Positions 1-64,000 of a stretch of DNA of 64,000 nt are shown here, piece by piece. The stretch comes from Narcine bancroftii. Lineage: Eukaryota. Numbering within the stretch: position 1 is the stretch's first letter; every line of letters begins with the position of its first letter. The notes under the pieces were generated by a model. The model made no database searches. It worked only from the letters and a program-made list of their open reading frames with translations, and was not told the origin of the DNA. The stretch lies in assembly GCF_036971445.1 (NCBI RefSeq), contig NC_091472.1, positions 129,084,001 to 129,148,000 of the forward strand, given 5' to 3'. A program made the translations under genes and the position numbers.

Positions 1-558
1 TATCAGTGGTCAAGCTTGCTATGTGATCTGCTCCCTATTCCCAATCAAAAAATCCCTGGGAATGCAAATAAGTACTAATTGACCTGAGGCACCAACCTAA
101 AGAGATTTATTTGTATCACGCTTTTGTTGTTGTACTTTTAAGCCTTAAAAAATAAAAATTAAAAAATCAACATACTAAGTTGGATTACAGACTCAGGTTT
201 GGAACTAGTGTTTGAACATTGTAGGTAATCGTTCTCTACACACAATGCAGTTCACCAAATACATATCCAGTCAACTTGCATCTGTAACAGAGATTCCAAT
301 ATTGCCCCTGATCAAAACACTGCTCCCCAAATTGCATTGTGGATTTTACTTATTTTGAGGTATAATGAACATTATCTTCATCTCAACTCAACAAGAAATA
401 CATCAGAACATCAACTAGTATGGATGCCATTTTTTTTAAAAAAAGAAAAACAACCTATTATATGGATAATAACTGTTGACAATATCTGCCCAAAAGCCAA
501 ATCTCAAGATAACAACTAATCATGCTTTAATTGTAAAGAAAGATCCTAATTCTCATAC

Positions 559-678
559 CTGTAGCAGTCCATGTGAATGCTCTGACTGGCTTTGAACTCT
601 CCCTGGCTGTCCTTCTGAAAGCCAATCTCTCTGTACATGCTCAAACCATGTACTGCAGCTCGCGTTTCCACAAAAGGC
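559..678 (-). CDS. POLE: POLE coding exon 12 (120 nt)
   Basis: tttcag|G CCT TTT GTG...TAC AG|gtatga; encodes [40 protein letters not shown], matching vertebrate POLE. No further POLE exon recognised in 1-558. Confidence 0.96.
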
Positions 679-1137
679 CTGAAAAATGAACCAAATTACA
701 ATTCTGAAGCCACTTTTCCTATCCCCGAAGCAAAATAACATCATAGTTGCAACAAAAAAAAAAATGACCAATGCATTTTACATTAATCTGCACTATACTT
801 GTGACTTCTAGTGATTGAAATATGGTACTGAAGGAAATTATGAATTTCTAATTTTGCTGTTCAGGGAAATTAACCCAGCCCAACACTGCTCCAAAAAGAA
901 ATCTCTGCAATTCAGAAACATTTGCTTCTCGAATTTCACTTTTATGCATAAAATGAGTAATCTCTATGGTAGTCTGCAATCTTATAAAACCTGAGAACAC
1001 AATATCTAGATAAGAGACTGTCCATAAAGGCAAATAACACTGTAAAGTCCAGTAACATAAAATTACCAAGTATATTTGAGGAAAAATTGTTAGAGTTGTA
1101 GCATCAATCATTGCATGATGAACAATAAAACACTTAC

Positions 1138-1223
1138 CAATCAAAAGAGTCACCATTATATGTCACAAGTATGTTAGGTTTAGTTTCTTGTAAGTGTTCA
1201 AACCATCTCCGAATTAAGCTTGC
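1138..1223 (-). CDS. POLE: POLE coding exon 11 (86 nt), ExoII motif
   Basis: ggtttag|GCA...GAT TG|gtaagt; encodes ASLIRRWFEHLQETKPNILVTYNGDSFDW. Not in the ORF track; phases fit both neighbouring exons. Confidence 0.96.
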
Positions 1224-1343
1224 CTAAACCAAAAAAGTGAAATATCAAATTACCACATCTCATGCCTGATAACATTGTATTGGATTATTCAGCTGAACTT
1301 GTAAAAAGCACTAAATCATTCCATACAAACATTCAAAATGTTA

Positions 1344-1526
<183 letters not shown>

Positions 1527-2502
1527 TCAATTAAAATTACACATTAGTACAATGCAGCTAATAAGATTCCAACAACATACGATCCTGGATACCTGTACAT
1601 AAACAATTTCAACACAGTGAACTTTCTCAGCCATCAAAAACTTAAAAAAGAGATTACCAGAAGAGGGAGTTGAAATTTGAGTCAAAATTGATTTTAACAA
1701 GCGGGAGCAGTGTAAAGGAAAGAGATTGGGGAATAGGACACAAGGAGCTAAAGATATAAATGTCAACTTTACATGGATGCATCAGATGCTCAAGTTGGAA
1801 GAAACAAAAAATTACGTGGGAGGATAAAAGTGGCCAAAATGATGAAATGCATTGTTGGAATGGTGATAAAAATATTTAACAGTTGAATCATTAGGTACTG
1901 GGAAAGCAATAAAAAGGTATAATATAGGTGGCTGAGTGGGGCTTGATAATGGGTTTGATTATACCAATGGATTTGAATGAGTGCTGGGTGGGAGTCCAAC
2001 AAGAAAGCTAGGACTCAGTGGGTTGAGCAGCATTTCTGGAAACATAGGATTAGTCGACATTTTAGGTCAAGATGCTGCATAGGGAGAGGGTAAAAACATG
2101 ACATGCAGAGAATCTGTTGAGTTCTTCCAGTAGTTTGTTTTTTGCTCCAGACTACGGCATCTCCAGGCTCTTGCGTCTCCAATGAAATCATAAAGTTCTA
2201 TAAGCAGGTAATAAACACGCAGAGTTACATGGTGCATAATGGGGAGCCAAGGAGAGGATTTCCACCTTTCTAAATTTTAATTGGTCTCCGATTGCAATAC
2301 TCATGTATCGATACGGACTAAAAGACAGGGTTTAATCTTTTTCCTGATTTCATTATAATATGCTGTATTTTACATTTAAGTTTGTAAAGTAAGTCATGGA
2401 AGAACAGTGCAGAAATGGTTTTCAACTCTTACAAGATCATCATCTTATTTTAAGTGCTAGAACTAGCATCTTTCACTCTTTATTACAAATATCCAAACAA
2501 AC

Positions 2503-2610
2503 CTGTCCATCAATCATGTAGGAAATCATCATAATCTGATCATTTTCAGCATCTGGAAATTTTAATGGTAGTTTTGTGGTTTCAATATCAAAAGCCAAAA
2601 CAACAGGATC
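2503..2610 (-). CDS. POLE: POLE coding exon 9 (108 nt), ExoI motif
   Basis: [36 protein letters not shown]; catalytic D-I-E and the KFP proline are intact; AG/GT boundaries. Confidence 0.97.
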
Positions 2611-2970
2611 CTGAAAAAGTATGCAAAGAAAATATAAATAATCCATCAACACAAATGAACAAATAATCCAAATATAAAAGACAAGTAAAAACTTTAAATT
2701 TGAGTCTTGTATTTGCAATTAGAGTAATTTTTCAGAACAAATCCCTGAAGAGAAATAACATGGAAGATTAAAGATTTACTCTGCTCATCGAAAATAATTA
2801 TGGAATCATGATCCTTGAGGAATTAACTATAACTGAGACTTTACTGGCAAATTTTAGTTTCAATCAGCAAATGTACCCAATTGACAATTTATTAAAAATA
2901 AATAGCTGATAATTGGAGGTGGAATCATCTATAAAATTTGTATTAATCCATATAGTCATGCATTACTTAC

Positions 2971-3051
2971 TGGTCGTTCAACTAAATCATCCCTACGCAT
3001 TATCTCAGGAGGATAGATACCACCACGGATTTGAATGTTGTACCAATGTGC
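2971..3051 (-). CDS. POLE: POLE coding exon 8 (81 nt)
   Basis: [27 protein letters not shown]; tag|...|gtaagt. Confidence 0.96.
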
Positions 3052-3721
3052 CTAGAAAGTAAAACAATCACATTGGAACAAAAGAAACATTAGCAGGAAT
3101 ACACTTTCCAGCTTTTTGCCTGCTCTACCATTCCTCTATATTATGGTCGATCTCCTTCCGCAAAGCCAGATTCTTGCACTTTCCTCAGATTCACTTAGTC
3201 AGAAAATAAAACAAATTAAAAAATGTTCAAAAATTACAATGTGATTGAAACTGGAGAAATAAACTAAATTATAAACACATTTATGACATTTAAAACAATT
3301 GAGCACTTTTCACTCAATTAGAACAAGTCACCAGCAGAAAAAGTGGAACAATAGACTCCTACTCCAAATAATTTATAGTTGAGGTTAAAAAGACTAACAG
3401 CCTTAAACTTAAAAGCACTTTCAGAAAAACCAAGCCACGAGCACAAAAGTTCCATTAAAATTTAAATGGATCTTCTGACAACTCCTGGCTACTCAGCAGT
3501 CAGACTGGAGAGTCAGAAAACTGAGAACTGGTAACATGATTGCAAATTGCACAAGATACAGGAATCCACCAGAAATAGGAAAATCTGAATGCCATTCAGA
3601 ATAGTTCAAAACCAGTTTGGTTTCAGATCAAGTTAATAGCTCTCTTTATATTACATCAGAGATAGCCTTGGCCTAATTGGGCTAATGCATACAATAGCAG
3701 ATATACAATCAAAACACTCAC

Positions 3722-3860
3722 CACTTGAATCTTCAGATCAATGGACACTCGAACATGATAAGGAACATCATATTCTCTAATGTCAATAATGTTTTCCATC
3801 TGATCAGAAATTTTTTTTGATGTTCCTTCCTCTTCTGTCAGGTTGCCCCCAGCCAAGACA
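3722..3860 (-). CDS. POLE: POLE coding exon 7 (139 nt)
   Basis: [46 protein letters not shown]; tag|...|gtgagt. Confidence 0.96.
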
Positions 3861-5430
3861 CTACAATGATAAATAAACAAGAAATGCCATACATTCCTCT
3901 ATAGCACAAATATAAATTGATGGAAACACAACGATTTGGTAATTTGCTAATTATATAATCCACAAAATTTATCCCTGAACTTGTGATTAAATTTTGATCA
4001 CCAGCTATTTTTAATTTCAGTGCACAAAATTTTTCCTCAATCCTCTGGCTTCTTAGTAATTGGGATAGAATAGGTAACAATTGGCCAAGTCTCTTTCAGA
4101 AGGAAAGCAAGAGAAGAAAATTCATGAACTTTAGAACCACCTTCCACAGTTTGGATAGAACAGTGTCAGCCATATGTGCTTCATTTTTTCCCTCTTCAAT
4201 AAGTAATAAAATTTTATTCTTTCATAACAATATTATGACATCAATATAGCTTTCAGTTAAAAGATGGGCACTCAATGTCCTACAAAATTAAACTGAAGCA
4301 AATAGGTATTGTATATTTACACTAAAAAAAATTGACAGTTAAAATAAAAACTGCTTCCATTTATTGTAAAATTGCTTTTTTTGTAAAAAAAAAGAAACTG
4401 CCTGAACCGGATACTTCGTTCTTGCATTGATTAGGCAAGTACCCCAGTACAAAAAAAATGTGAAAGCACAGGTAGATTTTCCAACACATTTTAATTATGC
4501 TGATTTCACCCCCCCCCCCCCCATAGAAAAGGACATATTTGCAATCTACTATGCAGACACAGGGCCACCAGATAATGTCAGCAATTGCCTTCCAGTCAAA
4601 TAGCTTTTTTAAAAGTCCTAAACTAATCTGGCTCCCCAACATTTCATTCATCACCAAACACTGGTTTTAGACTAATTAGTTTCCAAAAATTATAATTCTG
4701 TATTCAGATATTCTGTTTTCTGCACCTTGATATGCATGAAATTCCATCCAACAATATTCCTCACATAATTTTATACTGATAGTCTCTCAACAAAGGCTAT
4801 GAAGTTTGTTCTGACATTTGGGTTGCCTGGTCAGTATTTCTTTTTAATCATCCATGTTCTTCAAAGACTCTTTTCCAAACAACTTGCACTCACCTATGTG
4901 CAACTGTATCTTCCACCTCTTGGCCCATCCTACAAACTAATCTACATCATCCTGAACAGAACACAAAAAATAGGAGCAAGTCATCTAGCCCTTTAGGCCT
5001 GCTCTGTCATTCAAGCTCATGGCTAAGCTTCTCCATCAGTACAACACAAATACCCTCCAGCAATTTTGAATGAGCAATTATTGAAGCACAACATGCTCCA
5101 AGATCTAGAATTCCAAAGATTCAACAATCTCTTCTCAAGCCCAAATTGCCTACCACTTATTTGCAAGCTGTGTGGGTCTAAGATTCCTTTGCAAAGTCTC
5201 CTTCTTGCATTACTTCTCACCAACACAAATACAACTTCCTTTCATGCAACTCAAATTCCCTCATCACCAAGGCCAAAAAGTTATTTACCTTCCTAATCAT
5301 TTGCTGCACCTTCACACTTGCTTTCTGTGACATGTTCAAGCAAGTGACATGTTGAATGACAAAATGACACCATCCCTCCCTACTTCCAAATGCTCTGCTT
5401 TTCTGTCATGCACACAAACATGAATGACTT

Positions 5431-5729
5431 TGTGGCAGTACATCTTGAGGCAAGCGGACCGGCCCCGCTTGTCATGTACGCAGTGGGGCAGCCGGCCAAA
5501 ATGGCACTGTCGGGGGTTTCCTCCCAACCTCGGCACCAGGCTCAGAAGCCCGCGCTTGGGGACCCACGAAACACCCCGGTGATGTCAGGGACCCCCAGCG
5601 TGGTTCACAGCCAGGTCCGGGCTGGGAGCATAAGACTAGCCAGGCAGCCTGCAATAAATCAGTTTTGCTCACTGAATTCAACCCGTCTGGTTGTGCGATC
5701 CTTCAGTTAGCAGTGTAGCCGCTGCTACA
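5431..5729 (+). mobile_element. Solo LTR (299 bp) in POLE intron 6
   Basis: Termini TGTGGCAG...CTGCTACA; GC-rich interior; AATAAA near 5653; flanks ACTT/ACCT resemble a 4-bp TSD with one mismatch. Confidence 0.7.
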
Positions 5730-5859
5730 ACCTCCCTTTTATTAAAAAAATTCCATTCTTACTCACTTAGCTTGTCATTATCCCCTTAACTTTTTTTTGC
5801 ATCTTCCTTAATACAAAGTCTGTTCAGTAACATCAGTAAAGTTGAAAATACAGTACATG

Positions 5860-6345
5860 GCCCTGAATCAAGTTATCAATAAAGAATATGCATAACTGAA
5901 GCCTGAGCACAGATCCCTGCAGTACCTCACGATCACAGCCTGCCAGCTGAAAAAGATAATTTACTCCCATTATTTATTTTGTCTGATAACTCTCAAATAT
6001 TAGTATGTTATCCTTGGTTCAATGTACTTTAGGTTTGCTGTCCCACCTGTGCAAGATCTCAAAAAAAAATTTAAACAATTTAATTTCCACCCAATCTATT
6101 TACCCATCACAAAAACTTGTTGCAGTTGAATTGAATTCATTTTGACCCTGTTCAATTCTATTATTCCTTTCAAATTCTTCTGTTATTACATCCTTCAATA
6201 GACATTCTAGCATTTTCCCTACCACCAATGCTCGGATAACAGGCCAGTAATTCCCCATTTTCTCTCTTCCTCCTTGAATGGTAAGGTCACAATTGCTACC
6301 ATCCAATTCACAGGAAAAATTCCAGAATCTATAGAGCACTTCAAA
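5860..6345 (-). mobile_element. Degenerate CR1-type LINE fragment
   Basis: Minus ORF GREKMGNYWPVIRALVVGKMLECLLKDVI resembles the CR1 RT N-terminal NYRPVSLTSVVGK block. Confidence 0.65.
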
Positions 6346-6804
6346 GCTCAAGAAAATACATTTACCAAGTTTTAAAGTTTTTTTTTTAGCATTTGTTCAA
6401 AATTAGAATAGAATAATCTGAGTGACAGCAGCAACTAATTTTTTTTTCTACAAGCGATTACTACACAACAATCAAGCATGTCAGGGTTCAAAGTGACCTA
6501 CAAATGAAATTCCCCACAAAAGGAATTAACATGTTGAAAGTTATCCAGGCAATTTCAGCAGACTCCATTATAAACTTACGCAAAAGTCACAAGTGTTATG
6601 TATTACAAGCCATAAAGGGCCCCGAGTGACATAAATGGTGACTCTGTCTGTCTTATGGCAATATTACATGTAGGGTAATATTACATTTTCTGTATTGTTA
6701 CATGACAGTAAGGAATCTTGAATCTTAAAAAAAACTAAATAAGCTGTGAAACAGCAAAAGCACTTTAATGACAAAAATAAGATGAAAACCATAAATAGCA
6801 TTAC

Positions 6805-6959
6805 CTGGACAACATAACTGTGTAGGCATCATTTGATTTCTCCCTTTCTTTGTTTTTCATCACTGCTGGAAAAATTTCCTTCCGAACTTTTATCAGGTCA
6901 TCAACGGTGTTAAAGGCAAGCTTAATGTACATCCTCTTCAACCCAACTAGATGGTTTGG
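6805..6959 (-). CDS. POLE: POLE coding exon 6 (155 nt)
   Basis: [51 protein letters not shown]; cag|...AG|gtaa. Confidence 0.97.
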
Positions 6960-7063
6960 CTGCAGAATAAACATATTTAATGATAACATTACACCATGCA
7001 AATGTATTTTTGTGGAGGTGGAATAAAAGCAGAGGGAAGACATAATAAGCCAAGACAACTTAC

Positions 7064-7156
7064 CAAATCCAGGTCCTCTTTCAGAATGGTTGTAATTTTA
7101 CTTAATTTCCCTTGAAATTTCTTGGACAAGAATGATGACACCTCTCGCTCACATCC
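7064..7156 (-). CDS. POLE: POLE coding exon 5 (93 nt)
   Basis: [31 protein letters not shown]; cag|...|gtaagt. Confidence 0.97.
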
Positions 7157-7164
7157 CTGTTTAA

Positions 7165-7425
7165 AATTTAATTTTTTTTTAAAATTTAGACATACAGCAT
7201 AGTGACAAGCCCCATCAGCCTAATGAACCTGTGCCACCCAATTGACCTACAACCTCCCCCCATATGTTTTGAATGGTGGAAGGAAACTGGAGCACTGGGG
7301 AAAACCCACACAAACATGGAGAAAATACAAACTCCTTAGAGTCAGCGGGGGGAATTCAAACTCCAGTCTTGATTGCTGGCACTGTACCAGCGTTGCGCTA
7401 TCCACTACACCAACTGTGCTGCCTT
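7165..7425 (-). mobile_element. V-SINE/HE1-like SINE
   Basis: Reverse complement contains a V-SINE-like core (ggagtttgta.tttctccatgtttgtgtgggttttcccc...gtttccttcc) and an A-rich tail. Related copies at about 8430-8680, 10810-10992 and 35975-36150. Confidence 0.7.
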
Positions 7426-7651
7426 TATTTTAAAGTTTCAAAGTTATCTTCACTCCAATTCATTTCACTTTTTATTTCACATTTTTTCAATAATATTTTA
7501 AAACAATGACATTAATCACAAGTAAGGAAATCATTCTTAAATAGTAAAGATTTTTTGTTAATTTTTGTTCAAATACATTAGCAGCCCCGCCCCCCCCCCC
7601 CCCCAAAAAAAAACAGGTACTCTCCAAAATTCAAGTGTTTTAAGTTGATTT

Positions 7652-7845
7652 TTTCTTCTTTGGCTTGGCTTCGCGGACGAAGATTTATGGAGGGGGTAAA
7701 AAGTCCACGTCAGCTGCAGGCTCGTTTGTGGCTGACAAGTCCGATGCGGGACAGGCAGACACGATTGCAGCGGTTGCAGGGGAAAATTGGTTGGTTGGGG
7801 GTTGGGTGTTGGGTTTTTCCTCCTTTGCCTTTTGTCAGTGAGGTG
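7652..7845 (-). mobile_element. 5'-truncated RTE-clade LINE, 3' end only, in POLE intron 4
   Basis: Near-identical to the 3' end of the RTE copy ending at 15141; flanked by a 36-bp direct repeat (7616-7651 and 7846-7881). Confidence 0.9.
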
Positions 7846-8006
7846 GGTACTCTCCAAAATTCAAGTGTTTTAAGTTGATTTACAAAACATAATAAACCCA
7901 CATACTTAAAAAAAATATTGTCTTATGGAGAGAAAAGGTCCAAGCAATAAACTTGTGGGAGACAAATCTAAACCTTGTTAAGGTTTCTGGATAACTTTCT
8001 ACATAC

Positions 8007-8051
8007 CTTTTTTGTGGCAACATAGAAATAAGGTTGGAAAGGCAAAGCAAC
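8007..8051 (-). CDS. POLE: POLE coding exon 4 (45 nt)
   Basis: VALPFQPYFYVATKK; ttttcag|...AAG|gtatgt. Confidence 0.96.
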
Positions 8052-9715
8052 CTGAAAAGAAGAAAGTGACAATGAACTGACAAATGGGATTAAGTAAAAC
8101 AAGAGCTTTGTTTCTAAATGAAATTCAGCATGATACTTTAATATCAAAATATTGCAGGTATACAAAAATCCCAAAAAAGAAAACCACATTCAATTAATCA
8201 TAAAAGCCACTGTTCATCCTGTCGATTTTATAGTCTCTATAAATTTAGCAGTTGAGATCCCAAAACCATTAGTAGGTAGAAAAGGTTAACTGTATGGCTC
8301 AGAAGAGTAAATGAGAAACATCGGATTTTGCTGGGAGTTTCAAATATGGAACAAGTAGTAAAAACCTGGAAATACTCAGGTCAGTAAGCATCTTGGAGGT
8401 AGAAACATTTAACAAGTATTTGAACCAAAATGTTAACTCCTGCACCTGTCCACAAATAAGAGTCACAGCATGGTAATAGGCCCTTTGGCTTATGAGGTAG
8501 TGCCATCCAAATACACCAATTAATCTACATATTCTGTATGTTTTTGGAGGGTGAGAGGTAACCGGAATAAGTAAAGAAACCCCATATAGGCACAGGGAGT
8601 ACATACAAACTCCTTCCAGGCAGTGCCAGATTTGAACTCCAGTCACTGTCACTAACTGCTACGCTAACTATGCCCTCTGCTGGGTATTGCACTCATTCTG
8701 GTTTTATTTTGGGTTTTTGCATTTGCAATTTTTATTGGATGACAAATTTAAATTAATATTTTCAGCTGAACAGTTCATTGTACTGTCAGAAATTGAAAAC
8801 ATCTCCATTATGCTAAAGGTACTAACTGGGCAGAATTCTAAATTCATAACATGAAAAAAATATATACACCTAACAAATGCAATCAGTTCATTTTAATAAA
8901 TCTAAAAATTAGGAACTAAATCTAAACTGCAATTGAAGCTACAAGTTTAATGTGTAATAGAGCTGAAAAGAAGATCTCCCATAAATTCACTGAATGGTAA
9001 AATGTACTAGAGGAGAACGTGGTCTTTTTATGCAAGATGTCTTATATCTAAGTTGCCCTCTTAAAATATTGAATTACATGCTATGGGACCATATTCTTTC
9101 TCAAATACAAATTCATTGAAGTACAGTAATTTGGCAAATATATGCACAAATTGACAGCTAGACACAAAACTAATCACAATCCTGAAGAGTTTCAGGGTAA
9201 TAAAGAGTAATCAAGAATATTTGTTAAAATATGTTGTAACAAAAAATACAAGAACCTGGTGTTTATTTCAGAATTGTGCACACTTTTAGTTTGACCGCAG
9301 ATCACATACAGTACTTCCTACAAATCTAGTCCCCACATTATAGGCAAGACACAATTGTGCTGCAAAGGATGAAGACACTTAGAATTGGGGAAGAAATAAT
9401 TCACCCAAAGAATGGCAGGTTTTTGATTTCACTGAGGAAAAGGGTAATCGAGGCAGAAATCTACAGACCATAGAAAAAGGACTCCAATGTTCATTTATAA
9501 TGGTTCTACGTGGATGGTTATGGACCTGCTGATGGAAGGCGAGGAGGTCAAAAAGCTTTTTTCGTTTACAACAGAAACTGACAACCAGACCAAATGATCA
9601 CCTTCTGTGTCATAAATATTCTATAATTCATGAGACAGAGTCAAATCATATATATCTTCTGTGCATGCAGTCATGGAATAGAAATACAAGTATTTTTCAT
9701 TAGACTACCACAAAC

Positions 9716-9796
9716 CTTAAATCTGCTTCCATCCTCCTCAACAAAGTAATAATCCACAACACTGATCATTCTCTTGTCTTCATCCAGGATTTCAGC
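9716..9796 (-). CDS. POLE: POLE coding exon 3 (81 nt)
   Basis: [27 protein letters not shown]; gcag|...AAG|gtttgt. Confidence 0.96.
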
Positions 9797-10006
9797 CTGC
9801 AAACCAAATTGTACACACTTAGCTTGGTAAACAAAGACTGTGTTTGTTATTACAACTTCGTTATAATGCACAAGATTTTTTTGTTCCCTTTATTAAAAAT
9901 AAACAAAACTGGGTGCATCATTTACATGTCTACCATTAACATGACCATGGTTACATAGTGGCAATTATTTCTAGTGGTAACAACTAAATTCAGAAAGGCA
10001 ACCAAC

Positions 10007-10142
10007 TGGATGCATGTTGATCAGCCAGCCTGTTTTCTCTCCTGGATCTTTGAGGCGCTCAAATCCAAATCGTGCATCCATCTCATCTGTCCACTGACTG
10101 CGCTCCAGGCGCTTGAGTGCAGGAAGGGAGGAGCCATCATCG
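10007..10142 (-). CDS. POLE: POLE coding exon 2 (136 nt)
   Basis: [45 protein letters not shown]; ccccag|C...CCA|gttggt. Confidence 0.96.
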
Positions 10143-10992
10143 CTGGGGATCAAAAGCACAAGAAAGCGTGTTTATGTTATAATATTAACCAGCATACATT
10201 GCACAGCACAAGAATGGAACTGGATTCAAAAATGCTGCTGTCATTTTAAGATATGACTTGAATCTTGCTCATCAACATTTCAAGTTTAAAAAAAAACAAC
10301 CTGCTGGTGAAACTTTGTGAATCAACTGTTCAGAACAAGACACTTCATGAAAGCACTAACTCCAGATGTGGACTGACCTGCTCAGTTATGCCAGCAACTT
10401 GTTTTTTTGTTACAAAAAATCTACATTCTCTGGTCTGCAACATTTCAAATGTTCTTCATTGGTTGCAAAACAGCTTGGGATACCACAAGACCATAAAAGC
10501 ATTAAGATAAAAGCAAAACATTGTTTTTAAATACTTCACTTCCAAATAAAAATGTAATCGTTGAGGCATGCTAATGTCAGCCATGATGATCTTAACAAAT
10601 GTCAGAGCAGGCTTGAAAGGTCAGATGGTCTATTCTTCCTCCCATTTGTTTTATTCCTGCAATGCTGCTGACAGCAAGAACTTTTATGTAAGGGATGTTA
10701 TATTAAATTGTATCAGCAACTGATGCAAGTTCATTAGCCTGAAATATTAATCTGTTTTCTCTATTCATGGAAACCACCGAGCTAAAATACATGTCAGTAC
10801 ATTGTGCACAATTTTTAAAAATTTAGACATACGACATAGTAACAGGCCATTTCAGCCCATGAGTGCATGCCACCCAGTTTATACCCAATTAACCTACACC
10901 TCTGGCAAGTTTTGAGCATTGAGAGGAAACCAGAGCCCCCGGGAAAAAACCCATGAAGACACGGGAGAACATACAAATTCCTTATGGACAGC

Positions 10993-12365
10993 AATTTCTT
11001 CTTCAGATTCTTTCTACATTCTTTATATTCCTCTAACACCTCAATTAGTTCACGCTGTCCATACTTTTTGTACGTCTTTCTTTTTCTGAACCACATTTCT
11101 AATAACCCTTGAAAACCAAGGCTCCCTAAAACTTTAACCTTTCCTTTCAACCTAACAGGAACATACTGTCTCTGTACCCTTAAAATTTCACCTTTGAATC
11201 CCTTCCTTTTTCATTCTACATCTTTCCCATTAAACAATTCATTCTCATCTCCTCAAAATGAACCTTTCTCCAATCAAAAAGCTTAACTCTGGGGGTCCAG
11301 ACCTATCTTTCTTCATAATTTCTTTTGAAACCAATAGTATTGCCATCACTGGACCCAAAGTGCTCCCCAACACACACACCACCATCACCTGACCTCTCCC
11401 ATTTCCTAATAGCAGATCCAACACTGCCCCTTCTCTAGTTGGTACCTCTACATATCGATGTAGAAACTATCCTGCACACATTTAACAAACTCCAAACCAT
11501 CCAGCCCATTTACAGTATGGGCATCCCAGTCATTATGTGGAAAGTTAATCTCCCACAATCACAACCTGGTGCTTACTACAAATATCTGCTATTTCCTTAC
11601 AAATTTGTTCCTTCAGTTCCCTCTCTACATTAGGTGGTCTATAATACACCTCCATAAGTGTTATCAATTCTTCCCACTCCTCAGTTTCACCCATAGTCCT
11701 TCTCTAGACGAACCCCTTAATCTATCCCTCAAAAGCACTGCTGTAATACTCTCTCCAACAAGCATGCAACACCTCCCCCTCTTGGTCCCCCTATTCTATC
11801 ACACCTGAAGCAATGAAATCCTGGTATGTTTCGCTGCCAATCGCTCTCTTCCCGCAGCCATGTTTCACTAATCATAATTCCAAGTATCTACCCATATTCT
11901 CAGCTCATCTACTTTTCTCACAATGTTCCTAGCATTGAAATAAATAATTTAAGAAAATCTCCTTCTCTTGCTTTGATTACTAATCAAATTGATTACTAAT
12001 GGTGCATACAACTTCTGTCTTCAATTTCATCCTTCTCCCCTACATCTGTTATTTCACTATGGTTCCCCTCCTCCTTCACATCTTGTTCAAACTCAACACA
12101 GCCACAATAGCAAATCTACCTGCAAGAATATTTGTACCTTTCCAGTTAAGAGGCAAGCAGTCCCTCTGGAATAGTTCCCACCTTCCCTGGAAGGTTGCCT
12201 ACAAATCTAAAGCCCTCCCTCCTGCACCATATTTTCCAGCCACACATTTAGCTGCACTATCTTTCTATTTTTTACCTCACCTGCATATGGCACTGGTAGC
12301 AATCCTGAGATTGCTATCCTGGAGGTCCTGTCCTTTAACCTAGCTCCCTAAACTCACCCTGCATT
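10993..12365 (-). mobile_element. Degenerate CR1-type LINE (ORF1/endonuclease region remnants)
   Basis: Shares recognisable blocks with the CR1 remnants at 47540-48345 (ttaaaggacaggacctccagg...tctcaggattgctaccagtg) and 57450-57845; no intact ORF. Confidence 0.6.
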
Positions 12366-13176
12366 TTTAATAGAAAAGGAGAAAGAAAAGGGAGGCGAGA
12401 ATGGGAGATTGTTGAATTCAGAATTGCAGTTCGTGTAGCCAGGTAGATAAAAGGTAGATTTTTAATCTATGGAAGGTGAAGATAACTAAATTGTAGATTA
12501 AAATCAAGGAAGTCAGGTTCACAAATTTAGAACATAAGAGAAATTAAATAAAGCTATAAAACTAGACATGTATAAACAGTTAGGGTCAACCTTGACAAAA
12601 ATCAATGGTCAGCCTGTGTTTGTGAATAATTTTCTAAATCTGGACACTATACTTTAGAATAAATGTCTAAGCAGTGTATCTAACTGTAGAAGGGGATTCA
12701 GTTATGCGTAGAGGGAATTTGAGAGTCATGGCAGCAAAGAGTGTCAACAACATTCAGGGTTGTATACAGGGTTCAATGTACAAAAGGTTTCCACTGTCCA
12801 CTGGAAATATTTCCACTGTCAGTTGGATCCGTAACTTCAGGTCACAGATTTGTTAATTTGTCAAAAAAAAAAAGAGCAATACAAGAAAATAAATCTTTTT
12901 AGAAAGTTACCATGGTCTTGAATGCATTACTCAAGAGGATAGTGCAAGCTTCTATCCTCTGTAAGATAAGCTTAACAAATTGGCAACTGAATTTGAACAT
13001 AGATCATAAAATGATAAAAAACTAAAGGATTATGCTTTAGAAAAAAGAAGTACAATTTCTTGCACAGTTAGTTCGGGACATAATACACAAACAAAGCATG
13101 ATGATGCATACAACGAGTGCTGTAGAATATGATTTGAATAGAAACGTGGAATACCATGTTTAGTTGAAACTAAATA

Positions 13177-13664
13177 CACGTATACCCTGCTTTACAAAAC
13201 TAGAGCATTCCTATGAAACCTTTCAGAAGCCAAAATGGCATAAAGCAAAGAAGCAATTACCATAGACTTCTATTGGAAAAATTTTTGAGCATTTCCAGAC
13301 CTAAAAAAATAACCTGCCAAATCATACAAAATAACAAACAAAACATAAAATAACACGAACATTTATTAAAAGCAGGAGTGATATGATAAATACAGAGCCT
13401 ACATAAAGTAGAAATAATGCACATAGTGTAGTTTCAGTGACGAGAATTGGAAAGATAGTAAGTTTTGACAGCCTCACCGGCCTGCCCCCACGACAGCCCA
13501 GCCCGAAATGGCCTGTTACTGTGCTCTATGTCTAAATTTTTAAAATTTAAATTCTACCAGCTCCTTTTTAATAAAAGTGAAAAACCTTTTGTAAAAGCAG
13601 ACACAACCCTCTTCATAAAAGCACATTTTTGTAATTTGAGTATTCGTCAAGCAGGATATACCTA
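13177..13664. mobile_element. Tigger/Tc1-mariner-like non-autonomous DNA transposon
   Basis: Imperfect terminal inverted repeats (cacgtataccctgctttac... / ...gtcaagcaggatataccta) preceded by TA; non-coding interior. Confidence 0.5.
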
Positions 13665-13895
13665 TCCTGCAAACTGAAGCACAAATAGAATATTTTTCAT
13701 TTAAGTTCATTCACAACTCAATCCATAAAGCTCATCCCAAAAAATACTTCCCATATGGTCTAACAGCCCAATTTAAACATTTTCCCTATCTGTCAAAATC
13801 TTGAAATTCATCATCTCATTAATTTATCTTCAAAGTTTCCACAATTATAAAAAGAACACATTAAATGGAAGATAGTACAAGTGTACAATGAAAGT

Positions 13896-15141
13896 GAGCT
13901 TGCAGGCGCCTCAGATTGAAGAGACTGCCATCCGTGCGGTACCGGATGTAAACAGCGACTTCATTGTTGGGGTCTTTCATGGCTTGGTTCAGCATCATGC
14001 TGAAGAAGATTGAAAAGAGGGTTGGTGCGAGAACACAGCCTTGCTTCACGCCATTGTTAATGGAGAAGGGTTCAGAGAGCTCATTGCTGTATCTGACCCG
14101 ACCTTGTTGGTCCACACCAAGACACACTTGTCCGTGAACTACTCTTTGCAGATGATGCCGCTTTAGTTGCCCATTCAGAGCCAGCTCTTCAGCGCTTGAC
14201 GTCCTGCTTTGCGGAAACTGCCAAAATGTTTGGCCTGGAAGTCAGCCTGAAGAAAACTGAGGTCCTCCATCAGCCAGCTCCCCACCATGACTACCAGCCC
14301 CCCCACATCTCCATCGGGCACACAAAACTCAAAACGGTCAACCAGTTTACCTATCTCGGCTGCACCATTTCATCAGATGCAAGGATCGACAATGAGATAG
14401 ACAACAGATTCGCCAAGGCAAATAGCGCCTTTGGAAGACTACACAAAAGAGTCTGGAAAAACAACCAACTGAAAAACCTCACAAAGATAAGCGTATACAG
14501 AGCCGTTGTCATACCCACACTCCTGTTCGGCTCTGAATCATGGGTCCTCTACCGGCACCACCTACGGCTCCTAGAACGCTTCCATCAGCGTTGTCTCCGC
14601 TCCATCCTCAACATCCATTGGAGCGCTTACACCCCTAACGTCGAAGTACTCGAGATGGCAGAGGTCGACAGCATCGAGTCCACGCTGCTGAAGATCCAGC
14701 TGCGCTGGATGGGTCACGTCTCCAGAATGGAGGACCATCGCCTTCCCAAGATCGTGTTATATGGCGAGCTCTCCACTGGCCACCGTGACAGAGGTGCACC
14801 AAAGAAAAGGTACAAGGACTGCCTAAAGAAATCTCTTGGTGCCTGCCACATTGACCACCGCCAGTGGGCTGATAACGCCTCAAACCGTGCATCTTGGCGC
14901 CTCACAGTTTGGCGGGCAGCAACCTCCTTTGAAGAAGACCGCAGAGCCCACCTCACTGACAAAAGGCAAAGGAGGAAAAACCCAACACCCAACCCCAACC
15001 AACAAATTTTCCCTTGCAACCGCTGCAATCGTGTCTGCCTGTCCCGCATCGGACTTGTCAGCCACAAACGAGCCTGCAGCTGACGTGGACTTTTTACCCC
15101 CTCCATAAATCTTCGTCCGCGAAGCCAAGCCAAAGAAGAAG
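13896..15141 (+). mobile_element. RTE-clade LINE, 5'-truncated with inverted 5' segment, in POLE intron 1
   Basis: Plus ORF 14196-15083 is the RT C-terminus (FADD just upstream, FTYLG, C-terminal CnrC...H). Segment 13896-14111 is the preceding RT part (GVKQGCVLAPTLF) on the minus strand. Tail GCCAAAGAAGAAG; TSD ACAATGAAAGT at 13885-13895 and 15142-15152. Confidence 0.93.
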
Positions 15142-15399
15142 ACAATGAAAGTATGTTTTGCAAATTGGGATACAAGCCTACCAACTACAGGATGCATCTT
15201 AAATGATAACTGTATTGAACTTTATCTTTACTGCAACCTAACAAAATAAGTATAATTTCAATCTGCATGGTACTGAAAAGGAAGTGTGGATTATTCTCAC
15301 AGATAATGTATTGTCTCAAACACTGAACAATGTTGATTTCAAACAATTACAGGAAATGGGCACAATCTTCAGACCGTGATGCTGAGGGAAACAGTGCAA

Positions 15400-16165
15400 T
15401 GCACAAAAGTGCTGGAGAAAAAACAGGTATTCATTATTTACCATTAACAACCTCAAAAAAAACATAAATGTTGGAGAAAGTCAGCAGGTCTCACACCATC
15501 CAGGACAAAGATATAACCAACATTCAAGCCTGAGCTCTGCAAGGTATGAATTAAAAGCAGGCAGGCACCTGAATAAAAGGCTGGGGTAGTAAGAATGGGT
15601 GGGTGGAAGTACAGGCCAACAGATAAATGGTGTAAATTGGACATGAATGGGGCACAGGAGAAAGGAAAGTTAATTGACAGGAGGCAAGAGAGTGAGAAAA
15701 AGAGAAGGCATGGGGAAAGATGAGGAGGGGCTTATAGAAACCAGAGAAGTTAATGTTCATGGGAAAATTGAAATGGGTGGCCATTGGATATCACCACAAT
15801 TGCAGAAGACAGAGTGAAGGTACTCAACAAAGCACAGCCCCCAGTCTGCATTCAATCTCTCCAATGTAGACGAGACCTCAACAGGACCATCAATTGCTGA
15901 GGATGACTGCTACAGATCCACAAGTGAAGGTTGCTCGACTTAGAAGGACTGTTTGGAGCCCCATTTAGGAATGATGGTGAGGCACAAGTGGAGCACCTAC
16001 TGCAGTACAGGAGTAGGTGCCAAGTGGGAAAGGAAGAGTGGACGAGGGTGTCGCAAAAGAAGCGGTCCCTGCGGAAAGGCTCAGACCCTCTCTGGACGCT
16101 GGGAGTCAAAATGAGTTCCTCCAGCTGGTTCAGTGCTTCTACTACAGTCACAATATCTGTAGACA
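15400..16165 (-). mobile_element. Degenerate Penelope-like element
   Basis: Similar to the GIY-YIG-encoding copy at 30505-31715 (tctctccaatgtaga, aaatgggtggcca, tgctggagaaa blocks). Confidence 0.6.
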
Positions 16166-16386
16166 TTCGTGTTTTACGTTATTAATAATCTATGTCTGGC
16201 CAACGCCATTTGGAACAACCTCGGTGTTGTGCAATGATTAAATTCACCGCTGTCAATATCATTGCAACTTCTGACCAGAATTCTATCCTCCAGCACCACT
16301 GGTCCAAAGCTCAGAAAAATCGCGGGGACACACCTTTAGCACATTACCCTCATCTCTCGCCAACCACCAACTTTTATGAAACTTAC

Positions 16387-16451
16387 GTATAATTGCTATC
16401 AGTGGCGTGAAAACGTCCAGGCCTGAACTTTCCACTATTCTGCAACACCAT
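16387..16451 (-). CDS. POLE: POLE coding exon 1 (65 nt coding, start codon at 16451)
   Basis: gtcATGG context; MVLQNSGKFRPGRFHATDSNY + AC|gtaagt; phase 2 joins exon 2 in frame; lies next to a CpG-rich promoter. Confidence 0.9.
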
Positions 16452-16484
16452 GACAAGATAGCCTTTCAGTCCTCAGCCACAAAC

Positions 16485-16680
16485 ACTCGATTCGCGCGCT
16501 CCTACTTCTCTCGCGAGACTTCCCTTCCGCCAACACCATCGCATGGTGATTGGACGACACTGGAGATTTTTCTCATTGGTTAAAAGTGCGAACCCTCCCA
16601 CTGTGACGGAACGCAGCGGCGGACCGTAATTGTCCGAGTAAACGAGCCTTCCGGTCTGAGCTCTCGCAGGAGCCTGTTTC
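16485..16680 (-). promoter_or_regulatory. POLE CpG-rich promoter / 5' UTR
   Basis: E2F-like TTCGCGCGC (16491-16499), palindrome TCTCGCGAGA (16509-16518), and two CCAAT boxes on the POLE strand (ATTGG at 16549-16553 and 16575-16579). Confidence 0.8.
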
Positions 16681-16949
16681 CGTCTATTTCTGCACACTCT
16701 CACTCATTCAATCTAATTCTTACCTCAGATCGTAAATGATCTATTTGATCGCCTGACGATGAATAGCTGTCTTTTGGGTTTTTTTTTTATATAACATCGC
16801 TTCTGTTGATTTCCCAACCACAAACATTTAAAAAGTGACCCTTAGTTCCAGTACTTCCTGCATGAGGAAATATTCTATCCACAAACATTCTGTCAAGACT
16901 CCTTCCATGTGGGATTGATGGGGAGAATAATGAAAAACAGGAAAATATT

Positions 16950-18298
16950 CTTTTTCTGTCTTTGGCTTGGCTTCGCGGACGAAGATTTATGGAGGGATAA
17001 TGTCCACGTGTGCTGCAGACTCGTTGGTGACTGACAAGTCCGATGCGGGACAAGCAGGCACGGTTGAAAGGGAAAATTGGTGGGTTGGGGTTGGGTGTTG
17101 GGTTTTTCCTCCTTTCTCTTTTGTCAGTGAGGTGGGCTCTGAGGTCTTCTTCAAAGGAGGTTGCTGCCCACCGAACTGTGAGGTGCCAAGATGCACGGTT
17201 TGAGGCGATATCAGCCCACTGGTGGTGATCAATGTGGCAGGCACCAAGAGATTTCTTTAGGCAGTCCTTGTACCTCTTCTTTGGTGCACCTCTGACATGG
17301 TGGCCAGTGGAGAGCTCGCCATAGAACACGATCTTGGAAAGGCCATGGTCTTCCATTCTGGAGTCGTGACCCACCCAGCGCAGTTGGGTCTTCAGCAACA
17401 TGGATTCAATGCTTTCGGACTCTGCCAGCTCGAGTACTTCGATGTTGGTGATGAAGTCATTCCAATGAATGTTGAGAATGGAGCGGAGACAGCGCTGATG
17501 GAAGTGTACTAGGAGCCGTAGGTGATGCCGGTAGAGGACCCATGATTCGGAGCCGAACAGGAGCGTGGGTATGACAACGGCTCTGTACACGCTAATCTTT
17601 GTGTGTTTCTTCAGGTGGTTGTTTTTCCAAACTCTTTTGTGTAGTCTTCCAAAGGCGCTATTTGCCTTGGCGAGTCTGTTATCTATCTCTTTGTCGATCC
17701 TTGCATCAGATGAAATGGTGCAGCCAAGGTAGGTAAACTGGTTGACCGTTTTGAGTTTTATGTGCCCGATGGAGATATAGGGGGACTGGTAGTCATGGTG
17801 GGGGAAAATACTAGAGCGCCTCGGATGCCCCCCAAGTTCCTCAACATGGTTATCCAACTGCACGAAAACCAACAAGGTTGGGTCAGATACAGCAATGAGC
17901 TCTCCGAACCCGTCTCCATTGACAATGGCGTGAAGCAAGGCTGTGTTCTCGCACCAACCCTCTTTACTATCTTCTTCAGCATGATGCTGAAACAAGCCAT
18001 GAAAGACCTCAACAATGAAGACGCTGTTTACATCCGGTACTGCACAGATGGCATTCTCTTCAATCTGAGGCGCCTGCAAGCTCACACCAAAACACAAGAG
18101 CAACTTGTCCGTGAACTACATTTTGCAGACGATGCCGCTTTAGTTGCCCATTCAGAGCCAGCTCTCCAGCGCATGACGTCCTGTTTTGCGGAAACTGCCA
18201 AAATGTTTGGCCTGGAAGTCAGCCTGAAGAAAACTGAGGTTCTCCATCAGCCAGCTCCCCAACATGACTACCAGCCCCCCCACATCTCCATCGGGCAT
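16950..18298 (-). mobile_element. RTE-clade LINE with inverted 5' segment
   Basis: 3' part on the minus strand (16950-~17804); upstream RT part on the plus strand (~17805-18297; GVKQGC, FADD); TSD ACAGGAAAATATT at 16937-16949 and 18299-18311. Confidence 0.92.
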
Positions 18299-18714
18299 AC
18301 AGGAAAATATTACCCCTGTATAAAAGACCAGAAACCAAGACGGTTAAATCCACATATAATGCTTTATCAATGAATTCCTATCTTTTCACCAAGCAAAGTG
18401 AAAGTGCTGGAAATATGAAATAAAAATATTATAAATCATTACCCAATTATCTAATAATTGGGGAGGGGGAGAAAATTTGCTATTGTGTAGGAAGGAAATA
18501 AAAATCTGTTCCATTTCGAAGCATGGAGAGACCGAGCAAATAGCTTTACACAGAAAGAGCTATTTGACTTGTCTGTGTTGCGACATTTCTGAACCCACAG
18601 TTACTCAGTGGATCAGGCAGCATCCATGGTGAAAAAGATCATTGATTCTGGTCGATGATCAAAGTTGCTGAGTAAACCTGCCCTGTATTTACAGTGAACA
18701 TTGTTTTTATTATC

Positions 18715-18965
18715 TTTCTTTTCTTTGGCTTGGCTTCATGGACGAAGATTTTTGGAGGGGTAAATGTCCACTTCAGCTGCAGGCTCGTTTGTGGCTGACA
18801 AGTCCGATGCGGGACAGGCAGACATGGTTGCAGGGGAAAATTGGTTGGTTGGGGTTGGGTGTTGGGTTTTTCCTCCTTTGTCTTTTGTCAGTGAGGTGGG
18901 CTCTGCGGTCTTCTTCAAAGGAGGCCGCCGCCTGCCAAAGATGCACGGTTTGAGGCGATATCAGC
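18715..18965 (-). mobile_element. Short 5'-truncated RTE 3' fragment
   Basis: Same family 3' end (ctttggcttggcttc...; HLTDKRQRRKNPTPNP); small internal deletions; no clear TSD. Confidence 0.85.
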
Positions 18966-21499
18966 ATTTGTGGGTTCTTATCTTCTGTTTACCCATATGG
19001 GTATCCAGCATCTCTCTTTGGGATAACAGACCTCACCACAATTCAGAAGCACGAAAAAAATATCTGACTTTTGGTGAAAGGCCTTTGAATGGAAATTTTC
19101 AACTCTGCTTCTCTCTCTTGAGATGCTGCGTGTTCTGCTGTCTATTACCCACTTTTTTTTAACTTTAATTTTGATTTTTATTTCCTTCCTACACAATAGC
19201 AAATTTTCTCCCCCTCCCCAATTATTAGATAATTGGGTAATGATTTAAATGAACTTAATATTTTTATTTCACATTTCCAGCACTTTCACTTTGCTTGGTG
19301 AAAAGATAGGAATTCATTGATAAAGCATTATATGTAGATTTAACCGTCTTGGTTTCTGGGATGTATATTTGGTCTTTTATACAGGGGTAATATTTTCCTG
19401 TTTTTCATTATTCTCCCCATCAGTTGCAATAGGGATGTCATGGAAGGAGTCTTGACAGAATATATGTGGATACAATTTTTCCTCATGTAGGAAGTACTGG
19501 AACTAATGGTCACTTTTTAAATATAAGCAGCTATTTATTTAAGAATGTTCAGGCAATAAAAGTTGAAGTGATGGAGTGAAATTTCTCTCAGAGAAATTGG
19601 AGTCTTTGGAACTCGTTTTTATGAAAGTCAATAGAATGAGAATCTTTGAATATTTTAATTCGGAAGAAGCTAGGTTCTAAATAAGGATGGAGGTACAAAG
19701 CCTCTGAGGTTTTACAGGAATGCTGGGTTGAGGTTACAATTAGATCAACCAGGATCTTATCTGACAAATCAGGCTGGAGAAACTCAGTGGGTCAATCAGC
19801 ATCAGTCAGAGAAAAAGAATGATCAATGATTTGGGTTGAAACATTCATCAAGCCAACCATTATGAGCATTGAGCATTTTATTCAAATAGAATTACTTCAA
19901 ACTAAAAAAAACATGAAAAATGATTGGTTACAAGTTAAGGACCAGCTTCATAATGTGAAGTTGTTTCATTGTATGATATATTTTCCAGTCAAGCTTGTTT
20001 GATTAGCGACTTAGCAATAGTGATTCTGAAAGAGGAAGACCCTACAAGAATTCCATGAACAACATTTAGACGTGGAAAACCATAAAGGCAGTGGCTAAAA
20101 ACTTGCCAGTTGACCTGCATGAACTATGCCAGAATGTCACAATTGCTGAACACAACCTCCAAAGACACTACTTAGTGTGAGTTGGTATGCAAGGCAAGCT
20201 TATATCAACTATTGTGAGAAAAAAATACGTTACTTTTGGCACTAATTGTTAGACATTTGACATGGCTAGTGATCAAACATATCAGCTTGTGCATGATAAT
20301 GTATATGGTTGAGACCTGTGATACACACAGTCTGGGTGAAAAAAGAGAGCCAGACAATAAAATTCAGTTTCAACAATTTATTAAGAATAATGGGATGAAG
20401 CCCCATTACACTTCTTATCACACAATGGCCTTTTGGGAAACAGGGGAGTCCATTTGCACACAAAAGGAGGATTCTTCATAGTCTATGAAGCAAGATCTTT
20501 TGAGTTATCAAATCGCACCTCAATCCTTTGAAGAATATAAACCTAACGAAGCTAAATGGTAATAAATAGGATATTAACATTATAGGAAGTTGAATCTTGT
20601 CCAATCCAATTTGAAGAGGAACTGAAAGCAATGTGTCTCAATAAGGGGCTGTGTCTGTACCATAGAGTCTGGGTTCTGGGAGCTTCAAGCAGATTGCCAA
20701 TGCAAAGAGAGGTAGTGGAGGTACATAAGACTCAAAATTATGTCATACATATTGACAACAGATTCCATGTTGACCACTTACTCCTAGTGTGCACAACCCA
20801 GTGGTATTTAAAAAGCAGTAGATCTGACAATTCACATAAAATTTTTGGTGAGGTTTATAAGACATTATTGAATCCCAGGTCCATCATTGGTTCAGTATTC
20901 AACTTGATATGTTTACAAAACAGTATTGACATATTAGAGTAATAGTTAATCGAAAGAATGCTCAGGTTGTATCTATAAGTCTGTGTTATCAGTCATATTT
21001 TAAAATTTTGTAAAATAGTCAATAGTTTGTCGTAGGACACAGATGCTAGTTTCCTGTAGTGAATCTCACCAGTGCTGATATTCGGACCAGGATTTGATGT
21101 TGAAAACATAGAAAAATAGGTGCAGGAGTAGGCCATTTGGCCCTTCAAACCTACATCGCCTTTCAATATGATCATGGCTGATCATGAGATATTAAATTAA
21201 TTAGGTTCCCAGGGTTTCAAAGAATGAAAGGGGATTTCATGGAAAGCTACACAATTTTAAAAGGAAACAAGAGGACAGATTGGATGCAAGAAGGATGTTT
21301 CCAGCATTCATAGATTAAAGATAAAGGAAGATTTTATTGACCTAGGGAGCTGGGAATCCTTGGAATTCTATTCCACAGAAGGCAGTCGATGTCATATCAT
21401 TAAATACATTATCAAGGAGTTAGAATAGATCCACCCAATATCACATTGAATGAAGGAATAGGCTCAAAAGGCCGAAGGAGCGACTGTTGGTTCTCACTT

Positions 21500-21780
21500 C
21501 GATGTTTCTTGGATTCTGAACCTCCGACGCCATGATTTACGGTAAATGTTCAGCAATTTGTCGATCAGATCGTGTTCACGAGTGGTGTGAGGTTAGGGTT
21601 TATGCTTTGCAAGAATGATGTCGGGACATGCTCCATCTGACCGGCCTTTCAACCGACTCCTGCTGCAACAATACTTGTTTCTGCTCAAGAAGTACCCAAT
21701 ATTGACGAAGTCTGTAACCAGGTAGTCATGTTGCAATCGAATCGAGTCCGCGTTTCCCGCGGGACGTCAACTCTAAGTTG
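21500..21780 (+). promoter_or_regulatory. CpG-enriched PXMP2 5' region
   Basis: Local CpG enrichment around exon 1; perfect E2F core TTTCCCGC at 21753-21760 just inside intron 1. Confidence 0.5.
21615..21721 (+). CDS. PXMP2: PXMP2 coding exon 1 (peroxisomal membrane protein 2, Mpv17/PMP22 family)
   Basis: MMSGHAPSDRPFNRLLLQQYLFLLKKYPILTKSVT + AG|gt; matches the PXMP2 QYL.LL..YP.LTK..TS motif. The start could be 21615 or 21618. Confidence 0.9.
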
Positions 21781-22550
21781 CATCTGATTCTTTATTTCAT
21801 TTTCCGTGTTTTTTTTCCTCCCAAAATATTCGCCTCCGATCATAGATTTTTCATCAATAGTATGTGTTTTATGAGCTCAAGAAAATGGGGAATTATTTTA
21901 TTTTGAGCAAAGAAAATCGTCTGTCAAGCTGCAGTTACTCGGTTAATCGTCCTTTCACAAGTGTCCGGCTGGCCATGAATTGCATTGAAATGAACGGGAC
22001 ACGTTCTTGTCGGAAAAATTCCACAATACGTGTATATTAAATGTATATTTTGATTAAAATCATGCATTTGCTGACATAATTTTCACTGTTTCTGAAACGG
22101 ATCTATTCTGCACATACATTTGTATGAAATAATTGATTATAAACTTTTTACCTTCCCTTTCTGAGATTGCATCCGAATGGAGTTTGCAGTTGTCAAATTA
22201 TTTATTTGGGTTTTGTATATATTCTTTCCTAATATTTCGGACATCTTCACTATAAATATTCAGTAACTCCTTTGACTCCCTTTAGCGCATGATCTCTCTT
22301 CTGTTCGCCCTTCTAAGAAGTCGTGCTCTAAAATGATCATTATTTATATTCTGCAAGTCCATAATCATGATACGTAATGTTTCATTTTGTGTTCCAGAGT
22401 CAGGCGATTTAGGACCTTGTAACATTAAGCCAAGTGATGGTCTGGCATTTATGTAATTGAAACAGACTCATTGCATGTGTCCAAAAGACATTGTAAAGTC
22501 GTTTCAGAGTTTTAATATGGTTATTCCACTGGGCCCACATTGACAACTCG

Positions 22551-22940
22551 CAGTGATTTTCAAAATGCCCCTCCCCAACTCCCATTCACATTAAGCAATC
22601 CCAATACCATTTACTCTTTGATTAATAAGGGATTGCTTAAGATGGTATGAGAGTTGGGGGGGGGGGGGGGGGCGGGGTGGGAGGTTGAGAACCTCTGCTC
22701 TAGACCCAATTGTTGCTGAAATATTTTGCTTGAGAAGAATTGTCATTATCCCATTTACTTTGGAGTTATGAAACTATGCTCATAATGAGTCAATTTGGTG
22801 TGATTAAAACAGTGGGTTTCAAACACTCTCTTTCCACTCACATACCACCTTAAGCAATCCCTTACTAATCACAGAGCACTTCTGGCATAGGGATTGCTTA
22901 AGGTGGAATGTGAGTTTGGGGGGCAGTTTGAAAACCACAG
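22551..22940. mobile_element. hAT/Charlie-like MITE built from two palindromic units
   Basis: Terminal inverted repeats CAGTGATTTTCAAAATGCCCC / GGGGCAGTTTGAAAACCACAG; internal inverted blocks TTAAGCAATCCC / GGGATTGCTTAA occur twice; no TSD seen. Confidence 0.65.
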
Positions 22941-23042
22941 GAGTAATCTCCTGACTCTTTCTTTGGTATTTCTCCATGGACCTTGACATTAATGATAGGA
23001 AAAATTGCTGCAGAGGATTCTGATGAACAGGACCTCTTGATA

Positions 23043-25195
23043 CAGAGAAAGCATTTGATAGGGTGAAATTGAATTATCTATTTAAAGTACTACAGAAATT
23101 CAAATTACCAGAAAAAAATATTAATTGGATTAGAGCACTGTAGAATGGTCCTTTGGCAAAAGTCGTTACAAATGGATATGTTTCAGACCACTTTAAATTG
23201 AGTAGGTCAACTAGACAGGATGTCCATTATCACCTTCCCTGTTTGTTTTGGCTATAGAACCATTGGCAGATCTGATAAGAATGGAATCTATGATAAAGGG
23301 AATAAAAATAAAAGAGGAAGAATTTAAAATTAGCTTGTTTGCGGATGATATTATAGTATATTTACAGACCCAGATAAGTCAATAAAAAGGTTATTTACAA
23401 AATTGAAAGAATATGGGGCGATATCAGGATGCAAGATTAATATTGATAAAAGTGAGGTGATGCCAATGAACAAAGTTGATTATGCAAAATGTAAAAAAGA
23501 ATCCCCTTTTAAATGGCAATCGCAGACCATACGCTGCCTTGGTATCAGGATAGATAATAATTTAAATCATTTGTATAAATTAAATTACGAACCATTAATT
23601 TAAAAAAAACAGGAAGATTTAGAGAAATGGAAAGTTTAACCATTAACTTTAATAGGGAGAGTAGACTGCATCAAGATGAATGTATTTCCATGGCTAAAAT
23701 ATTTGTTCCAAATGCTACAGATTCCCTTGACAGGGGATTTTTTTTATGAAACTATATAAATTAATAAAAGTTTTTATGGAAGGGTAAAAAATCAAGAGTG
23801 GCTTTGGAAAAATTTACATGGGTGTATAAACAAGGAGGTTTGTAGCTACCAAATTTCAAAAACTATTACAGGGCAGCACAGTTAAGATATCTATCAGATT
23901 TTTATCAGATGGGAGAAAAACCGGATTGGCTCAAGATAGAATTATGTAAATTAGGAGAACATTTACTCTAGAAATGGGATGAGAAACTGGTGCAACACAA
24001 CAATCTACCAATACCACATCATATTCTAAAAATATAGAAAAGAATACATCTGGAGTGAAAGATGATAAATTATCAAATACAAAAAATGTTATTAATACCA
24101 AACCCATTAATTCCTTTTACAATAGACAATTTATTTTTTAATGAATGGACAAGAAAAGGAATTAAAAGAATAAAAGATTGCTTTTTGGGAAATAATTTAT
24201 TGGCATTTGAACAATTAAAAAATAAATACGGAATATCACATGGTACAATATTTTCATGCTATCAGTTGAAAACTTATTTAAAAGAAAAGTTGGGAACTAG
24301 TCTAAGATGACCTGAGAGTAGCTGTGATGAAACTTAATTAGAGACACTGTGATATAGTAAAAAAAATTATTACAAACATGTACAGCAAATTGCAATACAA
24401 CGAAAATGAAGAAGCAATGTATAAACCCAAACAAGGTTGGGAAAAAGATTTAAATATATTAATAAAGAATGAAACATGGAAGGAACTATGTGCAGGGACC
24501 ATGAGTAAGACAATAAATACTCAGTTTTGTATAATACAATACAATTGGCTACATGTGTTACACCTCAAAAGTTAAAAGAATGGAATCCAACAATATTGGA
24601 CAGATGCTTCCATTGTAAACAAGAAATTTGAACAACATTACTTGCAATTTGGACATGTACAAAAGTGAAATTTTTTTGTAAGGATTTAAACCTAATATTA
24701 AATAGAATTACAAAAAATAGGATACCAAAAGACCCAAAAATCTTCCTGTTAAACAACATAAAAGACAAAGAATTAGGTCTAAAATTAGACAAGGTTCAAA
24801 AAATATTTATTATGATTGCGCTTGCAGCAGCAAAAAAATGCATAATGATAACTTGGAAAACGGAAACAATCTTAAAATTACAACAATGGTACATTGAAAT
24901 TAACAAGTGTATTCCATTATAAAAAATTACCTATAATCTAAAAGACAAATATGCTTTCTTTGAACAAATTTGGGAACCATATTAGAAACTGTCAATTTCA
25001 GACCTCAATCTCTTAAAACGATAAGATACAAGTATGAACATTTTTAAATATGAAATTTTGGACTACACGATTTCTTTTTTTTCTTGGGGGGATAAAATGA
25101 AAATGTCACTGTGTATTTTTTAATGCTGAATATTTGTATATATTGTTATTAACATGGTTCATGGTGAAGTATTAAATTTTAAAAAATTTAAAAGT
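23043..25195 (+). mobile_element. L1/Tx1-like LINE ORF2 remnant (RT and C-terminus)
   Basis: AEKAFDRV, RQGCPLSP, LFADD, SGCKINIDKSE motifs with many stops and frameshifts. Confidence 0.9.
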
Positions 25196-26645
25196 CAAAT
25201 GTTAAAATCTAAGTGGGGATTTTTTTTTAACGAAAAAGTTTCTTTTGAAACTGAACGTGATCCTTAAGCAGAAAGCATTCTGAGTTTCACTGAAATCAGC
25301 AATCTCAACTAAAATTAATCATTTACAAGATATGGACAAAGTACTCATATGGTTACAGTCTGCAAAACTAAAGTAAGACAAGATATTTACAGCAACGGAG
25401 TACACAAAGTTGGACCGCCTCTGTTCATGGACATGATTATGAACAAAGCTTGGACATTATTTCTTCATTTGTTTGTGTACTTTTGAAGTACAAGCAAAGA
25501 ACACTTTCCACATTTTCTCTAGATATCACATTTGAATACTCACAGTTAAATACAGAATGGCATTAATTATGTGCTTTAAATTGTGGGAGGTGGATTAGAA
25601 TGGTCCAATAGTCAGGCAAGAAAGATTAACTGGACTTTTAGTGAGCAGCTAGGAACTATGGCTAAGCAGAAGTTTGGGGTTCCAATATAGAAATTACTAA
25701 AATCTAGTAGGCAGGTAGAAAATGTACAAGGTGTACAAGGTCCTCGATTTAATTCTGGACACTGAATGCAAAGAAAATCCTGTCCTTTGAATTGAATATA
25801 TGCAATATAATGGTTTGCGAATAAATACAATGGTTAATGACATTTTGCACTGAGTGTTTTCTTACATATTTTTTAAAAAAAGGAGATCCAACTATGCTGT
25901 TTTATATGATAATTCCAACACCTGCAAATTCCACTACAAATGGCACACAGTATTAACTTGGAATTATATTGCTTTTCTTTCATCATTGTCTAGTTCTATT
26001 ATGGAATTCCAAACACAGATTACAAGGTGGGCCAGCATTGACTGATTGACGGTATCAAGGAATTAGCAATAAATTCACTCCTTACTAGTGATACATATAT
26101 GTTGTAAATAAATGAATGGATTTTATAGGATTGAAAAAAATCTCGTGTGAGAGTGTTATAGGAAGAAATAAATGTTAGACGGTTATTCAAAGATTATATA
26201 AGAAAGTATTTCTCTATATAAAATGTGATAGAAATCTGGAATTCTGTCTGCAAAATTATCAAGGCTAGGTTAATTAAACATTAACAATTGATGGTTTTGT
26301 TAGACAAAGAGATAGGGAGTTGAAGAACCAAAATGAGTAGCTGAAGTTATGATACCTATTAGCTTTGTTAAAACTGAATGGCGGAATTGTATCAAGGAAT
26401 GGAAAGATCTAAGGTTATTCCTATGCAATATGAAAATGAGAAAAAAAATCTCACATGAATATTTCAAAAATTATTGCTGCTGTCCCTTTTCAGCAAGTAG
26501 AAAAAGGAAAAAATATGAAACAAAAAAGATTAATTTCCCATTTGTATCTTTCCAATCTTTCAGTACAGAAACCATTAGATCCCTAAAGGAAGAAAGAAAA
26601 TCAACTTCTGAATGTGCTCATTTGTGTTTATTTTTCCCCTTCCAG

Positions 26646-26762
26646 TGGTATTCTATCGGGACTTGGAAATGTTTTGTCTCAAGTGATGGAGCAGCGAAAT
26701 AAGGGTCTAAGTATATCAAAGAATTTAAACTTTGGAGGCCCAGTCAGATTTGGAATATTTGG
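26646..26762 (+). CDS. PXMP2: PXMP2 coding exon 2 (117 nt)
   Basis: cccttccag|T GGT...TTT GG|gtaaga; GILSGLGNVLSQVMEQRNKGLSISKNLNFGGPVRFGIFG. Confidence 0.95.
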
Positions 26763-26879
26763 GTAAGAAGGGTATCATATTTTTATCAACTTTTTAATTC
26801 TATATGTCAGACAATTATGTTTAGTCTGACATTTTACCAAATTTTATTAAGTGAAAAATGGAAATTGATATTGCATGAG

Positions 26880-28560
26880 AAAGGGAAATTGATATTGAGT
26901 AATGAGGAAATGGCCGAGACTGAACAGATATTTTGTGTCAGTCTTCATGTTGGAAGACACGTCCAGCATGCCAAAGAGTGGTGTTAGGGGTGTGAAGGGA
27001 GGTGAGGGCCTCGATAAAATAATTGTTACAAAAGAGATAGTGATGAGCAAACTAATGGGTTTGAAAGTGGACAAATCCCCTGGTCCTGATGGGATGTATC
27101 CCAGGGTACTGAAGGAAATGGTGGGAGTTATAGTTGATGCGTTGGTAGCCATTTACCAAAATTCTCTGGACTCTGGGCAGGTTTTGGCAGATTGGAAGAC
27201 AGCAAATGTCGCACCACTTTTTAAGAAGGGATGTAGGCATAAGACGGGTAACTATTGGCCAGGTAGCTTAATGTCTGTAATCGGGAAAATGCTTGAAGCT
27301 GTCATTAAGGATGACATAGCAAGACATTTAGAACAAAGGGGTTCCATGAGGCAGACGTAGCAAGGATTCAGAAAGGGCAGGTCTTGTATGACAAATGTGC
27401 TGGAGTTCTTTGAGGATATAATGGGTGTAGTTAATAGAGGGGAACAGGTTGATATTGTATATTTGGATTTCCAGAAGGCATTTGATAAGGTGCCACACAA
27501 GAAACTTATCAATAAGATACAGATGAATGGAGACGGGGGAAGTATATTGGAGTGGATTGAGGATTGGTTTACTGACAGAAAGTTGGGATAAATGGGTGTT
27601 TTTCTGATTGACAGATAGTGGGGTGCCACAGGGGTCAGTGCTGGGCCCGCAGCTGTTCACCATTTATATTGATAATTTGGAAGAGGAGACAAATTATACA
27701 GAGAATGTGGAGAGGCTGCAGAAGGATATAGTTAAGTTAGGTGAGTGGGCAAAGGTCTGGCAGATGGAGTACAACATTAGTAAATGTGAGGTCATCCACT
27801 TTGGTAGGAAAAATAGAAGAGCAGATTATTATTTACATGGTGAAAAACTGCAGCATGCTGTAGTGCAGAAGGACTTGGGAGAGCTTGTGCATAAATCACA
27901 AAAAGTTGGGTTGCAGGTACAACAGGCTATTAAGAAGGCAAATGGAATTGAATTCAAGAGCAGGGAAGTCATGCTGCAACTGTACAAGGTACTGGTGAGG
28001 CCGCACCTGGAGTACTGTGTGCAGTTCTGGTCTCAATGCTTGAGGAAGGATATACTGGCCTTGGAGGCAGTCCAGAGGAGGTTCACCAGGTTGATCCCGG
28101 AGATGAGGGGGTTTGACCTATGTGGAGAGATTAAATTACTTGAGATTATACTTACTCAAATTCAGAAGAATGAGAGGAGATCTTATAGAAACATATAAAA
28201 TTATGAAAGATAGAAGTAGGAAAATTGTTTTCACCGGTAGGTGACACGAGAACCAGGGGATACAGCTTCAATATTATGGGGAGTAGATTTCAGATGGAGA
28301 TAAGGAAAAACTGTTTTTCCCAGAGAGTAGTGAATCTATGGAATTCTCTGCCCAGGAAAGCAGTTGAGGCTACTTCATTTAGCATATTTAAGGTTTAGTT
28401 AGATTTTTACATAAAAAAGGAATTAAGGAATATGGGGAAAAGACAGATAGGTGGAGTTGAGTCAATAATCAGATCAGCCATGATCTTATTGAATGGCGAA
28501 CCTGGCAGATGAGCCAGATGGCCTACTCCTGCTCCTATTTCTTATTTTGTAATGTTCTTA
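26880..28560 (+). mobile_element. CR1-type LINE, 5'-truncated RT and 3' UTR
   Basis: KSPGPDGMYPRVLKE, YLDFQKAFDKVPH, GVPQGSVLGPQLF, LVRPHLEYCVQFW motifs; interrupted by stops and deletions. Confidence 0.93.
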
Positions 28561-29187
28561 TAATGCAACCACAAAGGCAGATTTCTAAGTACAAGGTATG
28601 GTGATCTGGAGCATTGAATGGCTAGGGTTATAAGTAGTTCTGGGGTCTGACTCCAGATTGTTGCAGTGTAATAGTGTAATTCATATCCTTGTATTTGCCT
28701 TTTGTATCTGTTATCTTCAGTCTCGGACGGAATGAGATTATACACAAATATTTGGTATGCTGTATGCTTTTGAACTGAGCTTTAGGTTTCTTAATCTCTT
28801 TATTAAAACTTTTTTTCACCTCTCCAAATTCACCTTTTTTTATCAGTCCCTTTGCCATCAAACCCATTTTGTATCTTTTTTTTTGCTTTTTGCCTCTGCC
28901 AAATATAGTTTATTTTACAATATGATAGTCCATTACTTGTCAAGTGTCATTTTGGGAATGGTGGCATGATGTCTGCTCATTATTCAGTTATTTGTTTTTT
29001 TTTTGATCCTGAGGTGCTTGACTAATAATTATTACTTTGTGTCTCTTTGCCACATATGGACTGATTCATGTAATTAATTCTTTTCCAAACTTTCATTGTG
29101 GAAGCCTAATAAGAAATCATCTAAATATTTCCAGTCACTTTCCATCATTTAAAAAAAAATGTTTGCCTTTTTTATTTTCTGTTTCAG

Positions 29188-29350
29188 ATTCATTTTCACG
29201 GGTCCCCTAAGTCATTACTTCTATCTATATCTTGATAAGCTGGTTCCATCTAATGTTCCATACTCTCAAGTAAAAAGACTTCTGCTGGACCGACTGATAT
29301 TTGCCCCAGCATTCCTTGCTCTTTTTTTTGTGGTGATTTCTCTGCTTGAG
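29188..29350 (+). CDS. PXMP2: PXMP2 coding exon 3 (163 nt)
   Basis: tttcag|A TTC...GAG|gtgggt; FIFTGPLSHYFYLYLDKLVPSNVPYSQVKRLLLDRLIFAPAFLALFFVVISLLE. Confidence 0.97.
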
Positions 29351-29576
29351 GTGGGTCTTAGTGATTTTTATTATGCCAAAATGAATATTCTGAGATCGTT
29401 GTTTGGCTTGACAGCAAATATGTTGAAGAGGCACAAAATGATGTGGCATGGAGTTATAAGATTTTAGATAGTAAAGTTATAGGCTCTCTGTAAGACAAAA
29501 TGACCACATCGACTTTATGACTTTGAGAAAAATTATGTCAGAACTTATTCAATGAAAAACAAAATAGTAAATTTTA

Positions 29577-29625
29577 AACTTAACTTAACTAAACTAAATT
29601 AAACTAAACTTAACTAAACTAAATT
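29577..29625. repeat. Imperfect (AACTT/AACTA/AATTA)n pentamer microsatellite
   Basis: aacttaacttaactaaactaaattaaactaaacttaactaaactaaatt. Confidence 0.7.
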
Positions 29626-29909
29626 GTTTCAATTAACTTATTAATCATTCAACCCTGGGGAAAAAAATGCAGTGAAGAATATTCTATAGGCTTCAATTAG
29701 CATGTTTTCTGATTAAAACAAAGCTCAATATAAATTTTCTTGTCAATTTACCACCCTCCCAAAACTTCTTATCTGAAAAAAAATATAGTGAATCAGTCAA
29801 TTTATAAATTTCACAAGAAAGCTATATATCTCCCACTGCTGTAGTTTCGTGATCTGTAATTACAGCTTGTTGTTATTATCAAATAATTTAATAAATGCAT
29901 TCTATCATA

Positions 29910-30500
29910 TCAAATTATTGGAGCTCTTTGAAGATATAGTATGCACTGTGAATAAAGATTTTTTAAAAATCAGTGGACAAATATACTTATATTTCCAGGT
30001 GGTATTTGATAAGGTGCTGCATCAAAGGTTATTGCAGAAAATAAAAGCTCATGGTAGAGGAAGCTAACTCCTTGATGTGGAGAGAATAGCTGGCAATCAG
30101 GAAACCCAGTAGGTAAAAATGGTATTCTTGTTGACAAGATGCATGCCACAGGAATTGGTGTCACAGGAAGAGGATCAACATTTTGCAGTTTATATAAAAA
30201 TGCTGAAGACACAAGGTTGTCAACATAGGGAAGCAATAGATGGGATAACAGAGTTGGAAAAAATCTGGCAGATTGTGGGAAAATGTGAAATTGTCCATTT
30301 TGTAAAGTAAAATAAAAGATAAACTTGTTATTTAAATGGACAAAAATTGCAAAGTTCTGAGCTACAGAGGGATCTGGGTAATGAACGAGTAATTTGGAAA
30401 GCCATGAGAATGTTAATTGCTTTTTGTGAGGGGAATTGAATAGAAAATTAGGGAGGCTATACTTTGGTGAACATTGGTGAGACATCACCGAGTGTAATGA
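29910..30500 (+). mobile_element. Highly degraded CR1 RT fragment
   Basis: YFQVVFDKVLHQRLLQKIKAHG and GKCEIVHF resemble CR1 RT blocks. Confidence 0.65.
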
Positions 30501-30504
30501 AGAC

Positions 30505-31715
30505 AGTAAAAACATAATGCTGGAGAAACTTTGCAGGTTGTTAGGTAAAAACATCATGAGCTGGGAATGAAGAAGGAGTCACCCAGTGCTGGGCCGTAAC
30601 AAGATGCAGTTGTGACCTTGTACTCTCAAGATAAGAGTGGTAATGACAAATTGATGTGCAGCAAGCTAGCAGAGAAGGATAGCAACAGTTTATTCATTGG
30701 ACAATGTAATAATGTAATGGTATGATAATTTACTAAGTACGTATCCTGAGGTATAAAAAAACACCACTTGCTGATAACGGCAGAATGCGCCTTCTCCAAC
30801 TCACACTGTTAGTTGCAAGTGTTACAATCCGGTAATAAAGAACAAAGAACCTTGATTTCGACTCAGTCTGGTGTCTGACTCACTCATTCATGAACAAAGC
30901 AGACCTAACAAGGTGAAACAGTGTATTTTTTAATAGCAAAGATAAAAGTACATAACTAATGTTTCAGGCTGGAGCCCTTCATCAAGGTATGGAAAAATGT
31001 TGGCAGGTGTGCAAATAAAAGGGTAAGGGGGGAGGTGTGGTTTCAAAGGCAGGAGGTATAGGTGGAGAAGGGAGGGAGGGCACAGCTGCGATCAAGGGGA
31101 GGAGGGATGGCTAGATGAATAGAGAGGGAAGGGAGTGGAGAGCTGACAGGGAGAAGAGAGGGTTAAAGGAGAGCAAGTTAGCAGAAACCGAAAAAGTCAA
31201 TGTTAATGTCATCTGCCTGGAGAGTGCCCAGAAGGAAAATCAGGTGTTGTTCCTCCAATTTATAGGTAGTTTTGGTGGAATAGTACGAGCCCATGGGCAG
31301 ACATGTGAGTACAGGAGTAGGAAACAGACTGAAATGGTTGGCCACCGGGAGGTCTCTGTCACCGGTGCAGACAGAGCGAAGGTGCTCAGCAAAGTGATCT
31401 CCCAGTCTGTGCCCAGTCTTTCCAATGTAGAGAAGGCTACAAAGAGAGCACCGGATGCAGTAAATCAATCCTGCAGATACAGAAGTTAAATGTTCCTTCA
31501 CTTGAAAGCCTTGTTTGGGACCCCGGACTATTGTGAGGGTGGAGGTGTGGATGCAAGTGTGGCATGCTTTGGGGGGGGGGATTTGTGAGGAGGGGTGAGT
31601 GCATGAGTGAATCAATGAGGGAGCGGCCCTATGGAAGGTAGAGAGAAGAAGATGTATTTGGTAGTGGGATCTTGTTGTAAGTGCCAAATTTCCTGGAAGA
31701 AAATGTGTTGGATTT
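30505..31715 (-). mobile_element. Penelope-like retroelement fragment (GIY-YIG endonuclease), interrupted by a solo LTR
   Basis: Minus ORF 31178-31687 reads CHTC...LIYCIRCSLCSLLYIGKTGHRLGDHFAEHLRSV...PVANHF...LEEQHLIFLLGTLQ. Confidence 0.88.
30539..30910 (+). mobile_element. Solo LTR (372 bp) in PXMP2 intron 3
   Basis: Perfect 8-bp inverted termini TGTTAGGT...ACCTAACA; 4-bp TSD AGGT (30535-30538 and 30911-30914); TATAAAA at 30753; AATAAA at 30834. Confidence 0.9.
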
Positions 31716-33276
31716 CACAAGGAAGTCACGGAGACAGTATTTATACTCCTGATTTAAAGAAAAATGGTAATATTTTAGAACATTTACCAGACTATCACGT
31801 CACACTGTTTTCTCCCACCTTCTATTGAGCAAACATGCACAACTTTGAAAATTAACCTCCAGATTCAACCACAGTTTCTTTCTATCATACTTTTGAAAGG
31901 TCCACTCATTAGTAAAAGATAAGATCTTTGCATTGCTTATCTGTACTTTTCTCTATATCTTACACTTCGTTTGAGTAAGTAAATATTCTGCATTTTTTTA
32001 CGTATTATAACACTGTACTCTGCAATTTTGTTTTATTTTTGCTCTATCTATTACATTGAAATATGGGTTGAATTGCCTGGATAGCAGGAAAAATAGCACT
32101 TTTCAATATATTTTGGTAAACATGACAATTAAAAAAAATCAATTCAATAATATTTTGAATTGGTGAGATGTCTTAAGGAAAGCTGTACAGATTAGTCAGT
32201 GAGAGTTTGCAAGAGTGAGAGACAACTCACTCTTAAATATGTGAGATCCTTACTGATGGACAATGAGATGATGTTTCTACTTGTGTGAGTTTCTAAAGCC
32301 TTCTTTTCTCAGATGATCATGGATGTTTGGATCTCACTTCTTCAGAGAGCATCTGAATACTGAATCTGACTATTTGTAAAGCAGAGATAGATCATTACTT
32401 GATAAAGAAGGATGTGGAAGGTTACCTTGGTAGATGGAAATGCAGATTGAGATGACAGTCAAGTTTGAAATAATCTTATTAAACAGTGAATTTAGGAACT
32501 AAGTGACTACGCACTGCTTTATGTTCATGTGTAGTAGTGGTAAAGCAAAGAGCATATTGAATTAATTTGATTCAAAAGACTATGAATTTGAAAGGTTTAA
32601 AATTAAACCTTATGAGCTACAATTCTAAACATGAACTATTCTGGCATCACCAAAAGATTTGTCTGCACTATTAAAACTACACTTTTTTTTGCATTAACTC
32701 CAACTGTGAATATATCTCCTTTTTCCTTTATCATGCCCATTCAGTTTAACATAAACAAAATGCAATGCAATCTTGAGATATATTTTTTCAAAAGAAGAAT
32801 GAAGTGCCATGAATAATTTAATTGGGCTTTAGTATTTATTTGGTGCAGTAGCAGGACTACTATCTCTCGGTTGTGTACTCAAATCTCATGCAACAGTGCA
32901 GTGAAGGTTAGATCATCAACACAGCATTGTGGGATTACTGCAGTGCTGGATATGCTGTCCAATGAGAGATGAAACAAAGGTTTTGTCAACATGTTTCAGT
33001 GACTTGGGTGGTCATGAAAGATTCTATGGAACTATTTGAAGAAAGACAAGAAGTTTTGCAGATGATTTTCCCAATATTCTCTTCTAATCAGTATAATCTG
33101 TTTGTGGGACAATGTGGAATGCAAACTTGCCTGCTCATTTGAAAATTCAGTGGAAATGTAGTTAATTTTATAGTGCTTTGAAGTGGTTTATTTTACAAAA
33201 TGTCAGTTAGCTATAATGAGCAGAATGAATTACAAAAGTGATTTTAAATAAAACATAATCATTATGTCTGTAATAG

Positions 33277-33396
33277 GGAAAGAACTTGAAGTCACTGAAG
33301 GACAAGATGCAGACTGGATACTGGGTAGCACTGAAAATGAATTGGAAAGTTTGGACCATCTTTCAGTACATTAACATTAATTATGTGCCTGTTCAG
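33277..33396 (+). CDS. PXMP2: PXMP2 coding exon 4 (120 nt)
   Basis: taatag|GGA...CAG|gtaaag; GKNLKSLKDKMQTGYWVALKMNWKVWTIFQYININYVPVQ. Confidence 0.96.
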
Positions 33397-34159
33397 GTAA
33401 AGTACATTTGCTGACTGGTATTGCATCTAGATGTTTTGTCTGGACCTTTGAGTACTTTCAATATGTTGGAGCAGACATTTTCAAATGCACCTGCATAGAG
33501 CTATAAAACATTCAGAATTATCAGCATTGTTGCTGATAAGAAAGATTATGAGCAAGCAATTATATATTCAACTCACCTACCTTTTACACTAGTCAGTTAC
33601 TTACACATTTATGATGTCTCAACAGCATACTCCTCATGGATACTCAGAAAACCTCAGCAGCTTCCCTTGACTCTCCCATTGTTTGCAATGGATTCCAGAG
33701 GGCACAGTATATGATCTTTTAGTGTCAGCAGTATATGTTGATAATAACTAAAATGTCAGGGGCAATGATAAGGAAACTTTTTGATAATTAAAACATGTCA
33801 TCAATGAAAAGAAAAGCCTTAGCTTGCAGGAGTAAATTGAGATCAATTGGTGAAAATGATTAGCAAAAGGAATTCAATCTCCAGAATTTCAAGGTACCTG
33901 TAATGCTTTTGGAGAACTGTTGCAAGCATAATAAATGAGAGGATACTGAGAGTTGCAGAGAAATAGAAGGGCATTGGGATTCAGTTCCACAGATCTTCAA
34001 AAGTAAGCAGGATACCTCAATACAATAGTTAAAAAGGTGCAATTGGTCAAATAATAAAGGAGAATGGAATATATATTTATGTATTGCATGATGTAAGTCA
34101 CAACCTAAATAACGTCCACAATTCTGATCATCATATTGCAGGAAATTGCTGCCAGAACT

Positions 34160-34720
34160 GTTCAGAACCAGAATTTATTGTCATGAATATGGAACACAGT
34201 GCAAACATTTCTATACACTGTACCACATTTCAAAATAAATTAAAAGTTGCAGGAAAAAGAAGAAAAAAAAGACAAAGTGAGGTAGTACATGTGGGTCATT
34301 GTTCATTCACAAATCTGTTGGCAGAGGGGAAGAAGCTGTCCTTGTGCCTCTGAGTGGTCATCTTCAGACTCCTGTACCTTTTTCCTGTTGATAGCAGAGT
34401 GAAGAGGGCTTGGCCTGGGTGGTGGGGGTCTTTAAGGATAGAGGCTGCTTTCTTAAGACACTGCCTCTTGTAATGTCCTCGATGGAGTGAAGACTGGTGC
34501 CTGTGATGTCGCAGGCTGAGTTAACAACCCTCTGGAGTTTTTGCCTGTCCTGAGCATTAGATCCCCGATACCAAACAGTAATGCAATCAGACAGAATGCT
34601 CTTCACCATACATCTATAGAGGTTTTTGAGGGTCTTTTGTGACATACCGAACCTCCTCAAACTCCTCACAAAATATAGCTTCTGGCGAGCTTTCTTCGTG
34701 ATTACATGACAGATCCTCAT
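34160..34720 (-). mobile_element. Rex1/Babar-like LINE 3' fragment
   Basis: KKARQKLYFVRSLRRFG...LYRCMVKSILSDCITVWY...DRQKLQRVVNSA is typical of the Rex1/Babar ORF C-terminus. Confidence 0.8.
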
Positions 34721-35351
34721 GTTGATATCCTGATCCATTGACAGTAAAATGATAGTGCAGGGCAAATACATTGTCTAATATCCTATTCCATATCCTTCGC
34801 TGCATGAGATCATAACTTCAAGAATATAAACAGAACATGCAGTATTTTTCGTTCTATATATTAAACATGGGCAGAGGTTAAAATAGTTTTCTTATAAATG
34901 CCTTCATCGCAATGTTTGTTCGCATTCCCATTGTTGACCATTTGTGTTCTTTAATTGCTTTTTTTTTTCTATGACTGAATATTTTTCCTTATATGGTGTA
35001 AACCGACCACATACACTCCGTGCTTTTCTGTGCACAGCATTATGTATCCCTGATCACCATATATTTTACATTCTCTGTTACAAAACACACTTAATAAATT
35101 TCAGATACTTCTTTGACAAAAAGTTTCAATTTCAGCATATGCTTTTTTGGATAGATTAGTAGGAAGCAGATGAAATAATTTTAGGGATAAGTTTACAAAC
35201 CCCAAGTATTGAAGCATTTGAATCATCAATGTAAAGGGAACGGTTCATTTTTCCTGGTACTTAATTGCTTTTAGATTATTGCAAATGTCATAACAATTAG
35301 GATGAAATACTTGTATGCTTATTATTGTGTTCTTTGCTATTTGTTTTCCAG

Positions 35352-35420
35352 TTCCGTGTGCTGTTTGCAAATTTGGTAGCTCTGTTCTGGTATGCATACC
35401 TTGCTTCAGTGAGAAGATGA
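35352..35420 (+). CDS. PXMP2: PXMP2 coding exon 5 (69 nt including stop)
   Basis: ttttccag|TTC...AGA TGA; FRVLFANLVALFWYAYLASVRR*. The five exons total 576 nt, giving 191 aa plus stop. Confidence 0.97.
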   Translation, partial: FRVLFANLVALFWYAYLASVRR

Positions 35421-37827
35421 GGCCTCATCGTTAATATTAACCGCTATCTGGTTGTAATGGTTTCTTTCACTCTGAGAATAACCTTGACATAAGGCTGCAA
35501 TGAATAGACATGGCCAAATACTAATATAATTTTTAATGATTTCCCAAAACATTTCACAGATGGATAACTGTTTTACTTGGAAAATGTGCTTTTGTGTAAG
35601 CTAGATGAAGCATTTACTGTTAACTGGATTTTTTTTTTAAACTGTTGGAGATCAACTAATCTTGCAACTATTGTCAACATTTTTTTTCAGTACCTTTGAT
35701 TTATAATTACAAGGTGGTATTTAATCAAGGGTGTATGTTGGGGATATAAATTGTTAAAACAAAGCAAGAATGCCTGTGATAACTGCAAAATATAGACTAC
35801 ATTTAGGAATCTTATTTAATGTAATTATTTAATATATTTGGTTTTAGTTTGCTTAGAATCTGTCAAATTTTAAAATAACATTTAAATGAATTTACCAATA
35901 TATCTAGAACCAGAAACTAATATTCCAAATTAATTGATAATGTAATGATAGTGTATTTGATTGTATAGTATTACATTTTTTTTTTAAATTAAACATACAG
36001 CATGGTAACAGGCCATTTTAGCCCATGATTCAGTGCTGCCTAATTTACATCCAATTGCACGTTTCGAACAATGGGGGAAAACTAGAGCTCCCATGGAAAA
36101 CCTATGCAGACACGGGGAGAACATACAAACTCCTTATAGAGAGCACAGGATGTGCTGAAAAGGTGTTGCCCCTTAAGAGAAAGTAGCAGACGATAATCAA
36201 ATTAATTTTGGATATAGTACCCAAGATCATCATGGATTAATTAAATTTGTCTTTGAACAATGAAATAAAGAAAAATAGAAGCAAAAGTAGGGAAAACGGT
36301 TTTTCTTTTCACCATTCTATAAGATCATGCCTGGTCAGATTTTGAGATCAATGCTAGTTTCTTACCAGATCTCTTAACTTGATTCCTCAATTTTTATTAT
36401 TTTTAATGAATTAACATTCTGTAAAGAATTTCAAAAATTCCCTCCTTTTTCAGTCTTTTTTCCCCAGTCCATGCCCTTTTCAAATTTGCCCATAAAGGAA
36501 GCTTGTTTACATGTTTCATGTCCCTGGAATACTTTATGTATCAATAGTTTATGTATAAATTAGATCAACTCTCATTCTTCTGAATTTCTTTATTCTGAAT
36601 ATCTATGATGGTGAAGATTTTAGGCCACAAAGGAGTTTGGGCTATGGGGAGAGAATAAAAATAGTCTTGCAGTCAAAAGTGTATCAACCATAATCTTATT
36701 TTCTTATTGAGTGGCAGAACAGGCGCAAGAGATCAATTGACTGGTGCTCCTATTTCTTATGTTCTTGATGTTTATGGTGAGTATATCTAGTTTGCTTTCC
36801 CAAACTATGAAGCTGCACAAATCATGAAGCACTTGTAGCAAGATGCTAGATTTACCTATCCCATGGCACAAATGCAGAGTGCTCTTTTTTATAAATAAAG
36901 ACAAATTATCCACTTTATAGCATTTTCTCAACAATTTCTGGTACAAAATGTTAATAATTTTAGAAATCTTTTAATTCAAAATTCTATTCTCCATGACTCG
37001 TATAAAATGATTTTTTTTTATAAAATGTATTTCTTTACAATTTTTTTATGTTAAGTTCTAATTGTCAATACAGAGTAAGTTCTCACATTGAGTGATTCAG
37101 TGTGTTGGCATATATTAAAGGCTTTAAGATATTTGATGTGTGTTTTGTTAAGCAATTACACTTCTTGGTCAAGGAAGACATAATGGCTCATGATTATCGT
37201 ACCAAAGCATACACATTGCTTCTCTTCAAAGGCATTTAACCATCATTTATTTTTGCATGATAGCATTTTGCTGATTTCATGTAGTCACTGAATCTTTGTT
37301 GTCTCTGGAGAAAGGTTCTGTGCAAACAATCCTTTCTGTTATGGGAATACGTGATGTTGTATACGGAGCTTCATTGTATGGTGTTTTAGTTTGGTGCCAT
37401 CTGAATAAAAATGCGTACAGCTTCATTCAAGTGAGGTTATTTTCAAAGAGAAAATGCACAACAAATTGGCAACGAGGATCAAAACAAAAATCCACATTCT
37501 GGACAACGGAATCTATGGGATTTTGAGTAAAAGGATGTTAGTGCTGAGAATTTTATTAAAAACTACTAATAATATAACACATTAAGTTAACTTAACCCCA
37601 ACTATGCGCGAATGTGTGTGTGTGTGTGTATGAGAGTGATACCCAAACCATTACAGCTTCGGCACAATTCTGGAAAGTCATTCCAAAGTTCAGCCTTAGA
37701 AATCCTGTGTTGAAACATAGACTTTTAAACTGATGCCCAGAAGTAATTACGAAGGAGGTGGGAGAGACTGAGTGACTGGACTGCTGAAAACTCACGAATC
37801 CTTGTCGTTTCTTGCTGAGAAATATCC

Positions 37828-38067
37828 TGTGGTGAAAGGCATTTACATAGATGTATGGACTGGCCAGTCCAAACCTCCCTGACTTACCCTAACTCCTCTT
37901 TGGCTCCTCCCTGGAATTCCCAATAAAGGTTGGCAAACCCAGACTTGCCCCCTCTTGCTCCTGTACCTGGAATCTGGCCAAGTAGTGTATCAGTAATGCT
38001 CATGTTTTTGGTAATTAAAGCGGCTTAATCACTCCATCATGTTGATATGATTATTGTGTGCTCCACA
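37828..38067 (+). repeat. 5' LTR (240 bp)
   Basis: Direct repeat of 42170-42399; about 16 substitutions plus 11-bp and 1-bp indels by hand count. Confidence 0.95.
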
Positions 38068-41000
38068 ATTTAATTACCAAAACAAAAGCCATGGAAACTC
38101 AGCATTCAGGACAAGGCAGCAACGATCAGGAAGATACCTGGTCATCCAGCCCACACACAGTGGAGTCGACCCAGTCATGTGGTCCCCTGGGGTCTGCATC
38201 ATCTCTGCAGCAGGTAATGGGAGGTTTGCCAGCCGACTGTGCTCACGATTGAACCCAGGGATCCCAACGCAGATGTTACCTTTGAGAGGTGGCTGCATGA
38301 GATGCAGACGTTCATGTGCTGCCACAACCTAAGGGATGCTGAAGATAAGTACGATATCCTGTTTGCATTCATGGGCAATCGGGCGTTTCAAATAATTAGA
38401 GACTGCTGAACATACGATGAGGTGACGGCCCTGCTGCAGAAGCAGTATGGGACCCTTACAAACCTAATATTCGCGAAGTACAAATTAATGATCTGGCGTC
38501 AAGGCTCTGGGGAACCCTTCGCACAGTTCGCGTGGGCATTGAGAGAAATGATTAGAGCCTGCAGGTGTACTGCGGTGAGTATGCCGATGAGCTGATGCGG
38601 GACAGACTGCTGACAAACATGCTATCAACCCAGGTCTGTCAAAGACTCCTGGAAAAAGGTAACTGCACATTGCAAGAAGTACTGGACTTGAGGGAGGTGA
38701 CAGAGACTGCAGTGCAAAGCTATGAGGCTTACACCGCCGGCGGTCTGGCATCCACATGGGGAACGAGGGTGCCGCCACGTTGAGGTATGGCACCGTCAGC
38801 AGCGGTGGCCGCAGCCAGCAAGTGCGGGTTCTGACCAGGCACCCCTGGAAGTCCTACCCGGCCAGGAACGCAGGGTGCTCAAATTGCAAAAAGAAAGGAC
38901 ACTATGTGAAAGTGTTCCGGGGGCAGCCCACTACCAGCAGTACCACATGCAATCCGAGGGATGGGTCACTATCTTTGGGGGAGCGGTCACCAAGACGACA
39001 ATCACTAACATCTCTTCTGGCTTCTGATCAGCGATCGCTAACTTCACCTCCGGTCACAGCCATGTGCAAGAACTGGGGGCAGGCATCTTCTGAGGTGCCA
39101 AGTCCAACATATTACCGACAGGAATGGTACAATGGTGACCGAATTGGACCTAACTCTGGCCTCCCTGATGCTAGATCAAAACAAGCCTCACCAGCTAGTT
39201 CGATTCGATGATGAACATTAAGGTAAACGGTTGCATCACGGGTTGTTCGTTTGACACGGAGCACCGAAAGTTTTATCCACCCGGACTTAATAAAGCGCTG
39301 TGCACAGAAGATGTCTCCAGAAAAGTGCCAAATATCCCTGGCATCTAAAGCCCAGTCCACAAAGGTGTGTGGGTACTGACTGGTAAACGTAAGGGTGCGG
39401 GGCAGGGAGTACAGGGATTTCAAAATCATGGTGATGCCCAAACTCTGCGCACTGGTTATCTTGGGGTTAGACTTCCAGTGTCAGCTGGAAAGAGTAATGA
39501 TGCAGTTTGACGGTCTGCACACCTCGATCACAGTGCAGAATGAGGAATTCAGCTCAGCCAATGAGAGTAAGCTGGGCAATATGTGTGGATTGTCCACCCT
39601 TCGGGTCCCTCTGCCTCTGCTATTCGAGCACTTATCAGAGAATTGCAGACCTATGGCTGCCAAAAACAGGAGATATCGCCCAGAGGACAGATGTTTCATT
39701 AAAACATTAGAGGCTGTTGGCCAAAGGCATCATGGAGCCCAGCAATAGCTCCTGGTGATCTCAGGTGTTGGTGTGGGGGGGGGGGGGGGGTGTTGGGAGA
39801 AGAACCGGATGGTAATAGACTTCAGCCAGAATGTGAATAGATTTACGTTACTGGATGCCTACCCCCTACCCAGAATCGCCGACATGGGGTCAATATAGGG
39901 TCTTCTCCACCATAGTCCTTAAGTCGGCACACCATCAGATCCCAACCCACCCAGAGCACAGGCCCTATATGCCTTTTGAAGCCGATGGCCGACTATCAGT
40001 TACCAGTTACGCAGGGTGCCATTTGGTCTGACGAATGGGGTATTGGTGTTCCAAAGGGAGATGGGCTGCATGGTGGACGATCACAAGCTAAAGGGAACGT
40101 TCCCATATTTGGATAACGTCACCAAATGTGGCCATGACATGGAGGAACACGATACGAATCTAAGGGAATTCCTCGCCACAGCAAAAACCCTAAACCTGAC
40201 GTATAATCAGAAGAAGTGTACGTTCCGCACTTCACAGCTGGCGATACTAGGATACATGGTGGAGGGAGGGATCATGTCCCCGGACCCCGAGAGAATGTGC
40301 CTCCTTAGGGAACTACCATTGCCCCAGAACCTGAAAGCCCTGAAAAGGTGCCTCAGATTCTTTTCCTATTATGCCCAATGGGTCCTCAATTACATAGTCA
40401 AGGCTCGGCCATGAAGACAACAAACTTTCTCCCATCAGTGGAACCTTGTAAAGCCTTCGAGGGCATCAAGGATGAGATTGCCAAGGTGGCGATGCATGCC
40501 ATTGATGAATCCATCCTATTCCAAGTGGAAAGTGATGCCTCTGATGTTGCCCTAGCAGCCACGCTGAATCAGGCAGGCAGGCCAGTGGCATTTTTTTTAG
40601 AACACCCAAGGGCCCAGAACTCAGGCACTTGGCCATTGAGAAAAAGGCCCAGGCTAAAGTGGAAGCTGTGTGCCACTGGAGGCATTATTTGGCTGGTAGA
40701 CAATTTACCCTGCTGACAGACCAGAGGGGCGTTGTATTTATGTTTAATAACAAACAGCGGGGTAAAATAAAAAAATAAGATTAGGGAGTGGAGAATTGAA
40801 CTCTCCATGTACAATTTTGAGATCCTATACCGGCCTGGGAAGCTTAATGAGCTACCCAATGTTCTGTCCCGGGGAACATGCATCAGCGCACAAGTGAATT
40901 GTCTGGAGCTTTGACAAGCTCTGCCACCCCAGGGTCACAAGGCTGTCTCACTTTGTGAGGGCTAGAAATTTACCCTACTCAGTTGAGATTTGGGAACTGT

Positions 41001-42169
41001 GCCACAACTGCTCGGTGTGTGCTGAATGCAAGCCGCATTTTTACAGACCGGATAGAGCCCAACTGATTAAGGAAACCTGTCCCTTCGAACGTCTTAGTAT
41101 GGACTTCAAGGGTCCCCTCCCATCCAATAACAGGAATCTCAACTTCCTGAATATAGTGGATGAGTATTCCCGGTTCCCGTTTGTTATCCCTTGTCTGGAC
41201 ATGACTGCAGCCACGGTCATCAAGGCACTCCAGACCATATTCACGATGTTTGGATATCCCAGCTACATACACAATGACAGGGGTTCCTCCTTCATGAGTC
41301 AGGAGCTGCAACAGTACCTACAGGCAGTGGGGATAGCCATGAACAGAACTACTAGCCACAACCCCCGCAGGAATGGGCAAGTGGAGAGGGAGAACGGTAC
41401 AATCTGGAGACCAATTCTGTTGCCCTCACGTAAAAAGGGATCCCTGTCTCCCAGTGGCAAGAGGTACTACTGGAAATGCTGCTTGCTACCAGGTCCCTGC
41501 TGTGCATGGCTACAAATACCATCACCCAAGAGATACTCTTCTTCTCCTAGGAGGTCAGCATCCGGAACCACTATGCCAATCTGGCTAACGACACCAGGGC
41601 TGGTATTTCTTCACAGACATATTAGACCCCACAAGACAGATCCCCTGGTGGAATGAGTGCATCTGGTACATGCAAACCCACAATATGCATTTGTGCGGTA
41701 CCACGATGGGAGGAGGACATGGTGTCAGTACAAGACCTGACCCGTGCAGGGTACACTAATACTGATCAGGTAATCCCAGAAGAACCAGATGGTCAATTGA
41801 CACAGCACCCATCCACATCCCAGGGTTTTGATGTATTCTCTCCACCACCCCCCCCCCTCACCCAGTACCAGTCAAGCACTGGCGGCAGTCAATCCCACAG
41901 AGATCTCGCCAGCAAGGAATCCACCCCAACAGGAAGCGAAGGGCTCTGTAACCAAAATTCCACCGACATAGGTACACAGTCCTGTGAGTTCAACACGGGA
42001 ACAACAGGGGCCTCGCCCAGCACCTCAGAAGTCATAGCGGATCACGAGACCACTGGACGAGCTGAACCTGTGATGAACACTATGAACAATGTATATATGT
42101 AATAAAGTACAGTATATGCTCCACGTCGCCACATCACCCTGCCGGGTTTTATCTCAAAGAAGGGGTGAA

Positions 42170-42399
42170 TGTGGTGAAAGGCATTTGCATAGATGTATGG
42201 ACTGGCCAGTCCGAACCTCCCTGACCTTCCCTAACTCCTCCCTGGAATTCCCAATAAAGGCTGGCAAACCCAGACTTGCCCCCTCTTGCTCCTGTACCTG
42301 GAACCTGGCTAAGTCGTGCATCAGTAATGATCAGGTTTTTTGGTAATTAAAGCATTTTAATCACTCCATCATGTTGATGTGATTATTGTGTGTTCCACA
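42170..42399 (+). repeat. 3' LTR (230 bp)
   Basis: Direct repeat of 37828-38067, preceded by the PPT and followed by the TSD. Confidence 0.95.
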
Positions 42400-42445
42400 T
42401 ATCCTTTTGGATGAATGGTTGTCACAACTCCCCTTTCCTTGTGTA

Positions 42446-42606
42446 GGGGAAACAAAATAAGTGACTTCCATGATGCTACCAAAACCTAGGCATAGGTCAG
42501 TCAAAATGACCATCAACTTGGTCATGGGGAAACAAAATAAGTGACTTCCATGATGCTACCAAAACCTCGGCATAGGTCAGTCAAAATGACCATCAACTTG
42601 GTCATG
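42446..42606. repeat. Tandem duplication, 2 x 80 bp
   Basis: ggggaaacaaaataagtgacttcc...caacttggtcat repeated with one mismatch (cctagg/cctcgg). Confidence 0.95.
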
Positions 42607-44428
42607 ATTTGATGCAGCTATTCTGTTTCCTTTACCCAGATATGGGTCAATCAAAGTGACCTTTCCTTTGGTCATGATGGTTCACTAATTTCCCTGGCAG
42701 GGAGAATCGGCCGAATTGTCCATTTCACACAGTCTTTGCACCTCGGTGTTGATCAGATGCTGGTGGTCAATAATGAAATCCTGTTTCTTTAAATGTCCCA
42801 CTCACATGGCTCTCACCACCTGTTTTTTTCTGGGTAATCAACCATTGTTCTTTCTCTTCCTCCAGAGTATCAACTTTGTTTATAGTCAGCACTTGATAGT
42901 GCCATCCAGTCTCACCACAACTGAATGGTTGCAGCCTGGATGAACCCTTAAAGTGACAGTCATACTAAATGAATCTCTGGAGATTGAGAACAAGTATTAG
43001 TAAGAGATTACTGGGAGAATAAAGAAACACAAGTCCATGTTCACATTTAGTACTAGTGGGGAACAAGATACGGAAATGACACATCGACCAGTTAAAGAGC
43101 AATCGAGCACCTCATTTCTGTTCTGATTGTGAATGATCCCCCGAAGTTCCATTTTGGGCACAATCTGACTATGATGCCCCTGAGATAATCCCGGTACCAG
43201 TTGTGGAGACACCTTCATTGAGAGCTGCAGAGGAGCAAGATGCTGGACAAATACAACCAGTAGTGCCAGGCAGCAAGAACTTATCTGCTCCAGAAATAGT
43301 GAAAAGTTGTACCTCGATTCAGTGTTCTTCATCCCCGAGAAGATCCAAGAGAGAAAAACATCATCCAGAGCATCTAAAAGAGTATGTGGAGTGACTTAAA
43401 GACTTTATTTAGTACATATGGGCTGTGACTTAAAGACTTTGTATGTTTCCAGTTAATACATTTTAAGTTAGATAGCGTGATATCTATAGTTACCATTAGT
43501 GGAAGTTATGCTTTAAATGAACTTTATACTTCACCAGTAAGCACAAAACTTTTTTGGAGGGGGAAGTGTTACGGGAACATGCGTGTGCGTGTGACATCAT
43601 ACATCAGAGTAAAGATGCTTACTGCTTCTTTGGAGTGAGGTTATTTAAAAGGGGAAAATACACACCACCTTCCACGTTCCTTTACTGTTATGTTTCATTG
43701 ATACTTCAGAAGAAGAGCATTGTCCATTTTGTTCTGCATACCAAAGGTCTTGCACCAAATATGCTTTTAGTCTGGCAAAGGGGCAACCATCTTATAGCGG
43801 CCTGCATTTCTTCAAATAAGCAAAGTGAACCTCTTTTCCAATGTCCAGACCTGCTGCTGTCAGGAGGGACTTTCTTGTACTCATTGCAATATGGTATTTT
43901 GGCAGAATACTTCCTCTGATTTTTTTCAAGCACTGGTGCAATGCGAGCTCAGTAGCCAAGTCATCTAATTGGATGATTTATTAATGCCTTTAGTGAAAAC
44001 AGTCTCCACGAAGTATCTGGTCAATTTTATTTCCCCTCGGATGCTGCTGGGCCGACTGAGCAATTTTTCTTTACTGCTGCAGATTCCGACATCCTTTGTA
44101 TCGTATCCACCCGTTTCGGGTGAGTGCACCCAACACCCTCCTGTGGGACCCTCCCAGGAAGAAGGTATGCCAATTCACTTTGGTCTCGGCGTCGCAACCC
44201 TGCGCTTCCAGCAAACCTGGACTCTGTGGAGAGCTGCCAACTGCAGATGGCCATGGGCTTCGTGGAAGCAGAGCTCGAGCTCCAGCGGGACAGCTCCCAA
44301 CGCCTGTCCAAACCCTTCAACCACCGCCTTGCGGGGGGGGGGGGGAGAGACGTCACGCTTCCTTTCAATGAAGGGTCCATTATTTTTTCCCATTGCCCGA
44401 ATCCTCCCCCGTGCACATTTAAATAACA

Positions 44429-44669
44429 GACCGCGCGTGCCGCCACCCGGCCGTTGGCCGCCGCGTGCTCGGGCCTCGTGCTGAGGTGACGCAGTTCCAG
44501 CTCGGGGACCGCGCGTGCCGCCACCCGGCCGTTGGCCGCCGCGTGCTCGGGCCTCGTGCTGAGGTGACGCAGTTCCAGCTCGGGGACCGCGCGTGCCGCC
44601 ACCCGGCCGTTGGCCGCCGCGTGCTCGGGCCTCGTGCTGAGGTGACGCAGTTCCAGCTCGGGGACCGCG
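44429..44669. repeat. GC-rich tandem repeat, 3 x 78 bp plus 7 nt, in a CpG island
   Basis: Unit gaccgcgcgtgccgccacccggccgttggccgccgcgtgctcgggcctcgtgctgaggtgacgcagttccagctcggg starts at 44429, 44507 and 44585; copies appear identical. Confidence 0.97.
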
Positions 44670-44779
44670 ACGGCCGTGGGCGCGGCGAGAGCTTTCGCGC
44701 TGCGCAGTCGGTGAGACCAACTGTCCGGTGTTTTATTTATTATTTTTTATATATCAGTTGTTGTGCCATCTTTTCGAGA

Positions 44780-45038
44780 ATGAGCGAGGCAAACTCGTTT
44801 GCGTTAACCATTTGGCTTGTGGATGGGAGCCGAGTCACGGTGAAGGCGAGGCCGAGCGACACGGTGGAGGACGTGAAAGTGAGTGTGATCGGGGAGATTG
44901 AAAGGAGCACCTCGCACCGGGGGCGTTGGACCCCCGAGGGGGTGAATCTTTTTTCTCGTCAGCTGCCACTGGCGGATGACGACACGGTCGCAGAGTGTGG
45001 ACTTGGACCAGAATCTGTCGTTGTTCAACAAACCAAAA
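44780..45038 (+). CDS. Probable first coding exon of an unidentified gene encoding an N-terminal ubiquitin-like (beta-grasp) domain
   Basis: MSEANSFALTIWLVDGSRVTVKARPSDTVEDVK...VNLFSRQLPLADDDTVAECGLGPESVVVQQTK aligns with ubiquitin [25 protein letters not shown]...LEDGRTLSDYNIQKESTL. It lies in a CpG island and ends at donor AAA A|gtatgt (phase 1); unspliced, the frame stops at 45085. Confidence 0.72.
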
Positions 45039-46132
45039 GTATGTCCATATTTAATTGTTTCTCCACGTTATGGGGGTGGGGCTAGAGTTATGGGATAGTC
45101 CATTACAGGTTCATAAGGTTAAAAAGACACCCACTGGTGTTTTTCTAGCTACAATAAATGATTAATGAAGTGCAGTGGAACTCGGACTCCTATTATTCAT
45201 CAGGTCAGATACAATTTGCTGTTATTGTAATAAAACAGAAATGCAATATTCAGTCTCCCTTAAGGCAGAGATCCCGTTAGGGTTTTGCAGTCAGAGGAAG
45301 AGCAGCAAAAGCCACTCCCGCAGAGTCCCTGGCTGGGTGATTCGCCTCCAGTGTGCCCACAGCCTTTGCAGCAGCACGAGACTTCCGCTTAGCTCAAGCC
45401 ACCGGCCAACTTGAGCCCAGATCCAAGCCTCCTGCTCGACAATGAAGCCTTCAGTGTCCAGGGCCCTATGGGACCCTTTCTTGCCCACACCATCCTCTCG
45501 AATCCAGGTTCCGACGTCTGATTCTCATGAGCCAGCCTGATGCGAGTCCTTTGATCTCGAGTGACCAGCAGCCTTGCTTGCCTCGCTAGCAGCTGTGCAC
45601 ATCCTCGAGTTCGAGACCCCCCTCATTAATCCACCATCATGGTTACTGTCCTAAGGATGGTCTCCTCCCGTCGGAGGGAGAACCCAAAGACTTCCATGTG
45701 AATGTTGGAGGTCTGATAAGTTTGCAAATGATATATGAAAGTTGGTGATATTTTGGGTAGCAAAGCTGCAGCAGGACATGAAATTTTAATCCTGACAATT
45801 GCAAAGTTGTGAACTTTGTAAAAACAAATGGGTGTCTTCCATATATAATAAATGGCAGGGTGCCAAGGTGTGTTGATAAACAGACCATAGTTTCCTGAAA
45901 GTAGTGCTACAGTTAAAAAGTATGGTGAAGGGGGCATATGATGTAATTACTATCATAGGTCTGGGCATGAAATCGAAAAATTGGGATGTTAAATTCACCA
46001 TCTCTCCTGAGAATGGCGTGAACTTGATCTGAGATGTATATGAAAATATACCTGTAATATATGCCATTAAGGAGAGTGCAAAGGACATTCATCAGAATAT
46101 TTCCTGGGTTGGAGTAATTTAATTATGAAGAG

Positions 46133-47252
46133 GTTTTTAAAATTTTAAAATATTTTTCACACTATGAACCATATTAACCAAAATGCACACAAACATTTCC
46201 TTCTTGAATATACACAGTGTCATTTTCTCCCCTTTTTCCCCCTTCCCTCCTTCCCACCCCCCTCCCTACCCACTCAACATTCAACATATACAATAAACCC
46301 ATTAAACAATGTCCTCACACAATTAAAATATACAAGAAAATTGTGTCATCTACTTTTACACACTGGGTCAGTTCATTTCGTCGTCTTCTCATTCTATCAT
46401 TTTAGGGGGTGGAGGTCCGCGGTAGGCCCACTCTGTTGTGTTCCATGTATGGTTCCCAAATTTGTTCGAATACTGTGACTTTATTTTTTAAATTACGTGT
46501 TATTTTTTCCAATGGAATGCATTTATTAATTTCTATGTATCATTGCTGTACTCTCAGGCTTCTGATTTCCAAGTTGACATTATACATTTTTTTGCTCCAG
46601 CTAAGGCTATCATAATAAATCTTATTTCTGCTTCATCCAGTTTGAGGCCTAATTCTTTAGTACTTGTATTACTTAGAAGAAAGATCTCTGGATTTTTTGG
46701 TATGTTGCTTTTTGTGATTTTATTTAATACCTGATTTGGATCTTCCCAAAATTTTTCCACTTTCTCACATGCCCAAATTGCATGTACTGTTGTTCCCGTT
46801 TCCTTCTTACAGCAAAAACATCTATCTGATACTGTTGGGTCCCATTTATTTAACGTTGGGGGCGTGATCTATATCCTGTATAACCAATTGTATTGTATCA
46901 TGCGTAACCTCGTGTTTATTGTGTTTCCCATAGTTCCGGAGCATAGTTTTTCCCATTTTTCATTTTTTAATCCTTGTTTAGATCTTGTTCCCACTTTTGT
47001 TTGGGTTTACAGCTTATTTCATCATTCTCTTTCTCTTGCAGTTTGATGTACATGTTTGTTATAAATCTTTTAATTATCATTCTGTCTGTAATCACATATT
47101 CAAAGCTGCTTCCTTCTGGTAACCTCAGCCTGCTTCCCAATTTGTCCTTTAAGTAGGTTTTCAGTTCGTGGTATGCAAACATTGTACTGTAAGTTATACC
47201 ATATCTGTACTTCATTTGTTCAAAAGATAAATTATTTCCCAAAAAACAATTG
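46133..47252 (-). mobile_element. L1/Tx1-like LINE 3' fragment (same family as 62469-64000)
   Basis: KNPEIFLLSN, LRLPEGSSFEYVITD; TSD ATTATGAAGAG at 46122-46132 and 47253-47263. Confidence 0.9.
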
Positions 47253-47539
47253 ATTATGAAGAGAGGTTTGTTTTCCATGGAGCAAAAGAAGAATGACCTC
47301 ATTAAGATCTTTTTCTTATGGTGGTGCTGTCAAAAAGTTTTAAAAAAAAGATTGTTGGTTTCAGATCAGAGGAACGTGTTTTAAAGGAGATTTGAGGGGA
47401 AGGCTTTCTAAACAGAATGGTTGATATCTGGTATTCCTTACCAGATTAGGTAGTAGAGTCAGATACAATCACTATATTTAAGAGATGTTCAGATAAATGC
47501 TTGTATAGGCGAGGAATTGCAGGATTATGGCCTCGGTGG

Positions 47540-48345
47540 ACTGCTGGCACTATGATTGAAGGACCTACATGGGCTGGGCACTACTAGAGACTTGGCTTAA
47601 GGGCACCTGGTGTCAGAACCTGGATTTGAGAGGCAGTTGAAAGGAAAAAGGGCTCCTGAAGGACCTCTGGCACTGAAGGCTTTCTATAGTTGAGAGGACC
47701 GATGAGAGGTTCTGTAGAAGAGATTGAGTATCCTGGATGGTATGTTGCCTTCCTGTCCAAGATATCTCAGATCAAGTTCATGCCATTCTCAAGAGAGATG
47801 GTGAGCATGTAGGGACCACTGCTGTGGTAGGAAGCTGCAAGGAGAGTTCAGGGAGTTTGGAGCTTGGTTAAAGGATAGGTCCTGCAGAGTTTGTGATCTC
47901 AGGATTGCTACCCGTGTCACATGCTAGTGAGATTAGAAATAGGAAGATAATGCAGCTTAACACGAGGCTTGAGACATGGTGCAGGAGGGTGGCCTTCAAG
48001 TTGCTAGATCACTAGGTTCCCTTCCAGGGAAGGTGGAACCTGTTCCGATGGAACCGTTTTCACCTGAACTGAAGGGGGACTAATATCGTTGTGGCAATGT
48101 TTGCGAGTGCTGCTCTGGGTGGTTTAAACTAGATTTACAGAGGCATGGGAACCACAGTGCCAGAGTAGATAGGGGAATGGAGTGGGAAACAGATGAAGTG
48201 AAGATTGCATGTAATGGCAGAAGTCAAACGGTTGTACGTGATGGCAGTTTTCTCAGGTGCATATATTTCAACGTAAGACATATTGTAGGAAAGACAGCAA
48301 GCTTAGAGTGTGAATTGGCACATGGAATTATGACATTGTGACCAT
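47540..48345 (+). mobile_element. CR1-type LINE 5' region remnant (ORF1 into the start of ORF2)
   Basis: gtgatctcaggattgctacccgtg, cacctgaactgaagggggactaatatc and tgcatatatttcaacgtaaga blocks resemble CR1 ORF1/ORF2 junction sequence. Confidence 0.6.
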
Positions 48346-49275
48346 CATGTGGTATTTACTTGGGAGTCGGACTTCTACATAACCATTATTCACTTCCTGG
48401 CTACCGCCAAGGCGACTTTCACGAACTGAATTTTATATTTGAACAGTTGAAAACTCTCATTTCCAATATCTTTCAAAATACACAACTCCAGATATTGTGG
48501 AAAATCCACTTTTGTAATTTTTTTCAGAATGTTTCCCAGTTCTTCCCAGAAGGGTCTCACCTTTATACATAGCCAGGTGGAGTGGACAAGGGTCCAATCT
48601 CTACACCACACCTAGAGCACGTTTCTGAAATTTCTGGCTTTGATTAATTTTTGTGGTATGAGGTTCAGCTGGAGGAAAAAGTTATTGCATCAACCTGTAT
48701 CTGGCATTAATGACCCCATTTACACTGTCCAGACTCAGGTCTTGCTACCACTCTTCATTGATTGTTGTGCCCAATTCCAACTCCCATCTCTCCCTGACCT
48801 GTGTAAGCCTGGCTTCAGTCCCTCACTTTGGTCTATGTAATATATCTGAGAAATAAATTTGCACACGTTCCTTTGTTGAATTAAAATCTCCACATTATTT
48901 GACCTAGGCAGGGTCATAGATGGTCCTAATTTTTCCCCTTTAAAAAAATCTAATTTGCAGATGGCAGATCACATTTGGTTCTCAACTGCTTGAATGACAC
49001 TAGTTTCCTTTATTTGTAACAATCCTTGATACATCTGATCTCCTTCTGGCACCAGGTGTCAAGCATCTTATTACCTAGAGTCAAAGGCATTTTAGGAGAA
49101 TTCCCCACCTTCCATTCAATACATTGATTTAATTTTTGCCATATCTGAAGAATATGCTTTAGTATGGGGTTATCTATTTTATTTAAAATTAATTTGGTGT
49201 CCTATTTGTATACAAATTCTCCTGCCATCTTTTCACCTATTGCATCTAGTCCAATTTATGCCCAGGAGGAGTTGA
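48346..49275 (-). mobile_element. Old L1/Tx1-like ORF2 C-terminal fragment
   Basis: TLVHSTWLCIKVRPFWEEL...VALAVARK, homologous to ORF 50803-51471. Confidence 0.75.
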
Positions 49276-50581
49276 GGGAGAACTTCACTCTGAAGGTGGT
49301 GAATCTTGAATGTGGACTCGAGTTTAATTTTTAAGAAAAATTTGGATAGGTGCATGGATTGGAGGGATGTGGAGGGCTATGGTTAAGGTGCAGGTCAGTG
49401 GAATGGCATGGATGAGAAGAGCCAAAGGCCTGTTCAGTGATCGTATCAGATGCTTGTATCTGGAGCTTGGTTTCAACAGGAACCTCTGGCTGGAGGAGAA
49501 TACATGGACACTCAGTGGCTATGGCAAACAAATGTTGAGGTATATCATGTACATTACATTTTTTGTATTATGTGACAATAAAAGGAACCTTGAACTTTGG
49601 TGCATGCAAATGGGATAGTCTAGATCAGAAAAAAGATTGACATGGTGGATTGATGGGCATGTTTCTGTACTGTATAACTAAATCTTGTGATGATAATTTC
49701 TTACTCTAAACAGTTCTGGAGTTTTATCCTTTCAATGGAAAAAATATAATGATAAGAAAGTACCAGCCATGTTTGGTGAAGGAAATATTTCTGTTACTGG
49801 CTCTGTCAGGGAAACAAAAATTAATATATTTTACATTTTAGTTGAAAGGTATTGAAAATGTTGTACATAATAGGAAGTTGCTTTCTCAAAGTTCTGCACA
49901 GGGCTCAAGATCAAATTTTGTCTTTGCTTAAAAAAAACCTTCGTGATATTTGGATAATTGGTTTAGGCAGGGTGAAGCTAGGAAGAGTATAAAAGCATCT
50001 TGAGTGCAGAAGGAAAAATAAAGAGTGTTGGGGACAGGAAGTGAGAGTTTGAGGAAGAGAAAAAAATAAAAAAGAGGATAGGAACATAACAAATAGGAGC
50101 AGGAGAAGGCCATCTGGCCTGTCAAACCTGCTTTGTCATTTATTAAGATGATGACTGACCTGGCCATAGTCTCAACTACATCTACCTTTTTCTCCATAAT
50201 CCTCATTTCCCTTACTATGCAAAGATATTTGGAACTCTGCCTTAAGTAAATGTAATGAGGTAGCTTCTACTTGTTCTTTGGGCAGGAATTCCATAGATTT
50301 AGTAATCCCTGGGTAAAATAATTCCTCCTCATCTCAATCCTAAATCTGCTTCCTTGAATTTTGAGGCTTTGTCCCATTGTTCTCGTTTCTCCTATCAGTA
50401 GAAATCACATTCCTGCCTCTATCCTATCTATCCCTTTCATAGAACCATAGAACACTACAGCACAGAAAACAGGCCATTGGCCCTTGTAGTTTGTACTGAA
50501 ACATTACTCTACTAGTCCCATTGACCTGCACCCATTCCATAACCCTTCAGACCTCTTCCCATCTATGTATCCATCCAAATT

Positions 50582-53500
50582 CTTTTTTTGAAAAGTTTAT
50601 TTAAAATTTTACAAAATACAAATGCAAAATACAAAAAAAATTCAAGTCTACCCCCTATACCCCCCACCCCAATATCCCACCCCTTACTATCCCTCCATCC
50701 CTCCACCCCTTCGAGCTTAACATACATAAAGTATTTATAAACAAACAGTGGGTTAGGTTGCAATACATCAATTCAACAATCCAAACAAGAATTTTAAAAA
50801 TATTACTTAACATCTAAATTCATACATTTCAAATATGGAGTCCACATTTTTTCAAAAAAAGAGTAATTATTTTGCAAATTATATGTAATTTTTTCTAAAC
50901 ATAAACATGATTGATGTTTATTATGCCATCTCTGTATACTCAACTCCACATCATTTTTCCAGGTGACTGCTATACATTTCCTAGCCACTGCCAAACTTAA
51001 TCGAATAAATGCAATCCAAAATTTATCCAAGCGTGCTGTTAATGGATTCATATAATCAAATAAACACAACCATAGAACAACATACAAATCTATTTGGAAT
51101 AAATCTCGCAAAAATTTTGTAATCTTGTCCCAAAAAGGTTTAACCTTTACACAATTCCATGCAGAATGAACCAAACTACCTATCTGATCTCCACACCGAA
51201 AACACAAATCAGAATCACTAGACCCAAATCTCTTTAAATTTTCAGGAGTTAAATATAACTGATGCAGAAAATTATAATTAACTAAACTATAATGCACATT
51301 AACTAATTTTGTAATGCTATACAAACATAGATCTGACCATTCTTCCTCAAAAATAGAAGTAGATAACTCCTGTTCCCATTTATATCTTATTCTCAATACA
51401 CCTACCTCCTTCATTTTTACCTGTAACAACGAATACATTTTGGAAACAAACCCTTTCTTTCCCTTATCCATAAGTAATATTTCAAACTTTGATTGTGTTG
51501 GTAATATAATTTCCTGACCAAAACAATTCTTTTAAAAAAATCACATACTTGATGATAAGCAATGTATTTTGTGATATTCTAAATTTCTCTCCAAGCCTAT
51601 CAAATGAATGAAATAAACCTGCCTCAAAATAATCTTCAATTAATATCAAACCTTTTGAGTCCCATTCCTTCAAATAAAGATTATGAATAGAGGAAGGAAT
51701 CAACTGATTTTGATATAGCAGAGTTTTAATTGAACATACATCCTTCGAACCTATAAATTGGTTCCATTGACTCCATACTTTAAGCAAATAACTCAATACG
51801 GGTAACTTGTATGTTTGTAAAAGCAATAAATTCCATTTGTATTTAAAATGGTATATTGAACTTTCCCATATCTGATGTAAGCCCACATTGGTGGTTGATC
51901 AATATCAATAACAAACAATCTACTAATACTGTGCTGCCTGGTAATAATTTTGAAAATGTGGTAACTGAAGACCTCCCAAATCATATGCCCATGTCAATTT
52001 TTGCATTGATACGAGATAATTTACCTTTCCACAAAAAAGAACGTATCACTTTATTTAATTCTTTTTAAAATTTCCCCGCTCAGGACATGGGATTGATTGA
52101 AACAGATACTGAATACGTGGATATATATTAATTTTGATACAATTTACCCAACCAATTAATATTAATAGTAAATCCTTCCATCGATTTAAGTCAGACAATC
52201 TTATTTAACAAAGGTAAATAATTTAAACCATATAAATTCTTATCTTTCTTTGGCTTGGCTTCGCGGACGAAGATTTATGGAGGGGGTAAAAAGTCCACGT
52301 CAGCTGCAGACTCGTTTGTGGCCGACAAGTCCGATGCGGGACAGGCAGACACGATTGCAGCGGTTGCAGGGGAAAATTGGTTGGTTGGGGATGGGTGTTG
52401 GGTTTTTCCTCCTTTGCCTTTTGTCAGTGAGGTAAGCTCTGCGGTCTTCTTCAAAGGAGGTTGCTGCCCGCCAAACTGTGAGGCGCCAAGATGCACGGTT
52501 TGAGGCGATATCAGCCCACTGGCGGTAGTCAATGTGGCAGGCACCAAGAGATTTCTTTAGGCAGTCCTTGTACCTTTTCTTTGGTGCACCTCTGTCACGG
52601 TGGCCAGTGGAGAGCTCGCCATATAACACGATCTTGGGAAGGCGATGGTCCTCCATTCTGGAGACGTGACCCATCCAGCGCAGCTGGATCTTCAGCAGCG
52701 TGGACTCGATGCTGTCGACCTCTGCCATCTCGAGTACTTCGACGTTAGGGATGTAAGCGCTCCAATGGATGTTGAGGATGGAGCGGAGACAACGCTGGTG
52801 GAAGCGTTCTAGGAGCCGTAGGTGGTGCCGGTAGAGGACCCATGATTCGGAGCCGAACAGGAGTGTGGGTATGACAACGGCTCTGTATACGCTTATCTTT
52901 GTGAGGTTTTTCAGTTGGTTGTTTTTCCAGACTCTTTTGTGTAGTCTTCCAAAGGCGCTATTTGCCTTGGCGAGTCTGTTGTCTATCTCATTGTCGATCC
53001 TTGCATCTGATGAAATGGTGCAGCCGAGATAGGTAAACTGGTTGACCGTTTTGAGTTTTGTGTGCCCGATGGAGATGTGGGGGGGCTGGTAATCATGGTG
53101 GGGAGCTGGCTGATGGAGGACCTCAGTTTTCTTCAGGCTGACTTCCAGGCCAAACATTTTGGCAGTTTCCGCAAAGCAGGACGTCAAGCGCTGAAGAGCT
53201 GGCTCTGAATGGGCAACTAATGCCCATTCAAATTCTTATACTACTTATCAATAATTACACCTAAATACTTAATCTTATCTGACCATTTAAATTTAGTAAT
53301 TTGCATACAATCTGAATAGTCCTCATCAGATATAGGTAATATCTCACTTTTATCCCAATTTACTTTATACCCCAACATTGATCCATAAAATTTTAACAAA
53401 TCCTGTAAATGTTCTAAAGAATTCTTAGGTTTAGATAATATATTAACACATCGTCTGCAAATAAATTAATTTTGTACTCTCATTGCCTAACCGTAATATC

Positions 53501-55729
53501 CTGAATATTCATATTTTGTCTAATTGCCTGTGCTAAAGGTTCTATAACCAATGCAAATAAGGCTGTGACAATAGGCAGCCCTGTCTAGTTGATCTAGACA
53601 AAGTAAATACTTGAGAGATCTGACTATTTGTCACCACCTGCGCAGAAGGATTTGTATACAATGCTTTAACCCAGCCAATAAAAGATGGTCCAAATTTAAA
53701 TCTCTCTCACACTTTAAACAAAAGCCTTCTCAGCATCTAATGCTAATATCATTGGTAGATTAAGTTGCTATCGTGATGCATTAATCATTGTAAGTAATTT
53801 AGTAATATTATCAGCTGAATATCTATTTTTAATATATCCTGCCTGATCTACATGCACCAATTTTGGTTAAAAAAAATGAGCCAATCTATTTGCTACAATC
53901 TTATAATCTACATTCAATAAAGATATAGGTCTATAAGACACAACCTTCAATGGGTCTCTATCTTTCTTTGGTATGACTGTTATCAATGCTCTCGAAAATT
54001 ATTCAGGAAACAACCCCATATCTGTAACCTGCTTCAATACATTCATATATACTGGAAACAACAAATCATGAAATACTTCATAAAACTCTACTGTAAATCC
54101 ATCCTCACCAGGTGATTTACCAATTGGCATAGATTGTAGTGCCTCTTTAAGGTCAAAATCCGTAACAATTTTACATCATTCTCCTCCAAAGAAGATAAAT
54201 TCAGCTGAGACAAAAAAGTATCAATCTGTTCAATATCTACATTCTCTTCAGATGCATACAAATCTCGATTAAAAAGCATGAAATTCCTCATTAATCTCCT
54301 GTGGTTTGTAAGTGACACCTGAATTTCCCTGTATTGCATTCATTGTTCTAGAAGTTTGTTCAGTTTTCAACTGCCATGCAATACTTTATGTGCTCTTTCC
54401 CCTAATTCGTAATAACGCTTTCTTTTTTGTTCAGAGTGGTTTAAAGAGGGGGAGGGGGGTTCTCTTTTTTCCCTTTTATTCCCTTTTTTTTTTACAGTTG
54501 TATTTTAGAGTAAGGTAAGGGGCGGGGTTTTTCTTTCAATGGAGCTTTAGTGTGTCTGTGGGTTGTTGAGAATTATTTGTTAAGATAAAATGAGTAAATT
54601 GAATTTTGCGACATTTAATGTTAAAGGGATGATTCATCTGATAAAGAGGAAGCGGGTCTTGGATTATATCAAGAAGTTGAAGGTGGATATTGCATTTCTA
54701 CAAGAGATGCATTTGACAGAAAAAGAACATTTGAAATTGTAGAGAGACTGGGTTGAACATGTTTTGGAATCTTCTTTTCATTCTAAGGCCAGGAGAGTGG
54801 CGATTTTTGGTACATAAAAGGGTACCTTTTATTTTAGAATCTGTTTTTGAAAATGCTGGAAGAATTTTGAAGGTGAATTGTAAATTGTTTTCGGAAGCCT
54901 GGACTTTATTGAATTTATATGCACTGAATGAAAATGTACAATTTGTAACTGATGCTTATTTAAATTATAATCAATCAAATGAGAACATAATGGTAGGAGG
55001 GGACTTTAATTGCTGTTTGGATCCACTGTTGGATAAATCTCCAAAAGTTGTTAAGAAAACTAAGATGGCTAAAAGGGTGATAGAATTGATGGAGGAGTTA
55101 AATTTAGTTGAAATATGGCGATGTATTCATCCGACTGAGAAGGATTATGTTTTATTCTGCTCATCATGACTCATATTCTAGAATAGATCTTTTTTGGTCT
55201 CAGCTCATTTACAGGGAAGGGTTGACTATGCAGAATATAAGAGTAGAATATTGTCAGATCATTCTTTGTTGTTGATTTCTTGTGAGATTGCGGAGAAGGT
55301 TGAAATAACTTGCCATTGGAGGTTTAACGAGATGTTACTTAGACGACCTGAATATGTTTTGTTTTTGAGAGATCAGATTACATTTTTTCTGCTGATGAAT
55401 GAGAAATCAGTACAAAGTTAATTTACATTGTGAGATGCTTTGAAAGCATATTTATCAAATTATTAGTTATACAGCTAAAGTTAAAAAGCAATATACAGCG
55501 GAACTTTTGGAGACAGAGAAAGAGATTGCAGATTTAGAGAAAAAATTTCAAGAAAATGCAATGGAAGATAATAAGGTACAGTTATCTAATTTGAAACTTT
55601 ATTACAATATGAAGCAAACTTATAAATATGAGAGATTGCTTTTGAGATCAAAACAGCATTATTACGAATTGGGGGAAAGAGCACATAAAGTATTGGCATG
55701 GCAGTTGAAAACTGAACAAACTTCTGGAA
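50582..55729 (-). mobile_element. L1/Tx1-like LINE with inverted 5' part (RT and C-terminus on minus, 50582-~54419; endonuclease on plus, ~54420-55729)
   Basis: Plus part starts ORF2 at ATG 54590 (MSKLNFATFNVKG...FLQE...GGDFN...SDH); minus part has RQGC, FADD, GYKVNWDKSE and CFRC...H...C; short flanking repeat CAAATT (50576-50581 and 55730-55735). Confidence 0.88.
52244..53229 (-). mobile_element. Young 5'-truncated RTE-clade LINE inserted in the L1
   Basis: Uninterrupted 295-aa ORF differing from 14196-15083 at about 9 residues; TSD AAATTCTTAT at 52234-52243 and 53230-53239. Confidence 0.94.
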
Positions 55730-55956
55730 CAAATTATTCTTAAAATGTAAAATTGAGCCCACATTTATCGTCAGATTGTAGCTCATTCCACACTCCCACC
55801 ACCCTGAGTGAAGAAGATCCCCCTCAACCTTGTTTCACCCTAAAGCCATGTCCTCTCGTATTTATCTCTCCTAATCTAAGTGGAAAAAGCTAACTCACAT
55901 TTACTCTGTTTATACCCCTCATAATTTTGTAAACCTCTATCAAATCTACCCTCATT

Positions 55957-56463
55957 TTTTTTGAATATTTTATTTTTTATTTTCAAAGACTCAAATCCAA
56001 ATAAGCAATATATTATTTTCCAACAATAATGTATATTTTATCCCCTACCCCTCTCCCCTTCCTCCCGTCCCTTATACAAAAAAAATTATATAAATTAAAC
56101 AAATACAAAGAACAAGATATCGTTGAAGTCAAAAACCTTTAAGGGAACTTAAGAACCCAAAGAAACCTAAAATATAAAGATAAGAAACAAAATACAAGAA
56201 CATGTCGCCTGCGCCACGACCCACTTCGCTGATCTCAAGCATTCCACTATTGGTATGATTGTTGTATTCATTTTATCGAAGAGGGGTATAATTAAATCTG
56301 CGCACCCATGTGCTGCAGATAGGGATGCCACATCCTAATGAATTGGATGTAATTTTCTCCAGGGGAATACAACTCTGAATTTCTGTATTCCATCATGTAA
56401 TATTTAGTTGGGAATTGGACTTCCATGTGACTGCTATACATTTCCTTCACAAACTGAATTTTG
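55957..56463 (-). mobile_element. Short L1-like 3' fragment inserted in the CR1
   Basis: Poly-T end; WKS...CIPLEKIT-like tail on the minus strand; TSD CAAATCT(A/C)CCCTCATT at 55941-55956 and 56464-56479. Confidence 0.75.
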
Positions 56464-57859
56464 CAAATCTCCCCTCATTCTTCTACCTCCAAGGAATAAA
56501 GTCCTAACCTGTTTAATCCTTCCCTGTAACTCAACTCCTGAAGACCTGGCAACATCCTAATAAATCTTCTCTGCACTCTTTCAATCTTACTGATGTCCTT
56601 TCTGTAGTTTGGCGAACAGAACTGCACACAAAGCTCCACATTTGGCCTCATCAATGTCTTTTACAATTTCACCATAGCGTCCCAACCCTATACTCAGTAC
56701 TTTGATTTATAAAGGCCAAGATGCCAAAAACTTTCTTTATAACCATGTCTACCTGAGACACCATTTTTAGGGAATCTTTATTCTCAGATCCAAATACTTG
56801 TGTATCCAATCTCTCACAACGTGTTCCACTAATTTACCTACTACTAATGTCAGGCTCACCAGCCTGTAATTTCCTTGTTTACTTTTGGAGCCTTTTGTAA
56901 ACAACAGAATAACATGCGCAACCCTCCAATCCTCCTGTCTCTCACCCATGGCTAGGGACATTTTAAATATATCTGCTAGGGCAGCTGCAATTTCTACACT
57001 AGTCTCCCTCAAGGTCCAAGGGAATATCATGTCAAGTCTGAGGAATTTACTACCTTTATTCACTGTAAGGCAGCAAGCACCTCCTCCTCTTTAATCTCCA
57101 TATGTTCCACAACACTACTGCTTGTTTCCCTTCTTGTACAGTATGCCAGTTTCCAAGTAAGTACTGATTTAAAAAGATTGTTAAAGATCTCCCCCATCTC
57201 ATGAGGCTCCATACGTAGATGACTGCTCTGATCTTCTTTTGTCTCTTACTATTCTTTTACTTTTCGCATTCTTGTAGAAACCCTTCGGGTTTACCTTCAC
57301 ATTATCTGCCAAAGCGTATTTGTCTTTTTGTCTTCCTGATTTTCTTTTTAAGTATTTTCTTATATTTATATACTCATCTAGTACCTCCTGCTAAACACCG
57401 CTCTTCTTCTTAACCAAGGAATGTCTCCAACACCTTTCTCATTCCTCATTTAAACCCATTTGGCCTCTGCAGACGAGCCCTCTGGGCTGTCCTGTCAAAG
57501 CACAGGTGTTATATTTTCCCTAACTAGCAATGCCACTCCTCCCCTTTTCATCCCTCCCCCTCTATCATGTCGGAACCCTGGAGCTTTGAGCTGCCAGTCC
57601 TGCCCCTCCTGCAACCAAGTCTCACTTATAGAAATGATGTCATAATCCTACGTGCCAATCCATGCTCTAAGCTGAACTGCCTCTCTGACAATAAATACAC
57701 CCAAGAACATTTCTATCGCATACAAACCTTTGATTTCTGTCTATACTTGCAATCCTTGCATGATCTTTATCCTCCTCCACCTCATTCACTATCTGCTGTA
57801 ACACTAGTTCCTATCCCTCTGCAAATCTAGTTTAAGCCCCCCCAGAAAATAATTTTGTT

Positions 57860-58700
57860 TCTAAAATTGCCCTTCTCATTCTTCTGAATTCCAGAAAGTA
57901 TAGTATAGCCTCATGCAACTCAAGACTAAACTCCTCATTTCAGATATCATTATGGTGACCCTCATCTGTACCCCTCTAAAGGCAGAATATATTTTTTAAG
58001 TAAGGAGAGAACTCCAGGTGTGCCCTCATCAGCATCCTGTATGGTTGCAGCAGAATCTTTCTGCTCTTAAATTCAATCCATCCAGCAATGAAGCCAACAA
58101 AAGCCGCCTTGATTACCTGTTGCACCTGAAAACCAAACTTTTGAGATTCATCCCTTTGCATAATAGCAAATCTTTTGCCATTTAAATAATAATTTTATAT
58201 TTATCCTTCCTAATTGGATGACCTCATATTTACCAACATGATATTCCATTTGTCAGACCCTTGCCTACTCAATTAATTATTTATATCTCTCTGCAGACTT
58301 TCAGTATCCTCTTCACATTTTGCTTTTCTAAGCTGTTTAGTGTCAACCGCAAATTAAGATGCACTACATTTCGTCCCCGCTTTCAAATCATTAATGTATA
58401 TAATGAATAGTTGTGGGCCCAGCACTAGCCCCTGAGGCACTCTGCTTATCACTAATTGCCAACCAGAGGAACACCCATTTATCCCATTTCTCTTGTCTTC
58501 TTTTGATTAACCAATCCTCTATCCATGCCCATACTTTATCCCCAACTCCATGCCTCCTTATCTTATGGATAAATCTTTTGTGCGACATCTTGTTGAATGG
58601 CTTCTGGAAATTCATGTATACAACATCCATCCGTTCCCCTCTAACCAGTAAATTTATCAAACAGGGCACACCTTTCCTAAATTTATGCTATGTGCGCTTG
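57860..58700 (-). mobile_element. Degenerate CR1 RT fragment
   Basis: DVVYMNFQKPFNKMSHKRFIHKI and IEFKSRKILLQPYRMLMRAHLE. Confidence 0.8.
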
Positions 58701-59039
58701 AAAGAAAATAAGGGTGTCAAAGGGGAGGAAGGGTGGTAGGGAAAAGAATGAATGTATGAGACTTGAGAAAATAAATGGTTGAGAAGGGGAGAGGAGAGCA
58801 TGCAGTGAGAAGAATTGGATGCAATAATGATGGACTTTGAAAAGAATAGAGAAAAACAAGGATACAGGGGGAATGGGTACAGGAAGAAAAAGTGATGTAT
58901 TTGTTAGGAGAAGAGCTATTTGGCACAAATGAGTTTAGGCCCCTCTGCTTCAGCTTAAAGCATGTGTTCCTTTGCTTACTTGGCAAGATCTGAAAAGAAA
59001 AGGTGTTAATTGGATATGACTATTGTAGTGGACATTATG

Positions 59040-59520
59040 GTGTTCAGTTTCTCTGATGTAGAGGAGACCAGCTTGGCTCTGTCTGCTGCAATAGCGTTGA
59101 TCTCCCAGTGACCACCCATTTCAATTTCCCGTCCCATTCCTTTGGTTTTATGAACTGCCAGACTGAGACCACCCACAAATTTGAGGAACAATACCTCATC
59201 TTCAGTCTGGGCACCCTCCAACCAGATAGCATTAACATCAATCTCCAATTTCCATTAAACCTGTCTGTGTCTGTCTCCCTCTCCCTCCCTCTCTCCCCCA
59301 CATTTTCCTTCTGTCTCCTTTTTTGTATGTTGGCCTGGACTCCTCCCCTTACCATGCTTCCACCTTTCTCAATCTTTATTGAGACACCTGCCTGCTTTTT
59401 GCTTGTATCTTAAAGAAGTGCACATGCCAAGATGTTGGTAATATATCTTTACCTCCTATGGAGACCACCTATGTGAGCCCGGCTGAATTCATCCATTACT
59501 TAACATGTGCTTTTACAATA
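59040..59520 (+). mobile_element. Penelope-like 3' fragment
   Basis: THFNFPSHS...KFEEQYLIFSLGTLQPDSININ, homologous to the end of ORF 31178-31687. Confidence 0.75.
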
Positions 59521-60244
59521 AAATCGACACAGCGATATTGAATTTTGTCTCCAGTACTTTTGCAATGTTTGAAGTGCAGACAGTTTGAACATTGAACTTG
59601 AACTGTTTTGAAATGGGCATTCCAAACTCTGCTTGGAGAAACTGCATTATTTGAAATAATTCATTTTTAATATATTGTAAAATATGCAAGATATTTTGTC
59701 AAAACCATTAGATATGAATACAGAAAAGTGGTCTTCAGTTATCATATTGCTCTATTAATCACAATATTCTGTTTGTGTTTTACAGCTCCAGATGGATCTG
59801 GGACCATTGATTACACCAGTAATGTTTTAATTTAACTTTTTTGTTAATTTATAGCATGATATTAACGTAATGGCTTTTAAACATATGTTGGAAACATGCA
59901 CTGATGGTTTAGAGATGCCAATTATTAAACAAATCAAATGTTCTCTCCATGTTACTCTGAAATCTATAACTTGGTGTTGGGTGTCTGCAGGCTGAATTAC
60001 TAAGTCTCATATTTTATGACTTAGGAGCAAAATAGGATGTTAGATATTATGTGTGTGGTACCCAAAATAATGACTAGGTTTACAGAATTCTCCCACTGCA
60101 AAAAAAAAATTAGTAGAAAATCTCCACAGTTCGGACATCAACAGTAGAGAAAGAAATAAATTTAATGATTCAGGTTGATGACTCCTCAGAACGCAGAAGA
60201 GTTCAACGCAAATCTGAGAAAGAGTCAGTTAAAAAATAATTCTT

Positions 60245-62468
60245 TTTTTTAAACTTTATTAATAACACATACAAAATAAATGTTTACGGAAAGTACACTA
60301 AAATACTACTAATACATTTTAACTCTCACTCCCTCCCATAACCCCCTTATACAAATCTTTATATACCGAAGGACCAAAAAAAAACAAAAATTATAAGTAC
60401 TGCTGTGGAGTATATTACATCCTTAACAGAATTTTTTTTAAAATCATAATAAAACTACTTTTAAATCTATGTCTAACCCCATACATTTCAGATAAGGAGT
60501 CCACATTTTAATTAAAAAAAAAAAATCATTATGTAAATTGTTTTTTTTCCTAAATATATACAGGATTTTAATTCAGAATTCCATCTTTGAATATTCAATT
60601 CTAAATCATTCTTCCAAGTAACTGCAATACATTTCCGGGCTACTGCCAAAGCTAACCGAATAAATACCAGTTGAAAATTTTCAAGCCTCAAACTGGTTGT
60701 TAAGATTGTAAAATACCCCATTAGGAAAAATAACGGATCAAAAGTCAATTTAAATTTAAATAAACCTTCCAAAAATTCCATAATTCTCTGCCAAAAAGGC
60801 TTAACTTTTTCACATGACCAAACTGAATGTAAAAAAAAAAGTACCAACTTGCTTTCCACAATGAAAACACAGATCTGATGATTTAAAGCCATATCTTTTT
60901 AATTTCTCAGGAGTCAAATATAACTGATGTAAAAAAATTATAATTTACTTAACTATATCTCACATTAATTAATTTACATTATCTTCACACAATGTCATCC
61001 ATTCTTCCGAAGATAACAATATAGATAAATCCTCTTCCCATTTATTTTTCATTTTACATAAATCTGATTTAATCATTTTTTCTTGTAATAAAGCATACAT
61101 TTCAGAAATAAAACCTTTTCTCAATCCACCCTCAATTAAAATTACAAAATTGGGTTTTTTAGGTAAACTTAGTTCCCATCCAAAGTTATCCAATAACATA
61201 GCTCGCACTTGATAATATACAAACAAGGAGTGAGGTAATATTCCAAATTTTTCCTGAAGTCGAGCAAAAGAAAGGAACTGACCTACCTCGAAGCAATCTT
61301 CCACTAATTTAATGCCTTTCATGCCCCAATTTTTCAAGTAATAATTATTTACTGAAAAAAAGATTAATTTATTCTGGAAAAAATGGTGCCTTCACTGAAA
61401 TTTTGCCTTTACTACCAGTAATCTGATCTCTAACATACCAAATCTTCATCAAGTGCTGCAATACAAGTATATTATAGTTTTGTAAAAGAGAAGGGTTCCA
61501 TTTATAAATAAATTGATTAATAGAAAATTCAGCAATTTGTGCTAACTCAACTTTAGTCCAAATTGGAGGTTGATGTATGTCAAACATTCTATTAATAAAC
61601 TTTAATTGAGCAGCCTCATAATGATTCTGAAAGTGTGGTAATTGAAGTCCACCTAATGCATACTTCCATGTCCATTTTTGTAAAGACGCTCCAGCTAATT
61701 TACCTTTCCATAAAAATAATCTCTCTGCTGCATTTAAATCTTTTAAAGAAAGGTTTAAGAAGTACACAAGGAATAGACTGAAAAAGATATTGAATACATG
61801 GAAAAACATTCATTTTGACACAATTTACTTGTCCTATCAAAGTTAATGGTAAGTCTTTCCATTTATTCAAATCCGATTTCATTTTATTTAATAAAGGTAC
61901 ATAATTCAATTTATATACATTTTGATATTCAACATCAACCATTACTCCTAAATATTTAATTTTATTAGTCCATCGAAACCATGTAATCTGTTTACAATCT
62001 AAATAATCCTCATTTGAAATCGGTAATATTTCACTTTTATCCCAATCAACCTTATATCCTGACATTTCTCCATACTGTACCAGACGAAATTGAAGCTTTT
62101 CCAAGGATTCTTTAGGATGTGTTAAATAAATTAACACATTATCCACAGACAAATTAATCTTGTATTTCTCATTACTAATTTTAATTCCCTGAATAATAAT
62201 ATCCTGTCTAATAGGTTGGGTCAGTGGCTCAATAAGGCTAGCGACAATGGACAACCTTGCCTCGTTGACTTAGTCAAATTGAATGAAGATGAAATTTGTC
62301 CATTAGTCACCACCTTAGCTGACGCATTTTTATATAAAGCCTTCACCCAACCAGTGAAGAGTGGTCCAAATTTAAATCTTTCCAACACTTCAATTAGAAA
62401 TTTCTGCTCTATCCGATCAAAAGCCTTTTCAGCATCTAGTGCTACTATAATTGGTTGATTGGGTTGCT
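60245..62468 (-). mobile_element. L1/Tx1-like LINE ORF2 remnant
   Basis: LDAEKAFDR, RQGCPLS, SGYKVDWDKSE, GGLQLPHF, LAVARKCIAVTWK motifs with frameshifts. Confidence 0.9.
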
Positions 62469-64000
62469 TCTTTTTTTTAAAATTTTTTTATTTTTCACAC
62501 CATAAATCACATTGATCAAGATACATACATTTTCCTTTTCAAATATATACAGTGTCGTTTTCTTCCCCCCCCCCTTCTTCCCATCCCACCCTCCCTACCT
62601 CCCCTCCCATTCATTTAAAATACAGAATCTAAGATACATTAAACCAGTCAAATAATGTTGTCGCTCAATAAAAATAAACAAGAAGTTCCACTGAGTCAAT
62701 TCTTTTCATTTCCTTCTCCTTCTGTCATTTTAGGTGGCAGATGTCCCCGGTAGGTTTTCGCTATTGTGTTTCATGTATGGCTCCCATATTTGTTCAAATA
62801 TTGCAATATTATTTCTTAAATTATATGTTATTTTTTCTAATGGAATACATTTATTCATTTCTATATACCATTGATGTATTCTCAAGTTATCTTCTAATTT
62901 CCAGCCTGACCTAATACATTTTTTTGCTACGGCTAGGGCTATCCTAACAAATCTTTTTTTGCACCATCCAAATCAAGTCCAAATTCTTTGTTTTTTATGT
63001 TGCTTAGAAGGAAGATCTCTGGGTTTTTTTGGTATATTGCTTTCTGTAATTTTATTTAATATCTGGTTTAGATCTTCCCAAAATTTTTTCACTTTCTCAC
63101 ACGTCCAGATTGCATGAATTGTTGTTCCCATTTCTTTTTTACAACGAAAACATCTGTCAGATACTGTTGGGTCCCCTTTATTTAACTTTTGAGGTGTAAT
63201 GTATAGTCTGTGTATCCAGTTATATTGTATCATACGTAACCTCGTGTTTATTGTATTTCTCATAGTTCCAGAGTGTAACTTCTCCCATGTTTCCTTCTTT
63301 ATCTTTATGTTTAAATCTTGTTCCCATTTTTGTTTAGTTTTACCATTTGTTTCCTCATTCTCCTTTTCTTGCAGTTTAATATACATATTTGTTATAAATT
63401 TTTTGATTATCATTGTATCTGTAATCACATATTCAAAATTACTTCCCTCTGGTAACCTCAGACTGCTTCCCAATTTGTCCTTCAAGTAGGATTTCAGTTC
63501 GTAGTATGCCAACACTGTATCTTGAGTTATATTATATTTATTCTTCATTTGTTCAAAGGATAGTAATTTATTTCCTGAAAAACAATTTTCTATTCTTTTG
63601 ATCCCTTTTTTCTCCCATTCTCTAAAGGAAAGGTTATTTATTGTAAAAGGGATTAACTGATTTTGCGTCAGTAATAGTTTTGGTAATTGGTAATTTGTTT
63701 TATTCCTTTCTACATGAATCTTCTTCCAAATATTGAGCAGATGATGTAATACTGGAGAATTCCTACGTTGTACCAATTTTTCATCCCATTTATATAATAT
63801 ATGTTCAGGTATCTTCTACCCTATTTTATCTAGTTCTAATCTAGTCCAATCTGGCTTTTCCCTTGTTTGATAAAAATCTGATAGGTATCTTAATTGTGCG
63901 GCTCTATAATAATTTTTAAAGTTTGGCAGTTGTAAGCCTCCTTGTTTATACCATTCTGTTAATTTATCTAGTGCTATCCTCGGTTTCCCCCCTTTCCATA
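62469..64000 (-). mobile_element. Younger L1/Tx1-like LINE 3' part, nested in the older L1 and running off the window
   Basis: Poly-T end at ~62470; 267-aa open segment with CFRCKKEMGTTIHAIWTC. Confidence 0.9.

Follow-up and report, generated by a model that had tools for sequence, protein, structure and literature searches.

Structure of the retrotransposon

The window, by which we mean the whole 64-kb stretch of DNA that was analysed, contains a full-length but decayed Ty3/Gypsy retrotransposon at 37828–42399, all features of which lie on the + strand. Its 5′ LTR (37828–38067) is 240 bp long, begins with TG and ends with CA, and aligns with a 3′ LTR of 230 bp at 42170–42399 so that 213 of 229 aligned bases are identical, with two gaps (93% alike). 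The left copy of a target-site duplication, TATCC, is found at 37823–37827 and the identical 5 bases recur directly 3′ of the 3′ LTR at 42400–42404, while a purine run at 42157–42169, immediately 5′ of the 3′ LTR, forms the polypurine tract. Comparison with four public runs, used as contigs, revealed pile-ups of loose ends at both edges of the 5′ LTR; the many different flanks seen at 37828 and 38067, in runs from three organisms, show that the family is multicopy. The ends of the element are thus fixed by the TATCC duplication, by the polypurine tract before 42170 and by the loose-end pile-ups at 37828 and 38067.

Between the LTRs lies a broken gag-pol region (38091–42102, ends approximate) with matches to the Pfam domains RVT_1, RT_RNaseH and rve. 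It encodes a gag with a zinc knuckle, a protease, a reverse transcriptase (RT) with the motif YLDN, RNase H and integrase, and is interrupted, relative to the intact relative P0022, by 8 or more stop codons and several shifts of frame. Assignment to Ty3/Gypsy follows from the TG...CA LTR pair, the target duplication and the polypurine tract, together with the order protease, RT, RNase H, integrase and an RT that is closest to Ty3. The best solved-structure match of another relative, P0053, is Ty3 Gag-Pol (E = 2e-78).

A self-complementary junction in place of a tRNA primer site

The 5′ LTR ends in CA at 38067, a single spacer base follows at 38068 and no TGG occurs within 13 nt of the LTR end, as the initial annotation had observed. 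The next 14 bases, 38069–38082, are the exact reverse complement of 38006–38019 within the LTR (14 bp), with a gap of 49 nt between the two arms; that annotation had described the same pairing and spacing, and every one of its coordinates is right. The LTR segment is also retained in the 3′ LTR, where the LTR comparison located it. We designate 38006–38019 as the predicted self-primer, 38069–38082 as a predicted primer-binding site of self-complementary type, and the intervening loop (38020–38068; the rest of R, U5 and the spacer base) as the predicted template of the first cDNA. ARAGORN identified 0 tRNA genes in the 64-kb window, and the only Rfam matches to the window were 4 weak ones that fell far short of the cut-off. 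When the 20 nt after the LTR were shuffled, 1 in 20,000 shuffles reached 14 bp, and 5 of 12,748 sampled window positions had a complement of at least 14 bp, a figure that may include the 38069–38082 site itself.

The duplex dominates the predicted fold of the whole junction region, for which the z score is only −2.0. The two hairpins that had been proposed to fill the loop fared less well: the letters are there, but the TAATCA/TGATTA stem appears only when the loop is folded alone and is lost from the fold of the whole region, and the TTGTG/CACAA stem is predicted in neither. The window loop folds no better than shuffled versions of itself (253 of 500 were at least as stable), loop hairpins beat shuffles in one of eight clade members, and the loop varies among family copies in the public runs and ranges from 24 to 61 nt among relatives, which leaves the hairpins unsupported as a conserved part of the structure. 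Side duplexes of the pretzel type beat shuffles in 1 of 16 tests within the clade, in what is a weak test, with a yield of 1 in 4 for two control chromoviruses.

Conservation and covariation among relatives

Of 631 candidates from a search with the integrase, 576 proteins reached E ≤1e-20 (120 listed), and a search with gag found 54. Among the matches listed, the named sources are rays, sharks, Trichuris, Trichinella, crustaceans, Seison, a spider, Xenia, Actinostola, Clavelina and Mnemiopsis. The ESM Atlas gave generic RT clusters only. Clade DNA was collected from metagenomes (28 loci, 15 of them close), from contaminated genome bins (10 loci) and through searches of five such bins; two scans of viral contigs found no clade member. 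L029, L030, L031, L032 and L036 are whole eukaryote-type retrotransposons inside GTDB bacterial genome bins, which amounts to contamination, and the bins G001–G003 hold many host-like contigs with Gypsy elements.

Ten distinct elements have a readable 5′ junction; further clade loci are truncated or rearranged there and could not be scored (L001–L003, L005–L011, L013, L014, L033–L035, L042, L046, L048, L074, L075 and L077). A perfect duplex of 13–18 bp is present in eight of the ten (the window element, L012, L029, L004, L031, L036, L030 and L032), six of these having been first picked by a scan that required TTTA(A/T)T after CA and two by eye. The remaining two, L050 and L076, are decayed and keep remnants of pairing only, and in L044, a second copy of the L031 family, pairing is down to 10 bp. 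In all eight families the duplex begins one base past the CA of the LTR and TGG is absent, with no TGG primer site 0–3 nt after the LTR (0/8). The LTR end was set by both LTRs in the window element, L031 and L036, by the polypurine tract and the start of gag in four circular contigs, and by position only in L012.

The letters of the two arms differ between families while the pairing is kept. All 104 in-register pairs at positions 1–13 of the eight families are Watson–Crick, at least two pair types occur at 9 of the 13 positions, and pairing then falls away, from seven of eight families at position 14 to two of eight at position 15. An arm of one family mostly fails to match those of the others. 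When the arms were aligned automatically, with L030 partly out of register, 10 of 14 pairs changed on both sides; the covariation score of 0.58 was reached by 0 of 500 shuffles, a control that ignores kinship, and compares with 0.02–0.11 in slid controls. A compensatory pair is also seen within the family, in public run X6 from another organism, where position 38079 is T in ~99% of the depth (80 contigs) and its partner 38009 is A in two loose-end rows, no single molecule showing both changes. Among the 40 differences listed of 173 in this run, 10 rows fall in the loop and the arms hold only the compensatory change. Conservation among relatives, on which the interpretation of the initial annotation hinged, is thus present in eight of the ten scoreable elements and is accompanied by compensatory changes.

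A search of five genomes for the pattern hexamer, gap, CA and primer site gave 80 matches against 51 for a control pattern, and of 30 loci fetched from it 3 had a duplex of at least 9 bp, all of them already known. A dispersed repeat in G001 and G003 (e.g. L079, L084, L091) often matches the hexamer–gap pattern and lacks a long duplex. The acidic residues of RNase H are invariant in 28 of 28 relatives.

Control elements were taken from 20 regions of the same bins, 16 of which are other Gypsy elements, 10 with both LTRs. From their domain order and primer motif we take them to be Mag/SURL-like and Gmr1-like. All 10 with both LTRs have TGG within 0–3 nt of the LTR and none has a duplex of the clade type. 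As positive controls, three chromodomain-bearing elements from viral contigs were put through the identical script, and two of the three self-pair over 9–10 bp, starting two bases after the LTR and enclosing loops of 87–96 nt. L121 and L124, filed as viral contigs, display Tf1-type self-pairing of 10 and 9 bp, respectively. Covariation, the missing tRNA-type site and these controls together support, at the level of sequence, the earlier proposal of a Gypsy element that would prime itself independently of tRNA.

A poly(A)-signal-like hexamer at the end of the LTR arm

The initial annotation had pointed out an ATTAAA within the primer segment. It lies at 38014–38019, where it would form the 3′ end of the predicted primer, and the observation extends well beyond this copy: a hexamer of this kind ends the arm in all eight families of this largely scan-selected set (ATTAAA in four, AATAAA in three and AGTAAA in one, with one extra A in two cases), making it the most conserved feature of the junction, at a distance of 23–60 nt from the LTR end. 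The G+T content at +15 to +45 after the window ATTAAA is 0.63, compared with 0.47 behind an AATAAA at 37922. A G+T-rich stretch is expected downstream of a poly(A) signal that is used, and the window ATTAAA is likely to be such a signal.

The AATAAA just mentioned (37922–37927) lies 140 nt from the LTR end and is present in other family copies too, as seen in the loose ends; L029 and L032 likewise have a further upstream AATAAA, and L031 has a second one inside its loop. A TATA-like word ~30 nt before the arm is missing from all eight families, whereas the chromovirus L124 has a TATA box ~30 nt before its arm. In L121 an AATAAA is located apart from the primer arm. The bases 3′ of the hexamer are mostly GCC or GCT (L004, L006, L007, L012, L013, L029, L031, L032, L034 and L036) and often begin a small hairpin at the predicted cut, a tendency that is not significant alone.

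Phylogenetic position of the clade

The initial annotation saw no chromodomain after the integrase, and none is present in the integrase pieces of the window or in any of 28 full-length relatives; Chromo and SH3_Tf2-1 domains were both absent from these 28, and a chromodomain was detected in all three control chromoviruses. A search for Chromo in three host-contaminated genomes produced no match, and its controls gave none either. In an IQ-TREE tree of RT-RNase H, built from 32 of 56 rows (near-duplicates and decayed rows, including L076, being omitted), the clade (100/100) and the chromoviruses (98/97) form separate groups; the deep branches are unresolved, and the chromoviruses comprise three sequences only, with no named Tf1, sushi or Cigr-1 sequence among the rows. 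The AU test rejects nesting of the clade with the two self-primed chromoviruses (p-AU 0.015); it does not reject a sister position to the three chromoviruses (p-AU 0.054) or one to four TGG-primed elements (p-AU 0.24). An integrase FastTree groups the clade with L118 and two chromoviruses (0.998), and the next matches of the gag N-terminus are TGG-primed elements. The suggestion that the lineage may be separate from Tf1/sushi is supported by the tree and by the absence of a chromodomain, within the limit set by the sister position that is not rejected. Sequence tests make the clade Tf1-like, domain content and the tree place it outside Tf1/sushi, and it is likely to be independent of that group.

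A model for self-priming and its alternatives

We propose that the elements form a chromodomain-less clade that would start reverse transcription from a primer cut from the 5′ end of its own RNA and ending at a poly(A) signal, a reading to which, from sequence comparison, we assign a probability of about 0.7. Transcription would start at or slightly before 38006, a position suggested by the sharp end of the pairing after 13–18 bp. The RNA 5′ end would fold back onto 38069–38082, the element's RNase H would cut directly behind the hexamer by analogy with Tf1, and RT would copy the 49-nt loop, the cDNA of which would jump to the RNA 3′ end via the 10–25 bases between the hexamer and the poly(A) site. 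Plus-strand synthesis would then copy the primer back into the primer site and keep the arms perfectly matched; such copying of the primer into DNA would account for a match that is perfect and yet stops abruptly. While paired, the 5′ hexamer would be inaccessible to the polyadenylation machinery; the 3′ copy, without a nearby partner, could work. The right end of an LTR is determined by the primer site, and the constant one-base spacer of the eight families would arise because the primer site sets this end. Given that TGG is missing and that the letters of the primer site track the element's own LTR, the LTR arm is the simplest candidate for the primer.

Several observations count against this model. 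If the AATAAA at 37922 were used in the 3′ LTR, the RNA would stop before the region needed for the jump, and its conservation is a real difficulty. The lack of a TATA-like word in front of the arm also tells against a start at this point. Further points on this side are the side duplexes required in Tf1, of which the weak test gave no consistent sign, and the merely partial pairing in L050, L076 and L044.

The primer might alternatively be the arm's second copy, close to the 3′ end of the RNA, within a genome circle or between two packaged RNAs, and cut behind the hexamer; the long RNA itself would then prime, R could be long and the 5′ copy would serve as template only. Such a scheme would draw on the presence of the arm in both LTRs, on its poly(A)-like hexamer, which would put it near the RNA 3′ end, and on the start at the arm having no TATA-like word to support it. 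We know of no precedent for priming of this type and consider it distinctly unlikely, as every predicted structure pairs the primer site with the near copy, 24–61 nt away, and as pairing ends after 13–18 bp in the manner of a short primer when a long one could extend further. The helix could also merely hide the 5′ poly(A) signal, a masking comparable to that by the HIV-1 poly(A) hairpin, and leave priming to an unknown host RNA, for example an internal tRNA fragment. That the hexamer is inside the duplex in all eight families would suit this explanation, and half-tRNA priming is reported for Copia lineages (PMC6317226). It seems to us improbable all the same, given that masking requires neither perfect pairing nor a fixed one-base spacing, that a TGG site is absent, and that the eight primer sites differ, each following its own LTR rather than a common RNA. 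As for a chance inverted repeat or local duplication in one decayed copy, the arm is an A+T-rich 14-mer and some window positions do reach 14 bp, but this explanation was rejected as having a negligible probability, the same geometry with changed letters being found in 7 other families.

A further alternative concerns only the origin of the system and is compatible with priming from the RNA 5′ end: self-priming may have been inherited from a common ancestor with Tf1/sushi, the chromodomain being lost later. The sister position to the chromoviruses that survives the AU test, the integrase grouping and the unresolved deep branches would all accommodate this history. We judge it rather unlikely, in view of the rejection of nesting, the lower cost of a sister position to the four TGG-primed elements (3.2 log-likelihood units versus 15.8), the absence of Chromo and SH3_Tf2-1 from all 28 relatives, the resemblance of the gag N-terminus to TGG-primed elements and the separation of AATAAA from the primer in L121. 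We put forward only tentatively the broader idea of a separately evolved, animal-wide system in which a single helix would first mask the poly(A) signal at the 5′ end and then, once cut directly behind it, prime, with many members using a YxDN RT, in which asparagine replaces the second catalytic aspartate; were this so, the choice of the RNA 3′ end and the start of reverse transcription would be tied to the same six bases.

Relation to known systems

Proof of self-priming exists for one yeast element, and the mechanism usually counts as a mark of Tf1/sushi chromoviruses. In Tf1 the primer site pairs with the first 11 bases, and the RNase H cut falls between bases 11 and 12 (PMC7175516); this site is present as a DNA copy on about half of the cDNA (PMC11042837), and side duplexes around it are required (PMC10085805). 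The mechanism has been described for Tf1, Tf2, Tj1 and the Tf1/sushi group (PMC4600332, PMC10085805). Like these elements, Tf1 and Tf2 being from Schizosaccharomyces pombe, the clade is Ty3/Gypsy, lacks a tRNA site and has an LTR-complementary site with a predicted RNase H cut. It differs from Tf1/sushi in having neither chromodomain nor SH3_Tf2-1 and in its separate place in the tree, and from Tf1 in its duplex (13–18 bp against 11), in the poly(A)-like hexamer that ends its arm, in the YxDN motif of many members and in that consistent pretzel side duplexes were not seen in a weak test; its loops, of 24–61 nt, contrast with the 87–96 nt of the two control chromoviruses. Sushi is reported to have AATAAA close to the LTR end (PMC3601003), and a similar overlap of hexamer and primer may occur in fish chromoviruses.

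Self-priming has also been predicted for Tcn1 chromoviruses and for the plant Copia TAR (Houba/Osr-1) lineage, on sequence evidence of the same kind as ours (at least 10 bp, 0–5 bp after the LTR), and the TAR case shows that it arose more than once (PMC6317226). Those lineages and hosts are different, and a link to the poly(A) signal is not mentioned in the available text of that paper (PMC6317226). Unconventional priming in the absence of a tRNA site has been proposed for the fungal GalEa, with its Conserved Hairpin Site (PMC5445492), and for dictyostelid Skipper, with its pyrimidine tract (PMC5006619); as far as the available text of these sources goes, both lack a complement in the LTR, whereas that of the clade is perfect. 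The bivalve TRIMs, too, are described as having neither tRNA site nor LTR complement (PMC6934838). The Kuafuorterviruses (Troyka) have RT motifs of IADD, VADD or LADD and measure 5–6 kb (PMC11673190), against YxDN or YxDD and about 4–4.6 kb in the clade, which places the clade outside that group as it is delimited in the text available.

The protein matches of the clade include one tunicate member (P0145). Cigr-1 has LTRs of ~245 bp and one ORF of ~1,200 codons, and resembles the clade in this size, which makes it a candidate relative only. The Cigr-1 clade, from Ciona intestinalis, is classed under Mag (PMC6238403 supplement), and the available portions of three sources name the Cigr clades without mention of priming (PMC6238403, PMC8556966, PMC3670739). 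A published reference alignment contained no Cigr-1 row and none of four motifs typical of our clade (GVTNG, SPWR, DYSQT and WRAQ), which gaps in such an alignment can hide, and PMC2774666 yielded no match. The literature covered, to which Repbase, GyDB, Dfam and most older papers did not belong, holds no description of the clade's primer site or of YLDN. Entries called self-primed do exist in Repbase, so prior notice is possible.

If the proposed model is true, tRNA priming can be given up by Ty3/Gypsy elements of a further lineage, and through a different design; the protein relatives of this clade come from comb jellies, cnidarians, nematodes, arthropods, a tunicate, sharks and rays. Ending the primer in the poly(A) signal would be one way for an element whose R is very short to escape cleavage of its RNA at the 5′ LTR, and the leader of 80–100 nt would offer a small, direct substrate for RNase H cleavage of an RNA duplex. 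Annotation tools that require a tRNA site would score elements of the clade as incomplete.

Reverse transcriptase motif and other features of the window

Among 172 proteins of the clade search (P0001–P0172), the catalytic motif of RT is YxDN in 81, YxDD in 37 and of another form in 4, the region being missing from 50. YxDN is present in intact ORFs too, and in the window the motif falls within 39980–40411, near 40312. A tree of 15 rows requires at least 3 changes between YxDN and YxDD. A change of the YxDN type is reported to block transposition of Ty1, with partial rescue by changes in RNase H (PMC2148107), and natural YxDN RTs bear on the reasons for both this block and its rescue.

A Narcine bancroftii protein record is 100% identical to the integrase query over 62% of that query and extends into a neighbouring ORF of the window, which makes this ray the probable host. 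A public Narcine bancroftii gene model, P0092 (41093–41380 and 44423–45082), begins within the element's integrase and runs on through a ubiquitin-like exon to FIIND, UPA and CARD domains; the probable explanation is an artefact of gene prediction upstream of a CARD8/NLRP1-like gene. Within the ubiquitin-like ORF, 44429–44676 consists of three G+C-rich tandem units of 78 nt, and two tandem copies of 80 nt, 99% alike, lie shortly past the 3′ LTR at 42446–42605. Fragments of non-LTR retrotransposons, classed by eye as RTE-, CR1- and L1/Tx1-like, occur elsewhere in the window at 14097–15083, 16787–18373, 27608–28198, 50803–53235 and 61700–63815.

What the first reader, a model, noticed from the sequence alone, without database searches (positions are those of the whole stretch)
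44780..45085. Unrecognised gene with a divergent N-terminal ubiquitin-like domain downstream of PXMP2
Seen: an intact 86-codon frame in a CpG island, ending at a good phase-1 donor. It keeps the ubiquitin pattern (LxIxLxxGxxVTVxxxPSDTVEDVK; LxDDxTVxxCGLxxESxV) but has an insertion after the helix (ERSTSHRGRW) and no C-terminal Gly-Gly, so it looks like an integral UBL domain rather than a conjugatable modifier or a ubiquitin retrocopy. I cannot match it to a known vertebrate UBL protein. Established: in human the next gene after PXMP2 is PGAM5, and I see no PGAM5 exon in the 28 kb after PXMP2. Inference: a lineage-restricted or mammal-lost UBL-domain gene whose remaining exons are tiny or lie beyond the window.
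Basis: partly seen in the sequence, partly recalled or inferred. Interest (0 to 1): 0.7.

Follow-up and report, generated by a model that had tools for sequence, protein, structure and literature searches.

The report
Shark-and-ray CARD8 relative with ubiquitin-like cap
This is the spliced first exon of an uncharacterised shark-and-ray gene that puts a ubiquitin-like domain in front of the self-cutting module of the immune sensors CARD8 and NLRP1, but a residue needed for cutting is replaced, so the protein likely acts as an uncleavable brake on inflammasome signalling rather than as a sensor.

Summary
44780-45038 encodes a single-copy ubiquitin-like (UBL) domain in a CpG island, spliced GT-AG to a 33-nt exon at 59786 in two sequencing runs. 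It opens a 43-exon, 304-kb, 1,380-codon frame matching RefSeq model XP_069792258.1 (electric ray, 'uncharacterized'): UBL, FIIND1, ~520-aa linker, FIIND2, CARD, hydrophobic tail. Models from seven other rays, skates and sharks begin with the same UBL followed by all or part of FIIND1; no relative outside elasmobranchs turned up. FIIND1 keeps the F|S cut site, but the catalytic His is Tyr in 5 of 5 species; FIIND2 (one species) has lost His, Phe and Ser. The linker has seven QT motifs of the LC8 (dynein light chain) type on separate phase-1 exons, three conserved in three species. The UBL is acidic and lacks Gly-Gly, K48, K63 and the V70 patch. Best reading (0.4): a non-cleaving, LC8-dimerised, membrane-anchored CARD8-like brake. 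Open points: whether one mRNA reaches the CARD (only one model does) and whether FIIND1 still cuts. Both folds failed; no binding was modelled. It is a new architecture in a known family, not found described in the literature searches run.

The parts
44251..45000 (.). CpG island over the promoter and first exon (CpG o/e 1.22)
44429..44669 (.). 78-bp tandem repeat, 3.1 perfect copies, inside the island; wrongly read as coding in the RefSeq model
44640..44779 (+). 5' untranslated part of exon 1 (minimum extent; the spliced contig of run X1 starts at 44640)
   Evidence: table 8; no ATG upstream
44780..45038 (+). Exon 1 coding part: 86-aa acidic ubiquitin-like domain, phase-1 donor
45039..59785 (+). 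Intron 1, 14,747 nt, GT..AG
   Evidence: table 5
59786..59818 (+). Exon 2, 33 nt, phase 1-1, conserved spacer
59819..64000 (+). Start of intron 2. The gene continues beyond the window (window numbering continued; add 129,084,000 for G000:C9): exons 3-10, 79538-109710, spacer with CxxC and FIIND1 (His to Tyr at 100478, F|S kept at 100556-100561); exons 11-36, 110706-313603, 26 phase 1-1 linker exons with seven QT motifs (235214-313603); exons 37-42, 316035-326492, FIIND2 (His to Cys, F|S to L|A); exon 43, 348094-348557, CARD plus hydrophobic tail, AATAAA about 330 nt after the stop
41099..41396 (+). Retroelement integrase fragment that the RefSeq model wrongly uses as its first exon; not part of the gene
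   Evidence: (many copies genome-wide); orthologues start at the UBL Met

Best explanation
The exon starts an elasmobranch gene whose annotated product reads UBL - FIIND1 - long linker - FIIND2 - CARD - hydrophobic tail, a CARD8/NLRP1 relative that likely cannot cut itself and so likely works as a brake on inflammasome signalling rather than as a degradation-triggered sensor. Shown: the exon, its splicing to exon 2, the open 43-exon frame, UBL followed by all or part of FIIND1 in eight species' models, and the substitutions at the catalytic positions. Inferred, in order: (1) one mRNA runs through to the CARD (about 0.65); (2) neither FIIND autoproteolyses, because the His whose mutation abolishes cleavage in rat NLRP1, human NLRP1 and CARD8 is Tyr in FIIND1 and Cys in FIIND2, which also lacks the Ser nucleophile (about 0.8); (3) LC8 dimers bind the QT motifs and zip two chains into a ladder whose length can be tuned by skipping the phase-1 exons; (4) the tail anchors the CARD at an organelle membrane; (5) like engineered cleavage-resistant CARD8/NLRP1, the intact protein binds DPP9, free UPA-CARD fragments or CARD partners (caspase-1, ASC) and damps them; (6) the acidic UBL is a docking module, not a proteasome tag.
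For: Splicing. Frame: 43 exons, 42 of 42 introns GT-AG, translation identical to P0002 residues 217-1596. Domains. Orthologue models from Hemitrygon, Leucoraja, Amblyraja, Rhinoraja, two Scyliorhinus and Chiloscyllium: UBL 42-55% identical; ZU5 73-79% in the six that hold it. His site = Tyr and Glu site = Gln in 5 of 5 species with that exon. H942 mutation gives complete loss of cleavage, as for H270 and H1186 (PMC8081665, passages); E279A reduces it (PMC3210808, section 8). FIIND2 has Leu at the Phe position, as UNC5b does (PMC3210808). Cleavage-resistant NLRP1/CARD8 still bind their CT fragments and block IL-1beta maturation, and the rodent NLRP1 and CARD8 mutants still bind DPP9 (PMC11760013, passages). 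LC8 consensus [D/S]K.[T/V/I]Q[T/V][D/E] (PMC3078936 abstract) is met 6 of 6 once and 5 of 6 twice; TQT occurs 3 times against 0.23 expected (P 0.0015 in 20,000 shuffles), also 3 times in Amblyraja and Hemitrygon. For one gene: the Hemitrygon model joins the UBL to the ZU5 of FIIND2, the Amblyraja model runs from the UBL through the first three QT motifs, all 26 linker exons are frame-preserving, and no island at GC>=0.55 and o/e>=0.85 lies between exon 1 and the stop. UBL: V70 position Q/D/H/N, no K48 or K63, net charge -4 to -17.
Against: Only 1 of 8 species' models (P0002) contains the CARD, and that model is demonstrably wrong at its 5' end. Six of the other seven end at 254-940 aa before FIIND2, and the Hemitrygon model skips UPA1 and stops in ZU5-2. 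RNA support here covers only the exon 1-2 junction, from one study. FIIND2, CARD and tail were seen in one species (ZU5-2 in two). F|S of FIIND1 is invariant in 5 of 5 species, though 147 of 265 FIIND1 columns are invariant too. By eye, zebrafish NLRP1 in the supplement of PMC11258412 has Ser at the His position yet is reviewed as a working inflammasome (PMC9978379), so loss of this His may not mean loss of activity in fishes. No intact self-cleaving FIIND partner to restrain was found in G000: 3 ZU5 matches, two in this gene and one frameshifted; that search is a floor. The QT pattern was picked after seeing the sequence. The tail's hydropathy (KD 1.77 over 19 aa) is matched by a stretch inside FIIND2 (1.86). 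Nothing about function was tested.
Confidence: 0.4

Rival explanations
1. Two genes, or dominant short isoforms: UBL-FIIND1-linker is a CARD-less protein (a FIIND decoy with a ubiquitin-like cap) and FIIND2-CARD-tail is transcribed separately; the 1,380-aa product is an annotation merge or a minor form.
For: Six of seven other species' models stop before FIIND2. The merged model has a false first exon. The linker holds 34-kb and 39-kb introns, and weaker CpG-rich patches exist inside it, e.g. 290751-292000 in continued numbering.
Against: The Hemitrygon model also joins the UBL to ZU5-2, and the Amblyraja model overlaps both halves. The linker has no stop or phase break in 26 exons. The short models end at different places and their tails have no clear match in this locus (0 of 6 at E<0.2), as expected of incomplete annotation or alternative last exons.
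Confidence: 0.25
2. A tripwire sensor: FIIND1 still cuts at F|S using another base. The UBL-ZU5 fragment is bait for pathogen ubiquitin-directed enzymes or a regulated degradation handle, and its destruction frees UPA1-linker-FIIND2-CARD, which LC8 and the membrane anchor pre-cluster to activate caspase-1.
For: F|S invariant in 5 of 5 species, with a His 8 residues before the Phe in 4 of 5. The order N-terminal domain - ZU5|UPA ... CARD is what functional degradation needs (bioRxiv 10.1101/317834 abstract). Zebrafish NLRP1 appears to lack the same His (by eye). This is the only well-preserved FIIND-CARD locus found in G000.
Against: His to Tyr and Glu to Gln are fixed in sharks and batoids, and His mutation abolishes cleavage in three mammalian proteins. 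The upstream His is Cys in this species. The UBL lacks the V70 patch residue, K48, K63 and Gly-Gly and is acidic, unlike proteasome-shuttle UBLs (recalled).
Confidence: 0.2
3. A non-immune scaffold: the FIINDs have become structural ZU5-UPA units as in UNC5 or ankyrin, and the protein is an LC8-stiffened spacer or membrane adaptor whose CARD serves apoptosis or another pathway.
For: Loss of catalytic residues; Leu at the Phe position as in UNC5b; multivalent LC8 linkers act as rods or spacers in KANK1 and others (search listing); strong conservation of FIIND1 (73-79% in ZU5) does not look like an arms-race sensor.
Against: Both FIINDs and the CARD match NLRP1/CARD8, and no UNC5 or ankyrin chain reached E 0.001. 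No expression data were obtained that point to a non-immune tissue.
Confidence: 0.12
4. A decaying pseudogene or stray ubiquitin copy with no function.
For: The UBL of this species is below the Pfam cut-off and catalytic residues are lost.
Against: Spliced junction, 1,380 open codons over 304 kb, orthologues in seven species, and the only coding difference in the runs' exon 1 is synonymous (44977 T>C, GAT to GAC).
Confidence: 0.03

Closest known systems
CARD8 (human; PDB 7jkq/7jn7, 6k9f)
   Same: FIIND followed directly by a CARD, long unstructured region upstream, no NACHT-LRR; FIIND2-CARD scores 137.7 bits to 7jkq and the CARD's best PDB match is CARD8; residues after the FIIND1 cut site are S-L as in CARD8.
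   Different: N-terminal UBL, two FIINDs, LC8-type motifs, a hydrophobic C-terminal tail, catalytic His replaced in both FIINDs and the Ser nucleophile in the CARD-proximal one.
NLRP1 / NLRP1B (PDB 7crw, 6x6c)
   Same: Highest FIIND scores (145.9 bits for FIIND2-CARD, 120 bits for skate FIIND1 against rat NLRP1); RefSeq calls the Rhinoraja orthologue 'NLRP1b-like'.
   Different: No NACHT, LRR or PYD in any model scanned; a UBL sits at the N-terminus; self-cleavage residues altered.
UNC5B / ankyrin ZU5-UPA-death-fold modules
   Same: ZU5-UPA next to a death-fold domain; Leu at the Phe position of the cut site in FIIND2 as in UNC5b L677. That these modules do not self-cleave is recalled.
   Different: Sequence belongs to the FIIND branch (PF13553, PF23679); no UNC5 or ankyrin chain was among PDB hits at E<=0.001.
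Multivalent LC8 clients (ASCIZ/ATMIN, KANK1, 53BP1)
   Same: Several TQT-type motifs in a long polar linker.
   Different: No paper holding both DYNLL1 and FIIND was found in the library searched; binding untested.
Integral UBL proteins (RAD23, parkin, UBAC1)
   Same: N-terminal beta-grasp domain without Gly-Gly; TM 0.65-0.67 between predicted models.
   Different: Acidic, V70 position polar, helix-following insertion; the rest of the protein is unrelated.

Membership tests
Ubiquitin-like (beta-grasp) domain, PF00240 | Profile match and beta-grasp fold | tested here: met
   E 3.3e-5 for the exon (24.0 bits, cut-off 25.4); 5 of 6 orthologues above cut-off; Atlas structure matches TM 0.62-0.68. 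My own AlphaFold runs failed.
Conjugatable ubiquitin-like modifier | C-terminal Gly-Gly | tested here: not met
   Absent in 8 of 8 species; the domain continues into exon 2.
Proteasome-shuttle UBL (RAD23/ubiquilin type) | L8/I44/V70 hydrophobic patch (feature recalled) | tested here: not met
   Aligned to a ubiquitin unit from P0014: L8 = V/L/A, I44 = F/L/A/M, V70 = Q/D/H/N; net charge -4 to -17. Sequence alignment only.
FIIND proteins (CARD8/NLRP1) | ZU5-UPA FIIND domain | tested here: met
   PF13553 and PF23679, two stretches each; PDB hits NLRP1 and CARD8.
FIIND proteins (CARD8/NLRP1) | C-terminal CARD on the same polypeptide | tested here: inconclusive
   CARD present in the open 43-exon frame, but only one species' model includes it and no RNA linkage was obtained.
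FIIND proteins (CARD8/NLRP1) | F|S autoproteolysis site | tested here: inconclusive
   Kept in FIIND1 in 5 of 5 species; replaced by L|A in FIIND2.
FIIND proteins (CARD8/NLRP1) | Catalytic His (rat H942, human H1186, CARD8 H270) | tested here: not met
   Tyr in FIIND1 in 5 of 5 species, Cys in FIIND2; role of the His from PMC8081665.
FIIND proteins (CARD8/NLRP1) | Self-cleavage, DPP8/9 binding, caspase-1 activation | not testable with these tools
   Needs biochemistry.
NLRP1 | NACHT and LRR domains | tested here: not met
   No such Pfam hit in P0002 or six orthologous proteins.
LC8/DYNLL client | [D/S]K.[T/V/I]Q[T/V][D/E] motif in a disordered segment | tested here: met
   One 6-of-6 and two 5-of-6 matches; the three TQT sites are conserved in three species. 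Disorder inferred from composition only.
LC8/DYNLL client | Physical binding to LC8 | not tested
Tail-anchored membrane protein | Single hydrophobic helix at the extreme C-terminus | tested here: inconclusive
   KD 1.77 over P0002 residues 1574-1592 of 1596, one species only; a stretch inside FIIND2 scores 1.86.

The most novel reading that the evidence does not exclude
Sharks and rays have rebuilt the CARD8 tripwire: a ubiquitin-like domain fused to the N-terminus serves as built-in bait or handle, FIIND1 cuts without the canonical His, and the freed fragment carries an LC8 ladder that clusters a membrane-anchored CARD. This would be a natural vertebrate case of an integrated ubiquitin decoy on an inflammasome sensor, and LC8 would scaffold an inflammasome.
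Probability: 0.18. Interest if true: 0.82.

Novelty: new variant of a known kind. Interest (0 to 1): 0.57.

Why it matters
NLRP1 and CARD8 signal by cutting themselves and having their N-terminal half destroyed. Here the best-preserved FIIND-CARD locus found in an elasmobranch genome has a ubiquitin-like cap, a duplicated FIIND, apparently disabled cutting sites, LC8-type motifs and a possible membrane anchor. A published survey scored CARD8 as absent in the great white shark and listed only divergent 'guard-like' proteins (PMC11258412 supplement). The gene gives a direct test of whether self-cleavage is ancestral and required in FIIND signalling, whether a FIIND can cut without its His, and whether LC8 can organise a CARD platform.

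Tried and rejected
Structure prediction failed twice: Leucoraja P0067 without alignment, mean pLDDT 35.5; UBL-FIIND1 with a 15-row alignment that held misaligned rows, pLDDT 34.9. No fold search was run, and active-site geometry and possible zinc binding by the CxxC motifs stay unexamined. Complex prediction of LC8 with the best QT peptide was not available: no verdict. A search for proteins of 877-2793 aa with the UBL and spacer found only P0002 itself among 397 candidates, so no second full-length model was found. A metagenome scan with the ZU5-2 exon found no relative. PF23679 found nothing in G000 although the exons exist, so family searches there are floors. No holder on record as RNA was listed; reads were laid only on 44001-64000, so no junction beyond exon 2 was examined. 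dN/dS was not computed because no orthologous DNA was available. The Atlas feature search for the UBL gave only scores <=0.80 (lead: TINCR-type UBL; not used); for UBL-FIIND1 the top hit was a CARD8-like cluster at 0.91 and none of the 10 rows shown (of 30 hits) carried a ubiquitin family. Rejected: ubiquitin retrocopy (intron-bearing, single copy, orthologues); the RefSeq integrase-plus-repeat N-terminus (multi-copy retroelement; orthologues start at the UBL Met). Of the 60 representatives, 54 were set aside as multi-repeat ubiquitin-like proteins: their best single domain scored <=27.7 bits against >=123 for orthologues on a profile built from the orthologues. Literature: ten searches were run; six were aimed at this architecture or its distribution and showed no description of it in the listings (FIIND + cartilaginous: 1 unrelated review; DYNLL1 + FIIND: 0); four were for background. 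Subscription papers and bioRxiv supplements were not searchable. Earlier scan notes had nothing on this locus or sequence.

Full report
OBSERVATION. An ATG at 44780 opens 86 codons that end at a phase-1 GT donor after 45038. No other ATG lies in the 380 nt upstream. The region is the strongest CpG island in 664 kb of this contig (o/e 1.22 against 0.35 over 464 kb) and holds a perfect 78-bp repeat in 3.1 copies. Pfam gives ubiquitin at E 3.3e-5, 24.0 bits, slightly under the curated 25.4. The exon is single-copy in G000. Contigs from two of three runs laid (one study; RNA is the tool's guess) join 45038 to 59786 across GT..AG, with 33 nt on the far side, the length of exon 2. One contig starts at 44640. 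Its only coding difference in exon 1 is synonymous.

THE GENE. The 86 residues match 100% inside XP_069792258.1, named by its source 'uncharacterized protein [Narcine bancroftii]', 1,596 aa (P0002). I fetched 600 kb downstream and mapped it. From the window's ATG there are 43 exons over 304 kb, all 42 introns GT-AG, and the spliced frame equals P0002 residues 217-1596 with one terminal stop. In window numbering continued past the end (add 129,084,000 for G000:C9): exons 3-10 at 79538-109710, exons 11-36 at 110706-313603, exons 37-42 at 316035-326492, exon 43 at 348094-348557. The model's first 216 residues (an integrase fragment with many copies genome-wide, plus the tandem repeat) are an annotation error, since orthologues start at the UBL Met. 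In 1,380-aa numbering the architecture is: UBL 1-86; conserved spacer with CxxC; FIIND1 about 165-415; a linker of about 520 aa from 26 small exons, all phase 1-1; a second Cys pair and FIIND2 about 975-1225; CARD 1237-1317; hydrophobic stretch 1358-1376. FIIND1 and FIIND2 are 37% identical and share intron phases, so they are a duplication. PXMP2 lies upstream on the same strand with POLE head-to-head (names from recalled motifs). No PGAM5 or ANKLE2 motif was seen in 664 kb (weak).

DISTRIBUTION. A phmmer search of 1.84 billion representatives gave 60 hits. Six had one N-terminal stretch over the whole domain (E 1.8e-19 to 1.7e-12); five are elasmobranch records and one is an unnamed protein nearly identical to the skate N-terminus. 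The other 54 are multi-repeat ubiquitin-like proteins. With cluster look-ups, models come from Hemitrygon, Leucoraja, Amblyraja, Rhinoraja, Scyliorhinus canicula, S. torazame and Chiloscyllium. All seven begin with the UBL and continue into all or part of FIIND1. Identity to this species is 42-55% in the UBL and 73-79% in ZU5 where present. No chimaera, bony fish or tetrapod protein appeared, within the sensitivity of an 86-aa query.

ONE GENE OR TWO. Only P0002 reaches the CARD. The Hemitrygon model joins the UBL to the ZU5 of FIIND2 but skips UPA1; the Amblyraja model runs from the UBL through the first three QT motifs; the other five end earlier, at different points. The linker has no stop or phase break and no strong internal CpG island, though weaker CpG-rich patches exist. 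My RNA evidence ends at exon 2. I put one full-length mRNA at about 0.65.

CATALYTIC SITES. Aligned to rat NLRP1 (7crw), human NLRP1 (6x6c) and CARD8 (7jkq), FIIND1 keeps F|S, but the His (rat H942) is Tyr and the Glu is Gln, in 5 of 5 species with that exon, shark and batoid alike. FIIND2 has Cys for His and L|A for F|S, and keeps the Glu. Mutating H942, H270 or H1186 abolishes cleavage (PMC8081665, passages seen). E279A reduces it, and Phe-296 corresponds to Leu-677 of UNC5b (PMC3210808, passages and section 8). Against reading this as dead: F|S is invariant, although 147 of 265 FIIND1 columns are too. By eye, zebrafish NLRP1 in the supplement of PMC11258412 has Ser at the His position and is reviewed as a working inflammasome (PMC9978379, passages). 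Whether it self-cleaves was not shown in what I read (PMC12436146, passages).

LINKER, UBL AND TAIL. The linker has three TQT and seven [TVIL]QT motifs, each on its own exon. TQT: 3 against 0.23 expected, P 0.0015; [TVIL]QT: 7 against 0.78, reached in 0 of 20,000 shuffles. The pattern was chosen after looking, but the three TQT sites recur in Amblyraja and Hemitrygon, and the first meets the published LC8 consensus at 6 of 6 positions (PMC3078936, abstract). The UBL fold is supported by Atlas structure matches to RAD23-, parkin- and UBAC1-type domains. It lacks Gly-Gly, K48 and K63, has a polar residue at V70, and has net charge -4 here and -10 to -17 in orthologues, so a plain proteasome tag is unlikely (the patch's role is recalled). 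The last 23 residues look like a tail anchor (KD 1.77), seen in one species only.

MECHANISM. Functional degradation needs a cut FIIND so that destroying the N-terminus frees UPA-CARD (bioRxiv 10.1101/317834, abstract). With both sites likely disabled, the protein resembles engineered cleavage-resistant CARD8/NLRP1, which bind free C-terminal fragments and block IL-1beta maturation, and in CARD8 and rodent NLRP1 still bind DPP9 (PMC11760013, passages). I therefore favour an LC8-dimerised, membrane-anchored brake with the UBL as a docking module (0.4). A weakness is that no intact self-cleaving partner was found in G000: the third ZU5 match, on C21, is frameshifted. The search is a floor, and a divergent FIIND-CARD protein like great white XP_041069175.1 was not searched for. 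Rivals: two genes or short isoforms (0.25), a tripwire that still cuts (0.2), a non-immune scaffold (0.12), pseudogene (0.03).

NOVELTY. The domains are known, and automatic models exist as 'uncharacterized' or 'NLRP1b-like'. By the defining catalytic His it is not a CARD8 or NLRP1 proper, but it derives from that family. Six full-text searches aimed at the architecture or its distribution showed no description of UBL-FIIND, a tandem FIIND-CARD with tail, or LC8 motifs in a FIIND protein; I saw only the listings for most hits, and subscription journals and bioRxiv supplements were not covered. PMC11258412 (passages, section 5 and part of the supplement) scores great white CARD8 as absent and notes a second 'guard like' protein, XP_041065155.1, which may be the orthologue (unchecked). 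PMC8195603 (passages) lists other FIIND fusions, not this one. Two earlier scan notes describe other FIIND-type genes in other genomes (unchecked, context only). Verdict: a real, spliced, conserved gene; a new variant of a known kind; interest 0.57.

Noticed in passing
G000:C21:89628373-89641100 (-), loci L129 and L141: A second, divergent FIIND-like locus. Its ZU5 exon matches in two frames 14-20 nt apart (frameshift or assembly error). The next exon keeps the His and Glu positions and has L|S at the cut site; a UPA-like exon lies 12 kb on.
   Followed up: partly
window 41099-41396 and 44430-44779: RefSeq model XP_069792258.1 starts with a retroelement integrase fragment spliced to the 78-bp promoter repeat; its first 216 residues are very likely spurious.
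   Followed up: yes
window 44429-44669: Three perfect 78-bp GC-rich copies in the promoter or 5' UTR; 100% identity suggests a recent expansion.
   Followed up: no
G000:C9:129168097-129168167 and 129400035-129400099: Each FIIND is preceded by an exon with a Cys pair (CDIC; CPCK), conserved in orthologues; possibly a metal site with ZU5 cysteines. Not testable because the folds failed.
   Followed up: no
G000:C9:129247331-129266950 (P0002 765-844): A block within the otherwise polar linker is well conserved with skates and is hydrophobic and Cys-containing, with no Pfam match; it may be a small unnamed folded domain.
   Followed up: no
P0066, P0071 (skate isoforms): Rhinoraja and Leucoraja each have an annotated isoform that replaces the UBL exon with another first exon, so UBL-less forms may exist.
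   Followed up: no
window 3659-35417: POLE (minus strand) and PXMP2 (plus strand) head-to-head as in human, but no PGAM5/ANKLE2 motif within about 630 kb downstream, so the locus may sit at a synteny break (recalled motifs).
   Followed up: partly
PMC11258412 supplement, NP_001410790.1: Zebrafish NLRP1 appears by eye to have Ser where mammalian NLRP1 has the catalytic His, which raises the question whether fish NLRP1 self-cleaves.
   Followed up: no
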